Part shown: one piece after another, positions 1 to 64,000 of the stretch | Layout of the letters: every line of letters begins with the position of its first letter | How positions within the stretch are numbered: the first letter of the stretch is position 1 | NCBI GenBank assembly: GCA_047495785.1 | Contig: JBLDXI010000024.1 | Span: 1,364,001 to 1,428,000 of the forward strand | Length of the DNA: 64,000 bases | Direction: 5' to 3' | From: Lepidodermella squamata | Taxonomy: Eukaryota; Animalia; Gastrotricha | The notes under the pieces: generated by a model | What the model saw: the letters and a program-made list of their open reading frames with translations, nothing else | The model's database searches: none | What the model was told of the DNA's origin: nothing | Program-made: the position numbers and the translations under genes

Positions 1-675
1 TGTCGCGCAGTTGTTGATTACCGTGGCGCGCGGGCGCGTCGCTTCACCTTTAAGAGCGAGTGGCCCAAAGCGGATTATTATAGGCTATTATATTATCGGC
101 CACCAGTGCGGGCGGGCGCGAGGCCTGCTCGCATTTTCCTATATCTACAGCATCAATCCTTTAGTCCTAAATGCTGTTTATTGTTTTGAGGCACTGTATT
201 ATGGATTTTTTGCCCATATATATATTATATTCCTTTCTATACACCACACCACCTGCAGATTGACTGCATTTTGCGGGTAGTTTCTGCGCTTTATTAGCTC
301 TTTATTAGCCTCGTAAATAATTAGGTGTCTGTCATAGGCTGGAGTATGATTTTTTTAAGCTGGAATACTCGTACTTGTACTGATTCCAAATACCGAATCA
401 GGATGAATACTATCATTTTGCCTTAGAATCAATCAAAGGACATAGTTGTTTTTAGCCAATTTTGGGCAAAATTACCAAAAAAAACCATTTGAAAATACTC
501 GTATTCGAATTTTATTTTTGTGAGACATTTTTTTATTACTATTCACTCTGCTTAATACTTTTTCCTAAAAAAAATTCACTGATTCCTGCGATCGTTCTAG
601 GGACGTTTTTCCAGTTCATTCGTCATATTTTACTGATATTTTTAGGAATTATTTTATCACAGCAGGTTGATTAAA

Positions 676-1107
676 ATGAAATCGCCTGCTATGCTGCTGC
701 CAGTCAAGATGACTGTTATCGATAGAAGTCGCCGGAAACACGATCTCGGCTTCTGTTACTCGTGCGTTAACGTGGCACTTTTCATGGTCTTCACAGCGCT
801 TGCCGCTTATTTCCTGCTGATCTTCTGCTCTAACCTACCCGGTACTTCATACTCGCCCTTTCAAAGCCAATCGTCAAACAACTCGCCCATCTTCTTTACC
901 GCCGTCCTCAAGCCGCGATTCGAGTCGGAAAAATCGGACAGCAGCAATAATGAGATGATCGCGATTTGGGGCCAGGTGATATTTCGCCGCGAGTGGATAT
1001 GGAACGTGAACCGCGATACGACGGTAATTGTCGATGAATCATCATCATCATCCTCATCTCACTCAACTTCACAACTTCTGCGGCAACTGCTCAAGCGGCT
1101 AAGGTGA
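676..1107 (+). CDS. Orphan single-pass membrane protein
   Basis: ATG at 676 downstream of a possible acceptor (tttttag); one hydrophobic segment VNVALFMVFTALAAYFLLIFC; GC-richer than its flanks. No family recognised. Confidence 0.4.
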   Translation: MKSPAMLLPVKMTVIDRSRRKHDLGFCYSCVNVALFMVFTALAAYFLLIFCSNLPGTSYSPFQSQSSNNSPIFFTAVLKPRFESEKSDSSNNEMIAIWGQVIFRREWIWNVNRDTTVIVDESSSSSSSHSTSQLLRQLLKRLR

Positions 1108-2525
1108 TGGCGTGTATCGCGAAGCTTTTTACCACCATAACACGCGATGACCTTGATCATTTTATTAATTATTATGCAAATTTTTAACGATTTCTGCTGG
1201 CCTGTTACCATCAGTGACGTGACATCTGCTGACTCCTTGTAAAATATCAACTTGATTTTAAATTTTTCCAGAAAATTTTCGAAAAATAAAAAAATTGCAA
1301 GAATCAATATCAGAGAGTCGTTTCCTTGAATTGAAGTTCGGTTATAGGAAATCGATTTCATCTTCCCGAATTCGAATCTATAATCGATTTGCGATTTTTG
1401 GATTCAGAAGCTCCAGAAACTGGAAATTGTCACTCATGAAAATTAAGGTGAAAGAATATATCCAACTGACAGGTAAATTAACGGTAAAATGGGCGTTTTC
1501 TGGCACAGGTTCGTCCACCCTTCGAATATTTCGAAATTTCGAAATTCATCGCTTTGGACTGTTTCGGGCTTATGACTGGCATGAAGCTGGATCCATGCTG
1601 ATGATTATACTATTTTTTTATCACATCACCTTGATTTTCGGCTATTTTTTAAATCAATAGCTCAATGGGCGCTTCAGCAAAAATGATTGAAATTAAATCA
1701 CGAAATAGAAATGTTTACTTTCTGAAATTTATTATTAAATAAATATCTAATTTCCCATACAATTTTGATGTGTCAAATAAATTCATTGCGATTTCGGCTT
1801 CAATATTCTGTGCAGATTTATGGCTCATTCAAGCAGCAATCTAAATTTATATGATGATGCGTTTTCTTTTAATGGACAATTTTTGTCGCTATCAGAACAG
1901 ACGGACAGGCGCATGACTGGATTTCAGCTGCGCACCTGGAATCGATTGATAAGAATACTTAATTGCCGTGATTGCTATAATAAAATGAGACGTTCTTTTT
2001 ATAGGCCAAGTCTTAAATGAAGCTTCCACCACGTGTTATTTCTCCACCTTAAAAAAACCAAGTTTCACCTGTATTTTTATTCGCGAATTTTCGCACGCAT
2101 GGTGACACATCAGACATGCGAATATTGATTATCTCCTATGAATCATTTTAGCGTTCTTCGTCCTACATAATAACATGTAATATTTGCCGGACAGAAATGA
2201 AGACAATGCAAAGTCGCGGTGTGTTTTGATAATGGAAAAAAATTGACTCGCACGTCACTTAAAAGAAGTCGGTTTCTCACCTTAGCTTCATTCCATGCCA
2301 GCCAATGACAATAGGAACGAAAAACTGCGCCAACCATTCTTCATTTTTTTCGAACGCTTATTCACCGTAACGAAGTGAATGTTTGCTTATAAAATATTAA
2401 AATCACTTGTTTTGATCGCCACTACGCAGTTGAGCGGTCTTGAATTCATTAATGGTTGATAAAAGTAAGACATCAGGTCAAATCAATCGCTCTTCGTTAT
2501 ACAACCCGTCCGTTGCAATAGTCTC

Positions 2526-3734
2526 ATGGCGGATAAGTACAAAACAGAAATTTCTAGCATGTCGTTACATTATTCAAGCGTTGATATGGCAATCGAAGTA
2601 GCTCATCATAGATCGGCGATTTTCACGTTGAAACGGCTGGCGATTCTCATGTTCAGCCTAGTGGCGGTTACTATGGTTTTAGCTGTCAATACCCATATTT
2701 ACGCCACCAAAGTTTCAAGATACCTCTCGCGGCAAATCAGCCAGACTCACGTCGAAAGTCGCGAGCTAGTCATAGTCGACGTGTTCGACAATTCTGGCGA
2801 AGACTCCCAACCTGAGGCGATAAAGCAGCCAGAGATAACAACCACCTTAAAACCTGTAAAATCTACCATACCAGCTGCTTTGATGGAAATGTATTTCGCG
2901 AGAAGACGGGAACAGTTGTCGAAAGGCTGCGCGGTTTTCAACAAAGGCAAGTCACCCTACGATGACAAAAAAGCTATCGATGTCTCGTCTGAAGCGTTCA
3001 AACTTGCGGCGACTAATGTTGTAGTCGACACTCAACACAACGTGCTGTTCTGCTCGAGCCCTAAAGTGGCTAGCACGAGTTGGAAAAAGGTTTTCCTTAC
3101 CCTTGGGCCGAATAATTTCACGTCTCCAGACGAAATTTCGGACGACTACGTCTATTCCGATGCTGGAAAGCGGCATTTGAAGAAGCTTGCGTATTTCCCA
3201 GCTAAAGAGCAGTTGGAAATGTTGGCGAAATTTCAAAAAATTCTCTGGGTTCGAGACCCTTACCAGCGGGTGTTATCTGCTTATCGGTCGAAATTCCAGT
3301 CTGGCAGCGGCTACTACCCTGCTGTTTTCGGACGGGACATTATCCGCCGATTCCGCAAAAACGCAACGCCGCAAGAAATCGAAGCTGGAACCGACGTGAA
3401 ACTGAGTGAATTTCTTGAGTTCTTAGCTAGCGAGTACTCCCAGGGCTTCAGCGATGTTCACTGGCTCCAGCAGATGAAGTACTGCGGGGCGTGTGAGATT
3501 CCGTACGACTATATCGGAAAATTTGAAGGTTCAGCTTTACAGACTGAATCTGACTATGTTCTCGAAAAAACGACTGGCCGGCAAGATTTACACTTACCAG
3601 CCTATAAATTGATGAATACCTCATCCTCAACTTCAGTTTCTATCGACGGCATCCCTAAGAGGACCCTTAGAATTGTGACGCATGCTTATTCGGCTGATTT
3701 TGCCTTATTTTCATATATCAAACCCGACTTTTGA
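2526..3734 (+). CDS. Golgi carbohydrate sulfotransferase (Sulfotransfer_2, CHST8-14/HNK-1ST family), intronless
   Basis: Type II TM anchor; 5'-PSB motif CSSPKVASTSWK; 3'-PB motif VRDPYQRVLSAYRSKF; HW..C..C..YDYIGKFE; C-terminal YSADFALFSY. Confidence 0.92.
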   Translation: MADKYKTEISSMSLHYSSVDMAIEVAHHRSAIFTLKRLAILMFSLVAVTMVLAVNTHIYATKVSRYLSRQISQTHVESRELVIVDVFDNSGEDSQPEAIKQPEITTTLKPVKSTIPAALMEMYFARRREQLSKGCAVFNKGKSPYDDKKAIDVSSEAFKLAATNVVVDTQHNVLFCSSPKVASTSWKKVFLTLGPNNFTSPDEISDDYVYSDAGKRHLKKLAYFPAKEQLEMLAKFQKILWVRDPYQRVLSAYRSKFQSGSGYYPAVFGRDIIRRFRKNATPQEIEAGTDVKLSEFLEFLASEYSQGFSDVHWLQQMKYCGACEIPYDYIGKFEGSALQTESDYVLEKTTGRQDLHLPAYKLMNTSSSTSVSIDGIPKRTLRIVTHAYSADFALFSYIKPDF

Positions 3735-4090
3735 CAACCTGCTGCTTTCATTATAGTTAATGCAATAACTTCATTTATTTATTCTTTTTTCCGCAATTCG
3801 ACTATAAAAAATAATGACGAAATATAATGATGAATCATCCCGACGAGATCTTAGAAAATAAATTGATTGGTGCGAATAATTGTCTCCATATCAATTATGA
3901 AAATGCGTGTATCGATCCAGAACCGGTTTGCTACTTAATCCCTTTAAAATAAATTGGGAAATATAGCGATAGAAAAAAACAGTGGCATGCAGTGAATTTA
4001 CATTATTATTTTGATTAGATGAAGATGCTAGATCGTCTCCTATAGTTAATTATTAACCTGGAGAATGATTGAATTTGTAGAGCAACCTGG

Positions 4091-4348
4091 CTACCTACGG
4101 CCAACGTTGTTACCGGCGATTGAAGCGACCTGCTTTTCATATAGATCAGGGCCTTTGAATTCGCCAGGGCTCATCGAGTAAAATTTGCTAGACTTACTAC
4201 CAAACGCACCTGGAAAAAATTGTTTAAGGAGGATTTTTTTATAATTTGTTTCTTTACTCTTTCGAGGAATTGCGATTCCATGTTCGATGAGGAAAATCAG
4301 AAAAATAGCGCAGATCATAGCAGATACAACAGTGTGGTGGCCACTCAT
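4091..4348 (-). CDS. Small secreted protein, cluster member 8
   Basis: Signal peptide MSGHHTVVSAMICAIFLIFLIEHGIA. The unspliced ORF ends VGRR-stop; a short intron near the end is also possible. Confidence 0.55.
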   Translation of the reverse strand: MSGHHTVVSAMICAIFLIFLIEHGIAIPRKSKETNYKKILLKQFFPGAFGSKSSKFYSMSPGEFKGPDLYEKQVASIAGNNVGRR

Positions 4349-4457
4349 TATTTTTTGTGGTTATATTGAGGATAAAAAATCGGTGTAATTCAAGAGGAAA
4401 AAATAGCATAATATTGGGGTCATTATTTTAAATTACGCATCGCTAACGCCCGCGGCT

Positions 4458-4964
4458 TCACTCGCTGTCATCGAAATTTGACAGTGACGAAAGAACTTCA
4501 TTCGACAACAAGTCAAATCGCTTGACAGCTGATAGCTTCTTCGGCCGACCGCCCCCGTACTGCTTTGTGTGATAGCTCAGCACCGGTATGCGCATGACAT
4601 CGTCGAAATTTTGCGACGGAGAATCCTCCTCGCGTAAAATCGAAACACCAGATCGCAGCTTGAGTTTTCGCAGTTCGGGAGCTAGAGTCGTTGGCTTGGC
4701 CTTCGGCTCTTCCTGTCGTTGAATCGCTCCAACTGCAGTTCTAAAGCCTAGAAATCTAGCAGCAGGTCGATCACTGTGGAAACTGCTAGATTCAGGTAAT
4801 TTCGCATCTTGAAAATGAGAAAGAAATTAGAAAAAATTGGTTATGAAAGATGAAAGCTGACTTCGTGATTGAGTATCAATTCCGCCCCTCCAAACGACAC
4901 CAGATCCAATAGCATCAGCCACCGCGAGAGTAAATGTTAAAGGAAGTAAAATTGAAGCTTTCAT
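4458..4964 (-). CDS. Small secreted protein, 2 exons (intron 4808-4861), cluster member 7
   Basis: MKASILLPLTFTLAVADA signal; a 54-nt phase-1 GT-AG intron joins it to an open frame NAKLPESSSF...NFDDSE-stop. Not in the ORF track. Confidence 0.65.
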
Positions 4965-5179
4965 TTCTTGTAATAAGAAAAATCATGAAAAATGACCAAG
5001 CTGAAACGCACTTTTCGCCAGTATCTAATGATCAAATTTGATATAGCTAATAAAAAATTGCATGTTCTCCCTCGTAGGATACTTTAATGTCTTTAGGAAT
5101 CAATAGAAACAACGTGCCAAAAATCGCTTTATTTTTTTTCTTTCGCTCAACAGTCGAGATTTGCAAATTAGATAGAGAC

Positions 5180-5767
5180 TCAATCATTCGAATACTCGAC
5201 GTCATCATCGCCGATAATCATGTTTTTGATGATTTTCTTACGTGACGTGCCTCGCTCGCTCGAATGGCTGGTTGCATCGTTTTCTCGCAAATGCCGAGCG
5301 CTGTTAGACACTGGAACGAGAATGATGCGGGCGGGATTCGCCGCTGATTCGGCTGATTCATCTGCTTCACCTGATGATGATGATGCTGACTTGATTAGCT
5401 CAGCATCTGGCGATACAGCGCTGCTATCTGTTGCCTGACCCCGAAAGCTCACGCGCGACTTGGCTAATGCGCTCGGAAATCGGTCTAGAAAAAAAATTAT
5501 CCCAACAATTTAAATTAGGTCACATAAATAGGACGATAAATTGTTTGTCTTTATATAAAAAAATCCATCTTAAAAATTGCATAAATTAAAAAATAAGAAA
5601 AATTATTAAATTAATAAGTTATTACCCAGAGAAGTTCTGCGAATAATTCGAGGTGAAAAATCTTGGCTATCGATATAGCCTTGGAAATTTTCACTCGCCA
5701 CAATGGCGAGAAAGGCCATGAAAACGCTGACCAGCAGGCAATGATGTAAATTAATTTTTTTCAACAT
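5180..5767 (-). CDS. Small secreted protein, 2 exons (intron 5485-5625), cluster member 6
   Basis: MLKKINLHHCLLVSVFMAFLAIVAS signal; phase-1 intron; exon 2 starts DRFPSALAKSRVSF and continues as ORF 5180-5452. Confidence 0.7.
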
Positions 5768-6397
5768 TATATGGTGAATTACGACCGTGTGGTCCCTATT
5801 TTCGACAAATGAAAAAAATTTCGTTAATGCGACGCGGCACGCAGAAGGCAATGTCACAAAATGCTTGTTATGAGCGCGAGGCGCGCGCGAAAAATCTATC
5901 GCCAATATGTCAAGCGATGCGTGAAAACTGCATTAGCATTAAACCCGTCATACGAAGATGCATCGAAATGTGTCGCCTTGTTCGTTCGGGATAAAATAAT
6001 TAATTTGCAGCGCAGTGATGATGAAAAGCTCGAAGCTTTTCCCTGCGAAATGTCCCAAGTGTACCCTGATGTGCATTCAGCAATAAAGAATCGTCTGCTC
6101 TTATTGCCAAAAAACCGCGAGCGTCATTTTGCTGAGTAGGTGTACGCCATTGGATTCAAATTAATCACTATAGAGTTATTTCCCGGGCCTTTGAAAGTCA
6201 CAGCATGTCGGATTAATCACCTTGGCTGGATCACAAATTCGCGATACAACACGAGGGTGTCAAATCTTTTTAGACGTATCATGATTAAATCCAATTATCA
6301 AAATTGCTTCCGCCCTTCTTTATAAATTGAAAAAGGGCGTGATGAGAAATAGTTTACGTAAACAAATCCACGCATTATCAATGTCTTATGTCTTATA

Positions 6398-6708
6398 CTA
6401 AAATTGTCTTCCAGCTTTATTATTTTCGCTAATTGGCTTTGCCGTGCGGTGGAAGGTCATCATTGGCGAGACGACTTTATTGTTGGAACTTTTTGCTTTT
6501 TTGGCATGAGCTGCGGCAGCGATAACTCCAAAAATATTATCGTCATTAACAGCTTTTTCTGGAATAGCAAAGCCGTGAAGGCAATTAAATCGAAAATTTA
6601 ACTTTTACCAAATTTCCTTTGACGTAGCTTGGCCTCTTCGATCGGAGTTAAACTCAGGCAAGTGTTGATAAGGACCAGGACTACAACAAGCACAAGTGTG
6701 AAATTCAT
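6398..6708 (-). CDS. Small secreted protein, 2 exons (intron 6559-6608), cluster member 5
   Basis: MNFTLVLVVVLVLINTCLS signal then LTPIEEAKLRQRKF; 50-nt phase-1 intron; exon 2 open to AGRQF-stop. Confidence 0.7.
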
Positions 6709-7126
6709 GATCTCAAAAAGTGCGATTTTATTTCTCTGAGTAAAAAAAACAGAATAACGCAAAATTCTCATTTTTTAGTATCATTTGTCGCGAAGGCTTC
6801 TCCGAGATTAGGTGGACACGCCTTCGGGTATTAGATGGCTTATTTTGTTTACCAAAAAGTCCCATATAAAATCATTACGAAGGCCGCGAGTTGTTATTGA
6901 GAACTTGATTTGGCTGGCAAATAACGATCAAGAGGATTCTTGTTAAGATTCGAGCTTTCTGAGGCTATTTTTACACCCATAAGACAGAGTTGATAAGTCT
7001 TCTTATAACAAAACCTCGGGTAAAATCGGGAATTTACTTTCAAAAATAGTTTTTTTCTAAATCATTATCAGGTATAAAAAAACCGGGTAATCCCAAAGAA
7101 AGAAAAGGTAATTTGAAGTTTGGCTA

Positions 7127-7577
7127 CTACCAGTCATCAGATTCGAAAATTTCTCGCTGTATGGGTCTAATCTGCTTCAATTTCCCTGCCGAGTATCGCT
7201 GGCCAAGATCTCCAAAGGTTAGCGTGAATAGGCGAGATTCCTGCTGTTGTTGAGGCTGCGGCTGCGGCGGCTGCGGCGTCGTCGGCAATGTCGGCGGCGG
7301 CAATTTAGACACACTCGACACCGGCGGAGTGACCCCTTTTCCGGCGGCTTTCATTGCGAGAGAGCCGAATCGTGCGCGCAGTTTAGCGAGCTCATTCGGA
7401 AATCGCTCTGTATAAAAATTGATAATAATATTAAAAGATGATAAGAACTGCGGAAAAAGGGTTACCTTGTTGTTTTCGAAGCTTTGCCTGCTCTTTCGCG
7501 GTGAGTACCTTTGCCGATACGACACAGTGAATGATGAAAACGGTCGCGAGAGCAACAGAAATTTGAGATGAGTGCAT
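7127..7577 (-). CDS. Small secreted protein, 2 exons (intron 7408-7465), cluster member 4
   Basis: MHSSQISVALATVFIIHCVVSA signal then VLTAKEQAKLRKQQ; phase-1 intron; exon 2 ERFPNELAKLRARFGSL followed by a Pro/Gln-rich tail. Confidence 0.72.
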
Positions 7578-7953
7578 TTTTCTAAACTTTTTTTATTGAA
7601 ATTCTAGATTGCGGAATACATTTTTAAAGAATTTTATAATGATTCAGTTGTATTTCACAGGCGCTATTGTGGTGGTAATTCAATAACGCGGCCGGTAATT
7701 AGAGCATTATTTAGGTCGCCCTCAGCTTCAGATCGAGCGTGACATATTTCTCTGGATTTTTTATTGCGATTTAATGGAAAAAAATAAAAATTCATCGATA
7801 AATGCATGCAAAAAAGAAAATTCGATGTCCATAGAACCTCGAAAACTACGTTTCAAAATAGCGGAAGCATTAACGCCTCCTTAACCGGATGTAGATATTA
7901 GTTATTTATAGATATGATGAAACTGTCGTATATAGAGCAGAGCTTTTATACAT

Positions 7954-8233
7954 CTAGGCTCGGGCCTGTCTTGCGCGGATGGCGGATTTCAGTTGATTCT
8001 GACGCGCGATTTTCGGAAGCACTGACAGAGCGCCGAAGCGCATAAGCTTGCTGTGGACGGCTGGGAGGTCATCTGTTATTCAAGATTTATCAATCAGAAT
8101 TCAGCTAAAAAATGAGTTGTTTACCTCCTTCTCCCAAATTAACGGCTTTATTATCCGCGGGGGCCGCAGTGGCAAATCGGCTTAGAAGGCCGATAGTGAA
8201 AAGTACGGCTGAAATAAGGGCGAGAAATTTCAT
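7954..8233 (-). CDS. Small secreted protein, 2 exons (intron 8073-8124), cluster member 3
   Basis: MKFLALISAVLFTIGLLSRFATA signal; 52-nt phase-1 intron; exon 2 DDLPAVHSKLMRFGALSVLPKIARQNQLKSAIRARQARA-stop. Confidence 0.7.
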
Positions 8234-9556
8234 TTTTTTGCGAAGGAAAACGTACTACTTTTCTATAATAAAGATAAAAATTCGGGAAAAATAGTCATTA
8301 AAACGCGCCATAAATAGTCTGCGGGAGTTGGCTATTCCAGATTGCCACTTGATCTTGGCTCAATGGCTCAATAAAAATTGAAAAAGTAGGGAGAGCTTTG
8401 ACGACAGGCGGGATTGAAATTAATACATCCGGAAAGGGGAACGAATTTCGATTTTTGCTATCACTGATCCTTTTAGTAGAGCTTAAGTAGTGGATAAGTC
8501 GTGTTCAAGTGTTTGCGTGATTGCAAATAAACGTGGCTTCCGATGCTTGAACAGAAAAAATGACCCACTCAAAATCTGATCCAGCAGACGCGGGTTTGCT
8601 CTGACTCAGAAATTTTCTTGAAACCGAACACACTTCCCACGCCATTTGAAGTTTTTCTCACTCATTTCAGTTGCCTGTCAAAATAGGAAAAAATCCGTCG
8701 GGAGATTTGTTATCGTTGATAATTATCCGTTAGATAAAGAATTAACGGTACTCACACTATTGCATTATTGCGGGGTAAATCGGAACTCTTTTATAGCTTT
8801 GCAGATGTAGATTGCTTTTATAAGCCGCTGAAATATGAAAACAAGGGTAAATGCGTAACATTCGCTGTCTTACCAGCCTTCGAATGGCGTAAAGCTTTGT
8901 GTAATCCGAGCGGTGGCCAATTTATTGAAAATCTAATAAGCAGTAAACCCCATCTGATGTCGATTTTTGTGACCCTAGCTAATAAAAATGAGACCGACCG
9001 ATGGAAATAAAATATTTTTTTTTTCAGAATTTTTCTTGACCCTTTCACGGCTGAATTTTACTCCAACAAGCAGAAAATTTCGACTTCGGCATCAGTATGC
9101 AATGTTAGGGACTTGTGCGTATATTTCCTTTTAGTTTCTGATTTCACTAAAGCTTTCAATCCCGCTAGAATATAGATTAATCCGGATGAATGATTCATAG
9201 AATTCGTAAGCCAGGCTACTATGTGCTGTCAGTTTTTCAGGAAACTTAGAAAAAAATCACCTGGCAATTTGTCAATTGGATCCTGCCGAATACGCCTCTG
9301 AAGTCAATAGAGCAGGCAAAATAGCTAAGACATTCGATGGAAGAAAATTAGAAGATCATTCATCGTTTCGGAATTTTAAAATTTGATTGCGTTTTCCGAA
9401 TGCGTTAAAGCAATTTGGGTTTCAGGTTACAGATTCCTGTAGCCGACATTCGAAAGTAGAACCTACAAACAGAGACAGGCGAAATCGTCAAATTTTTGGA
9501 ACAGCGACAAAGTCGAAATTCCGAAATAGGGGTCTTTCCCACTGTGAATAGGTTAA

Positions 9557-10061
9557 CACTTTAACTGCCAAAAATAGACTGCGAGGTCCGATATTTGGGT
9601 CTAATTCCTGGGTCTGTCAAAAAGTCTTTTATTTCGGGTCAACGATGCGTCGAGGGGCAAAATGCCTGACGGCAAAGTGTAGGCCATGACCTGGCGGTTC
9701 TTTTGACACCGAATTCGGGGCCACAAGGTCTGAGCAGGTCATTGAAAATGACAGTGAAATAACGTCGAAAATTTTGGATTAGAGCCAAAAATCAGACCCA
9801 AGAATTGGACCTAATTATTAGACCCAGATTATGGCGCAACAATCGAAATTTCACTGTTTTTCAAGTTTGATTTCTGTGCGTTCCTTGAAGTCTTTGGCCC
9901 CAAATTCGGTGTCAAAAGAACCGCCAGGTCATGGCCTACACTTTGCCGTCAGGCATTTTGCCCCTCGACGCATCGTTGACCCGAAATAAAAGACTTTTTG
10001 ACAGACCCAGGAATTAGACCCAAATATCGGACCTCGCAGTCTATTTTTGGCAGTTAAAGTG
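9557..10061. mobile_element. piggyBac-type MITE (505 bp) with long TIRs and TTAA target-site duplication
   Basis: Near-perfect inverted repeats of about 165 bp (CACTTTAACTGCC...GGCAGTTAAAGTG), flanked by TTAA at 9553-9556 and 10062-10065; non-coding. Confidence 0.9.
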
Positions 10062-10567
10062 TTAAGTGGACAATGGATGACCGCTCTTTGGATGAAATTT
10101 GTCTTTTATTGAAAGTTGTTGTCCCTGCAACTGAATAAAAACAACAATAGGACGATACACCGGAATAATTACCCGGAATTTTTGATCTTATAAGAATTAT
10201 GGAAATATATAGGCGTCCAGCTCAACATTGAATCGGAATCAGCCGGAATATAGATCAATATAGGATGGATAGCAAAACTCGCAAGTAAAGGGTATATGCA
10301 AATGAGCGTCCAAAATCACCCGCTAACCACCGTCCACCTTAATGCGAAATGATTAAAATTTTCAAAAATCAGGAAAAATTCATATAATAGCCAAAGTTTG
10401 CAGATCATCAACAAATTATGTTCCTCAATTTGATCTAAAACATGATTTTTTTTATAAATCCAACGCTGATTTTTTATCATCGGAAAACATGGTTTCTTCT
10501 AACGTCTAAGTTTACCCCTCGCTACCGAAAAAAAAATCATTTTTATTCCTGAAAACTCAATCACGAA

Positions 10568-11331
10568 TCACGAAATGAAAATATGGTGTCGACTTTTAGC
10601 CGGCGGCGGCATGCCTTCTTTTTGAACGGACAACGAATTTACGTTGAGCGGGTCGCGAACTAGAATGGGCGAGTCATCGATAGACGGCACGTAGCCATGC
10701 CGCACGTTATTTTCGACTGTTTGCAATTTATGCAGCTGATGCATGGCCATGCCCCATGCTTGTCTGATGTTATTCTGCCGATTCACCTCAGGATGATCGA
10801 CGGGCAATTGTCGAGGTGTTTCAATACCGTCAGATCGTGACAGAGATTTACCCAAGCGGGATTTTAGCGATGAGACGTAAGCGCCTAAAAAAATATAAAA
10901 AAATTGTAAACTAAGCAAATATTCGAAATATCTAGCGATAAAAAAATCCAGCTTAAATTTATTTTTCAAATTTTCTAGAAATTTCAGAAAAAAATGATAA
11001 AATACGGAAAAGTTTCCTATCGGTCCATAATTCCATAAATATCATTCATTGATATTCGAAAAAATGTGTTCCAATAAAAATCGAATTGTTACTTACCGAC
11101 AGCTCTATGACCATAAGATCCGTCCGAAGTAATCGCGTGAGCCGTTGATTCCGAAGTTTTACGATCGGCGGTTTTATTGCATGTAATAAAAGTGCATAAA
11201 TTCGTCGAGACAATTACGATAACCACAATGAAAGCAATGAAACATGACGCGGCTAAGATCCACATACAGGCGCTACCCCGCCGTTCGAGATAGGCGTGCC
11301 GTAGGCTGTCTGTTGACCATTTCATTGGCAT
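10568..11331 (-). CDS. Secreted or type II anchored protein, 2 or more exons (intron 10885-11096), cluster member 2
   Basis: Hydrophobic segment MWILAASCFIAFIVVIVIVS; GTAAGT donor, phase 1; exon 2 GAYVSSLKSRLGK... The start codon is uncertain (11331, 11265 or an upstream exon). Confidence 0.6.
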
Positions 11332-11912
11332 AAAATTCTGGTAGCTGTCACTGCTCTTGACGTACAAGAGTTTAACTCGTTCTTCGCTAACGTTGTCAAT
11401 ATTGAGGCCTTTTATTCGTAATAATGTTAAACAAATATTAGTCGGTTACGTTGGTCAGTAAGTAGTAGCTCTTGTATCGAACGATGATTTATCCGCATTG
11501 AATTCGCTCTGGCAACTAAAACACGGAACAAGAACAAATGAGCGAGGCGGGCACAGCGCGAGAGAAATTCGAAACTAATTGCCGACGAAGCGTTATCCGC
11601 CTTCTCGAACTTACTGTTTCGTGACGGCAAGGCCGGAAGTCGAAAACGACTTTTTTTTATGAGAAGGGTGCTAATAGCTTTTGTCTTAATATGTACAGGA
11701 TTTACGAGTCCGATTGCCCGCAATGTTTGCTCTTTAAAAGTGCGTTTTTATTTCAATTTATTTCCAAATCTGAGTCAGCTTTTAAATCTGCCGTTAAATC
11801 CCTGGATTTTGCGATGAGTCAAATAAATCATTTTTTATTTTCTGAATACAGGGTAAAATCAGGGGTACAGGGTGTCCAATAACATCAAGATCCGCCTTAA
11901 TTAGTTATTCGC

Positions 11913-12409
11913 CTATCCAATGACTGAGTTGCCGTAAAATTTCGGGTTCATTTGCTTAGCCGGCGTTGTTGTTCGGTTGTATTTCAAGATTTTAACAGCT
12001 CGTTCCAACGATTCGCGGAGAGCTGCCTGCTGCAGAAGTTGAGGAGAGCCGTACAGTGATTTCATAACCGACCGCCAAGCTGGGCCCCTCAGCTTAGCAT
12101 TCTGCTCTGGAAAACTGTGATCTTCCGGCGTAGCGCCGAGCCCTTGAGTTGTCGCCAACATTTCAGTCGATGGCTCATCGGTTGTTGTAGTAGTCGGCTT
12201 CCTGGCTACGCCGTAACGGCTTCGAGCTCCAGTTGATATATAGCCTCCTTAAAAGCTAAAGATGATGCAAAATCCTCGAGTGATTGTCAAATATTACCCG
12301 CAGCTTTGTTATTAATGGCGTATTCTTTGCCATGTTTCGAAAGTTCTCCGCATAAAACGCGATCAATCTCAAACGCTAAAAGAAAGCCAATAACGAAATA
12401 GGACTTCAT
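11913..12409 (-). CDS. Small secreted protein, 2 exons (intron 12248-12297), cluster member 1
   Basis: MKSYFVIGFLLAFEIDRVLC signal; 50-nt phase-1 intron; exon 2 GGYISTGARSRYGVARKPTTTTT joins ORF 11913-12161. Confidence 0.68.
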
Positions 12410-13689
12410 TGTTTCGAAAAAACGAATGCTGAATAATGAGAAACATTCTGGCCAGACTTGGTTCTGCGTAGGATTTCCCATCTGAATTAACATGAGTAAC
12501 TCGAATTAACAACTACACTTTTTGGTATCAGATTTCGGTTTCGCGCCAATCGATTGAATTACAAGTGACTTGTTTGCGAATCGAGGGTAGAAACAAGAAC
12601 GGAGAGTATAATTGTGGGCGGGGTAATATTAGGGGTCATTTTCGAAGCCGTCGTTATCGACAAAGTTGACTAAAGTCGACTTTAGCGGCCGATTTTTGTC
12701 CAAAATCGAGCGCTTTGACCTCAAAAACACGTGTTGACCTATTTTTATAATGAATCATAGAAATAGCTAAAAGCTGGCAAAAAGTAGGTCACGGCTAATG
12801 ATAAGCAATTTGAACTGACGCCTGGTTTGTTTGGCAGATAAATTCAGCTTTATCCGCGATAGAGTCGACTTTATCATAAAAACATCTTCGAAAATTGGAC
12901 TTTTATTGGCTTTAGAGATGGAAAAGCATAAATTATTTCGGAAATTTCAGTTATTCTTAACTGTTACCATCCGTTACCGGCAGATTTCCCGACCTTCTTA
13001 CATAAAAAACCACTGATTTGTAACACCAATATCGATCCGTAACAACCCGAATTTTGTGAAAATTCATTGCTTGAGCCTTAAATTTTGGGTCTGATGGAAC
13101 CCTAAATTCCATAAAAAATGGTGAAATCAAGATAATGGGACAGTAGAAGCAGTGACATATTAAATTGTTTTTTTTTATAGAGGAACTTTGAAATTAATAT
13201 CCAATTTTTCAGTTTCCTGTGGTTATGCGTTATATAATCATCAACGCGTTATTTCATTCTGATTTTTTCCTTATCTGACCTAGTCAACAAAAACAGGAAC
13301 GAGGCATATTTTCATATCTAGGAAATGCAATAAAATTTCGAGAGTTTTTCAAGAGCCTGAGCTAAGCGAGGTCGAATGACTCTGGAAAAATCCTCGCCCT
13401 TTGTATATCAGACAGCGGTATTATTATATTTTCTTTATTGCGACCAGCTCTATGACAATAATCGACTCCCCTCACATCGATGCGGCGAGTGGGTAATGAA
13501 ACGCGAAAGTCTATACGGCGGCTGCGAGGGCAAACCAAGCGTGAAGAAGAGTTGATATTAAAAATACAAAAATAATCTAGCCGCATGGCCTCGCACTGAA
13601 GGCCGCGCAACTTTAGTCCCGATTAAGAACGACGATATAAGACAGTCCCACATTTTCATAAATATGTGCCAGAAATTTCGCGCCGAAAA

Positions 13690-16600
13690 ATGCTGTTAGT
13701 AAAATTCGTGATTTTTCTTGTAATTGCCATCGAGTTGAACAAATGCGACGAGAAAATTGTTAAAGAAGTGCCGGCCTTGAAGAAGGAAGATGATCAGGAC
13801 GATCCACCCCCTGTGCGGTTGCCCAACTCGCCGGCGGCTGCTCATCGGAAACAAAAGCCCGGATCGCCGAACGATATCCAGGAGAAATCGAAAAAGAAGC
13901 CCCTCTTTAGAACTGCGCCGCCTGGGTCAACAATCAGGTCAACTCAAAAGTTCATGTCACCTGAAACATTAGCCACGCAACAGCAGTCATTTCCAACGAC
14001 TCAGCAAGAATCGGGAGTGACTAACGCTGAAACACGGTCGACCTCAGTTACATCCATGTCAGACGCGACTTTGATGGCCTTCCCACCGAGCACGGCAGGG
14101 GTAGGCCTCGTCTCTGGGCTTCCGACCAGCATCAAGCCGCAGGGTGTCACAATGCAGTGGGGCATGCAGCAATCACCTGGGCAGGTCTATTACGGCCCGC
14201 CTACTTTGTCCCAGTCTTATAAAATCATGCCGGGTCGAGGAATGCATCACTTGTTGCGGAAGATTTTTTCGACCTATGATAAGGAAGTTATGCCGGCTAG
14301 GCCTGTCGTCATCCACATGGATGTTTTACTGCTTAAAGTCAAATCAACTGTAAGTTTCAACAAGCCCAAGAATCTCGAAATTCGCAAAATTTGAACTTTT
14401 TTCCAGGTTGAAAAAGAAGGCATTTTCGAATCTGTTATTGCACTGTTCATTGAATGGAACGATAGCCGAATGTCTTGGTAATGGTTTATTTATGAAAAAA
14501 TCAGGATGATTCACTCTTATTCTACCCCAGGAACCCCGCAGATTATGATAACAATGTCACAATATTAGCATTTGATAGCGATAAAGTTTGGCTTCCGGAC
14601 ATTGCGGTATTTCGTCAGCTATTTTTGATTAAATTTGTTAATTAATGTGACCTATTTTTTAGATGACAAATAGTGCTGATCATCTTTATGTGCGTTTTAT
14701 TATTCAAATGTTTTCAATTTTTATATTATGAATAATTTTTTAGGCAATATCTCGCGATTCGCGATTTGTGGTTCGTGTCACCTACGATGGAAACTTCAAA
14801 TTTGTTCCAACAGGTAGCAATTTTTATATTTTCCCCATAATTCGACTAAAAATTGATATCTGCTAATAAGGAACTGCTCGAACTTGGTGCGGTAAGCTTT
14901 GCATCCCCATTAAGTTTGGATGACTTCATATTATTATTCAATTCTTTCCCAGAACTGAAGCTACCGAAATTCCCATTCGATGTGAGTAGTTTCTTTATTT
15001 CAAAAACTATTTTAAAGGAAGAATTTTTTTGTAGGTTCAGACGGTAGGATTATTTCTATCCTAGTCGAGAATTTTTTATCCTAATTTAAATCTGAAGTGC
15101 TCACTTGAATTCGAAAGCTGGGCCTTGGACAGCAAAACAATGACTTTTGACGGCCAGTCTCACCTCTTGGTAAATTTCTGAATGGTTTCCGAAGGCTGAT
15201 AGTCAAGTAATACCGGCAAATTTTCTTTCAGATTGACGATACATTCGCATCTCAGCAGTGGTCCCTTTGCTCATATCAAACTGTCACTTACGACCATTTA
15301 TACGAATTCACGGGCGAAACTTTTACGGTTAGATTCTTGTCACAAATTACCTGGATTTGACTATTTTAATTATTAAAAAATAGCGTGTCCGTTTTGATTT
15401 TACTGTCAAACGAAAATCCATGTTCTACGTTCTTATCCTAATTTTTCCATCCACCCTGCTCAGTATGATTCAGGTTTGAAAATATTTGGATCTTTGAAAT
15501 TAATCATTAATGGTCTTGCAAATTCAGTTGCTAGTGTTCGTGATTCCTTCAGGTAAATTTTAAAATATTTAAAATTATTAGTTAGTTAAAGCTTGTTGGG
15601 TTTACAGATGACACTACAGCAGACAGAATCGGATTCGGCACTACTAACCTGCTCACACTCGTTGTGTTTCAGGTCCATTTCTAATTCGTTAAACATTTTC
15701 TGATTTTTTAACTATACTTATTTTTCAGACAATTGTTACTGAAGAAATGGTAGGGAAAATGAAATTTTGTGGATAATTTTTATTTATTTTTTATTAGCCC
15801 AAATCCAGTGATGCCGTTACCTCTCTTTCGAAATACATCATAGCCTTGGTAAATTATACGAAAAATTACGAGTAAGAACTCAATTTATTGCCATTTTCAG
15901 ATAATAATAGCAGCTGTGGGTATTTTTGAATCCGTCGCTGTTGAGAGGATCCTACGAGTTTCAGCCTACCCACCGCCAAGGACGGTTTGTAAAATTTTTC
16001 TAATTTTTCCAATTTTTTCAAACTTACCACTTTGTAGGCGGTTCGTTTTATTCATTGCATAAATCAGCTGAAAAAATTTATGAGCCTCCGAATGTCCCTG
16101 CGTAAAGTAAAAGCAAGAGTCTCAGCCGTAGACACCGAACAGCCGTCTTCCCCATTCGTATTTCAAACCGTTACTACAACAGCGACTTTGAAGACAAAAA
16201 CTAAACTGATGTCGAAATACGAAGATTACAGCGAATACGACGCCTTGGGCTCGCAATCTTGCTTCTGCCTTAACAGAATTAAGCGGAAAGCGCCTACGCC
16301 TAATGATTCGATGATTTATCACAACGAAAAAGATGAGGACGAAATCTACACGGCCGGCAATGCTAGTCGTCGCAATTCCTACTTTTCGGCCATGTCCCGC
16401 GGCCGATCAACTTCTTTCATTTTAAAACTTCTCAAGGCGAAATCTGCGAATGAGGGAGGAATCAATGAGGCACGCTCGAGTGAAGCCATTTCGAAATCGA
16501 ACTTGGACCCTGGAGATAACGCTAATCTATCAGCGGCTATAGCTCGGTCCAAGAGTGATTACACCTACGGCACTCAAAAAATCACGAAATTTCAAAAGAT

Positions 16601-17000
16601 TGAAGATTTAGAGACACCATTAGCGATTTCTCTAGCAGCAAATCGGAGCTCTAAATCTGACTTCAAACTCAACGACCGTCAAACTGCTACTGCCGAGCGA
16701 ATTCGCATGAAAAAGAAGAACAGCGTAACGAATTTCTTGCTGTCAAAGGTTGAGAAGGCTCAATTAGAGGCGGTTCAGCATCGCAGGCAGGTGAATATGG
16801 AAGAATGGTCGCAGGTTGCGCACTACCTCGACTTGGTTACGTTTTGCTTCTGCGGCTTTATGGCAGTTTTCATACCAATTCTGCTCTTCATTCCACTGGT
16901 TTATTTCGACGAAACTTGTAACAACAACGAGGGAAATGAACACAGCGCTCATCAAAGTGGAATGTACGCTGGAGGTACAACTACGACACAAACGGTTTAA
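13690..17000 (+). CDS. Cys-loop ligand-gated ion channel subunit (nAChR/5-HT3-like, non-alpha), 17 exons
   Basis: Spliced translation gives signal peptide, LLRKIFSTYDKEVMP, EWNDSRMSWNP, VWLPDI, Cys-loop C-ELKLPKFPFDVQT-C, FESW, KRKSMFY-TM1, TM2 DRIGFGTTNLLTLVVFQ, MPKSS, TM3, a long loop and EWSQVAHYLD-TM4. All 16 introns are GT-AG. Confidence 0.92.
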
Positions 17001-17016
17001 TGGGGAAAAATCCACC

Positions 17017-19359
17017 TTAAGCGGCATTATGGGTCCTCGCGGTGTGATGGACAGTCGCTCGTTTCGAGAATGTAGATAATCGAATTGTCTGTTGATAAGC
17101 TTCAGACGACAAATTTCTCCGGGGAAGAATTCCGCTGAATAAAATCGCGTTGTTTGTCAGAGAATAAATCAAACTTCCAATCGCTAGAACCGTGCTTTTA
17201 TCTCTGGATGATTGCTGAAGGATGAATATTAGGATGAATGCGACGAAGAGGGTCAAGCTGTTCGCGACCATTAGTTGAGAAATCAGCCGTTCAAAGTCGA
17301 AAACAGGCGAAACTTTGTAGACACGTGCTTCGAATGCAGAGAAGCAAGCGGCGAAGAGTATGATAATGTTAGCCAGGGTTAAGGCGGCTGTCCAATACAG
17401 CTCATTCGCACCTAAACATGCAGCCTCCGTTTCGTCGAAATATTCATCAGCTGATTCGTCAAAATCGATTTTCGAGGGAGTTTTCTTTATAAAAAGCGGA
17501 TCAGTAGTGACCCAGCAGACCGCGCAGATGATGCTAATTATGAAAATTACCCAACAAGAAAGCGTGGATGATGATGATGACGATGTTTTTCTGAGGCGCA
17601 TCATAACGTCAACTCCTGTGATAGCTTGGCGCGACTTCTCTTTAGACACCTGACTAATGATTACAGTAAAAGCTGTGATTCGCGATAGTACAACGCCATT
17701 CATTGTCGTGATGCCGATTACAGCGAAAAATGGTTTGATGGCGCATGCATCCAAGTCAGGAAATCGCTCAGAAGTAACGAAAATGATAGCTGAGAGATGA
17801 CAAGAGAGACCAGCAATTGTCTGGAGGCAATTGAGGGACAAGTTTGTCAACATATGAAATTCCCTATCTTTCATTACAATGGAAGTAATAAGAATCAAAA
17901 TCAGGATGATGACACTCAAAAGGACGGATACTGATATCAACCCTTCGAAGGCTTCAATTGGATAGTCAATTGTCCTGTGGTCAATTGATGATAGGTCTTT
18001 TGGCGGTTGACCGGTTCTCGTCATCCACACTGGCGCTTTCATGACGGACATTTCGTAAGTCGTCATGTTAAAAATTGTCTTGGAGTCAGTACCGTAGCGT
18101 TGTATTTTGGCAAGTATCTCCGGCTTCCCATCAATATATTGCATCAACCACTGCGCCTCACCGTCGACTTCAAGGCGATCTGAATATTTGACCTCGCCAA
18201 TCCTAATTCCGCTAAAAGCTGTCTCTGATGAGGATTTGTTGACAACTGGAAAAACAAGACCCGGATTAGCGGCGTAGTCCTTTAAACTGACATTGTACGA
18301 TGTCTTTAGAATATTTTCACTCTTGTTCAGTGCTAAAATCGCCGCCATGTATGAATCATGGCACAGTTGATGCCGATCTGGATCGTTCACTGAGTAATTT
18401 CGCAGAATCGCATTGTACCGATTTCGGTATTCATTCAAGTCGTAGCCAAACGCCGTCGGTCCGTAGTTTTGTAGAGCGAGGTTGTAAGTTCCGAACCAAA
18501 AAACTATCTTCGCCTGCTCCTGAATGTTCTGCCTCGTGCACTCCGGTGGAATGACCAATTGAGGGTTGTTCGGGTCGAAGAGACCGATGAAGAAGAAAGC
18601 AAAGACGTAGTTCGGGGCTCGAAGACCGGCTATGTAAGCTGAGCAAAGGAATTTAACCATAAGTGGTACAGGATTTCCGTGGGCTAGGACTACATACCTA
18701 GCTCCACTTGCTTTCACGCCCAACAATAAATCGACAGTGAAATCCGACTCGCTCGTGTAGAACAAGACTTGAAAACCATTTCGAATCGCTTGATCGTTGA
18801 TCAACTGACCTAACATGAAGTTGTTAGGGTTAGCGGAGTAAGAAACCACTCCGATTTGATTCCATTTCCCGATAGCCCTCCCGAATCGAAGGACTGACAT
18901 TGCTGAACTTTCGATGGGTGCACTGACTCGGTATAACGTGTTGTAGATGTAGCGACTCGCTACCAGGAAAACTCCGGTACAGCCGGGTGAGAAAGAAACA
19001 GCTTTTGCCCCTCCGATGACTGCGGCAACTGTTTGGCAGTTCGAGCTTGGGCCGATTACGATAGGGCTTAGATAGGTGTTGTTCCTCGGCTGCTCGTAAT
19101 TCCTCAAATGGGAGATGAAATTTCGAGGAGCCGACGTTCCATCGCGTCCTTCATCTCGAATGGTCAGTTCTATAGTGTAGTCAGATAAAATGTCCTGTCG
19201 TGAGTTAGCATGGTCGATGGCGACTTGAGCTCCGATAGAGCAGGCAGTTTTGTAATTTGGTTCATTCTCAACAAAGGGCATTATTCCTAACAGAGCTAGC
19301 CGGTGCTTCTTCGCATGCAGAGTTGCGTGAAGCCAGAACAGGATGAATATCGCCTTCAT
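17017..19359 (-). CDS. Class C GPCR, GABA-B-type architecture (Venus flytrap + 7TM), intronless
   Basis: Signal peptide; AIDHANSRQDILSDYTIEL; PIVIGP; WNQIGVV; PPKD linker with no cysteine-rich domain; seven hydrophobic segments. Confidence 0.85.
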   Translation of the reverse strand: MKAIFILFWLHATLHAKKHRLALLGIMPFVENEPNYKTACSIGAQVAIDHANSRQDILSDYTIELTIRDEGRDGTSAPRNFISHLRNYEQPRNNTYLSPIVIGPSSNCQTVAAVIGGAKAVSFSPGCTGVFLVASRYIYNTLYRVSAPIESSAMSVLRFGRAIGKWNQIGVVSYSANPNNFMLGQLINDQAIRNGFQVLFYTSESDFTVDLLLGVKASGARYVVLAHGNPVPLMVKFLCSAYIAGLRAPNYVFAFFFIGLFDPNNPQLVIPPECTRQNIQEQAKIVFWFGTYNLALQNYGPTAFGYDLNEYRNRYNAILRNYSVNDPDRHQLCHDSYMAAILALNKSENILKTSYNVSLKDYAANPGLVFPVVNKSSSETAFSGIRIGEVKYSDRLEVDGEAQWLMQYIDGKPEILAKIQRYGTDSKTIFNMTTYEMSVMKAPVWMTRTGQPPKDLSSIDHRTIDYPIEAFEGLISVSVLLSVIILILILITSIVMKDREFHMLTNLSLNCLQTIAGLSCHLSAIIFVTSERFPDLDACAIKPFFAVIGITTMNGVVLSRITAFTVIISQVSKEKSRQAITGVDVMMRLRKTSSSSSSTLSCWVIFIISIICAVCWVTTDPLFIKKTPSKIDFDESADEYFDETEAACLGANELYWTAALTLANIIILFAACFSAFEARVYKVSPVFDFERLISQLMVANSLTLFVAFILIFILQQSSRDKSTVLAIGSLIYSLTNNAILFSGILPRRNLSSEAYQQTIRLSTFSKRATVHHTARTHNAA

Positions 19360-20279
19360 TAGCAAGTGAAATTTAAAAAATAACTATACTCGAAATGCCT
19401 ACGACACGGCTCAAATACGACGATTTTACAAGAAGCTCTTAGCTAAATTAGACAGAAAAGTAAATGAAGGTAAAATCTAGCCTATAATTTCTTGTCCTAT
19501 AATTGCCCATGACTTTTGAAAGGTCCCCTAGTTTCAGTAGATTATCACGCAACTGCTTTCAACTCTTTGAACGTGATTTCTACGAGTTTGCGTCACGTGC
19601 ATAAAAGCGATACCGAAAGGACTCCAAAAATATCATAGATTGCTTAAAATTAAGATTTAATTAGCTCACGCGTCTTTGATGTCCTCCGTTATTTCATTGA
19701 GTCATCTTTGATTGTCCAGTGTTGATAAAAATTAATAAAGCTTCCAAGGTATTTGGTCACTGGAAATCGGCGCGGCATTTAACAAGTATCGGACTTCACA
19801 GAAAAGGGCAATTATTTTTAAATTGACCATTGATGACAGATGAAAAGAGGGATGACAGGCCTTATAGTCTGAAAATGATAAATGGTTCCATCAATGCTTT
19901 TGAGTGAAATTTCTTTATCCATCGGTCATCATCACCATTACACACGAAAACCCTTGACCGCAGGGCTTGAAAGGTACATTTTTATCAAAATAAACAGCTT
20001 GACAAGTGCATTATTAATAAGTTTTTAACTGATCTTCGTCAGTTCATTCCGCACATCTACATGATGTAGAATGTAGAATATACAAGATACACATAAGATA
20101 CTGCACATAGTCAGTTTTTCTCATTGTTTTCTTTTCACTTTTACAATAATGTTGAGGTGTGAAGTGGCAGCGTGTGATCATTAATAGCTTTAAAGCTGTC
20201 TTGGCTTAAAAAGGCAATTTTCAAACAATGACATGCTTTTTATTATTTTCTCAAGCCTGCCTTTGATAACAAGTAAAAA

Positions 20280-20912
20280 ATGAGTGACCTCTACGAACCG
20301 TCCAACTACCTCAGCAAGTTCGAAGCACTCGTTAGGACAGTTATGTTGCGGCGATTTCTTACAAACGCTCGAATCGGTGGGGCTAGAATCGTACTGGAGA
20401 ATGGCTGCATTCAAAAATGGAAGGTTCTGGTCCTACCAAACAATCCACCTTATAACAAAGGCGCCTTTTGGGTGCAGATCGATTTCCCAGACGACTTCTT
20501 CTGGCGGAGGATAGCTCATTTTAGATTTGTGACCAGAATCTACCACCCAATGAGAAAGTTATGCATGTGTGGCACGAAATACCGGCGGCGTCTCAACGAA
20601 GATTCAACAAAAGCTGTCGATCCGCCAGATTTCAGCGATTTGAATGAGACCCTGCTCGATTTTATCGAGCATCCACCTGAAAAGTGGTGCCTGTACCGAA
20701 ATTGCGCAGTTTTCAACGAATACATCAACAATCACGACGAATTCAGGCGAAAAGCTGAATCTTTCACTATCGAAAACGCGGAGCCTCGACTACCGGAGAA
20801 ACTTCAAGAAAGATGCCGAGTTGTCATTTTATCAAACCTCAAATCAAGACCTGAAGAATCTTTGACTAGACTAGGCTTGCCATCTTCCATTCAACTTTAC
20901 TTACTAAGCTAA
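20280..20912 (+). CDS. UBE2L3/UbcH7-like E2 (UBC fold) with C-terminal SOCS box
   Basis: WKVLVLPNNPPYNKGAFWVQIDFP, FVTRIYHP and EYINNHDEFRRKAESFT parallel UBE2L3. The C-terminus KLQERCRVVI...LTRLGLPSSIQLYL fits the SOCS box consensus. Confidence 0.8.
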   Translation: MSDLYEPSNYLSKFEALVRTVMLRRFLTNARIGGARIVLENGCIQKWKVLVLPNNPPYNKGAFWVQIDFPDDFFWRRIAHFRFVTRIYHPMRKLCMCGTKYRRRLNEDSTKAVDPPDFSDLNETLLDFIEHPPEKWCLYRNCAVFNEYINNHDEFRRKAESFTIENAEPRLPEKLQERCRVVILSNLKSRPEESLTRLGLPSSIQLYLLS

Positions 20913-23270
20913 TGTTATATGAGAATTGAACTTAGTTCTATGTTGATCTGCTGCTTTCAAATTAAACGATGCCTCTTGAATTTCTAATTTCAAAACTTGG
21001 GGCAAGTAAGTGAACAAGGCATTAGACCCTGCATAAATCAGAAGAGCCCATGCCACAGCTATTTGTTGAGACGATGTATTGCTAAGCGATAATAGGATGA
21101 GAAAGGAAGCCGAAATAATTGCGAATGCATTCACTGCACTCAAGCGGACCAAGTTCAACTCGCGCATTGATATCGATGCTCCAGAATTTTTCAGTTTGAA
21201 GCCGAAAATGCAAGAAATAGCCAATATCATTCCATGAATTCCCAGAAAACAGAACTGCCAAATCATTTGGTAGTTAGAGTAGCAAGATATACTGCTGTAT
21301 TCGTAGAAGACATCTGCATCAAAGTCGTAAATAGGCTCACTCAATCGTTCAAAGCAGTTTGCTGGATGTATTGTTTGCCAACAAATTAACAAAACGACAT
21401 TAACAAGCAGGATTGTCGGAATTATAGACATTTTCCCGTTTCCTTCGATTCTCACAGGGGGCGCTTGGTTACCAACTTGATAGTTTTTGCCTCGAACGGC
21501 GCGCTGTAATCTTCCGGGGGAACTGGTCGCGCCAATGGCGGAGGTGTACATTTTTCCTGAGATCGTGCGCCTGAAGTTTACTGTACTCAATAAATGTAAC
21601 CTTGCGTCAACGATTCTAGAGAAAGTCGTAGAATTTATAACAGATAGACTAATTACTAAAAGAGACATCTTCGCGTTCCATAGTGTCGTTGCTAGATCCG
21701 AATCCGCAGTGAAAAGTACTGCTGATATTGAGCAAACAATGCAACCCAGGTTAGCAATCAGCTTGGTAAATTTAAGCCTTCAAACTCCATCAAATTGAAT
21801 GATTTTGACGGATGAAAATAGGATGAAGCCTGTAAGGATTACCGATGCAACAACTGAAGCTGCGAAAACACCTTCTGAAACTAGGTCTTCGATAACAAAG
21901 TCATCTGATGAATCTTTAGGTGGCTCTCCATCTGGAGTTTGCCATGGAATTGGTGTCAGAAGATTAATTAAATAGTCGTCATTACTCCGTCCAGTTGTAT
22001 CCGCGATTTGCTGAACAGCCCCGATCAACGCTAGCGAACCATCTGATCCATCCAATAAGAGATGGCGACCAGTTCTGTAGCGAATTCCCCAGTTGAAGTG
22101 TACCTGTACCTATTAATTTGAAGACCTTCAAAGTCTAAAGCTATTTTGCTGAGTCATTGACGATCCCGCTAACGAAGCGAGCCAAGTTTGGAGATTCATG
22201 AAAGCTTAGGAAACTCTGATTTGATCTTCGGAGAAGCTTATCAGCAGAATCAAGAGTTAGAACAGCAGCTAGGGTAGCGTCATGACACTGATACCGGTAT
22301 TGATAGTTATCGCCCCTAGATCGGTTTGTTCTCGCATCTATCATTGCCTCAAATTGAGCAGCGTTGTATCCTAAACGACTCCGACGATTCATATCCATAG
22401 GATTTTGAATATTCGTAACCGTAATCGTGATTTTGTACTGCTCAAGTACCATCGACTTGGTGCAACCAGGGCTATTTGTAATTGTGTTAGGAATCGAAGA
22501 AGGGTCTGGCACGCCTTGAGCTATCATAATGAAAGCGTACCTAGGACCAGTTATCCCGACCTCATAAGTTAAGCAAAAGAATTGCCTAGGCTAGTAGCAC
22601 TTGGGTGTTCCAAAAGAAGATGATCCTAACGTCAAGCTTTTTCAGGGAATAGACGATACTTGGGTCATCTAGGCTTTGTACTCCGTCGTAAAGAACTACG
22701 GTAACGTTGTTCTCATGAGCGACCTTGTTGAGCATTTCAGCAGCTTCCATCGTACTGCTGCTGCCAAGGAAAGCGATGATTGCGATTTTCTTCCATCTTC
22801 CAAGCTTTCTTGCGATTTGAAGCATCGAGTGGGGTATGATGTAGTTGACAGCCCGGGTTAGGTACAGATTTTTGTAACGAGTCCGGTCAATCAACATGCC
22901 GCCCGAACCTGAGATGGAAAATGCGACTAAGGTGAAGGGCTGGTACTAACGCCTTACAGCCACTAGTGTAGTAACCAGTGATTAAAACAGGTGATAGCTT
23001 CCGATTTCGGAACATTGTGACTGTATTTGATACCGATCTCAAACCGTCAGTGCCTTCGTCAGCAGTGACAAGGTTCAAACGGTAGTCAGGTAGAATGTCG
23101 CTTCTGTTATTGATGTGATCGACGACTATTTCCGAAGCTACTCTACACTCGTAGCCGTTTCTTGGTGGGTTGCCAGTCAGGGGCAACAATTCAAGAATGT
23201 CCAAATCAGTTGTGATAGCTTCTGCAGTTGGTAATATGCAGTGAAGCAACAAAATGAAAATCAAAGACAT
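20904..23270 (-). pseudogene. Frameshifted GABA-B-type class C GPCR paralog
   Basis: Five collinear ORF fragments (signal/VDHINNRSDILPDY; YKNLY/WKKIAII; CHDATLAA; WQTPDGEPPKD; distal TMs) separated by frameshifts or stops near 22890, 22586, 22140, 22055 and 21780. Confidence 0.8.
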
Positions 23271-24252
23271 TTTCTATGAAAATAAACTGAGACTAATGAC
23301 CTAGTGGCAAATTCATTGCCTGCGGGGACATCCTCGCCCACCCTCTCTTTCAAATCAAAAGAATACAGTAAGACTATTTCAGAAACGTGAGCTTTAATAC
23401 AAAAGTTGGCGCCTCTCATGCCATACAAATTCACGTCAAAAAGATCTGGTTTCAGTCCTCGCCCCAACAACCAATTGTATCAAGATGCTGCTGGAATAAT
23501 TGATGTTCTTCTCGTAGATGTTGAAGGTGTAGGTCTTATCGGACTTGATGCGGAAATAAAGAGTGTATAGCCATTAGACAAATTTTCGATTTCTTCTAAC
23601 GTTCTCACATGTCACATGTCGGTAGTGAAAACATTAAACTTCATCAACAAATGGTATGCATATTTCTGACCCATGAAATTATCGTCCGTATGCCAATCTG
23701 GGAGTACCGCTGAAAAGACGCTAATGCAGTAAAACACGGTTCAGGATAAACACACCGTACTCGGTGTGCTGCCGGACACCTTCTTTAATGCGAGTTATTC
23801 CGCGACGTAAAGGTGATGCATGCCGATAAGCGCGGCTTTATCTCATTTTTAATCCACCTGGCAATTCACAAGAAAGCTGGAGTTGCGAAATTTGTTCGTC
23901 ATCAGTGTCCCTACTAATTTTGAAATAAAAATTGAAAAGTTTAAATCCGAGCATTAAAAAATGTGGGGGCGGCAAAGAGGCGGCAAAGGAGTCGGCAAAG
24001 AGTGAGGCTCACATGTTTTCCGTTTTAAGTTTGCATTTCTCTTTCTTGCTAGTTGCTAGCAGGCTATACAGAGGATGTTGAAATTGATTTGCTGCTGCAG
24101 GTAGATGGCTGCATAGCTTCTGCAAAAACGGTTATGACGTGATGTTACTGTTGATCCGGAAACTTAGCCGGCGATTTGACTGCTATAGTGCAACATTTTT
24201 AAATTTAAAGCATTTTTACAGTTTTGACCTGCCCTCATAAAATTTCGAAAAC

Positions 24253-26667
24253 ATGTCGCGAATAGGGTATATTTTCTTGACTTTGCTCGCATTCGCTACG
24301 CATGTAAAATGTCAGAATAAGAAATTCAACATATCGATGCTGCATGTGTTCCCAATTAGACATCCAGGATGCCTACCAGCTGTGAATATCGCGATCGACC
24401 ACGCTAACAACCGTACTGACGTTCTGTCGGACTATAACATCGTACCGGATTATCGCGATGAAGAAGGTTTCGCGATAGGCTACGCACCAGTACGTGAGCT
24501 CGTGAGATACGGCCGAGCGTGGGAAAACAGACCAGATGACGGTCTCATTCGCGCGCCGATATTCATCGGACCATTTTTCTCCATTGGTTGCAAACCCTAC
24601 GGGAAGCCGCTGAAATATTTCAACATGGTAGGACTTGCCATTGCATGCTCTGCTCCCCTTCTTGCTGATCACGTGACCTATCCGAATCTCTACAGTGTTC
24701 AGTCAAATGGAGAGCTTAGCGCAATATCCTTAGTTCATTTTTTCAAAGACATCGGAAAGTGGTCGACTGTAGGGATTATAACGCTGGCAAGCTCTCCAAA
24801 CGACTATATATCCGCAACATTCGTCAACAGATACGCCTTGGAAAGTGGCATTCGGGTTCCAACTTTTAACATCGTCTTGGACATAACTGATGATGTGGTC
24901 ACTGAGCTTCTGTTTCATGACGTTCGAGTCATTATTGTCTACATCACCAACGAGCCTCTGTTGTGGCGTTTTCTCTGCAAAGCTCATAACGCTGGAATCA
25001 CCGGTCGGCGATACATCTTTTTCATGCCAAACTCACTTGCCGCCGAACCAAACAACATCAAGCCAGAAAATTTACTGGACAGTTGGTGCACAAGAGAAAT
25101 CATACGAACTCAGCTCAAGTACTCAATGTTTGTTGGTCCGATAACTCAGGTCATGGATGATAGCAGAGTCAGCGAGTTGGGTTACGACACCACATATGTC
25201 GAGGAGAAATTGTTCGAGATTTTGAAGGTACCTCGATCTGCAACTCTAGGGTCGTTGAAATATGTCTGCCATGATGCCACAATTATGGGGATATACGCCA
25301 TGCATGACGCTGAAAATCGACTGAAGCGAGAATACAACATGTCCTTGCGAGATATGAACACAAACCCTGAATTTGTAATGAAAGTTGTGAATCAATCTGT
25401 ACTGAATGTCAACATATCTGGACTGAGGGGTCAGCTTCGTTTCAGCAAGAGAGGCTACTCTGAGAATGATTTGATCCTCTATTCATACTATGATCCTAAA
25501 GGATATCGAAATAAGTTCTCTTCGGTTGAGGTAGATACCAGCCGAAATTCCATGTTCTATGGCCGCTATAAAGTCTCCCCTCTCGAGCCGATGGATTGGG
25601 CTGCTTGGGGAAACGGTGGGAACCCACCAAGGGACGTTGCGTTTTCAGTGTCTCTGACGCGAGAGGTGACTCCTGAAGTTGCAACAGCCGTTGCAACTAT
25701 TGCTGCCATCTTGACCTTGTTTCAGCTCGGAATTATTTTTGTGACCATCAAGAATAGCGGGAAACCAGAACTTGGCACATCTCCGTTGATCAAAATAGCC
25801 GGTCATGCTGGATGCATTGTGTTGAATGGGGCTGCAGTGACGTTCTCAATGAAAACCAGCGTTGACAGTTTCGCTATTTCGATAACTCGACTTGTCTTAT
25901 TTGTCCTATCGATGTCGGTCGTTGTAGGCGTGCTTTCATTCCGAGCTTTGTTTCTGGCGAGGAAACTGCCACCTCCACCAAAACGTGTAAAAGTTCGGCG
26001 GAACGGCAAAGTTGTACATGTGTTGGCCGTTGAGGGCTATGATTCATCCGCTGGACAAGTCAGCCCAAATACGACGAGGTATAGAACCAAATCGGACGCA
26101 AAGACAAACCGCACAATAATGTCGGTTTACCCGAGTAACCACGGTAATGCGAAAGATCCAGCGGTCGAGTTTGAAGCCAGGATACAAAAGCGAACATTCC
26201 TAGCCACTTTAGGCTTTATTTATAGTAGCATGTTGCTTCTGATCATTTGGCTCTTCTCAGATTCGTTCGCCTGTAAATGGATTGTCGCTTCACAAAGTTA
26301 TGACCTGTTTACAGACACTTATTTCGAAATATCGGAAGTTGTTTGCTCTTCGCCACACGCTATTGCTTGGATGGCAAGCATCGTTGCTTTGCACGTGGTG
26401 TTGTTGGCGTTCTGTTCTTATCAAGGCTATCGTGTGAAACAGGGCATGAAACTAATTGTTAACCGTTGCTGCCGGGAGATCGGAGGAATCGTCATTGGGC
26501 CGCTGAATGCTTTATCATTGTTACTTTGCTCGGTATTGGTCATTTTTACGCTGCGAAGCCAATCTAGTCAGCATTCAGCCACGGCAATCACGTCACTCTT
26601 GCTATCACTCACTGCTACCTTAGCCCTCAGCTATTTCACGCTCAAGGGAATGATCGTTATGACATGA
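24253..26667 (+). CDS. Class C GPCR, GABA-B-type, intronless
   Basis: 804 aa; signal peptide, ANF-receptor/VFT motifs (AIDHANNRTDVL, PIFIGPFFS, LADHVTYPNLY), PPRD linker, 7TM. Confidence 0.88.
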   Translation: MSRIGYIFLTLLAFATHVKCQNKKFNISMLHVFPIRHPGCLPAVNIAIDHANNRTDVLSDYNIVPDYRDEEGFAIGYAPVRELVRYGRAWENRPDDGLIRAPIFIGPFFSIGCKPYGKPLKYFNMVGLAIACSAPLLADHVTYPNLYSVQSNGELSAISLVHFFKDIGKWSTVGIITLASSPNDYISATFVNRYALESGIRVPTFNIVLDITDDVVTELLFHDVRVIIVYITNEPLLWRFLCKAHNAGITGRRYIFFMPNSLAAEPNNIKPENLLDSWCTREIIRTQLKYSMFVGPITQVMDDSRVSELGYDTTYVEEKLFEILKVPRSATLGSLKYVCHDATIMGIYAMHDAENRLKREYNMSLRDMNTNPEFVMKVVNQSVLNVNISGLRGQLRFSKRGYSENDLILYSYYDPKGYRNKFSSVEVDTSRNSMFYGRYKVSPLEPMDWAAWGNGGNPPRDVAFSVSLTREVTPEVATAVATIAAILTLFQLGIIFVTIKNSGKPELGTSPLIKIAGHAGCIVLNGAAVTFSMKTSVDSFAISITRLVLFVLSMSVVVGVLSFRALFLARKLPPPPKRVKVRRNGKVVHVLAVEGYDSSAGQVSPNTTRYRTKSDAKTNRTIMSVYPSNHGNAKDPAVEFEARIQKRTFLATLGFIYSSMLLLIIWLFSDSFACKWIVASQSYDLFTDTYFEISEVVCSSPHAIAWMASIVALHVVLLAFCSYQGYRVKQGMKLIVNRCCREIGGIVIGPLNALSLLLCSVLVIFTLRSQSSQHSATAITSLLLSLTATLALSYFTLKGMIVMT

Positions 26668-28596
26668 GCGTACCAGTAGTAAGAGTTCAACAAAATATCT
26701 ACCATTTGCCGTAGGTAATGTTTTCTTTGAGTGAAAAGTTCGTTGTGCTATTTAAAAAGTGTTAGATCGATAAGCGTCTGAGATAATTTCTATGTTATTT
26801 CAGTTCATTATTTTACTAATGTAATGTGAAATGTCCCCTTCATTTGATAATAAAGTATGCGGTTATATTTTTCCTACTCGAGTGTTTTAAATTGCTCCGT
26901 ACTCGTGATGAATTCCATGGTGGGATTCACAAGCCGCTATGAGGTGCTCAAATAAGGGACTCAAACTGACATCGAAGTAACTCTAGCATGTTTACTGTAC
27001 AAACACAATCGGAAACAGTTGCGCTGCGGCTTGGTTCGCGGATCGAATAGGATAACGAAGTGGCTCTCCATATTGTTCGTGATTTGGTAAAACAGTCTAA
27101 GTTTTAGATGCTGCGGTACTATACTGCGATAAAAACGTCCGTCGGTACTATAGATTCCCATTTGTCGTCGCCTTATGAGCTAGAATACGCCAACGATGTA
27201 GTTATAATTTTGTTGAACTGATAAAATGTAAAATGAGATTGTATAGAGAATCATATGGATTCATTTACGTCTACTTTACGTCTACACTGCTTTACATCTA
27301 TCTTAAATACACCAATCCATCCAAGATTATTTCAAAAATGAGAATTTCTAATAAAAGTAGTGGACATCATTTTTGTCATCAACTCTTTCTCTCGAACCCC
27401 ATTCTAACTATAAATTAGAAGAAAGTTTAACCAGACTGGCAAAAATCGCATAATAAAATTCCTCATGGCCATGAAGTTGATGAAAAATGCGATGCAAAAA
27501 AGTAATACGCATATTTCATTGATGACATGCAAACCATGCATCTTATTCACACACATTTTTCGATGAAATTTAGATTTTTTTAATCCTCATCGCATTTCAC
27601 GTCTCATCAATCAGCTGAATTCAGCATTTGGGCTCAAATATACTACAAATTTCCTTGATCCCGATAACCGATAACTTGCCCTCCACTCGCATGCACGCGC
27701 ACTCAAGTGCACTCTCAAATTCGGCGACATAACAAAAGAAACTTCTGGCGCCCTCCTGCGCGCGCTCGTCCGAAGTGCTACGCAATCGCTTCGGACGACG
27801 AAAACTACGAAAGACGACTCGCAAATATCGGAGCACTCCGATTGTGAAAGCACCATTATAATCGCTCAGCTAAACCATAAACAAGCTGCTATGGGACATC
27901 CTCGTCTACCCGCCCTTTCGAATCTAACGGATACAGCAATCCATTATCTCTGATACTTGAGCTTTCAACTTAAAGTTCGCGTTTAAAATTACATCACAAA
28001 AGGTCTGGTTTTGAGTTCTCACACCAACATCCGGCAGTATCTTGATGATATGGACAAAAACTGCTTGTGCAGTAAATAGACAAATTTTCGATTTTTCGTG
28101 ACTTTCCCACAATTCGAGAGTGGAAACATCGCGACCAACAGTGTGCCGGAAATTGAAGCGGAAGCAAATCTGATGCGCAAAACCAACTGGCGTTCAGCTT
28201 TTTATTAGCGATCCGGCAAGGGGCTGACTTGGCTTCGATCGCAAATTTGGCGCAGGTGACTTGGCGCGTTACATTCGGTTTTAAAAACCCACAAGGATCA
28301 AAAGAGCCATTATAGTATGGCAAGTCCACTGATGTTCACGATTTTCTCAACGGTCAGAGTCCTCACTATGAAGTACAGCATATACAGAACATGAATGCTC
28401 ACTCAAAAAATCTATCCATCCTAATACTAATCGGCGACTAGAATATTAACAAGTGATTATTCCATTTTTCGAATCGTTAATAGGAATCCATGCTACATTG
28501 CGTGGCCAGTTAACTTTTTTTATTAAGGTATCCGATGAGTCTCTTGGCCATCAGACCAACCATACTTATTAAGTGGTTATTTGTAGCTAATAAACG

Positions 28597-28968
28597 CCGA
28601 TAAGCGCGACTTTGCCCCATTCATAAACGGCCTAACCGATAATTCTTGAATAAGCTCATGCTAGTGTGTTCATCACCAATGATGAAAAAAAATAAAATTG
28701 GAAATCTGAGCTCAAAAAGTTGGGGCAGCAAAGAGTCGAACCCGAGATGCTCGCAAACATGTTGTCCGGTTCAGGTTTGCTAGCAGAGACAATAAACAGA
28801 GGATGTTGAAATTGATTTGCAGTAGGACGTAGGTGGCTGCATGCTTGCCTCCTGAAAAACAGTTATGACGATATCCTGTTGATCCGCAAAACTAGCCGCT
28901 TTAGTGCAACGGCCTTTTTACAGCATTTTTACATGTTTGACCTGCCCTCAACATAAATAATCGAAAAC
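28597..28968 (+). promoter_or_regulatory. Duplicated upstream region shared with about 23822-24252
   Basis: Collinear conserved blocks upstream of both GPCR ATGs: gccgataagcgcg, cagaggatgttgaaattgatttgc, gttatgacg, gttgatccg, tttgacctgccctca, tcgaaaacATG. Confidence 0.6.
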
Positions 28969-31389
28969 ATGTCTCGTATAGTTTACGTTCTCTTGGTTCT
29001 GCTCGCAGGTTCAACTCATGTGAGTAGTCAGAAAAAAAAATTCAACATATCGATGCTTCAGGTGTTCCCCGTTGCGCATAAACCGTGCGCGCCAGCTGTG
29101 AAAATCGCGATAGATCATGCCAACAATCGAGCTGACGTTCTGCCTGACTACAACATCGTACCGGACTATCGCGATGAAGAAGGATTCACGCAAGGCTACG
29201 CACCAGTACGTGAGCTCGTTAGATACGGCCGAATGTGGGAAAACAGACCAGATGACGGGCTAATTCGTTCGCCGATATTCCTCGGACCGTTCTTCTCCAT
29301 TGGTTGCAAACCCTACGGGAAGCCGCTGAAATATTTCAACATGGTAGGACTTGCCATTGCATGCTCTGCTCCCTTTCTTGCTGATCACGTGACCTATCCG
29401 AATCTCTACAGTGTTCAGTCAAATGGAGAGCTTAGCGCAATATCCTTAGTTCATTTTTTCAAAGACATCGGAAAGTGGTCGACTGTAGGGATTATAACGC
29501 TGGCAAGCTCTCCAAACGATTTCATGGCTGCCTCTTACGTAAATCAATACGCGTTGGAAAGTGGTATTAAGGTTCCAACTTTCAACATTGTCTTGGACGT
29601 TACTGACGATGTGATCAATGAGCTTCTGTTTCATGACGTTCGAGCCATTGTTGTCTATATAACTATCGAACCTGTTTTGTGGCGATTCCTATGCATGGCT
29701 TACAATTCCGGAATTACTGGTGCGAGATACATCTTTTTCATGCCAAACTCACTTGCTGCGGAACCAAACAACATTAATCCCGCAAATTTACTTGACAGTT
29801 GGTGCACAAGAGAAATCATACGAACTCAGCTCAAGTACTCAATGTTTGTGGGTCCGATAACTCAGGTCATGGATGATAGCAGAGTCAGCGAGTTGGGTTA
29901 CAACACCACATATTTCGAGGAGAAAATGACTGGAATCCTTAAGGTAACTGCAACTCCAGGGTCGTTGAAATATGTCTGCCAGGATGCTGCTATGATGGGA
30001 ATATACGCCATGCACGATGCCGATGATCGATTGAAACGAGAATTCAACATGTCCTTGCGAGATATGAACACAAACCCTGAATTTGTAATGAAAGTTGTGA
30101 ATCAATCTGTACTGAATGTCAACATCTCTGGCCTGAGAGGTCAGCTTCGTTTCAGCAAGCGAGGATACGCCGAGAATGATTTGATCCTCTATTCATACTA
30201 TGATCCTAAAGGATATCGAAACAAGTTCTCTTCTGTTGAGGTGGATACCAGCCGAAATTCCATGTTCTATGGCCGCTATAAAGTCTCCCCTCTCGAGCCG
30301 ATGGATTGGGCTGCTTGGGAAAACGGTGGGAACCCACCAAGGGACGTTGCGTTTTCAGTTTCGCTGACGCGAGAGGTGACTCCTGAAGTTGCAACGGCTG
30401 TCATTACTATTGCTGTCATCTTGACATTGTTTCAGCTCGGAGTAATTTTTGTAACTATCAAGATAAGTGGCAAACCAGAACTCGGAACATCTCCTTCTAT
30501 CAAAATAGGTTGCTATGCTGGATGCATCGTGTTGAATGGGGCTGCAGTAGCGTTTTCGCTGAAGACCAGCGTTGACAGTTTCGCCATATCGATTACTCGA
30601 CTTGTCTTGCTTGTGTTTTCGATGTCAATTGTTGATGGCGTGGTTTCATTCCGAGCTTTGTTTCTGGCGAGGAAACTGCCTCCTCCACCGAAACGTGTAA
30701 AGGTTATGCAGAACGGCAAACTTGTACACGTATTTGCCCTTGAGTGCTCTGATAAATCCGGTGAACCAGCTGGCCCATACAAAACGCGGGATAGATCGAA
30801 ATCGGATGCAACGCCACGTCGCACGACAATGTCGGTTTCCTCGATCAACCGTGATTCTGTGAAAGATCCAGCGGTCGAGTTTGAAGCCAGGATCCAAAAA
30901 CGAACATTTCTGGGCACTTTAGCCTTTATTTACGTTAGCATGTTGCTCCTGATCATTTGGCTCCTCTCTGATTCGTTCGCCTGTAAATTAATAGTCGCGG
31001 CGCCAATTTATGACCCGTTTACAGACACTTATTTCGAAATATCGGAAGTTGTTTGCTCTTCGCCACACGCTATTGCTTGGATGGCAAGCATCGCTGCTTT
31101 GCACGTGGTGTTGTTGGCGTTCTGTTCTTATCAAGGCTATCGTGTGAAACAGGGCATGAAACTAATTGTTAACCGTTGCTGCCGGGAGATCGGAGGAATC
31201 GTCATTGGGCCGCTGAATGCTTTATCATTGTTACTTTGCTCGGTATTGGTCATTTTTACGCTGCGAAGCCAATCTAGTCAGCACTCGGCAATTAGTTTCG
31301 CCTGTCTCTTGCTATCTCTCTCTACCAGCCTAGCCCTAAGCTATTTCACGCTTAAGGGAATGATTGTTAAAACTCGATCGCTTGTTTAA
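28969..31389 (+). CDS. Class C GPCR, GABA-B-type, intronless; recent tandem paralog of 24253-26667
   Basis: 806 aa; collinear with the preceding gene and sharing long identical nucleotide tracts with it. Confidence 0.88.
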   Translation: MSRIVYVLLVLLAGSTHVSSQKKKFNISMLQVFPVAHKPCAPAVKIAIDHANNRADVLPDYNIVPDYRDEEGFTQGYAPVRELVRYGRMWENRPDDGLIRSPIFLGPFFSIGCKPYGKPLKYFNMVGLAIACSAPFLADHVTYPNLYSVQSNGELSAISLVHFFKDIGKWSTVGIITLASSPNDFMAASYVNQYALESGIKVPTFNIVLDVTDDVINELLFHDVRAIVVYITIEPVLWRFLCMAYNSGITGARYIFFMPNSLAAEPNNINPANLLDSWCTREIIRTQLKYSMFVGPITQVMDDSRVSELGYNTTYFEEKMTGILKVTATPGSLKYVCQDAAMMGIYAMHDADDRLKREFNMSLRDMNTNPEFVMKVVNQSVLNVNISGLRGQLRFSKRGYAENDLILYSYYDPKGYRNKFSSVEVDTSRNSMFYGRYKVSPLEPMDWAAWENGGNPPRDVAFSVSLTREVTPEVATAVITIAVILTLFQLGVIFVTIKISGKPELGTSPSIKIGCYAGCIVLNGAAVAFSLKTSVDSFAISITRLVLLVFSMSIVDGVVSFRALFLARKLPPPPKRVKVMQNGKLVHVFALECSDKSGEPAGPYKTRDRSKSDATPRRTTMSVSSINRDSVKDPAVEFEARIQKRTFLGTLAFIYVSMLLLIIWLLSDSFACKLIVAAPIYDPFTDTYFEISEVVCSSPHAIAWMASIAALHVVLLAFCSYQGYRVKQGMKLIVNRCCREIGGIVIGPLNALSLLLCSVLVIFTLRSQSSQHSAISFACLLLSLSTSLALSYFTLKGMIVKTRSLV

Positions 31390-31912
31390 TTAGTACCTAT
31401 GGTAAGAATTGAAAAAGAATATTAGCCATTAGCTATGCCTAATGCTTTCTCCGCGTGACCTCACGATAAATAAATTGTTACCAATAAAATATGAAGCAAA
31501 TCTTGTTTTCTTAATTACCATGGGCTTATGAAAAATTGTAATGACGTGATCTTGCTTATTCGGAAAACTATCGGCAAAGTGACTGCTTTAATGCAACAGC
31601 AGATTTCGAAATTCCTTTTCCAGGTATTCTCGCATTCCGAAGATCGGCTCTTAATCTTTCTGACTTGTATGTGAAAAACAGCATAGACTTGAATCATGTA
31701 GCCTCAGGCTTTTGACTAATTCAAACAAGTGCATGAATGTAAACCCCTCAGAAACAAATAACTGCATCCAAGTTATATTCAACTTTCAATACGATAAATA
31801 CGATATCTAAAGCGCTATATAGTATTCACTCATCATACGGTGAATCGGCTTCATTCATATCACCGCGCCCACCTTATTTTCTCAGAGTTTGAAACCGTCA
31901 TTTTCCGCTCTA

Positions 31913-32980
31913 ATGCCACGACTGCGGCATTATGTCTCTACCCTAGCAATACTGTTAACAATTCTAGCTTTGTTGATATTTTTGAAACCTGGCCCTGATG
32001 CCACAAAGAATTTGACCGCTCATGGTGAAAAGCCAAACCCAGACGTGATCGGCACCTTTGCCCATCGAAAAGTTCACCTAATTCGAGGATGCAAGCGTCA
32101 TTTCGGGATGGCACCCGGGATGCGGCGAGTTTCATCTGAGTTCATATCAAAATCATCCTATGACCTTCTATTCGTCAATCAAAAATTGAAAATATTGTTC
32201 TGCGGCATACCGAAAGTCGCATCGACGAGTTGGAGAAAATTGATCCTAATCGCTTCAAATCCTGGAATTAACTCGAATAACGCTAGTGCTTTCAATGATT
32301 TGGATCTTCACCTGGCTAGGCCTGAGCTGAAACCGCTCAACAATCTTAAAAACGACGAGCTGGAAGATGTCATGCAAAACTATACGAAAATTATGTTTGT
32401 GAGAAATCCGATGATGAGATTGCTCTCTGCTTGGGTCAGCAAGTTGACAAAGCCGAACTCCGTCTATCCAAAGGTATAAAAGAAAATTAGTCTTTAATTG
32501 CGTCATTAATTGTCTGAAACAGCTATTCGGCTCCGATATTATCCGGGAATTTCGAAAAAATGCTACGAAAGAAGAAATCGAGCGGGGCCAACCTGTGAGG
32601 TTGGAGGAATTTTTCAAATTTTTGCTCAAGCGCGGCTCAAGCGATACTCACTGGTTAATTTTCCGATATTTTATCGATATTTTTTAATATTTTTTTATGA
32701 TAGGTCACGTCAATATGAAATGTGTAGTGCTTGCGTTATCGGTTACGATTTTATTGGAAAATTTGAGACGCTGGACGCAGACTCGCGGTTTATTATCGAA
32801 AATGTCTTTCAAGTCGAACAACTGAAATTTCCAGAACCAGGCGAATCTGGCTCGAAACTTTCTGCCGCGGAATACTTGACTCGTCTTCGAGAGGTTCCAG
32901 CAAACTTGACGCGAAAAATCATTCATAACAACGCTATTGATTTTGAGCTTTTCGATTACGACAACAAAGAGTTTTTATAG
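31913..32980 (+). CDS. Carbohydrate sulfotransferase (Sulfotransfer_2), 3 exons (introns 32474-32522, 32654-32703)
   Basis: TM anchor; CGIPKVASTSWR; VRNPMMRLLSAW; spliced exon 2 LFGSDIIREFRKNATKEEIE...DTHW; exon 3 CSAC..YDFIGKFETL. Confidence 0.9.
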
Positions 32981-33217
32981 GAAAATAAAGCATAAATGTA
33001 TCGATTCCGGAATTTTCTTGAATTTCCGGTTTGGTCCTTACTGGTTAATTGAATGTTTTAGATTGATTATTTTTACAGCCAAAAAATTCTCATACATTAA
33101 CTTTTTAATGATTGAATTACGTGTAATGCAATTCCGGCTGACTATATCCGAGTATTTCGTACCCATTCGATCGTGTTCCCACCCTCATTGTATCACGAGT
33201 CAATGCATGTAATTAAT

Positions 33218-33646
33218 ATGGCTGAATCAACCAGCAATTTTACATCAGACCCTCCCAACGTAAATCGCAAGTTGAGCCTTCGTGTTTTCACCCGGGAGGA
33301 ACACGAAGCGTGGATGGAACAAGAAGCACAGCGCGAGCAAAAGGCCTCAAAGACAGCCCGGTTAACTCTACCAACTCTTAATGTAAATTTTTCATTTTCT
33401 ATAAAAAATTAACCTAAAAATTTGACTTTTTCTTATTTTCAGTTTGCAGATCCTAATAACAAAAGCCCGAATTTCGGGCGAAAATCTCTCGGCAAAACAA
33501 GTAGCAACAGCAACTTGTCGGACGGCGGTGACATATCACCGGGCTTTTCACCTTCGCTACAGGACCAGCGGCGTCACACTGTGATGTGGAAGTGGTCAGA
33601 CGCGGCTCGATCTCCCGCCGATTCTCTCACACCTGCTAAGAAATGA
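33218..33646 (+). CDS. Small Ser-rich orphan protein, 2 exons (intron 33383-33442)
   Basis: A 60-nt phase-0 GT-AG intron joins ORFs 33173-33412 and 33422-33646 in frame. Confidence 0.55.
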
Positions 33647-33753
33647 GCCGCGCTATATGGCACAGAAATAATTTAATATCTATTTTTTTTGTTGAACAAA
33701 ATTCTCAAATGTTATGTATCAAATAAAATTCAGCTTTCAGCATCCAGCTTAAT

Positions 33754-34813
33754 ATGGGCTTCTCTAATTCGAAGTTGTTGTTCGGCTTTGAAAAGCAGCG
33801 TTTGAAATTACTCCACGCTGAAATGCGGCTATTACGTCGGTTGATAAACGAAAGGGGGACGGCTATTGCGATATTTCGAGACGAAGTCGCTTGGCTACTA
33901 GCTGGACTTGAGCAACACCTGCCGTGTTACATGGAAAATCTCTACGATGAAAACGAGGAGGCGATTTGCGTCAAAGCGGCGTGGTCGCTCGATCAAAGGC
34001 TAACGGATTCAAGCGCGGCATTTTCGAGCAAATCGCACGCTAAGCAGCTGGAAAAATTGCGGAAGTTGAATAAGGATTTCGTGGAGACAATTAACAAGTC
34101 TTTCAGATACTGTTACAGGTTAGTTACGTCGCTCAGATAGTTTCATAAATAGCATTATTAGGTTTACAGCATGTCGCAAACTATTTTGTAATTTGGCAAC
34201 TTTTTGTAAGAAATGTAACCAAATTTGTTCAAATTAAGCCTACCGGGAGAACATTCCATCTTCTATCCGCGATGCAACCGAAGAAATTAAAAATTTACCG
34301 GAGAAAACCCGGAAAACCAGGATGGTAACTGGTTCGGTAATTTTCGATTTTCGGTATTTACCCGGTTGGACCAAATTTCTCCGGACTTTTTATTCTCATT
34401 AACAAGTGACGTACGTGATTAATATTCTTGCGATTTTTTGAATTTTTCCGGGCATTAGATTTGAATTTGCCTCTCATTTTAGAGTTTCTAAACCCTTTTC
34501 CTGTATATTCGAACAAAAATACCCAATGAAAAAATTGTGCTATAAAACTTGTAGATTTAATATTTTAATTAATCAATTTTAAATTTAAATTTAAATTCTT
34601 TTAAAATTTAAATATGAAAAATAAAAATTTATTATTGAAACTTTTTTCAATTACAGCCAAGAAATTAATGTTGCTGCATCGAAGCTGCTCTGCCAGGTGA
34701 AGCGCATCTTGAGGATATTCCATGGCATCGAAAATTTCTACTACTACGACATCGAACGGTTAGCATACTTGATCGAATTTCGACTGATAAATGAAGGCAT
34801 TATTTTAATGTGA
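33754..34813 (+). CDS. Orphan helical protein with N-myristoylation motif, 2 exons (intron 34119-34656)
   Basis: MGFSNS start; phase-2 intron; exon 2 SQEINVAASKLLCQVKRILRIFHGIENFYYYDIERL...; similar to the next gene. Confidence 0.65.
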
Positions 34814-35234
34814 TAATATTAATAAAATCGAGAGTTCAAGTTTTTTTATCAATTTTCATCGCCATTTCGCTATTGATCATTTTTACAGCGATCATTTAGC
34901 GTAAACAAGCGTTAGTGAGCTCGTCAATAACTCGGGCGCAGTACCACATCGTATCGATAAAAAGACGGCGAATAACAACCGAATTAAACGCCTTGTATTT
35001 TTCCCCCGATTTCGCGCGCTTGAAAATTAGGTTTACGCGGCCGTGGCGCATCATATCACAAGAGGACGAAGGCCCAGACGGCCGCTCGGTTTCTTACCAC
35101 ATCAGTTTACCCAACGCCTTTACTCCACCCGAAAATAAGCTAATAAATAAACTAAATATTCAATTATTATAACCAGTATAGTGATACAACAAATTTCTAT
35201 CGCAAACATATTTCTTTATATGCGATTGTGAAAA

Positions 35235-37227
35235 ATGGGCTGTTGCTTTTCGCGGTCTAAGCACGACAAACAGCTCGAGATGGAACGGGCGCGGATAGCT
35301 GTGCAACACGAGCAGTTGATGTTCCTGCAGGGCCTGATCGAGGATAGGGGCGAGTCGTTGAGCCGCATCAGGCAGCACCTCGGCGCGCCGTTATCGCGGC
35401 TCGACATTCATCTGCCGACGTTTTTGTCGAATTTAAACGACGACCGCGAACAACTCGAGTGTCTATCTGCTGCGTCCGAGTTGTGCCACCGAATTGTTGA
35501 CCTCAATGCGAATGAATTGCTCACCTGGCGACGCGGCGAGTTCGGCCGGATCAGCAGGCTGGCGAACAAATTTGTATGCTCCATCAAAGACTGCCATCAT
35601 CAAACTTGCAAGTAAGCAAAAAAGTCATTTCGATTACTATAATAATATCCTGTTATGCGCCTATAGATGTGATTCAAATTATTTGGATCGCCAATTTTTG
35701 TTATAAAATTTTCGTCTAAAGCTATAGGCATATCCATATTAGAGAGGATTGGCCGAGATGTATGGCTGCAATCACTCTCAACTGAATACTTTGATATTAC
35801 TGTATTTGTTCCCATATTCAGTCGCTAATTTTCGCCTAATAGCCCCGACCCAAGGGTAGAATTGTCCCGTCGGATGGAAAACATGAAAAATGAACGATTT
35901 ATCGATAATTAATTTTCGAATGTTTTTAAATTTCAAGGTTGAAATTTCCCCGGCTGTCTTAATAGTGGAGAAAATACGGTACTGCTGTTATTATTCCAAA
36001 ATAAAATTCAGACAATTTATATTGATTGAACATGATCTATAATTAAAATTTAAGCGACATTTTTGCGATCACCTCAAAATAATAATTATTATCGAATATT
36101 TGGGACGAAAACTGACCGTGCGCATGAGGATTAGGTAATACGTAATTTTGCGGGTCGGAATATTTATTAATGAAACTTCAGATTGTACTACGGACCCAGA
36201 ACCCTGAATTATGCGAAAAATAGATCGAATATTTTGATATTTATTCTATAAGAGGTGGTCTTTGATGCCCAATCAAAATTCGAAAGTTGATTGTGATGGC
36301 AGATATAAAGGTGGAATTTTTTTTCTACATTTTTGGTACATTTTCTGTGCGCCTTAACAGAGCCTTCTTTAGCCAAGTCGAAATTCAGGCAAAATTTAGT
36401 TGCCGTGCGCCGTAAGAGCATTTGAGAAACCGTCTTAGAATGTCAGACTATGGTCTGAATCATATTATTTTGATGTTCCACGAATATAATCTAAGCATAA
36501 TGCAGTCTAAAACTTGAAATCATCGCTTCTTCAAAGTTGACCTATTAAAGCTCAAAGGCACCTTTCCCTGCCACCCCATATTTAAAAAATCCATTAGGGT
36601 GACTACAACCCCTGGGTGTCCTAAAGGCGCTGGGAAGTTTTATAAATTCCAGGAAAACGGATAAAAACCAGTATCTCTTCGGCTTGGTAATGAGCTAGGA
36701 CCTAAGACCTAAAGCTGAAAGCTGAAATTCATGATTTTTTAAGGCTAACCGCAGCGGTCAAAATCGTTTCGTGGCTCAAAAAATACTTTCCTAATTTTCT
36801 GAGAAATATAACGAGTTGAAGGTTTGACTAAGACTTTGTTTATGAATTTTACAGCTTCACAACTGCTAATTTCGGCGTGCGGTTACATATAGCAACGCGG
36901 AATCTGATGGATTTGTTAGAAAAGGACGAAGTCGCTTACTACTCAGAGATCGAAGATCGGCTAAATATCCTCGGCCGAATGACTGACGGCAGCAGAACGC
37001 GCCTCGGTTCGGCCCGAAATTTAGTCTCAACCTCGCATCAGAACATCACGGGAAGCGGAACAATTTACCAGCAGCAGCAACAACAGCATCAACAACAAAT
37101 GCACAACTCGCGACACAGCGACAGTTCTCGAGCGTGTCACAGCCCTCAATTCGCACCGAATGTCATGCACCTGAGCAGTAGTACAGGAAATATATGCCCA
37201 AATACCAAGTCAATGATTACACTGTAG
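35235..37227 (+). CDS. Orphan helical protein with dual-acylation motif MGCCFS, 2 exons (intron 35612-36854)
   Basis: GTAAGC donor; phase-2 intron at the same position as in its paralog; exon 2 NFTTANFGVRLHIATRNL...AYYSEIEDRL plus a Gln-rich tail. Confidence 0.68.
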
Positions 37228-37509
37228 TCGGATTTTTTACTGACTAATTTACTACTCATTTTTGTCGGTTTTAAAGTGATTTATCATCACGATAGCGATA
37301 CAGGAAGCCGTTTTAATTGCAGTGCGAGATCAATAAAAAGTCGTCTACTAATTATGGTGGATAGTTTTTTTTCCACGCAACATGTCTTTTTAGTTTGATC
37401 TCTTTCTCACGCCAATTAAATATTATGCCTACTAATTAGCAGTAAAGGATAAGGTGAGAGGAAAGCATGGCTTCCAGAAAAAAATCAGAAAATATGATAT
37501 CCGCAAAGT

Positions 37510-39897
37510 TTAAGATTCTCCTGTTGCGGAAAAAATGCGCATTAACGACTTGTAGGACAGGCATAATGACGATGTGAGGGATAGGATAAGAGCCATGAAG
37601 CATACTGCGATATGCTGACGAACTTGATCCGATAGAGCGACTATTATCAAAACTGAAAAAAGCAGAAGGACCAATGCGTTGAGGACTCCACATATAATAC
37701 CGACCATTTCCGAGCAGACATAAGTTTGATTTGCCCGAAAGCGTTGTTTGATTCGGTAACTCCTATGTAAACTGACTAACAGCATAAGAGTGTGAAAAAT
37801 AATGAAAAATGCGATCCAATCTAAGTTGTTTATCGACCTGCAGCGGATTACGGAAATCTCGTAGGAAGTATCCGTGATTTCATCATAATCATCTCCTCCT
37901 GTAATGATAAACTGCTGACAAGAGAAGCCGTCAGAAGTCAACCAAGCCAACACCATGGCCATGTTTATTGCCACGAAAAACGCACATCCGAGAATTACCC
38001 CTTTGTCGATAGCTGACTCAATTTCTTCCTTCGGGAGGTTCTTTACGGGTTGTGGCGTTAAACATCCGCGACTAACTGTTTTTTCGACTTTCAAGTGCGA
38101 ATGTGGATGGGCCAAACGGTAATTGAGTTCAAATTTCGAATGCGAGGCGGCTAACGATTTACGCTTAGATAATGGCTTATGGAAGCCTATTGAAGTGCTT
38201 CCTGCTTTCTCGCGAAGTCTATTTGCAATGAAAACTGCTCGAAAGGCTAGGATTCCGTTAACAACTGATAGCGCGAAAATCAGGAGGGCGACCCTCAGTA
38301 TGCCGATCAAGTAAGGATTTTCGGCTATCTTCAGCGAATGGACTGCTGCAGATCCGTTGAGGCACAGGCAGCCAAAGTAAGCAATGATTTTAAGCCTTGA
38401 AGACAACGAATTTAGGCTCCTGAGTGTCGCAAAACCCAGAAATATTTGAAACAACGAGATCAAGCATGAAATTACGATAACAGATGTGCGAACGTTATCA
38501 TCGACTTCAGATGCAAGTTTTTCAATGTTAGCCGAGTCTCTTGGTGGTCTACCGTCAGTCCAACCTGGCCATTGAAAGACGCCATTCGAAATGACTGAAT
38601 AACGGCCGTAGTAGAGACCCGAGCGCTTGTTGTTCTCCTTTTCTATAGTATAATAGGGGGTAACATAACCAGTGTCGTTCCAGTAGGTGAATAAGATTCT
38701 GTCGTTTTCCTTGAAACCACGTTTACTGAAGTACTGCTGACCCCTCAAACCGGATATGTTCACATTCCTGAGAGATTCATTTACGACATGCATCACCAAT
38801 GTTGGGTTCGTGTTCATGTCTAAAAGGGACATGTTGTATTGCGCCTTCAAACGTAAATCAGCGTCGTGAAGTGCGAACACCGACATCAAAGCTGTATCGT
38901 GACAGACGTATTTCAAACTAGTAGCTGTTTGTTCTTTGGGCCTTAGCAGTCTTTCATACAACATTTGATCGAACTGATAAGTGTCGTAGCCTAGTTCAGA
39001 CTTTCGGCTCTCGTCCGGGACAGTAATCACAGAGCCAGCAAAGATAAATTGTTTAAACTGATCTGTCATATTTTCTCTCGTGCATCTAGGGTCTTCCAGA
39101 ACAAATTTGCGTGGGTCAGCAGCAAGGTAGTTGTTGAGAATGAACAAGTACCGTGGACCACTTATACCAGTCAGGAAACATTTGCAGATAAATTTCCACA
39201 GAAATGCCGCCTCGGTGATGTAAGGGACAATGATTCGAACGTCGTGATACTGGATCGCATCGATCACTTCATCTTCCAAATCGATCCCAATAATGAAGAG
39301 AGGTACAGAAATGTTGGCTTTCAGCGCGAACTCATGGACATATGTAGCAGCTATGTAGTCGTTGGGGCTTGAGGGGATCGAGATTATTCCGATCTCCGAC
39401 CATTTGCCGATATCCTTGATAAAGTGGATAATTCCCATAGCCACGAGTTCTCCAGTCGATTGTGTCAAGTACAAGTTCGGATATGTCACGTGATCAGCCA
39501 GAAATGGAGCACTGCATGCAATACTAAGCGCTACCATGTCATAGTACGTCAGTACCTTTCCTAGGGCTTTGCATCCAATCGAAAAGAAAGGTCCGATATA
39601 GAGGGGTGATCGAATGAAAGTTGGAGTGTTAGATCTGCTCTCCCAGTCCCTTCCGTATTTCACTAGTTCGCGAACTGGAGAAGAGCCAAGTGTGAAATTT
39701 GCCTCATCTCTGAAATCAGACACGATGTTGTAGTCGGATAGAATGTCAGTTCTGTTATTGACCGAGTCAATGACGATTTGGATGGAGGGTCGGCAGGGCG
39801 AGTGAGATTCGGGATAAACCTGCAGTAACGATAGGTTGTTGAGCGCTGTACAAAACCGGATGCAAAATACGACTATCAGAATTATAATACGAGACAT
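37510..39897 (-). CDS. Class C GPCR, GABA-B-type, intronless
   Basis: MSRIIILIVV signal; same VFT motifs (PLYIGPFFSIGC, CSAPFLADHVTYPNLY, KYVCHD), PPRD linker, 7TM. Confidence 0.87.
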   Translation of the reverse strand: MSRIIILIVVFCIRFCTALNNLSLLQVYPESHSPCRPSIQIVIDSVNNRTDILSDYNIVSDFRDEANFTLGSSPVRELVKYGRDWESRSNTPTFIRSPLYIGPFFSIGCKALGKVLTYYDMVALSIACSAPFLADHVTYPNLYLTQSTGELVAMGIIHFIKDIGKWSEIGIISIPSSPNDYIAATYVHEFALKANISVPLFIIGIDLEDEVIDAIQYHDVRIIVPYITEAAFLWKFICKCFLTGISGPRYLFILNNYLAADPRKFVLEDPRCTRENMTDQFKQFIFAGSVITVPDESRKSELGYDTYQFDQMLYERLLRPKEQTATSLKYVCHDTALMSVFALHDADLRLKAQYNMSLLDMNTNPTLVMHVVNESLRNVNISGLRGQQYFSKRGFKENDRILFTYWNDTGYVTPYYTIEKENNKRSGLYYGRYSVISNGVFQWPGWTDGRPPRDSANIEKLASEVDDNVRTSVIVISCLISLFQIFLGFATLRSLNSLSSRLKIIAYFGCLCLNGSAAVHSLKIAENPYLIGILRVALLIFALSVVNGILAFRAVFIANRLREKAGSTSIGFHKPLSKRKSLAASHSKFELNYRLAHPHSHLKVEKTVSRGCLTPQPVKNLPKEEIESAIDKGVILGCAFFVAINMAMVLAWLTSDGFSCQQFIITGGDDYDEITDTSYEISVIRCRSINNLDWIAFFIIFHTLMLLVSLHRSYRIKQRFRANQTYVCSEMVGIICGVLNALVLLLFSVLIIVALSDQVRQHIAVCFMALILSLTSSLCLSYKSLMRIFSATGES

Positions 39898-40187
39898 TAT
39901 TCTTGAGAATAGTATCTTCAGAGGCAACAGTTATATTTCGATTCTATTGCAGAATTGAATGATATGGGTATCAACATTAATATCTCATAATATCTAATGA
40001 AGAAGCTCGGCTGAAGTTGTTCCCTAATATTAGAAGTTTCTGGCGTGATCTTTCAAATACTTACGTCACAGCAGTGGCGTGTACATGTACATGATTCATG
40101 ATTATTCGGAAATTATTTCGAATTATGAATCTAATTAAACGTACAACTCACTCATTATTTCGCCCGATGATGCTAATTTCTGAATTT

Positions 40188-40658
40188 CTGAATTTCTGCT
40201 CCTACTAATATAGCTTGGTATTAGCGACACATGACTTCATTAGGCATGTTTACTTCGAAATCGTCCACTCCGATTCCTCGCGGACAGTCCGTGCAAACGG
40301 TCCGTGATAATTTACGAATTCCTGAACTCCATCAACTACATCGTAGCTCGTAATCATCGCGTTGGCGTTAGCATCCGGCTGACGCTTGCAGCCTCTAACC
40401 TCTAACTCCATGGAGAATGGAGACCAACAGAACTCACTCTCCTTGTGGATCTTCAACGAGTCTTAGACTCTTCCATCTGTCTCCACCGTAGCTTATCCAT
40501 TCCATATGGCATTTTGACGCAATAACCACGGACCGTTTGCAACCGTTTACTTCGAAATTGTCCGCTCCGATTCCTCGCGGACAATTATTAAGTCAACGTG
40601 CCTATACCTAATGAAGTCATGTGACAACCATGCGATAGTAATAGGCGCAGAACTTCAG
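40188..40658. repeat. Nested inverted/direct repeat structure
   Basis: Imperfect IR 40188-40247 / 40604-40658; 39-bp direct repeat at 40248-40286 and 40545-40583; 15-bp IR at 40292-40306 / 40527-40541. Confidence 0.65.
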
Positions 40659-40989
40659 CGAGTCTGTCGTCATCATGAGGTGGACGTTGAACATTGAGTT
40701 GCTACTTACGATGGCAATTTGCAATAAAATTGAATGCGGAGGTGGTCTATATGGCATTTGAAACTACGGATAAAGAGTAAGGCGCCACGTACGTCATCGT
40801 GTATGACTAGCTGGCATGTCAAAGTCCAAATTGGCATGGTAAAAGCATGAACAGCTCCATGACAAAACTTTCTTAATGAGGTAATTCAACCCGAAATTTG
40901 CGCAGGCCGGGAAGCTTCAAGATTGCGTGGAATTTGTCATAACTTCAAATTGTCCAGTTGGAATTACACGATAATTCAGAAATTATTGA

Positions 40990-42888
40990 AAATATTATTG
41001 CTGCTGGCGTAGCAATCGCCTGTAGTTTTGAGTCAGTCTAACAAATACAACCGTTCTCTCCTGCAAACTGCAAATTTTCCCTTTTGCACATGAGGCTTCT
41101 TTACCGGCACTCAAAATCGCCATCGAAAAGTTCAGCAATCGATCAGAAATCCCACCGGACTACAATTTGGTACCAATTAGGTCCGTGACGAGGAGGGTCT
41201 CTTCCAGTGCGAGAAATCGTCCGTTATGGGAGAATGCGGGAAAATCGCCCGGATGATGGCCTCATCCGCTCTCCTGTCATCGTTAAACCCTTCTTTTCTA
41301 TCGGATGTAAGCCAATGGGAAAGCCGCTAACTTACTTTGACATGGTCGGTTATGCAATGGCCTGCTACGCACCCTATCTATCAGACCGCATAACCTACCC
41401 AAACCATTATAATATCCAGAGAAACGGCGAGTTAAATGCTATTGGATTGGTTAGCATTATCAAGCAAGTCGGCTAAAATTGGTGTTCTGACGATTGTCGG
41501 TTCGCCACAGGATTATGCAGCGGGTTCATACGTGGAGAAATACGCAACAGCTAGCGGAATTTCTATCCCAACGTTCAACGTTGTGTTGTAGATAACTGAT
41601 GATGTGATAAAAGATCTAGTTTTCCATGAGGTTCGGATAATCCTGGTCTACAGCTTGGTATGCTGGTCTCACAGGGTCGAGATACCTATTTTTCCTGAGC
41701 AACTCACGCGCCGGCGAACCTGTTTCATCACCCCGGGAGCAATAGTTGACGAGACTTGTAATAAAGAAATAATCCGCTAGCAATTATACAACTCAATTTT
41801 CTTCGGACCTGGTACTCAGGTTCTTGCGATAGCCGAGTGAGCGAATTGGGGTATTAATTCTTGAAGCGACCCCGCCTTATGCTTGTAAAATACATATTGT
41901 TAATTCTCCTATTGCCAAGATTTTCGGCTGTATCGGATGCTTAGGTCTTAACGGAGCTGCAATCGCGTTCGCGGTAAAAAGGGGGCGAGTAGCTTTGTTA
42001 TTGCAGTAGTAAGGCTGGTTCTACTAATTACTTCTCTATCAGTTTTGAATGGAGCTATTTCATTCAGCGCGTTTTTTCTGGCACGGAAACTGCCAAAAAT
42101 GCCCTAGATGTTCATATCCAACCAGAATAGCAAATTACTCAGCATGGCTCCAGGGAATCATTCTAAGGCTCAAATCGTTATCGCGAAAGCTGATGTCAAT
42201 ACGTCACCAGGTGTGCGCCCGCCTATGACACCCGATCTTCAACGCCGAACAGATAATTTAGCGGGATGCGAAAATGTTGTCACAGTATCACCTGTTCCTC
42301 GGCAACATTTGATTGATGCGAAACCCACAATCTCAAACCGGAGTACAAATCGAGGTCGCAATCCTAGTACCGTGGTATCGGAATTTGAAAACGGCATCGA
42401 CCGAAAAACTTTCGGCTTCACTACGATTTTTATGGGTATTAACCTTCTCATTTTGGCTAGCTGGCTACTTTCCGACACTCTATCCTGCCGTACTGTCGTA
42501 GCTCGGAAAGCCAAAACTATGACCCTTTATTAGACACATTTTACGACATCTATACGGAAATCTGTACCTCAGCAAATGCCATGTCCTGGATGACTTGTCT
42601 GGCTTTTTTCACGTGGTTTCGCAAGCTTACTGCACTTACCAAGGATACCATGTAAAGCAGCGATTGAAGATACTGGCAAACAACGTCTGTTCCGAGATCA
42701 CAGGCGTTATTCTTGGCCCGCTGAATGGTTTCTCTCTACTGCTTTGCTTCATCCTAGTTGTTTTCATCTTGGGCGATGAAAAACGACAGCATATAGCTTT
42801 CTCATTTATGGGGCTATTTTATTCGATGAGCACGAGCATCACCATGAGTTATACTCTCCTTCAACGCATCATTAAAGTAATCCGCTGA
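40990..42888 (+). pseudogene. Degraded class C GPCR paralog with an internal deletion
   Basis: Recognisable pieces (ENRPDDGLIRSP, FFSIGCKPMGKPL, SRVSELGY, ARKLP, GPLNGFSLLLC) with stops and frameshifts; the distal VFT to TM1 segment is missing near 41860. The 5' boundary is approximate. Confidence 0.8.
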
Positions 42889-43495
42889 AAGCTGGCGAAC
42901 ATGATAGTCTTAATGTTATGTCCATGTTTTATTCTGCGTAATCTGACTTCTTTATAGCGTCGAATAAAATGACTAAGACAAACCCTCTCCAACTCAATAG
43001 AATTTGTCGACTTTTTATTTGAACATATTTCTCAGACACGCCAACGAAAGTTGTAAATTTTCTCGAACAAGTAAAATGCATGTTGTCGGAACTCATGTGG
43101 CTAATTTCCGGATCGTATTTTGAAAGAGTCGTCGATTATAATGCGTGCTTGTAACTCGTCCATTGCGCAAAGTGAAATAAATTCATATTAATTATAACGA
43201 TGTAGGAGATATGCGCTAATCTAATTACGTCAATGATTATGTTCGCGCTTTTTGGTGTTGAGAGCGCGGGCTGGATGACTTGGAAAATCAGATTTGGCAT
43301 TGGGCATCGTGTATTATACCAACAGCCACAGGCACAGCAGAGGTGAGAGGCTTATGGAAGAAGTGTATACGTCATCAGATTCCTTGGTATGTTAAAGGAA
43401 TTGATAGCAATAACATAGGTTGGATTGTTGAAGCCCGTTGATTCTTGTCATGTGTCTGACAATGCTTCAAGTTTTTCGCCCCGGAGACCGGAGAC

Positions 43496-43624
43496 GGTGC
43501 GTAGCCTACCGCGAAGCCTTCTTCATCGCGATATTCGTGTACGATGTTATAGTCAGGCAGTACATCAGTACGGTTGTTGGCATTGTCGATTGCGATTTTC
43601 ACAGCTGGCGGGCATCCTATATGA
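43496..43624 (-). repeat. Inverted 129-bp copy of the GPCR 5' coding segment 44034-44162
   Basis: The reverse complement matches 44034-44162 with 2 mismatches (HIGCPPAVKIAIDNANNRTDVLPDYNIV...YAP). Confidence 0.9.
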
Positions 43625-43926
43625 AAACACGCAGAAAACACGCAAGCTTGCTATCACATATTTGTGTTTCGCCTTTTAGTTGCCCTGATCGAATAATGCA
43701 GCAAACATTTCCATCTTGTTTTTATTGACGTAGAACATTTCTGAAGGCGTCCTTGAGTAAGGATGTAATATTCACCTAGTTCCTCTGCAGATTTCGTTAC
43801 TCGAAATTCTTCGGCAATAGGCGCATGATCGGGGAATGCGTGAGAATCTGGCTAATTATCCTTACCTATGCATTTTATTCGATAAAGACCTGATATGAAG
43901 CATAGCGTTCTCAGTCACTGTCAAAA

Positions 43927-46530
43927 ATGACTTTCTCGAAGGTTTCCATACTTGTAATCGCACTCACTAGCTTCGTCAATGGTCAAATTATTAAGAAATA
44001 CAACATTTCAATGCTGCAGATGTTTCCCATTAATCATATAGGATGCCCGCCAGCTGTGAAAATCGCAATCGACAATGCCAACAACCGTACTGATGTACTG
44101 CCTGACTATAACATCGTACAGGATTATCGCGATGAAGAAGGCTTCGCGGTAGGCTACGCACCAGTACGTGAGCTCGTGAGATACGGCCGAGCGTGGGAAA
44201 ACAGAACAGATGACGGTCTCATTCGCGCGCCGATTTTCATCGGACCATTTTTCTCCATTGGTTGCAAACCCTACGGGAAGCCGCTGAAATATTTCAACAT
44301 GGTCGGACTTGCCATATCATGCTCTGCTCCATTTCTCGCTGATCACGTGACCTACCCGAATCTCTACAATGTTCAGTCAAACGGAGAGCTGAACGCTATA
44401 TCTCTGGTTCATTTCTTTAAAGACATCGGAAAGTGGTCGACCGTAGGGATCCTAACGATCGCCAGCTCTCCAAGCGACTATATATCAGCAACATACGTCA
44501 ACAGATACGCCTTGGAAAGTGGCATTAAAGTTCCAACTTTCAACATTGTCTTGGACGTAACTGACGATGTGATAAATGAGCTTCTGTTTCATGACGTTCG
44601 AGTCATTGTTGTCTACATCACCAACGAGACTCTGTTGTGGCGCTTTCTCTGCAAAGCTTATTTCGCTGGAATCACCGGTCAGCGATATATTTTCTTCATG
44701 TCAAACTCCTTGGCAGCGGAACCAAACAACACCAAGCAAGAAAACTTACCGGACAGTTGGTGCACAAGAGAAATCCTGCGAATACAGTTTAGTTTCGCTT
44801 TGTTTGTCGGTCCGATTACTCAGGTCATGGATGATAGCAGAGTCAGCGAGTTGGGTTACAATACTACGTATTTCGAGGAGAAAATGTTCGAAATTTTGAA
44901 GAGACCTCGCTCTGCAACTAAAGGATCGTTGAAATATGTCTGCCATGATGCTACTATGATGGGAATATACGCCATGCATGATGCCGACAATCGGCTGAAA
45001 CAAGAATTCAACATGTCGCTGAGAGACATGAACTCAAATCCCGAAGTTGTAATGAAAGTCGTGAATCAATCTGTACTGAATGTCAACATCTCAGGCCTGA
45101 GAGGCCAGCTTCGTTTCAGCAAGCGAGGATACGCGGAGAATGATTTGATTCTTTACTCCTACTACGATCCTGAAGGATATCGCAATAAGTTTTCTTCAGT
45201 TGAGGTGGATACAAGTCGAAATTTCATGTTCTATGGTCGGTATAAAATTTCTTCTCTCGAGCCGATGGATTGGGCTGCTTGGAATAATGGCGGGAATCCT
45301 CCTAGAGATTCAGCATTTTTGATCTCCATCACTGACGACGTATCTGGCAGCACTTTAATTTCCGTTATAGTAATAGCAAGCATTTCTTCTGCAATTCATC
45401 TTTTCATGATTCTGTTTACAATGAAAAAAGGAAGCAACCCCGAAATGGTAACTTCTCCTCAATTGAAAGTGGTTGGGTATGGAGGTTGCATCTTGCTAAA
45501 TGGAGCTGGCGTAGCCTATTCACTGACAACCGGGGCAAATGCCTACATGATAGCATTAGTCCGGCTTTGCTTACTTGTTGTATCCTTGTCTGTCATAACT
45601 GGAGTAATGTCACTCCGGGCTTACTTTCTGGCTAAAAAGCTCCCACCCCCACCGAAACGATTCAAAGTTCATCGAGGTGGAAGAACTGTCAACATGGTTA
45701 CTGTCATTTCTCATCCAAAGCTCAAGTTCGTCGAACCAAGCAAAGCAGAAGCCTCTCGCTCCCCTTCACCAACTGGGAGCCCTATACCACCACCAGAAAA
45801 GCAAACCTCTGTACGATGCGCATCTGGAAAGCCTCAAATAAACAATCGTTCAGCCCAGTCAAATCTACTTTCGACTGGCGCAATCGCGAAACCCTTGATG
45901 GCTACAAAGACGAGTCTTGCACCTGTCATTCGCACAACCTCAGACCACAGCCAACGATTTGCTGCCAGCACTCCTGTACCCCATCTGAACACTCTCCACC
46001 CAATCGAATTTGAAGACGGAATTCAAAAGAAGACCTTGGGTTTCACTGTTGGTTTCGTGGCCGTTAATGCTTTTCTAGTTGCGATCTGGCTGCTTTTCGA
46101 TTCATTTAGTTGTCAAACAATCACCGCCCCTCGTGACAAAAATTATGACCCAGTTACAGATACAAATTATGACATTTCTGTCGTGATTTGCTCTTCAGCA
46201 CATGGAATCTTCTGGATGATGGGCCTCGTGCTTTTCCACGTTGTAGTCCTAGCGTTTTGCACATTCCAAGCCTACAGAGTTAAACAAGGCATGAAGCTGC
46301 TTATTAGCAATTGCTGCCGAGATATAGGCGGAATATTAATCGGCCCGCTCAATACACTCTCGCTGCTGCTCTGCTCGATTATGATCGTCTTTACCCTCCG
46401 GGATCAAGCCAGTCAACACACTGCAGTAGCTTTCTCAGCTTTGCTAATTTCGCTCACGACGTGCCTGAGCCTGGGATATTCGGCGATAAAAGGCGCGCTC
46501 GAGCAGTGGGCAGAGGCGCATGTTAATTAA
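43927..46530 (+). CDS. Class C GPCR, GABA-B-type, intronless, with long intracellular loop
   Basis: 867 aa; VFT nearly the same as in the 24253 and 28969 genes; 7TM more diverged, with a Pro/Ser-rich loop insertion. Confidence 0.88.
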   Translation: MTFSKVSILVIALTSFVNGQIIKKYNISMLQMFPINHIGCPPAVKIAIDNANNRTDVLPDYNIVQDYRDEEGFAVGYAPVRELVRYGRAWENRTDDGLIRAPIFIGPFFSIGCKPYGKPLKYFNMVGLAISCSAPFLADHVTYPNLYNVQSNGELNAISLVHFFKDIGKWSTVGILTIASSPSDYISATYVNRYALESGIKVPTFNIVLDVTDDVINELLFHDVRVIVVYITNETLLWRFLCKAYFAGITGQRYIFFMSNSLAAEPNNTKQENLPDSWCTREILRIQFSFALFVGPITQVMDDSRVSELGYNTTYFEEKMFEILKRPRSATKGSLKYVCHDATMMGIYAMHDADNRLKQEFNMSLRDMNSNPEVVMKVVNQSVLNVNISGLRGQLRFSKRGYAENDLILYSYYDPEGYRNKFSSVEVDTSRNFMFYGRYKISSLEPMDWAAWNNGGNPPRDSAFLISITDDVSGSTLISVIVIASISSAIHLFMILFTMKKGSNPEMVTSPQLKVVGYGGCILLNGAGVAYSLTTGANAYMIALVRLCLLVVSLSVITGVMSLRAYFLAKKLPPPPKRFKVHRGGRTVNMVTVISHPKLKFVEPSKAEASRSPSPTGSPIPPPEKQTSVRCASGKPQINNRSAQSNLLSTGAIAKPLMATKTSLAPVIRTTSDHSQRFAASTPVPHLNTLHPIEFEDGIQKKTLGFTVGFVAVNAFLVAIWLLFDSFSCQTITAPRDKNYDPVTDTNYDISVVICSSAHGIFWMMGLVLFHVVVLAFCTFQAYRVKQGMKLLISNCCRDIGGILIGPLNTLSLLLCSIMIVFTLRDQASQHTAVAFSALLISLTTCLSLGYSAIKGALEQWAEAHVN

Positions 46531-47692
46531 TCCACATATCAGTATAAAAAACATTTTCAAGTGACAATTATTGCATCGTAGTGTGTGGTGTTATTTGTCA
46601 AGGACGTACTCATGGAAATGTGATCTTCCAGCACCGTTCAACAACTCGGATTAAAGCTTGCTTCACAGGCCGCTTTATTAGCGTAGAAAGCATCGGTTCT
46701 GAGCCATTTTGACTTTTTGGGTTGATGGTTTCAAGCAGTTAAGGGGCCGACCTGAATTGCAGCAGGCGATGGCAGGCTGCAGAATTTTTGTAAACCGATA
46801 CTTCAGTACTAAAATAAGAATAGCTAAAAAATAGATTACTTGCTTGTTTATAAGGCATAAGGCAGAGAGCCTTGGGTGTTTTTGAATACAGGACAGGGCT
46901 CAATTATAAAGCACGTCTCCAATTGATACGTCCGCATATTTTCTTGAGGATAACAGTTGTAAATAGTACGTTAAACCAACGCCAGCCCTGCCGTTCCTCC
47001 GTGCGCGCAGTATAAAAAGACTATGAAGAAACCGACCAAGGCACAGTTAGTCAAAATGCATAACTTATTTCCGCCGATTTATGGCCTGACGCCTGCTGCT
47101 GAAATTTCGGGTTCCGGGACCAGGCCGATTAATGTTGTATCAAAAACTGCGTCAAAAATAAGTCATTGACCCGACAAGTTAGTCATTGTCGCAGTCTGGA
47201 ACATATGACATTGAGCATGGCATTCAGGGTGCGAAGTACAGGGGTGCCGGGTGCTGGGTGCTGGGGTGTCGCGGCTCCAAATAGAGGAAGGCTGAAAAAA
47301 ACACAGGGGGACCCTTTGGTTTCTTCGGCTGGGTTCTAGAAAACAAGTAGAAAACACTTCAGCTCCCGGATCCTACTTCGCACACTGTCTCTGATAATCG
47401 ATAATCATATATCTAAAGCAATGAGCGAGGAGAAGAGACATCTTAATATAGAACACTTCGCCTGTCCTCATCAACGCAAAACGGCAGTGGTCAAGCATAA
47501 AGTTTTCAAAGCCTCAGAAAACTTAGTTTCTGAATTTCAGTAACTCAAATGGTTGTAGATTTATTGAACCATCGTGGGTCATCGCACTAACTCGCAGTAG
47601 GACCGACTGCGATATCTAATTTATAGAGATTTGTCTCTAGTCCTGGGGACTTAATGGCGTTTCTTAAATGCCATAGAGCTATTTTAAAGACG

Positions 47693-48753
47693 CCCAGACC
47701 GGCACGAAATAAGCTGAAATACGCTGAAATAATTAAGCTGAAATAAGCTGGCAAATGATTTCAGTTGATTTCAGTTTAGCGTTTTTCCAGCATATTTCAG
47801 CTTATTTGTTTCAGCGTATGTCAGCTTAAAGCTATTTCAGCGTTTTTCAGCTTGTTATTTCAGCTCTTTCCAGACGTGGAAAATTTATTTCAGTTTATTT
47901 CAGCGCGTGGCGTCATGCTATTTCAGCGTATTTCAGCACTTTTCCGTCCATTTTTCATTTTTCATATAAAACATCAAAATCTTCAAAGTCGATAATTTCC
48001 TGAAAATTGATCACCATTCACATGATCAGAACGGTATAGACAAAATTTCTAAAAATCGAAATTTGAAATTGAAATTTCACCCACTGCAAAATTCGAACTA
48101 TTTAAATGATTAGCAAGAATCAAACCTGAGAGGGACATTAAAATATTAAAGTTTACACAATGGTGTTGTCATGAAAATAACTTACAAATTTCTTGATAAT
48201 TTTTTGATAATTTGATAATTTTATTGGATCGGGTCTTGAATTCAATGGCGAACTGACGAACAGTTGTATTTGCATATGCACACTTGTATTCTGAGGGTAA
48301 TTTAGCTCTTTTCAGCATGCAATAGTTGCTAACTGAAAGCTGCCAAACTGAATGCCCGATTATAATATAACATGTTAGTGTAATATTTCAGCAATTTCCA
48401 GCTAAAAATTGTTTTAGCTGAAATATGCTGAAATTCTGCGTTAAATAAACCGAAACTCAGGCTCTGCCAAGTCCTGGAAAACCATTTTGAATTTCGCGCA
48501 ATGCGTCGTACAGAATTTCAGCGTATTTCAGCTTGCCGATGTCGCCGCGTGCTCATTTCAGCGTATTTCAGCACAGTGCGTCGATGGATTGCAAAAAAGC
48601 ATGACTTAGCTAAAAATCTGCCGAAATGTGCGCAGCCCAGAAATCAGCTCCAGCGTATTTCAGCGGCGACGAACTCGCCATGCCTTATTTCAGCATATTT
48701 CAGCTGATGAAATCAGTTCCAGCACATTTCAGCTTATTTCGTGCCGGTCTGGG
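47693..48753. mobile_element. Non-autonomous TIR DNA element with subterminal repeats
   Basis: 28-bp TIR CCCAGACCGGCACGAAATAAGCTGAAAT with its exact reverse complement ending at 48753; many ATTTCAGC/GCTGAAAT motifs in both arms; no clear TSD; no real ORF. Confidence 0.8.
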
Positions 48754-49178
48754 ACTAGCTCTATGTTACATGCCGATCGACAGATTGCAACGGGCGATTA
48801 GAAGAAATGTCCATCGACGAGCTACCCAAGCGAGTCAGCTTGCCTTAACGCTTTTGAGGTCTTTAACTTGGACTGGGTTGAACAGCTGGCGATTTTCTAA
48901 CAGGAATATTTGGACTGATGGTGAGCTTGTGTTCACGCAGGTAATCATAAACCCGTGAACCCTATATACGATAGAGAATTGTCTTTTCTTCCATATAATT
49001 TGAGTTTTCATCGCTTCAGTCGTTTTTTTGGATATCCACGGCAGATCATATGTTTGTTTTCACGCGATGAGTATTGCCGGCATTTAATCAGGTGTTGTTT
49101 TGTAATTTCTCCCTATCATCATCTTCATTATTCTTCAATATATATTCTGCATTACTAGTAGTAAGGATGGGAACTTTG

Positions 49179-49344
49179 GATCAGTAATAGCAGTACGGCG
49201 ATTTTTACTATAGCCGTTTGGTATAAATATACGCAATTTGCGATCAGTAATGGCAGTACGGCGATTTTTACTATACCCGTTTGGTATAAATATACGCAAT
49301 TTGGGGATGAGTAATAGCAGTACGGCGATTTGTACTATAGCCGC
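49179..49344 (+). repeat. Subterminal tandem repeat, 63-64 bp unit, about 2.6 copies
   Basis: Units start at 49179, 49242 and 49306 (gatcagtaatagcagtacggcgatttttactatagccgtttggtataaatatacgcaatttg). Confidence 0.9.
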
Positions 49345-49609
49345 TTCTTGTCAATATACCTTCGTTTTAACCCACTGCTATGATTTCACCTAACTAAAAT
49401 AAACAAATCTTCGTTTTTTCACCTGTTATGAGCTAAACTAATCATTTTTACACTGCTTCTTTAGTGCAGCTGCAATAGAGCCCTTTTTCATTCACACAAA
49501 CACTTTTTATTAGTCTTAACGTTTCAAGCAATGAATTTATAGCTGGGATAAGTCTTATCAGTTTTTCTATTCATTTGTTCAGAGATTTGTAGCGGCTTGA
49601 TTGGAGGGG

Positions 49610-50113
49610 TTAACGTCCAGATGAACCGAATCCGTTATCGCCACGGGTCGAATTTGCTGCTAGAGCGTTTTTCAATGGCCCCGTTACCGTTACTGCAGAT
49701 TCTAAGCGACCATATTTTAAACACACCAACTGGGTAATACGGTCGCCTATTTTAATCTTGTAAGGTGTTTTGCTGTTGTTTGCAAGGCAGACTACGATTT
49801 TTCCGGTGTAGTCGGCGTCTTTAATTCATGAAAAATACAGATATTCATTAGTAATTTTCATTATTATTTGCTTCTTACCTATTACTCCAGCGACCGTATC
49901 GATTCCATGGTTGATGCTCATTCCTGATCGACTGAATAGTTGTCCATAATATCCTCGTGGTAAACAGATTTTAATATCAGTTTGAATCAGTCCCCTGGTT
50001 CCAGGTTGCAGTGTCGTCTCTTCTGCTGAATAGATGTCCCAACCCACAGAGCCTTTAGTATGCTTTGTCGGTTCTTTAGCTTTGTTACTTGTTAGCTCTA
50101 CCTTCAGCTTCAT
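49610..50113 (-). CDS. DUT: dUTPase, 2 exons (intron 49819-49878)
   Basis: Motifs GWDI, SRSG, GVI|DADYTG (spliced), GDRITQL, RGDNGFGSSG. Confidence 0.93.
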
Positions 50114-50547
50114 ATTTTATAATTTATATTGTTACTGAGGTTCGATTTTTATGTGAGCGGCTACCTCCTTTCAGGCATATTGTTTTTGTAATTCAATCTT
50201 CCTTAAAAATGCATTAGGGCCTTTAGCTCTGTTGACCCCTCAGTGCTGGCTTTAATGCTTTTCATCAAAGATTCTTGGTATTGTATACATCCTCCTTAAT
50301 TGCTGTCGGTAATTCAATAAGAAAACATCATGTCAATAAATCTTATACATCCTCCCTAATTAAACAATGCGATTTTTTACTTATCAAAATAAAAAGCAAT
50401 TAGGATTTTTTACCCTTTACGGTGTAATTACCTTAAACAATTCAAACAAAACATCTCCCTGTTTTTTCCTTTTATGGAAATATCACTCAGACTATTTAAG
50501 AGAGATGCTTCAAGAATACACTTAGCATATTTCTTGAAGCAAGCTGG

Positions 50548-51312
50548 ATGCATCCTAAAGTCTACCATTTCGGCATAGTCGGCAACATTGGGGCGTAAGT
50601 CTCATATACTCCACCGAATAGAATTCTATTTAAAGTCTCTTGTTTTAGCGGGAAATCAACCTTAATCGAGGGTCTCACTAATCTACCTTCACTCAACCGT
50701 AAACTTCAGGGATATACCGCGTGGCCAATTTGCGAGCCTGTTCATCGTTGGGAGTCCTTTACTGATGACGATAAAACTAACATTTTGAAAGATTACTATC
50801 AGATGAAAAATGCGTTCAACTTTCAAATTGTAGCCACGAGTGATATGTGCGGCCTTTATTCAGCCCCTAACCACAAACCTGAAATCTACGGGGCGCATAC
50901 TATCGTTCTGCATGATCGAACGCCCTTCTGTTCTAAAAACGTCTTTATCCCATGTGCGTATGCATCCAAGCGCATAAATTCTATCGAATATCACGCTCTC
51001 ATGAATTTGTATGATAATTTCGAGCCGAATTTTGTAAAAACTGAAGCTATTATTTACTTGCGCTCCTCTCCCCAAATAGCTTGTCAAAGAGCCGTAGCTA
51101 GAGCTCGGGGTTCTGAAATGCTATTATCACTGGATTATTTACGCCTCGTACATGAGTTTCATGAAAAAATGTGTACTGTTGAGACTACAAACAAATCCCT
51201 ACCATGTCCCGTGCTTGTTATCGACACTGATAATTTGAATGCCTCTGAGGTTCTAAAGCAAGCTTCTCAGTATGTTGCCTCTCTTATCACGCCTGTAATC
51301 TCTCAGACTTGA
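50548..51312 (+). CDS. Deoxynucleoside kinase (dNK/dCK/dGK/TK2 family), 2 exons (intron 50595-50648)
   Basis: Spliced P-loop GNIGA|GKST, EPVHRW, FQ, DRT, IIYLRSSP..RAVARARGSE, YLRLVHEFHE. Confidence 0.9.
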
Positions 51313-51322
51313 ATCCTCATTG

Positions 51323-51685
51323 ATGGATCCAACAAGACTTGTGCTCTCGAACAGCCAGATTTTAGACGCTGAATCTTTGCAATGTCCAATTTGTTTATCT
51401 ATCCTACTTAATCCTATTCAAACGCGCCCCTGTGGCCATTTATTTTGTACTAAATGTGTTCTCGCTATTTTTCAAAATTCAGCTCGAACAGTATGTTGCT
51501 GTCCACTTTGCCGCGAATCATTAACAGGGAAAGATTTCGTTAAACCCCCTGTAATTTTATCGAACATTATCTCGAATTTGATTTACAAATGCCAATATTC
51601 TGATAAAGGCTGTCCCATTACTCTAACTTATGACCTCATTTTTGGGCATGAAAAGTTATGCCAATATAAAGAACCCATCCCTTAA
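51323..51685 (+). CDS. C3HC4 RING finger protein with TRAF/SIAH-type zinc finger (putative E3 ligase)
   Basis: CPIC...PCGHLFCTKC...CPLCR followed by CQYSDKGC...HEKLCQY. Confidence 0.88.
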   Translation: MDPTRLVLSNSQILDAESLQCPICLSILLNPIQTRPCGHLFCTKCVLAIFQNSARTVCCCPLCRESLTGKDFVKPPVILSNIISNLIYKCQYSDKGCPITLTYDLIFGHEKLCQYKEPIP

Positions 51686-51727
51686 AGTTTTACATTCTTA
51701 TTTCATTAGATTTAATTTTCAATAATC

Positions 51728-52249
51728 ATGGCTGAGGCGATAGTAGAATCTGCTAACCAGACAGTCAATCATCACATGTCTAGTAACTTGGTCATTCAAC
51801 AGCATCCTCAGGATTCTAATCTCATCTACATAATGACTGATCGCAAAGATAAGAACGATAAGCCTAAAAAACTCGCCTTTAGACAAGACGAATTTCTTAG
51901 CCAGTTCGTTCCTTATTTTCGACCGCCGAATGATGCTTGGGTTGCTCAGGCTCAACTTGCCCTGCTATCTCACAACACAGGCTTTAAATTTTCGATGCAT
52001 GAATGCAAAATTGAAGTCTGTGTCTTTGTGCCATCATTTTCACCGATTCTTATAGATATACGCAGGTTTTATCTGGATGCTAAAGGTATTTACTTCAAAT
52101 TTACAGTAATAGCAATCTTTTTATGATTTAACTTTTTAGGAAATAAACAACCCTCAAGACAAGGAGTCTCTCTTGATGCAGCTCAGTTTCAAGACCTTGC
52201 AACTGGGGTGTTAACTGTTGCAGCGATGATTGAAACAGCCAATGAATAA
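51728..52249 (+). CDS. PC4/Sub1-like ssDNA-binding protein, 2 exons (intron 52086-52139)
   Basis: Spliced LIDIRRFYLDAKG|NKQPSRQGVSLDAAQFQDL parallels the PC4 core (IDIREYW...KPGRKGISL..EQW..L). Confidence 0.82.
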
Positions 52250-52435
52250 GCTAACACAAAACTTGACTAAAATGACTTACTGAATATTTATTTCAATCTA
52301 TCCTTGTAATAAAGTTTTACCTCTTCCCAAATTCGATCAATTTTAAATTTTTAATCTTAGATTGTTATGGATAACTATAGTTTACAATACTCATTTATTC
52401 GAAGTAATCGCCTGATTCATTCTACAAAATTCAAA

Positions 52436-55400
52436 ATGTTTTCTGTGGAGTACTTCATTCAGCCCGTAACATCCGACTTTGCCTCAACCTACATCAACAG
52501 ATATGGCCAATCTTCTAGTTCGCTTGGGCCGATGATTCAATTGTCTGGTGGCGCTGATGAACCTCGACTGGATAATATTCGATCATTTGTGCAGAACGTA
52601 CCAGCCGACCAGGTGGCTAATATTGATTTGGAGACCCGCTTCAATATTCTGGCCAACTTCCTGTTCGATATTGTTGTAAATATCCATCGTGATTTACCTG
52701 TGAATTCCTTCTGCCGGCTAACACTGTACCACCCCGACTTGAAGATGCCTCTTAGCCTACCCTTCATGAAACGCGATCGGTTGCTGGAAATTTCAATTTT
52801 TGATCAACTGAGAAAAATATTACAGAGTAATGAAGAACTCTCATTTGCTGGTCGGTGGACAATTCGTCTCTGTGTCATTGATAACCCCAATGCAGATCTA
52901 GGTCAAATTGTTGGTGGTTCTCGGGCAGAGCGGGCTATAAACGAAACTTTGGACAAATTTTTTCTTCGCTCCAAATCGATCGTTAGAATCGGAGCGCGCA
53001 AGAATGAAACGAACAATCTTTGCATGGGCAGAGCTCTCATCACTGGAGTGGCTTTGGCTCACATGAAGGCGAATCCTACGGATCCATCTCTTCAAGCAAC
53101 CTTCAAATCGATACGTAGTACGCGAACCAATCGTCAATTTCGCGAAGCCACGGCGCTATATCAGAAAGCGGGCTTACCTCTCAACCTTCCAGCCTACAAT
53201 CTAGATGATCATTACTCAGCCCTGTGTTCGGCTATCGATCCTGAACATAATACTTACAGATTCGTAGTATACTCGTACGAATCACAGGATGTTATTAGGG
53301 AAATCCCAGAATTTGATCATCGCGTAAGCCTTGGGTTGCTTCCTGTTGTTCTACTGGTTTATCGCAACGACGTCTCTCAGCCCAACAGTCATCATTTTCA
53401 TGTCATTGCGAATCTCAACTTTATGAAGGCCACTCTTAGCAATGCACAACGAATATGCCCCACTTGCTTTCAGACGAAAACGAGTACGGCTGTGCACAGA
53501 TGCAAGTTGGCATGCTCTTCCTGCCGTAATTTTTACATGAAAAACCTGAATTTCACTTCTTTTATCATTAATATTATTTTAGGTGTATCAGGGAGCATTT
53601 GCCGTGTGATTTCCAACACAGACCAACAAAACTACACGCGGTGTCCGCAATGTCGTGCAGGTCTGATGTTTTTAACCTTTTCATTATTATTCAGCTCTTT
53701 TTATGTTTTTAGTTTTGTATAGCGAACGTTGTAAGCAAAACCACAAATGTGCTAAAAAGAATCCATGCTTTAAATGCGGGAGGAAATTTGTACATTTTCT
53801 CAAGCATGAGGCTATGTGTCCCGGGCGGCGCTGTCACATTTGTCAGGAGCCTTTGAAAGCCAGCGACGAAGAAAATGGCACACACTTCTGCTTCATGACT
53901 CCCTTGGTATACTCATTTTTTTCAGTCCAGCTTTTTTCAAAATACTGTGGTTGGTGTATTTTTAGCCCTTGAAACCGGCGAATAAACTGGAACGTTATCG
54001 TAACCTAGTTTTTTGGGACACTGAGACATTTTCGCCATCACTTGCTGATAACAACAATGAGTTCCAAGTATGCCTTATCGTTGCAAAGGTCGTATGCATA
54101 CCTCACTGCATCGAAGCGAGGATTCAGCGATGCCATTCTAGTTGTGGACTTCATATTTTTTATGGAAGTCGTCCTCTGGAGGATTTCGTAAACTGGGTGC
54201 TTCTACCTATGAATTACCAGTCGATTTATTTGGCTCACAACTCAGCCAATTTCGATTCCTTATTATTACTGAAAGAAATTCAAACACGATGTTCTAAAGT
54301 GAAGATTCTTCAAAGGCAGGGATCTCTACTATGCATTGATTTCAAACAACAAAAAATCAGATTTTTGGATTCATATCTCTTTTTTCAATGCAGATTAAGG
54401 TAGGTTACCTAAGAAACACTAAGAAACTACATTGCTTACAGGTATTTGTTCAACAACAGGGATTTACCAGCAACAATGGGAATCCCAGACAAGAAAACCT
54501 TCTTTCCTTACGTCTTATGCACTAAAGAAAAGTAAGTACATCATCAACTTCTTGAGCTATTGTGATTGAATTCGCTGTAATCCTTCGAGTTTCAATCTCG
54601 AATTCCCACAGCTGCCTAATATGATCTACTATGAGCCTGACAAAATGTCTCCTTCTGAAAGAGCAGAATTTCTAACTTTCTACAACGAAAACAAACTGAA
54701 ACGGTTCAGTGTTCGCCACACGTTACTGCAATACTGCATACAGGATTGTCTAGTTTTGGAAAAGGCGTCAATCAAATTTCGGGCGCTAATGCTGGAGTTG
54801 TGTTCTACTGATGCCTTTAAAGAATGCATCACACTAGCTTCTCTCACAAGCACATGCTTCCGCAAGCTGTTTCTTACGAAGGATACATTACCTGTCATCC
54901 CGACCGCTGGCTACTGTGGCAAGGATTCACACAGCAGGCTCTCGATAGCTTTTCTTCAATTTCTGATGGAGTCTGACCCTGAAACTTATGGTTCAATGAA
55001 ACACGCTCAGAACTCACGTCAAGAAGTTCGAATATCTATACCTGGCCACCGTTATCCTTATCGCGTCGACGGTTTTGTTGCACGTCGTGATAAAATTCCG
55101 AGTGAACCCGATCTGATTGTCGAGGTTCATGGTTGTGCTGTCCATGGCTGCTTGCAATGCTTTGAGGCCTCACAACTAAATTTTCTATCTGGACAACCAA
55201 ACGGCGTAGTTTACAAGCAAACCTTGGAACGTGAAGAGTTGTTTCGCTCGAATGGTTACATTCTTCAAAGCTTTTGGGAGCATGAAATTAGAGCTAGTTT
55301 CAAACAACACCCGAGAGCACAGGAGATTTATGATAATCTCACAATAGCTAATGTAATGGAGAGCCGTTCGTTTTTCTTTGGAGGTAACTGGAGGTTTTCC

Positions 55401-57222
55401 CTATTTAATCTTCGCGGGATTAAAACATCATGCCTACTTTTTAGGGCGGGTCGAAGCTTTTCGTTTAATGGCTATGATTGCCGAATCACACTCAACTTCA
55501 GGCGACCAAAATTTGGAAAAGATTGCTCAAATTTGTAAGGAAAGCGGGATGCAAACCAAGGACTTCTTATTTCCATCGCCCGATTATTCTATAATTTCCG
55601 CCGACTTCAACTCGTTATATCCAAGCTGTATGATGGATGGCTACTATGCAATAGGACCACCTAAAGTATCCACCTTGGATCTCAGATTAAACAACGAGAA
55701 ACTGCAGGAGATTTATTCAAAGGAATCTTTTTTTGGTGTCGTACAAGCACGCGTAAGCTCTTCGCATCTACATATCGTCTCCCTGCTTTCATCATCACCA
55801 CATTATTTTGCTAGGTATTAGCGCCGAAAAACATCTGGCTACCTGTACTCTGCTTTCGTAGTAAACAAAACAAGCTCGTGTTCTCATGTTGCTATGCTTG
55901 TTCGTCGACTGCAAATCCAAACTTGTGCGTTTCAAGCCGTGAATGCACCCATTCTGATTATGAAAGGTCCTGGATTGGTTCGTATTGCTCTGTGGAACTG
56001 AAGTACGCTACAGATGTTCATGGCTACAGATTGCTGGAAGTCTACGAGGTTAATAATTTTGTTTAGCCAACTCATGCATGGCTTCTATCAAGTTATTTTT
56101 TTTAGATATGGGAGTTCAAGAAGAGCAATACAATTTTCAGAGATTTCATTAAAAGATTCACCATTTTGAAGGCCGAATCCTCCGGCTGGCCGCCAAACTG
56201 TGCTACTAGTGAACAAAAAGCACAGTATTTGGAGCAATGGGAACGCATTGGTATAACGATTGATAGCACCAAGTTGGATAAAAAGAACCCTGGGTTACGC
56301 GCGATCGCCAAATTAGTTTTGAACAGCTTTTTTGGTCGATTTGCTATGAATTCTAATCTAGAGAGAACAGATTATATCAAATCCCCGTTTCTGCTTCAGC
56401 AAATGCTAAATAATCCAGCTTTGGAAATTGTGGATATTCAACCACTAGGCTTACTCATCAACTCTGATGATGTCTCTCGCTTGCGAATTGTAACACGGCC
56501 AACCAAAGATGCCGACGTTCCAAATGGATCCACCTCAGTTATAACAGCGGCCTTCGTAACAGCTAATGCTCGTGTGAAACTGGCTCGTGAGCTGTACCGA
56601 GTCGGCCCAAAAAGTGCTATCTACAGCGGTTAGAGAATAGCGCCGCTTATGCTACCAACATCTCTACGTTTTTTGTCTTTTGTTTTAGACACGGATTCAA
56701 TTTTTTGCCTTCAAGGGCCTGGAATTACTAAAATTGAGTTCACACCCGTTCTTGGCGGCTTGGCGGATCAGCTTGATACAGGGCAACGCATCATTGCAAT
56801 GGTTGTACTGGGCTGTAAGGCATATGCCCTACTTTTTGCTGACGGCAAAGCCAAGCTAATGTTAAAGGTAATTGCTACTTGTTGTTACGCCCTCTGTTTT
56901 TTATTATTTACGTCACGCGCAGGGAATACGTCAAAGTTTTCATTCACGCAGTCTTCTCGATTTTTTCTTGTTCATCAAGCATGTAATACAAAGTCTCCAC
57001 GATAACGAAACCAGCGGAAGCGGGGGCCGGGGTGATAACAACAAAAACAGCGTCATCGCTGAATTGGATCAGACTCAGTTTAAAAAAGTGCATACTCCGT
57101 TATCGGAAATTCATTGTGTTCATATAACAAAAAAGATTCGTTTAACCTATGATAAACGTTGGCTACGCCCCGGCGATGCTTCCTTTCTAACTTATCCACA
57201 TGGATATAGCGCTGATCAATGA
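52436..57222 (+). CDS. pPolB: Protein-primed family B DNA polymerase, about 11 exons
   Basis: ExoI FWDTET, ExoII AHNSANFD, FLDS, ExoIII YCIQD, VSR/endonuclease-like insert (VDGF..EVHGC..HGC..WEHE), FFGG|RVE, motif A DFNSLYP, motif B KLVLNSFFGRF, motif C YS|DTDS, K|GI, YDKR..TYPHGY. Introns: 53526-53582 (in frame, least certain), 53661-53712, 53907-53965, 54400-54459, 54532-54589, 55384-55444, 55753-55814, 56049-56105, 56629-56688, 56868-56922. Start at 52436 or 52367. Confidence 0.93.
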
Positions 57223-57229
57223 TCGATTA

Positions 57230-58381
57230 TTACATGAATAAACTCCAAAACCCTGTGCCAGCTTGAAACTTGTTGATTTTATTTATCTTACGCTGTGACG
57301 TTCTTCGGAAAAGTTTTCCAGGTGGTGATATTTGTGTTTGATCAGTCATAGAACGTGGCTTTCTACCGCGCTTTTGACCCTTCCGTGGCGTTGCCGCTGC
57401 AGTTGCTGCTCCAGCTAGCTCAATTTCCATCGGTTCAGCGGCAGCGGCTTCTTCTTGTCTTTCTGCTTGATTATCATCATTATCAGCACCATCTTGCAGC
57501 TCTTCACTATTGCTGCCGCTGCTGTCCTCATCGCCGCTAAACGAAGACGACCCTGCTGTTGTGTTGCTGTCTCGAGGGGCCTGGGGGGTGCGCGCGCGGG
57601 GGGTCCCTCCTCTCGTAGGCAGCTGCTCATCATTAGGCCGATCAACAACAACATCATCGTGGCTGAGGACGGTCGTGGCTGCAGCGCTAGAAGTCGATGA
57701 TGTTTGCGGGGCAGCGAATAGAAAATCCATTTGAAGATCATCAAATTCATAATTGCTGCTATTATCAGTTGAAGGTCGTGGCGTTGTATTAGGTGAAAAC
57801 TGCTGCTGAAAGCCGCCAATACCCGAATCTCTGTTATAGTTGTTATAGCTAGGCCCGGCCGCTTGACCAAAATTACTAGATGTTAATTTAGTAGGTTGTT
57901 GGCGCGCAAGTTGTTGTTGCTGCTGTTTTTTTGGAGGAGGAGGAGGAGGAGGAGAAGAAGCAGAAGGAAGCGGCGGCGGCGGCAGCGGAGGAGGAGGAGG
58001 AGGAGGAGGAGGAGGAGGAGGAGGAGAGCGCGGCCTCGATTCTGCTCGATCTGCTGGTGCAGGCGACATTGGAATAGCGGCTGGCGGCTGGCTACTGCCT
58101 TGTAAAACTACCAGCTTCTTCAAATTCATAATCTCATGCATGAGTTCGTTACGTTTTCGCACTAAATCGGCTGAATTATCACTACTACTAGCGTTGTTTA
58201 TCACATCCCGGTCTAAAGACTGTAATAGCTGCACTAGTTTGAAAAGCAGAGGATTGCTCAGCAATGTTTTAGCAGCAATCAAGTCGCTCGCGTTTGGTTG
58301 TTGTTGTTGTTGTTGTGCTGGAGTTGGCCCAGGTGTCGCAAGTGGAACAATAGTCATGCGCTGTGCATAGTTTCGCTGCAT
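57230..58381 (-). CDS. Polinton accessory protein, polyproline/low-complexity
   Basis: 383-aa ORF: coiled-coil-like N-terminus, poly-Pro encoded by (CCT)n at about 57933-58026, acidic segment, basic NLS-like tail. Confidence 0.7.
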   Translation of the reverse strand: MQRNYAQRMTIVPLATPGPTPAQQQQQQPNASDLIAAKTLLSNPLLFKLVQLLQSLDRDVINNASSSDNSADLVRKRNELMHEIMNLKKLVVLQGSSQPPAAIPMSPAPADRAESRPRSPPPPPPPPPPPPPLPPPPLPSASSPPPPPPPKKQQQQQLARQQPTKLTSSNFGQAAGPSYNNYNRDSGIGGFQQQFSPNTTPRPSTDNSSNYEFDDLQMDFLFAAPQTSSTSSAAATTVLSHDDVVVDRPNDEQLPTRGGTPRARTPQAPRDSNTTAGSSSFSGDEDSSGSNSEELQDGADNDDNQAERQEEAAAAEPMEIELAGAATAAATPRKGQKRGRKPRSMTDQTQISPPGKLFRRTSQRKINKINKFQAGTGFWSLFM

Positions 58382-58384
58382 AGT

Positions 58385-58798
58385 TTAGATTCGAAGAAGC
58401 CTCTTGAGTTCTGAATAATCAAACTTTAGCCTGGGTGCAAAGGATTTCAATACAGTGGGTAAAACTGCAAAAAAGGAAGCTTTCGAAGCCTTATTTCGCC
58501 TATTGTTCTTGTTGCTATTAAGGCAGTGTCGAATAAAAACTTGCCGGTTGTGCTCGACCAAATTGACACCTTTTTGTTTCAATTTAGCCAAATCAGGGGC
58601 CAGAACAGTACTAGTGCTGCGAAGCCAATACAAGGCGCAACGGCTAAGAAATCGTATAAGGCTAACAGAGCTAGTTGCTAAAATATCAGCACGCTGACCG
58701 GGGTGAGCATGCAATAACCATTTCAATGCAAGAAAAAGCCGCCGTTTTTTATCAAGACTGAACGATGGTGACGTTGCTGAGGTAATAACTTTATTCAT
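58385..58798 (-). CDS. Small basic Polinton protein
   Basis: LKWLLHAHPGQRADILATSSVSLIRFLSRCALYWL resembles the small basic ORF commonly found next to the Polinton ATPase; tightly packed on the same strand as its neighbours. Confidence 0.6.
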   Translation of the reverse strand: MNKVITSATSPSFSLDKKRRLFLALKWLLHAHPGQRADILATSSVSLIRFLSRCALYWLRSTSTVLAPDLAKLKQKGVNLVEHNRQVFIRHCLNSNKNNRRNKASKASFFAVLPTVLKSFAPRLKFDYSELKRLLRI

Positions 58799-58849
58799 TT
58801 AACGACGAAAATTGGGCGGCAATGAATCCTTTTATAATAGTACATATCA

Positions 58850-59693
58850 TCATTTCTTTGAGACTAAAATGTAAGCGTAACCAGGTTTACTACCGAAGCC
58901 ATTGCTCGAACGAATGCGGAGATTATCCGGAGTAGTTGCACAATTATCCAGTAGCAGTGGCGTGTGAGATGATTCAGCAGTTGCTTGGTTCAACGCTTCA
59001 AGAAGGCCTCGCCAGCCCATTGGGGAACGCCGTTGTGCATATGATCTAAAGCTTGCAGAGTCGGAAATGCAGCGAAAATAGAATAAATAGTTTGCATTTT
59101 GCTATAGAATAGAAAATACATAGAAGAAAAAACAATAATTTTCTGAGGCAAACCAGAATTTCCCTGCTATTTTTTGCTCGAGTAAACAAAACTTGTTGAA
59201 GGAGAATGGTTGTCGTATTCAAGTGCCGCCCTCCTAAAAAAAGCTGTACCAGTGTTTCGTCTTCAGTTAATAGGCGATACACGTCATCAAATACTAGGCA
59301 ACAGCGGGGCTGCGTCTCGTTATTGTCGTTGATATAATTTTTTAAGCTGAAGCTATCGCTACTGCTGTTTTTTGTGTCTGCTAAATTTACGAATTCAACT
59401 TTAATTTTGTGAACTTGCAATGCAGCATCGGCTATGTCATTGTAAATGGGTTGGAAAGTAGAATAAAAATAGACAATTCTCTCAAAAGGAAGTTCAAAAC
59501 TGAATGCATCCTGTAGGATTTGAAGCACCAGACTTGTTTTACCGCTCCCCGACCTGAAGATGAGTAAATTACACTAAAATATATTGACTTTTATTTCCAT
59601 CGTCACTTACGGCCCAACAATGAGAATTGTGCTAGGGTGAACAAAAGGCAAAGCTTCATTTATGTTGCCAGGGCAGCAGCGCAAATCACTCAT
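58850..59693 (-). CDS. A32/FtsK-like DNA packaging ATPase, 3 exons (introns 59554-59610, 59102-59153)
   Basis: HPSTILIVGP|SGSGKT Walker A (spliced), LVFDD Walker B, GGRHLN, LLQQ, REIL|QNANYLFYF. Confidence 0.92.
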
Positions 59694-59696
59694 CCT

Positions 59697-60260
59697 TTAT
59701 AATCTAACGTTACAGGGTTTTATTCTTTCAAGTGGTCTCATAGATAGACCATAGTGGGAATATAATGTATTAAATTTATGATAAAGTACACAGTCTTTTA
59801 TAAGCAAATTGTTCTTTGATCCAAGCTGATCAAAATGCCTCAAAATTTGGTGCATGTCTTTACCTCGCGCTCGAAGCATGCTGTAATATAGAGCCCATAA
59901 GCCGCAGATTTGTGAAAAAACATGCTGGTAAGACCTATTGCAATGAATGTACGGCACTTCTGTTTGGCTATTCGCTTTCAAAAAGTTGTCGATATAGAGG
60001 TTATGATAGGAAGGGGAAAGGTTAAGGCTATCGAAAAACTCACAGGGCTCATCAGGATGCTGTGCGCTGTGAACAAACAGTGTGACCCAGTGCTTTCCTG
60101 TAGAATTGTATACATTTCCTGTGTTACAGATAATCAATTGTGGATTATTTTTCACAATAGGAAGCTGCTGTGGTAGCTGATCAGCGGCTACAACAAAAAT
60201 GTCAAACTTTTTTAGTACTGGATCAATCCGGATGAAATCTTCCAATTCATTGTTGTACAT
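59697..60260 (-). CDS. Adenain-like cysteine protease (capsid maturation)
   Basis: ICNT...GKHWV, EFFDS, YQ....ICGLW provide the catalytic H/D/Q/C. Confidence 0.92.
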   Translation of the reverse strand: MYNNELEDFIRIDPVLKKFDIFVVAADQLPQQLPIVKNNPQLIICNTGNVYNSTGKHWVTLFVHSAQHPDEPCEFFDSLNLSPSYHNLYIDNFLKANSQTEVPYIHCNRSYQHVFSQICGLWALYYSMLRARGKDMHQILRHFDQLGSKNNLLIKDCVLYHKFNTLYSHYGLSMRPLERIKPCNVRL

Positions 60261-60270
60261 GAAAAACTGC

Positions 60271-61761
60271 TTAAGAATCAACAATTACGTCACGCGTTCG
60301 TGTGATCTTAAAAAATTTGAATTTTAAGGCAATTTTAATTTTATGAAAAAAGATGATACCTCAAAAACTGAATCAGTTTCAGTTAATACTAACAGCTGAG
60401 TAACAATTGTTGTTTGAACAGCAAAACTCAACTCTACTCTGCAGGTACCTGTGCGTATAACTGAGTAATTTTGCAACGAGGAGTTGCGCGATAAATCGAA
60501 ACCAAAAATTGTGAAGCCATTAATAAACTGATCCATAGTTAACGTAGATGCCTTGAAAGGGTTATCTGGGTTGATAGCATTGAGAAGCTCCAAATAGACT
60601 CTGGTGACATCTCCATTTGCAAAATCCATTTCCAAGGGAGCTGTTGAGTGATGTAGTTCATTGCCCAAATAAATCGATATTCGGGATAGCTGGCTGTGTA
60701 ATGCATTCAATGGATTTTTACCCGCCGTTCCATTCAGGGCGGAATCTTCAAAAAAACAGAAAAACATACGCCTTGGAAGCTTACCATTAATACATTGTGG
60801 TATCTGTTAAACCATTAGAGTTTTAAAAATTGACTTAGAAACGCGCGATGAGCAAACTTACACTGTAACTCAAAACACTACTTGGTATGTGAAAAAGCCT
60901 TGTTCGAACTCTCATTATAGGATATTTGGCGTTAGTTTTTTCCAGCGCACGCGTATGAGCAATCACTATGTCCGGCGACACAACAACAGCCCGGGCAATA
61001 ATTTTTGCAGATTCAATGACGATTGAGTGAGGATCAGCTGTGCTCGGCCCAACCAAAGCAAAATTGTTAGATGCCCTATAGAGCTTGATGCGGACTTCAA
61101 CATTAGGTAGAAGTAGCCTATTACACAGCATAGGATCTGCAAACAGGCGTCCCAGGGTGCACACAGATTTCCCGCCCTGAACAATTTCCAACCGTTTTTT
61201 AAATCCCTCGTTTGAATTGTCAAAATTATCCAGTTTTTTAGCTGTATCAGGATACCAAAATTGTGTCTGTAATATCGTGTTTTTTGCATCAGTATTATGA
61301 GACAAAAGCGTTGAAATATAGGCCCGATAAGCGTATAATGAATTTTGTTCACTTAAAAGTTGCCCATTTAGTGAAATCTCGCATGTTTTGAACATTGTGT
61401 GGTGGGCTAAACAAAGCGGGGCTTTTTGTAAATTTGTAGCCGAAAGACTAGCCTTATACTCGTTGTATGCATCGTCAGCTTCGCCAGCATTTTTCTTCCG
61501 AGCTTCAGAAGGGGTTCTAACTACTTTCCACTTGAGCATCAGTTGCATGCGTGACAGACACAAATAATCATTGTACGGGCCGATTTGAAACTCAATCAGG
61601 TTCGGTGAACTATTAAGAGGGGCAATTGGGTAAACATCTATACTTATTTGGTTTTCTTCAGCAAGCTGTGAAGGCGGTACAGTAAATAAATCTAAATCTG
61701 AAGATAATACTATTGAAGAGGCTGAGGCTGGGTGAACAAAATTATCTCCAAAGCCTTCCAT
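60271..61761 (-). CDS. Major capsid protein (double jelly-roll, Polinton PY), 3 exons (introns 60804-60861, 60307-60359)
   Basis: SDLDLFTVPPSQ, IEFQI, YAYRAYISTLL, LLPNVEVRIKL, AKYPI, GKLPRR, NPLN, FGFDLS, terminal E|ITRTRDV. Confidence 0.9.
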
Positions 61762-61794
61762 TACAAATTTGAAGAATCAAACGCAGCAATGGGC

Positions 61795-62337
61795 TCAAGA
61801 CGCTTCAAATAGCACTGATTTAGTTGTTGCGCGTCTTTTCCTTTTATAAGCCTTTCTTTTTGTAGTAGAAGCACGGCGCCTACGTTTTGCAGTCACACTA
61901 CTAGTTTTACTAGGGCCACGACGACGGCGCCTTTTACGGCCACCTCCACCGCCTTGATGTTGCTTCAAAGCCGTTTCAGCAATATCCTTAGCCATGTTTA
62001 AGGCGCCTGAAGTGCCATGACGCTTAAGGGATTCGGTAAAACTAGGTCTAGCGCCCTCAGGTTGTTGCATATCACCTAATATTTTTTGGCCAGTAGATAA
62101 TGCTTGTTGAAAAATAGACGGAGCAATTACTGGGAAGAAATTTCTGAAAAAGGCACCTAATATATTTCCTATTCCCTGACCCCTATAATGATATGGAAAT
62201 TGAATTGTTGCCCCACGGAAATGGTCCAGGTTAGCACCCGCTCCAGCTCCATAGCCTGCTATCAGCGGGGAGGAGTGTTGGCGGAGAAAAAACTGCTGGT
62301 ACTTGTCAACGTTTTGGTTAGAATAAGCTAGGGGCAT
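61795..62337 (-). CDS. Polinton core-like protein (GxG-rich amphipathic N-terminus, Arg/Lys-rich tail)
   Basis: YRGQGIGNILGAFFRNFFP conserved-type motif; QGGGG followed by a protamine-like tail RKRRRR...KRKRR. Confidence 0.75.
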   Translation of the reverse strand: MPLAYSNQNVDKYQQFFLRQHSSPLIAGYGAGAGANLDHFRGATIQFPYHYRGQGIGNILGAFFRNFFPVIAPSIFQQALSTGQKILGDMQQPEGARPSFTESLKRHGTSGALNMAKDIAETALKQHQGGGGGRKRRRRRGPSKTSSVTAKRRRRASTTKRKAYKRKRRATTKSVLFEAS

Positions 62338-62375
62338 CTTCGGTAATATTAATAATTAGAACTCAGCCACTTATA

Positions 62376-63596
62376 TTAATATAAGGCTCCGGTTTTTCGG
62401 CGAATATGAAGTAGCAATACAACTTTGCTACCATCCACAAAATCGATCAATGCCCCGTTATCGCGGCGGATTTGAACTTGAATTGAATCTATAAAATTGG
62501 CTTTTAAAGGTAAATATAGGCCCGAGTTATAAATCACTGTAAAATGTGATGACAAGTCTGAATTTGCCGTAGCAGAAGCCATCGTAGAATAGGTTATCAT
62601 TCGAAGGAGGCTAGCTTGGCAATCTCCAACAAAAACATCCGCTGCAACTGAGCAGTAAATGAACAGTGAGTTATTGCCATAATTCAACTGAATGTTGTAT
62701 TGAGCTGTAGCACTTTCTTCATAGCATGCATAAATAAAGGCAGGCGGTAAATCATTATCTTTGGTGATTACTGTTTGCTCAGAAAAATCAAAGTGCTGTG
62801 CTGAATTTACGCCTTCTTGATTTTCTACCGCCGCTGTCTCATTATTTGCATCCTCCTTAAGTTTTGGTCTGCTAGAAAGCCTAACAATCCCAACTGAGTT
62901 GAATAAAATGTGTGGATTTTCACGAATTTGGTGGCTCATATTCCACGCATATGCCAAGGCATACGTTGACTTTATATCAAAAGTGGAAACTTCATTAAAT
63001 TCTGGCTCGTCATTTTTTGGGGCCTTGGGAAAAATGAAAACTCCAGACGGTGTATTCTGTTCTATTGGAGACACAAAACCTAAGAGGCCAGCAGAATCTG
63101 AAGGTATAAACATAGAATATGGCCATTTACAGGTAATTTTAGTTTTTTTGTTGACTGAATCATAATGAGCAAAAATAGAGCCATTACTACTTGAGATGGA
63201 TATTTTTTCATTAAAGTGATCGATTAGTTTGGTTATATTCGCAAAATATTCACCTCCGAAATTTACTTTGTTAATAAAGCCAGTTTCCCATGGATTGTTG
63301 AAACTTTTCATCCGATGTGGCAAAGAGCCAGGATTTGTTAAATAATTAGCAATAATGTCGTTTTTAAAAGATTTCAGCCAGTTACAATCAAGCACATAGA
63401 CTGTATGACGATCAATGCTACTCCACCTAACAGGAATTGTAGCCTCAAGTAGGGCTACTTCATAAGCACGGCAATCGGGTACGCAAATTGGGACAGGGAG
63501 AGCAACTTGATAATCCGACGGAGTATTCGCCGGATGTTGAGAATATGAGGCATTCGAGGGTAAATAAATAAAGAAGTCCTCCTGGATGCTAAGCAT
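62376..63596 (-). CDS. Minor capsid/penton protein (single jelly-roll, Polinton PX)
   Basis: FFIYLPSNAS..HPANTPSDYQVALP..YEVALLE at the N-terminus; LFIYCSV..VGD..LLR..YLPL..IDSIQVQIRRDNG..LLLHIRR at the C-terminus. Confidence 0.88.
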   Translation of the reverse strand: MLSIQEDFFIYLPSNASYSQHPANTPSDYQVALPVPICVPDCRAYEVALLEATIPVRWSSIDRHTVYVLDCNWLKSFKNDIIANYLTNPGSLPHRMKSFNNPWETGFINKVNFGGEYFANITKLIDHFNEKISISSSNGSIFAHYDSVNKKTKITCKWPYSMFIPSDSAGLLGFVSPIEQNTPSGVFIFPKAPKNDEPEFNEVSTFDIKSTYALAYAWNMSHQIRENPHILFNSVGIVRLSSRPKLKEDANNETAAVENQEGVNSAQHFDFSEQTVITKDNDLPPAFIYACYEESATAQYNIQLNYGNNSLFIYCSVAADVFVGDCQASLLRMITYSTMASATANSDLSSHFTVIYNSGLYLPLKANFIDSIQVQIRRDNGALIDFVDGSKVVLLLHIRRKTGALY

Positions 63597-63792
63597 TTGT
63601 TATGTTATCCTTATCTATCTTTTCTAAAGTAAGGATTGCGCTGTTGCCAAAAGGGGGGAGCTTAGTTTTGAATAAATAGTTTGAAATTTCTATAAGCCAA
63701 ACGGTTATTAGAAGGAAAAAAATGTAGGCCCCTACACGCACAGATGGCTTTTGTAGGAAAGCTAAGAGTGGAGTCGTAGGAACTCTATTCAT
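63589..63792 (-). CDS. Small single-TM Polinton protein
   Basis: 67 aa with hydrophobic VGAYIFFLLITVWLI; its ATG overlaps the integrase stop and its own stop overlaps the penton start. Confidence 0.55.
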   Translation of the reverse strand: MNRVPTTPLLAFLQKPSVRVGAYIFFLLITVWLIEISNYLFKTKLPPFGNSAILTLEKIDKDNITNA

Positions 63793-64000
63793 GAGGCCAA
63801 GGTTTTGATCTCGTTTGCATCAATCCAACTAGCGGCTTCAATCGGCCAGTTTTGCCATTTCACAAGAGCCTGTTTCTTGCCATTTATAGTGCGATGCTTC
63901 AGAACTTTTTCTATTAAATATGTTTCTTGCGGATGTGCTATCTGAAGCTGCCAATCGTAAAAACTACCTTGAATACGCTTATTCAGAGTATCACGGAGAT
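63789..64000 (-). CDS. Retroviral-like integrase, C-terminal chromodomain part (5' portion outside the window)
   Basis: LRDTLNKRIQGSFYDWQLQ...YLIEKVLKHRTINGKKQALVKWQNWPIEAASWI-stop, the typical Polinton integrase tail with a chromodomain. Confidence 0.85.
   Translation of the reverse strand, partial: LRDTLNKRIQGSFYDWQLQIAHPQETYLIEKVLKHRTINGKKQALVKWQNWPIEAASWIDANEIKTLAS

Follow-up and report, generated by a model that had tools for sequence, protein, structure and literature searches.

At the end of the window analysed here, a 64,000-nucleotide stretch of the genome of the gastrotrich Lepidodermella squamata, a Maverick/Polinton is integrated from position 49157 up to the window end. Its hallmark genes encode pPolB, an A32/FtsK-like packaging ATPase, an adenovirus-type protease, a major capsid protein, and a penton. 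The left end (49157..49343, + strand) has AGTAGT as its first letters, includes 2.6 units of a 63-bp repeat at 49178-49343, and likely belongs to a terminal inverted repeat. Sequencing runs were compared as assembled contigs, and in those of the DNA-type run X1 the depth climbs within this left end. One X1 contig tracks the host flank to 49156, continues with 483 unrelated letters, and is likely the empty site. The sequence and the X1 contig together make the six host bases at 49151..49156 a candidate target-site duplication with its partner copy beyond the window. The first-pass annotation had called the element apparently intact, which holds for the 14.8 kb inside the window; the right end and the integrase core lie outside it.

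Genes of the element

The first gene encodes a dUTPase (49610..50113, - strand, 147 aa) with one intron (49819-49878) and two matches to PF00692, one per exon (positions 2-70 and 69-129). It is followed on the + strand by a deoxynucleoside kinase (dNK; 50548..51312, 236 aa, PF01712), whose single intron (50595-50648) lies in the P-loop, and by an intron-free gene for a 120-aa protein with RING and Sina-type zinc-finger matches in Pfam (51323..51685). The next product (51728..52249, + strand, 155 aa, one intron at 52086-52139) is provisionally labelled PC4-like on the basis of a motif; a Pfam search with its exon 1 returned no PC4 match, and its pairwise similarity to a PC4-like protein of locus L001 is weak (E 0.098).

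The polymerase gene, pPolB (52367..57222, + strand), has ten introns, at 53526-53582, 53661-53712, 53907-53965, 54400-54459, 54532-54589, 55384-55444, 55753-55814, 56049-56105, 56629-56688, and 56868-56922. PF03175 is matched on four exons, and the 11 exons, each translated alone, tile in order a 1328-position profile built from 37 full-length homologues (exons 1 to 6 at profile positions 106-368, 365-384, 388-447, 452-582, 584-608, and 615-857; exons 7 to 11 at 872-918, 921-990, 991-1161, 1164-1224, and 1231-1308). Fragmentary pPolB homologues mostly leave few residues unaligned at their ends, and these ends, judged by eye, do not cluster at the intron sites. In the structure model of the polymerase a Vsr/RAP-like nuclease fold is inserted (Z 7.6 to Vsr 1cw0 and 8.6 to a RAP-type chain); a Foldseek search with exon 6 gave no match at E 0.001.

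The remaining genes are all on the - strand. An intron-free proline/glutamine-rich ORF of 383 aa (57230..58381) has no family match, and a 137-aa ORF (58385..58798) weakly matches (E 0.014) a small ORF of Polinton locus L006. The A32-type packaging ATPase (58850..59693, 244 aa, PF04665 at E 3e-7) has two introns, one in Walker A (59554-59610) and the other at 59102-59153, and its three exons align to successive parts of unbroken homologues. Beside it lies an intron-free gene for an adenain-like cysteine protease (59697..60260, 187 aa), which matches an ORF of locus L056 at E 8e-16; its counterpart in L001 matches Peptidase_C5, and the window protein alone gives a weak match to Peptidase_C48 (E 0.034). 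The major capsid gene (60271..61761, 459 aa, introns at 60804-60861 and 60307-60359) has at least 80 homologues, with E values down to 3e-42 in the best 80 of 504, two of them named F54H12.2-like. The major capsid proteins of Polintons have a double jelly-roll fold. A basic, intron-free ORF of the virion module (61795..62337, 180 aa) matches ORFs of three Polinton loci (L069, L075, and L077) at E 1e-8.

The minor capsid protein, or penton (62376..63596, 406 aa, no intron seen), matches locus ORFs at E 2e-12. Its structure model resembles PBCV-1 capsid chains (Z 14.1 and 13.2), a Sputnik chain (12.8), and the mavirus penton (11.3), and also adenovirus capsid chains, all with Z between 10.6 and 14.1. 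An insertion of about 130 aa, modelled with low confidence, was considered as an intron and rejected, being open in frame and not of intron size. The ORF list adds a small 67-aa ORF with a possible membrane segment (63589..63792). At the window end is the chromodomain tail of an integrase (63789..64000, PF00385), which shares 48% identity with the corresponding end of a 365-aa ORF from locus L002; a like-sized ORF in L001 consists of rve and Chromo domains.

Seventeen introns and their splicing

The six interrupted genes contain 17 introns of 52-62 nt (median 57), all GT-AG: one each in the dUTPase, dNK, and PC4-like genes, ten in pPolB, and two each in the ATPase and major capsid genes. These counts and sizes, proposed in the first-pass annotation, were reproduced in full on recomputation. 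Core genes (pPolB, ATPase, and major capsid) hold 14 of the introns and accessory genes three. Intron GC content is 30%, versus 42.5% in coding DNA. Once the introns are removed, no stop or frameshift remains in any of the six genes, as had been claimed, and the tiling of the pPolB exons agrees. By computation, retention would truncate the protein for 15 of the 17 and replace the C-terminus of the capsid protein for one; pPolB intron 1 is the only intron both in frame and stop-free. The effect of retention supports the claim that the element depends on the spliceosome; capsid production, also part of that claim, is predicted from the genes.

The sizes also look host-like, as had been suggested. 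A host receptor gene in the window has ten predicted introns of 53-62 nt and 28% GC, and their length does not differ from that of the element's introns (p 0.53); several host genes of the window consist of a long ORF free of introns. Searches with this receptor in the ESM Atlas and with a host sulfotransferase (best match 35%, from a sea urchin) point to nothing narrower than a divergent animal. No branch-point motif was consistent across the 17 introns, and a splice-site matrix scan for additional introns was swamped by chance matches. Since GT..AG pairs of such length are common by chance, and the scan gave many look-alikes, the case for the introns rests on run data and homology and not on motifs.

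The splicing evidence comes from two further runs, the transcript-type X2 and, from a second study, X3. X2 was marked as RNA by guess and X3 carries no type; the RNA reading is drawn from the contigs themselves. In X2, contigs break off in poly(T) at 49345 and at 58438, and one has a putative adaptor as its end at 52182, features that mark this run as cDNA. Among the joints listed, X2 contains the exon joints of at least 11 of the 17 introns, at least five of which are also in X3; the DNA-type run X1 contains none of the listed joints. The dUTPase joint is present in X2, those of dNK and the PC4-like gene in both X2 and X3, and those of ATPase intron 2 and major capsid intron 2 in X2. One X2 contig of 4731 nt (record 11) spans 52466-57777, or 5312 nt, and the difference is exactly the 581 nt of the ten pPolB introns; four more pPolB joints follow from this length, which for this transcript also excludes any extra spliced intron in the interval. 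For major capsid intron 1 the support is indirect: an X2 piece stops at 60803, leaving 35 letters unaligned. Among the joints listed there is none for ATPase intron 1, and one X2 piece (59466-59597) enters this intron. Checking transcript junctions, a step that the first-pass annotation had recommended, therefore yields at the level of contigs at least 11 of 17 joints directly, four by length, one indirectly, and one unseen in spliced form. X2 covers 62418-64000, the penton region, little or not at all, and X3 covers 58600-64000 almost not at all, coverage by contigs being unable to show absence; a fourth run, X4, has next to no match. With GT-AG ends in 17 of 17 and these joints, the interruptions are spliceosomal (U2-type) introns, most of them seen spliced.

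Copies, relatives, and intron gain

In X1, single-contig depth is 1533-2186 within the element and 86-109 for two contigs of the flank, a 14- to 25-fold difference, although depth is not copy number and free DNA or amplification could produce the same. Between 58040 and 64000 no X1 variant reaches 3%. From the high depth, the near-identical copies, and the likely empty site, we conclude that the family is likely multi-copy and recently mobile.

Relatives of the capsid protein that span the intron sites are unbroken there in 74 of 74 cases (site 1) and 59 of 59 (site 2), among the best 80 of 504, and the loci matching the ATPase do so as a single segment in 20 of 20 (one being the query itself). 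This survey used gap-free patterns in relatives drawn mostly from metagenomes; it favours unbroken genes and so cannot show that intron-bearing relatives are rare. A break in locus L042 was considered as an intron and attributed instead to a second capsid copy or a misjoin. A scan of viral contigs yielded a single locus, L001, with a polymerase of a different type and unbroken genes. No relative above 40% identity, which could have dated the gains, was found. The suggestion that a Polinton lineage acquired introns while functional is supported by the splicing seen, the effect of retention, the unbroken capsid relatives, and the look of a multi-copy, young family.

Adenoviruses are Polinton relatives that use the host spliceosome, in their case for regulatory alternative splicing of long transcription units rather than for many short constitutive introns in catalytic motifs, and they are not known to integrate. 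The core genes of animal Mavericks are described as intronless (PMC8097293; bioRxiv 10.1101/2022.07.12.499685), and in nematode Mavericks introns occur in cargo genes alone (bioRxiv 10.1101/2022.07.12.499685). The present element shares with animal Mavericks/Polintons (eupolintoviruses, "adintoviruses") pPolB, ATPase, protease, capsid proteins, an integrase chromodomain tail, an AGT-type end, and an organisation in two modules (PMC8097293; PMC8502044; bioRxiv 10.1101/2022.07.12.499685), but differs from those in print in its 14 core-gene introns. By the fold match of the polymerase model, it may be placed beside the pPolB2 Polintons with a VSR domain known from molluscs and a marine nematode, for which the part of PMC10748475 at hand does not mention spliceosomal introns. 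As far as the excerpts of PMC12166617 go, dinoflagellate eupolintoviral proviruses likewise carry spliceosomal-type introns in full-length Polinton-like elements; those introns, however, are transposon copies that recur, with about 25% falling in coding regions, the authors call it unclear whether the proviruses are intact, and no spliced viral transcripts are shown, whereas here the introns are mutually unrelated, all in coding regions, and mostly seen spliced, in an animal host. Among functional or nuclear DNA viruses, punuivirus, a latent giant virus of Chlamydomonas, has host-like spliceosomal introns in 61 of 506 genes (bioRxiv 10.64898/2026.10.09.758095), but it belongs to another virus group with a protist host, its introns occur preferentially in latency genes, and the intron of its capsid gene is of the group I type. 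Intron-rich mirusviruses, from the portion of PMC12768974 available, also have host-like spliceosomal introns, in another virus group with protist hosts. Our literature search found no comparable intron-rich, spliced Maverick, though an earlier mention may exist in Repbase or in Kapitonov and Jurka 2006 or Pritham 2007; a text search of PMC4028283 and PMC11131425 found no word on introns, splicing, or exons.

Interpretation and significance

What, then, is this element? We propose with considerable confidence that it is a Maverick/Polinton with 17 host-sized spliceosomal introns in its polymerase, packaging, capsid, and other genes, one that was likely mobile recently, that likely gained its introns over a long residence in a host dense in introns, and whose copying or packaging would require the host spliceosome. 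Gene content, open exons, 11 joints seen directly and four by length, and high depth are the observations from which we infer the rest. By established Polinton biology, the element would be transcribed in the nucleus by host RNA polymerase II, its spliced polymerase would carry out protein-primed copying of the DNA that starts at the ends, and the integrase would reinsert it. Introns would have been acquired singly, by the same process that gave host genes their many introns of 50-60 nt. As copying would go from DNA to DNA without reverse transcription, a gained intron would pass to every copy and rarely be purged, and introns would be tolerated as long as host splicing is clean, even where they interrupt Walker A motifs or the polymerase active-site motif.

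The fragmented ORF track could instead mark a decayed or host-tamed relic, its breaks being chance insertions or the introns of one domesticated locus, and Genewise is known to take large insertions in dead Mavericks for introns (PMC8097293). Joints in two studies, GT-AG ends, the lack of any remaining lesion, the near-identity of many copies, and a clean left boundary for which the empty site was likely seen largely refute this, and we regard it as very improbable. A burst of insertions by an introner (an intron-generating transposon), of the kind known from dinoflagellate eupolintoviruses, also seems an unlikely source of the introns. Introners in such elements are already in print (PMC12166617, in the part at hand), and pPolB intron 3 lies between the two copies of a duplicated 6-bp stretch of exon; the other 16 of 17 introns, however, have at most one duplicated base, junction repeats are not in excess (p 0.11), and the 17 introns show no similarity above shuffles (the best pair was equalled in 5 of 100) and no second copy in the window. 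An old, decayed burst could fit these data.

Two further proposals concern how the element lives rather than what it is. The introns may be kept by selection if transcripts that mimic those of host genes escape the silencing of intronless foreign DNA, chiefly in early (replication) genes. The left module has 13 of the 17 introns but 6261 nt of the 12267 nt that are coding (p 0.03 in a one-sided binomial test, a weak statistic picked post hoc), and in human cells intronless mobile elements are silenced by HUSH (PMC8770142, as excerpted); such surveillance is hypothetical in this host, however, and neutral gain fits the data equally well, so we entertain selection only as a tentative possibility. 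It is somewhat doubtful, though compatible with our preferred explanation, that the high, uniform depth stems from copies that replicate as free DNA in the sequenced material, in linear episomes or packaged virus, with few copies integrated; the element would then be an active virus as well as a transposon. The near absence of variation at such depth and the complete set of capsid, penton, protease, and ATPase genes point that way, but a burst of integrated copies looks the same and contigs cannot tell the two apart, nor can the scant X2 cover of the penton gene be interpreted from them.

Returning to the spliced, recently mobile Maverick that we favour, its introns bear on how such elements are counted. 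Large surveys presume that introns are absent. One study justified its prokaryotic gene caller by stating that endogenous viruses "do not contain introns" (PMC10120064), another left introns out of account (bioRxiv 10.1101/2025.04.19.649669), and a third took intact elements to be those with intronless ORFs (PMC8097293). The first-pass annotation expected ORF-based surveys to miss the element or call it dead; missing it is too strong a prediction, as capsid exon 1 alone finds at least 80 relatives and such surveys would pick up fragments, and it would more likely be called degraded. A spliced, multi-copy element with 17 introns shows that intron-blind filters can miscount living Mavericks as fossils. 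More speculatively, intron-bearing Mavericks could be widespread but scored dead by ORF surveys, with this element at the extreme of their range: a particle-making lineage of animal DNA viruses with host gene architecture, down to ten polymerase introns and interrupted catalytic motifs, its introns perhaps a mark against silencing and a tie to hosts that splice introns of 50-60 nt. Because relatives are unbroken at the tested capsid sites, these are clean cases of intron gain in genes of known ancestry. With them it becomes possible to test how, and how fast, animals gain introns, and also whether introns limit cross-species transfer, which is known for Mavericks.

Gene content and open exons of the element

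Here, we identify the stretch from 49157 to the window end (64000) as a Maverick/Polinton on the basis of its gene content, and one that differs from the intron-free state described for these elements. Its first bases, from 49157, are AGTAGT, and a 63-bp repeat comes next. The left module encodes a dUTPase, a deoxynucleoside kinase, a RING protein, a PC4-like protein, and a protein-primed polymerase (pPolB), with the first four forming a block for nucleotide metabolism and regulation beside the left end (49610-52249). The right module, on the opposite strand, holds a packaging ATPase, protease, major capsid, basic ORF, penton, small ORF, and two unassigned ORFs, and its last piece is the chromodomain tail of the integrase, through which the window end cuts. 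The structural model of the penton matches the mavirus penton, one adenovirus chain, and capsid chains from PBCV-1 and Sputnik (Z 10.6-14.1), while polymerase exon 6 is predicted to fold like Vsr/RAP nucleases (Z 7.6 against Vsr). The element would share this fold with some marine Polintons, in whose polymerase it is reported (PMC10748475, in part).

The first-pass annotation had counted about 17 host-sized introns and no leftover stop. All 17 were located (dUTPase 1, kinase 1, PC4-like 1, pPolB 10, ATPase 2, major capsid 2), all being GT-AG and 52-62 nt long (median 57), with 30% GC vs 42.5% in 12,267 coding nt, and falling in phase 0 (n=7), phase 1 (n=6), or phase 2 (n=4). With the introns removed, the six genes are indeed stop-free: dUTPase (147 aa), deoxynucleoside kinase (236 aa), PC4-like protein (155 aa), pPolB (1424 aa), packaging ATPase (244 aa), and major capsid (459 aa). 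Translated singly, 11/11 polymerase exons are stop-free, and one after another they cover a profile built from 37 full-length homologues without a large gap, exon 2 by itself giving a weak match (E 0.16). Intron retention truncates the protein in 15 of the 17 cases and in another replaces the last capsid residues; pPolB intron 1 is the sole in-frame, stop-free intron. Several introns interrupt what we take to be catalytic motifs: the kinase P-loop, the ATPase Walker A motif, and the active-site motif of the polymerase.

Splicing and copies in public contigs

Four public runs were compared, as contigs only, with 46600-57800 and three of them with 58040-64000. That most of the introns are removed from transcripts is borne out by X2, a transcript-type run classed as RNA by the tool's guess only, where the joints listed cover 11 of the 17 introns: those of the dUTPase, kinase, and PC4-like genes, pPolB introns 1, 2, 3, 8, 9, and 10, ATPase intron 2, and capsid intron 2. 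Among the joints listed, five of these 11 are also present in X3, a transcript-type run from a separate study, and the DNA-type run X1 spans the introns and flank, with zero depth at every listed joint. A single X2 contig covers 5312 nt of the polymerase region in 4731 nt, the ten polymerase introns totalling 581 nt, and X2 pieces end at 54397, 54590, and 55381, in agreement with polymerase introns 4, 5, and 6. Capsid intron 1 has indirect support from an X2 piece that halts at 60803 with 35 letters unplaced. ATPase intron 1 is the exception, with no joint among those listed and one X2 piece extending into the intron. X2 looks like cDNA in that its contigs carry poly(T) at loose ends (49345 and 58438) and what is presumably adaptor at 52182, and in that it leaves 46600-46973 uncovered. 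The loose end at 58438, from one low-depth contig, lies inside a 137-aa ORF, ahead of its stop.

Single X1 contigs on the element have depths of 1533-2186 vs 86 and 109 on two flank contigs, although the tool cautions that contig depth is not copy number. No variant at ≥3% was found in 58040-64000, and in 46600-57800 one difference inside the element was among those listed. At 57458, a third codon position, the dominant X1 contig departs from the window, with which X2 and X3 agree. One X1 contig at flank depth matches 48724-49156 (433 bases) without difference and departs from the window exactly after 49156, and is likely an unoccupied site. Many near-identical copies, together with this likely vacant site, point to recent movement or free replicating DNA, and the contigs fit both equally. 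Just left of the insertion (47240-48730) the host DNA is repetitive, with short TTTCAGC-rich arrays among the repeats, and X1 depth there is very high. The X2 organism label is unlike that of X1 and X3, yet X2 contigs match the element without difference (49500-57300); either the labels differ as a matter of naming, or the element passed between species very recently.

Host introns and the probable gain of introns

Animal-type genes flank the element. In one of these host genes, for a receptor, ten introns are predicted at 14350-15383; they are 53-62 nt long with 28% GC, and their lengths match those of the element (p 0.53). On these predictions the claimed likeness to host intron size holds. 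The gene (13627-17000, plus strand), which we take to be Cys-loop receptor-like from its motifs, is extremely intron-dense: no fewer than 10 introns in a row, each 53-62 nt long, divide ~190 codons, and exons are as small as 9-30 nt. Intron-free host genes adjoin it. Genes for class C (GABA-B-like) receptors cluster at 17017-46530, where five long ORFs (788-874 aa) lack introns, two neighbours are 85% identical, and two further paralogues are broken, at about 20904-23273 and about 41066-42873. An intron-free ORF at 20277-20912 (plus strand) unusually joins a ubiquitin-conjugating (E2) domain to a SOCS box at its C-terminus.

Were the introns gained? Related capsid genes were examined at 81 loci, one on a viral contig and the others the best 80 among at least 504 confirmed metagenome matches. 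The capsid match lies in a single open frame in 75/81, the other six having stops, frameshifts, or a second copy. Capsid site 1 is unbroken in 74/74 loci spanning it and site 2 in 59/59, and ATPase matches are a single segment in 20/20 loci. This sample is biased to unbroken genes, and hence informs on the ancestral state at the sites rather than on the rarity of intron-bearing relatives. With these sites unbroken in relatives, the interpretation of intron gain in this Polinton lineage is supported.

How might the introns have arrived? A recent burst of introners (intron-generating transposons) is unlikely, since no similarity was found among the element introns or between them and the rest of the window, and just 1/17 has a flanking duplication. 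That one, 6 bp of exon sequence at pPolB intron 3 (53901-53971), may mean that this intron was gained when DNA was inserted at a staggered cut. Most likely, long residence in an intron-dense host lineage would have let the element acquire introns through the host's own process. It would be transcribed in the nucleus and then spliced, splicing being shown for most introns, and would be copied DNA to DNA, as is established for the family, so that every copy would inherit the introns. The introns may be neutral passengers or may shield the element against silencing; the left module holds 13/17 of them (p 0.03, post hoc), a bias like that of punuivirus, a latent giant virus of Chlamydomonas with introns enriched in its latency genes (bioRxiv 10.64898/2026.10.09.758095, in part).

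Standing against the published record

Three papers, in the parts consulted, state that core Maverick genes or elements lack introns (bioRxiv 10.1101/2022.07.12.499685; PMC8097293; PMC10120064). Outside supplements, the founding papers, and Repbase, our literature searches turned up no paper describing an animal Maverick whose core genes are spliced, and PMC4028283 and PMC11131425 gave no match on introns, exons, or splicing. Group I introns occur in PLVs (PMC12220804), and among published cases the introners of dinoflagellate proviruses come closest (PMC12166617), both from partial text, as is the remaining comparison literature (PMC8502044; PMC5718144; PMC6431247; bioRxiv 10.64898/2026.07.28.741278; 10.1101/809541; 10.1101/2025.04.19.649669).

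Thus, the observation of an intron-rich Maverick/Polinton, as read over 49157-64000 from sequence and contigs, is confirmed. The interpretation of intron gain in a functional Polinton lineage is supported, its particles being putative and its integrase core and right end lying beyond the window. Its intron-bearing core genes are a departure from the intron-free state described for Maverick/Polinton.

Follow-up and report, generated by a model that had tools for sequence, protein, structure and literature searches.

Why should introns lie within the catalytic motifs of the genes of a mobile element? This question is raised by a Polinton/Maverick-type element of the gastrotrich Lepidodermella squamata that begins inside, and runs past the end of, the 64,000 nt stretch of DNA analyzed here (the window). 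The first-pass annotation had hand-picked seven introns, assigned them to catalytic or otherwise invariant motifs, and proposed either that they persist there because only exact loss is tolerated or that splicing acts as an on/off switch. We tested all 17 introns of the element, which are listed together with its genes in Table 1.

Table 1. Features of the element, with positions in the window; percentiles refer to conservation at the intron site.
Feature	Position	Strand	Length, phase	Percentile	Evidence and remarks
Polinton/Maverick-type element	49157..64000	.			left end 49157; continues past window end
Three 63-nt tandem repeats, terminal region	49172..49361	.			
dUTPase, 1 intron	49610..50113	-			Pfam PF00692 on both exons
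dUTPase motif III intron	49819..49878	-	60 nt, 1	0.98	X2 joint
Deoxynucleoside kinase (dNK), 1 intron	50548..51312	+			Pfam PF01712 E=3e-21; PDB dNK matches
dNK P-loop intron	50595..50648	+	54 nt, 2	0.96	X2 and X3 joints
RING-finger ORF	51323..51685	+			Pfam zf-C3HC4; no intron seen
PC4-like gene (name weakly supported), 1 intron	51728..52249	+			Pfam PF02229 E=0.33, exon 2 only
PC4-like intron	52086..52139	+	54 nt, 1		X2 and X3 joints
Protein-primed DNA polymerase B (PolB) with Vsr-like insert, 10 introns	52367..57222	+	1424 codons		Pfam PF03175 on 4 exon frames
PolB intron 1	53526..53582	+	57 nt, 1	0.35	X2 joint
PolB intron 2	53661..53712	+	52 nt, 1	0.76	X2 joint
PolB intron 3	53907..53965	+	59 nt, 0	0.21	X2 joint
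PolB intron 4, exonuclease block	54400..54459	+	60 nt, 2	0.85	X2 joint
PolB intron 5	54532..54589	+	58 nt, 2	0.68	X2 joint
PolB intron 6, FFG/GR motif	55384..55444	+	61 nt, 1	0.99	X2 joint
PolB intron 7	55753..55814	+	62 nt, 0	0.84	X2 joint
PolB intron 8, conserved block	56049..56105	+	57 nt, 0	0.93	X2 and X3 joints
PolB intron 9, motif C	56629..56688	+	60 nt, 1	1.00	X2 and X3 joints
PolB intron 10, K/G motif	56868..56922	+	55 nt, 0	0.95	X2 and X3 joints
Proline-rich ORF	57230..58381	-	383 aa		no family; no intron seen
ORF	58385..58798	-	137 aa		no family; no intron seen; poly-T loose end at 58438
A32-type packaging ATPase, 2 introns	58850..59693	-			Pfam PF04665 E=3e-7
ATPase intron 2	59102..59153	-	52 nt, 0	0.77-0.80	X2 joint
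ATPase intron 1, Walker A, predicted	59554..59610	-	57 nt, 2	0.82 (15 homologs) or 0.94 (48 homologs)	no listed joint
Maturation protease (likely)	59697..60260	-			Pfam Peptidase_C48 E=0.034, weak; no intron seen
Major capsid protein (likely; name inferred), 2 introns	60271..61761	-			no Pfam match
Capsid intron 2	60307..60359	-	53 nt, 0	0.81	X2 joint
Capsid intron 1, predicted	60804..60861	-	58 nt, 0	0.53	X2 piece ends at 60803
Basic ORF, presumably core-protein-like	61795..62337	-	180 aa		no Pfam match; no intron seen
ORF, by position presumably minor-capsid-like	62376..63596	-	406 aa		open frame; no Pfam match
Chromodomain-bearing gene end	63789..64000	-			Pfam PF00385 E=4.5e-8; cut at window end

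The element, its genes and their introns

At the left end of the element, contigs of run X1, which is DNA-like, depart from the flank at 49154/49156, probably reflecting empty sites, and join other DNA before 49157. At 49233/49296, contigs of X1, X2 and X3 (the latter from a separate study) switch to a related repeat that is likely the opposite terminus. We take AGTAGT to be a typical Polinton terminus. The X1 depth of 1500-3700 on the element, compared with about 225 at 49137, is not a copy number and hints at many element copies. X2 is probably an RNA run, because poly-T loose ends occur at 49345 and 58438 and because its GT..AG joints are missing from X1; it is treated as RNA below. Its lack of cover over about 62417-63100 carries no evidential weight.

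PolB matches Polinton polymerases with a blastp E-value of 1e-116, the ATPase has homologs in 10 PolB-bearing loci, and the capsid gene matches 436-444 aa ORFs of Polinton-like loci (blastp E=2e-63). As to the retroviral-like integrase, the window holds only a chromodomain tail, likely that of the integrase gene, the rest of which lies past 64000. Exon queries identified no close relatives (0 of 535 candidates), and neither did scans of viral contigs. A phage search with the kinase gave one weak match, and the PC4-like gene had no PDB or Atlas match. In the passages covered of studies on vertebrate Mavericks (PMC8097293), nematode Mavericks (10.1101/2022.07.12.499685) and the Vsr-type pPolB2 (10.1101/2023.08.22.554363), these animal elements have in common with the one described here a protein-primed PolB with a Vsr-like insert, an A32-type ATPase, likely protease and capsid genes, terminal repeats and insertion polymorphism. 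However, the core genes are called intronless in the same parts of these studies, whereas the PolB, ATPase and capsid genes of this element hold 14 introns, 12 of them with splice joints.

Altogether, six genes contain 17 introns of 52-62 nt, ten of them in PolB. All 17 start with GT, end with AG, have an A+T content of 0.58-0.83 and carry the pyrimidine-rich 3' end of U2-type spliceosomal introns. Splice joints were observed for 15 of the 17 in X2, for five of these also in X3, and for none in X1; with X2 taken as RNA, these 15 introns are present in DNA and removed in RNA. The remaining two, at 59554-59610 and 60804-60861, are predicted. All ten PolB introns are absent from a single X2 contig, 4731 nt in length. 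The boundaries of the seven introns singled out by the first-pass annotation were confirmed, as each starts with GT and ends with AG exactly, and excision keeps the reading frames open. Six of them (in the dUTPase, dNK and PC4-like genes and three in PolB) are skipped by X2 contigs, and four of these six (dNK, PC4-like, 56629-56688 and 56868-56922) are skipped in X3 as well, but no joint among those listed spans the Walker A intron, and one unspliced X2 contig reaches 44 nt into it. The unspliced forms of the seven indeed run into a stop within 1-51 codons, but this is a generic property: in 46 of the 51 intron-by-phase combinations, the frame would be broken or a stop would be present. The sole intron that is in frame and stop-free, PolB intron 1, lies in a poorly conserved stretch (n=1).

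An introner origin was rejected, given that there is no repeated intron family and that end redundancy amounts to only 0-3 nt. Inteins and group I/II introns were rejected in view of the length of 52-62 nt, the mostly stop-bearing sequences, the GT..AG ends and the removal at the RNA level. Pairwise likeness among the 17 introns was not above that of shuffled controls (top score 21, shuffled median 22), which suggests age. Six ORFs totaling 1413 codons contain no intron (p=0.0007), a gene-level contrast that is post hoc and for which RNA covers part of the sequence; the first 386 codons of PolB and its Vsr-like insert also contain none. For a host gene at 13627-17000, a simple gene model gave 19 introns, 13 of them of 45-62 nt; applied to PolB, the same model recovered 8 of the 10 introns and made 12 wrong calls, and a similarity in size between host and element introns is only roughly supported.

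Introns and conserved protein blocks

The introns favor conserved protein blocks more than expected by chance. In alignments with homologs, the mean conservation percentile of all 17 sites was 0.77 (p=3e-5), and 0.68 when well-aligned sequence alone was considered (p=0.005). Because intronless relatives of these genes exist, conservation could be measured free of any influence that an intron has on its surroundings, and the bias was still seen. The homologs are remote: identity is about 26% for PolB, the dUTPase and dNK sets are bacterial, and the capsid alignment has 10 rows, about half of them fragments. The bias, which was measured on the genes of the element, might be host-wide. It is a block-scale tendency and not a rule: the top tenth of conservation holds 6 of the 17 introns (p=0.005), the other 11 lie outside, and three introns in zinc-finger regions as well as the PC4-like intron are outside invariant motifs. 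Thus, the claim that the introns sit in catalytic or invariant motifs survived the comparison with random positions as a whole-set excess over chance, but does not hold for every intron. It was not confirmed for the intron said to split the PC4 core (52086-52139): in an alignment with 21 bacterial proteins of the PC4 family, which align poorly, its site is gapped and variable, and the name PC4 is itself weak.

The signal was unchanged after matching for phase and split residue, for the four flanking bases or for flank GC content (well-aligned p=0.0007-0.005); splice context, glycine bias and GC content are therefore insufficient as explanations. The PC4-like intron was kept in the tests of 17 introns and in the matched tests, and was omitted from those that follow; dropping it makes the result stronger. 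With the remaining 16 introns, all 14 settings of window and metric gave well-aligned p-values of 0.047-0.00015, the signal peaked at ±3 to ±8 residues, and a circular-shift null gave p=4e-4, while single-residue tests were weak (p about 0.04-0.05). For the exonuclease and polymerase core of PolB alone, with 7 introns, p was 0.003; PolB alone, in well-aligned sequence, was borderline (p=0.05 at ±3; p=0.25 at the single-residue level). The ten introns that had not been picked initially, a subset biased low by construction, showed a weak shift (well-aligned mean 0.49-0.68, p=0.03-0.57). The conserved block around PolB intron 8 had been overlooked in the initial selection.

Persistence, gain or regulation

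The explanation that we prefer, and to which we would give about an even chance, is that motif introns persist because only exact loss is tolerated there. A lineage long resident in one type of host, and using the spliceosome of that host, would acquire introns singly, with the position in the protein mattering little. In variable stretches, an intron could disappear through an in-frame deletion that is imprecise, become part of the coding frame, or go when the stretch is replaced, while in an invariant motif a working enzyme would remain only after base-exact removal. Exact, cDNA-mediated loss would be rare, because the part of the element within the window has no reverse transcriptase gene. 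Surviving introns would accumulate in motifs much like inteins, although without a homing enzyme, and splicing would be needed by every interrupted gene and yet be constitutive rather than a motif-specific switch. The same retention mechanism is stated for inteins as well as group I introns within the passages covered of Swithers et al. (PMC2814812). The positional bias is consistent with persistence by exact loss only, as initially proposed, but neither a loss event nor a deletion scar was seen, and we infer this mechanism from the positions.

In a distant Polinton, represented by the loci L080 and L023 (96% alike and counted as one family), PolB has one predicted intron of 90 nt in motif B, where the PolB of the window has none; its percentile of 0.99 in an independent relative counts towards survival bias. 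Insertions or gaps of at least 13 residues occurred in 49 of 90 related loci, and inspection of the DNA of four loci revealed a GT..AG intron in these two only; L038 and L069 looked like frameshifts. A related ATPase (P0123) contains a 51-nt Walker A insert, likely an intron, 4 nt from that in the window, and such a second, non-identical site speaks against survival bias, since targeted gain accounts for it no less well. Further introns may be marked by P0127 and the end of P0123, which are seen as truncations only. Element-specific insertions were listed as candidates for exonised former introns, and a 19-aa capsid insertion was judged by eye not to be intron-like; of 122 PolB proteins screened for read-through introns, two gave cysteine-rich rows, neither convincing.

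That the relatives' introns in motif B and, likely, Walker A lie at other bases would also fit a rather unlikely scenario in which motif DNA is preferentially cut or invaded, for example by Vsr/HNH homing-type nucleases, and repair leaves a spliceable insert that may shield the site. Vsr-type domains are described for Polinton polymerases in the covered part of 10.1101/2023.08.22.554363, in line with the insert in the window's PolB. However, many nucleases would be needed for the six motifs, which differ and are spread over four enzymes, there is no common flanking sequence or intron family, and most introns are outside the top conservation tenth. It is improbable, in our estimate, that the motif introns serve as a shield that alters motif DNA without changing the protein and so blocks homing-type nucleases, such as the Vsr/HNH enzymes of rival Polintons, or sequence-guided attack, with lineages converging on motifs at slightly different bases. 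Likewise improbable is a host-wide or general intron trait with nothing specific to Polintons, such as a tendency of phase-1 introns to fall in glycines, or exon contexts that favor splicing. In favor of it, an exon G precedes 11 of the 17 introns and AG precedes eight, and Endo et al., a study cited in PMC1800838, reportedly found in 2002 that phase-1 introns prefer conserved sites. Yet the matched controls leave the signal in place, and spliceosomal introns in cellular genes have no such preference according to the covered passages of PMC2814812. Chance combined with analysis choices (17 points, distant alignments, several tests) is quite improbable: the single-residue tests are weak, particularly for PolB, the result depends on PC4 in the direction noted above, and introns of one element may be non-independent, but the census derives from read joints and not from motif recognition, all 14 settings agree in direction, and the independent element carries its intron at percentile 0.99.

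A regulated on/off switch in the style of the P element third intron, with motif placement making the off state safe, appears very unlikely. The X2 contig that keeps part of the Walker A intron, the spliced joint of which is not listed, is the sole lead for regulation, but contigs cannot measure retention, and this one may stem from pre-mRNA, from transcription that reads through from the upstream gene, or from DNA. Moreover, fifteen introns appear spliced, and all ten of PolB are gone together in one contig. Retention truncates the protein at nearly any position, so that a switch does not predict placement in motifs, and we do not favor this part of the first-pass annotation. It is hardly credible that the accessory genes for dUTPase, kinase and PC4 were captured from the host together with their introns. 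In human DGUOK, too, an intron interrupts the P-loop region; it lies 8 nt before the codon of Lys51, presumably the P-loop Lys, compared with 4 nt before that Lys in the dNK of the element, and on this numbering the two sites would be 4 nt apart. Nematode Mavericks do have intron-bearing cargo genes (10.1101/2022.07.12.499685, in the part covered); still, capture would account for at most 3 of the 17 introns and leave the 14 in PolB, ATPase and capsid unexplained.

Known systems and implications

Inteins and group I introns share with the introns of the element the preference for conserved blocks and the proposed retention logic (PMC2814812), but the latter are 52-62 nt GT-AG introns without room for an ORF or a homing enzyme; in that source, the conserved-site pattern is reported for inteins, not for ordinary introns. 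Dinoflagellate eupolintoviral introners are likewise intron-type insertions within Polinton-like elements (PMC12166617). However, they form repeated transposon families, with about 25% in coding regions, whereas the introns described here are unrelated to one another and reside in spliced core genes; the covered passages hold no motif analysis of introners. The Drosophila P element (PMC7776569, PMC4647562) is also a DNA transposon that needs host splicing, but its third intron is regulated, whereas in the present element only one intron is associated with an unspliced contig. In the literature searched, no description of motif-biased spliceosomal introns in Polintons was found. Because descriptions of Polinton core genes, and searches for them, assume uninterrupted ORFs, spliced lineages such as this one are missed or called degraded. 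Polintons are a clean system for addressing a long-standing question, namely, whether intron position reflects biased gain or biased loss.

The Polinton element and the splicing of its introns

The gene set of the Polinton/Maverick-type element comprises a dUTPase, a deoxynucleoside kinase (dNK), a RING protein, a PC4-like protein, a protein-primed PolB and a packaging ATPase; protease and capsid genes are likely part of it as well, and a chromodomain tail near the end of the window is probably the end of the integrase. The left end was set by contigs from the DNA-like public sequencing run X1: some exit the flank at positions 49154 and 49156, and another attaches other DNA before 49157. Thus, the insertion is likely polymorphic, with the family present at more than one site.

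Features of the element and of the rest of the window
Position (nt)	Feature	Details
9553-10065	Inverted arms	171 nt each, 99% complementary, spaced 171 nt
13627-17000	Host gene	Many predicted introns of 45-62 nt; presumably resembles a ligand-gated ion channel subunit, a family label without Pfam support
17017-46530	Array of class C GPCR-like receptor genes	At least six genes, mainly long single ORFs; Pfam 7tm_3 and ANF_receptor matches on one copy; such arrays make the host appear animal-like
20277-20912	Single ORF	Ubiquitin-conjugating domain and SOCS box
43496-43624	Inverted copy of 44034-44162	98%; inside the GPCR-like array
47693-48753	MITE-like stretch	About 1.06 kb; 37-nt inverted ends, many ATTTCAGC-type repeats; immediately left of the element
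49157-64000	Polinton/Maverick-type element	Continues beyond the window end
49610-52249	Accessory block	dUTPase, dNK, RING finger, PC4-like; adjoins the left end
50739-51813	X2 contig	Bridges adjacent genes
53526-53582	PolB intron 1	Sole in-frame, stop-free intron; retained alone, adds 19 residues in the zinc-finger region
53907-53965	PolB intron 3	
57458	Differing base	Only one listed across the element
59922-60697	X2 contig	Bridges adjacent genes

Four public runs were aligned to the element, and three of them were aligned again to its right part. In X2, which is likely RNA, contigs carry poly-T loose ends, and 15 short GT..AG segments are skipped. Run X3, from a separate study, skips five segments, all among these 15, and X1 contigs skip none of them. 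A single X2 contig of 4731 nt (52466-57777) lacks all ten PolB introns. The full census amounts to 17 introns, including two predicted ones, all of 52-62 nt: one each in the dUTPase, dNK and PC4-like genes, ten in PolB, and two each in the ATPase and capsid genes.

The first-pass annotation had picked seven of these introns, and all seven intervals are indeed bounded by GT..AG at exactly the ends it had assigned. Splice joints bear out six of them; for the seventh, in the Walker A motif of the ATPase, no joint is among those listed (two of the 17 joints are not displayed), and an X2 contig (59466-59597) retains 44 nt of it. No other intron combines an unspliced piece with the lack of a joint among those listed.

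Intron positions and sequence conservation

The seven introns are a selected subset, so that only a test of the whole set is informative on positional bias. Column conservation was scored on homologs only, with the window's own protein excluded, using 72 PolB homologs (retained from 122, with less than 55% mutual identity), 34 dUTPases, 18 dNKs, 21 PC4-family proteins, 10 capsid rows, and 15 ATPases, later enlarged to 48. When each intron site was ranked by conservation, the mean percentile of all 17 introns was 0.77 (p=3e-5), and 0.68 (p=0.005) within well-aligned sequence; the top conservation tenth holds six of the 17 (p=0.005). The well-aligned p values stayed at 0.0007-0.005 when the null was matched for phase plus split residue, for the four bases flanking the site, or for flank GC. 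PC4 could not be aligned reliably, and leaving it out favours the result; without it, all 14 combinations of window and metric yielded well-aligned p values from 0.047 to 0.00015, with the signal peaking at ±3 to ±8 residues, and a circular-shift null gave p=4e-4.

For PolB alone, scoring in a ±3-residue window gave p=0.0008 with the whole ORF as background, 0.008 from residue 370 onward and 0.05 within well-aligned sequence; the corresponding single-residue values were 0.02, 0.08 and 0.25. The seven introns of the PolB catalytic core alone gave p=0.003. The ten introns outside the initial selection show only a mild shift (well-aligned p 0.03-0.57). Two of the PolB introns, 1 and 3, lie in variable sequence. 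Thus, the positional bias is real, but it is a tendency toward conserved blocks and not a rule of splitting catalytic residues. The earlier observation that the introns fall in catalytic motifs holds for the most part, but picking seven out of 17 overstated it; the PC4 core, one of the examples, found no support.

Related elements and previous descriptions

Among 90 Polinton-like loci surveyed, two members of one family (L080, a 17-kb metagenome contig, and L023, 96% alike) each have one predicted PolB intron. In L080, this is a predicted 90-nt GT..AG intron (L080:7582-7671) inside the motif B tryptophan codon, a site at percentile 0.99 where the window PolB has no intron. Of the 49 loci flagged for an insertion or gap, four were inspected at the DNA level. 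The related ATPase P0123 (44% identity) clusters with the window ATPase in a quickly built tree. Its Walker A motif contains an insert of 17 residues, 4 nt upstream of the intron site in the window; the ends of the insert resemble a read-through 51-nt intron, and judged from the protein sequence the insert may be an unspliced one.

Phase-1 introns in conserved glycines were reportedly described by Endo et al. in 2002. ORFs of intact vertebrate Mavericks are described as intronless (PMC8097293), and a Maverick from a nematode combines core genes free of introns with cargo genes that carry them (10.1101/2022.07.12.499685). Dinoflagellate Polinton-like elements carry introners, chiefly outside coding regions (PMC12166617), and some protist Polinton-like elements carry group I introns (PMC12220804). 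A term search of the main text of the adintovirus paper returned no mention of spliced genes (PMC8502044). As far as found in the literature covered, which included few subscription journals and no supplements, neither spliced Polinton core genes nor motif-biased spliceosomal introns in such genes have been described.

Origin of the bias

The 17 introns show no likeness to one another. Because of this, a recent introner burst was rejected, although the element copies are nearly identical, and we infer that the introns are old. On the most probable reading, the bias would be the residue of unequal intron loss. In variable sequence, an intron could be lost through a deletion that keeps the frame without being exact, through absorption, or when the segment is replaced, whereas within a motif exact removal alone would be viable. 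PMC2814812 argues for such retention in the case of both inteins and group I introns; the logic is alike, but the version for Polinton introns lacks the homing step. Targeted intron gain, whether or not the introns also bring a shielding benefit, would agree with the Vsr-like insert and with the near-miss intron positions of the relatives, but it requires many targets and appears unlikely. A host-wide effect is a rather improbable source of the bias, and chance a quite improbable one.

The suggestion of the first-pass annotation that splicing acts as an on/off switch gains no support and is very improbable: in 46 of the 51 intron-by-phase combinations a retained intron would disrupt the frame or bring in a stop, so that placement in a motif is unnecessary for silencing a gene. 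Inheritance from host genes would cover three introns at most. We take Lys51 of human DGUOK to be the P-loop Lys; the human intron lies 8 nt before it, as opposed to 4 nt before the P-loop Lys for the dNK intron of the window, and such inheritance is extremely improbable. The human positions are c.142+1 for the first intron (PMC8132052) and c.151 for Lys51 (PMC5663597). Retention through unequal loss, also proposed in the initial annotation, is plausible; since no loss event was seen, we regard the case for it as evenly balanced. The Polinton itself is real, expressed and intron-rich, and its introns are measurably biased toward conserved blocks.
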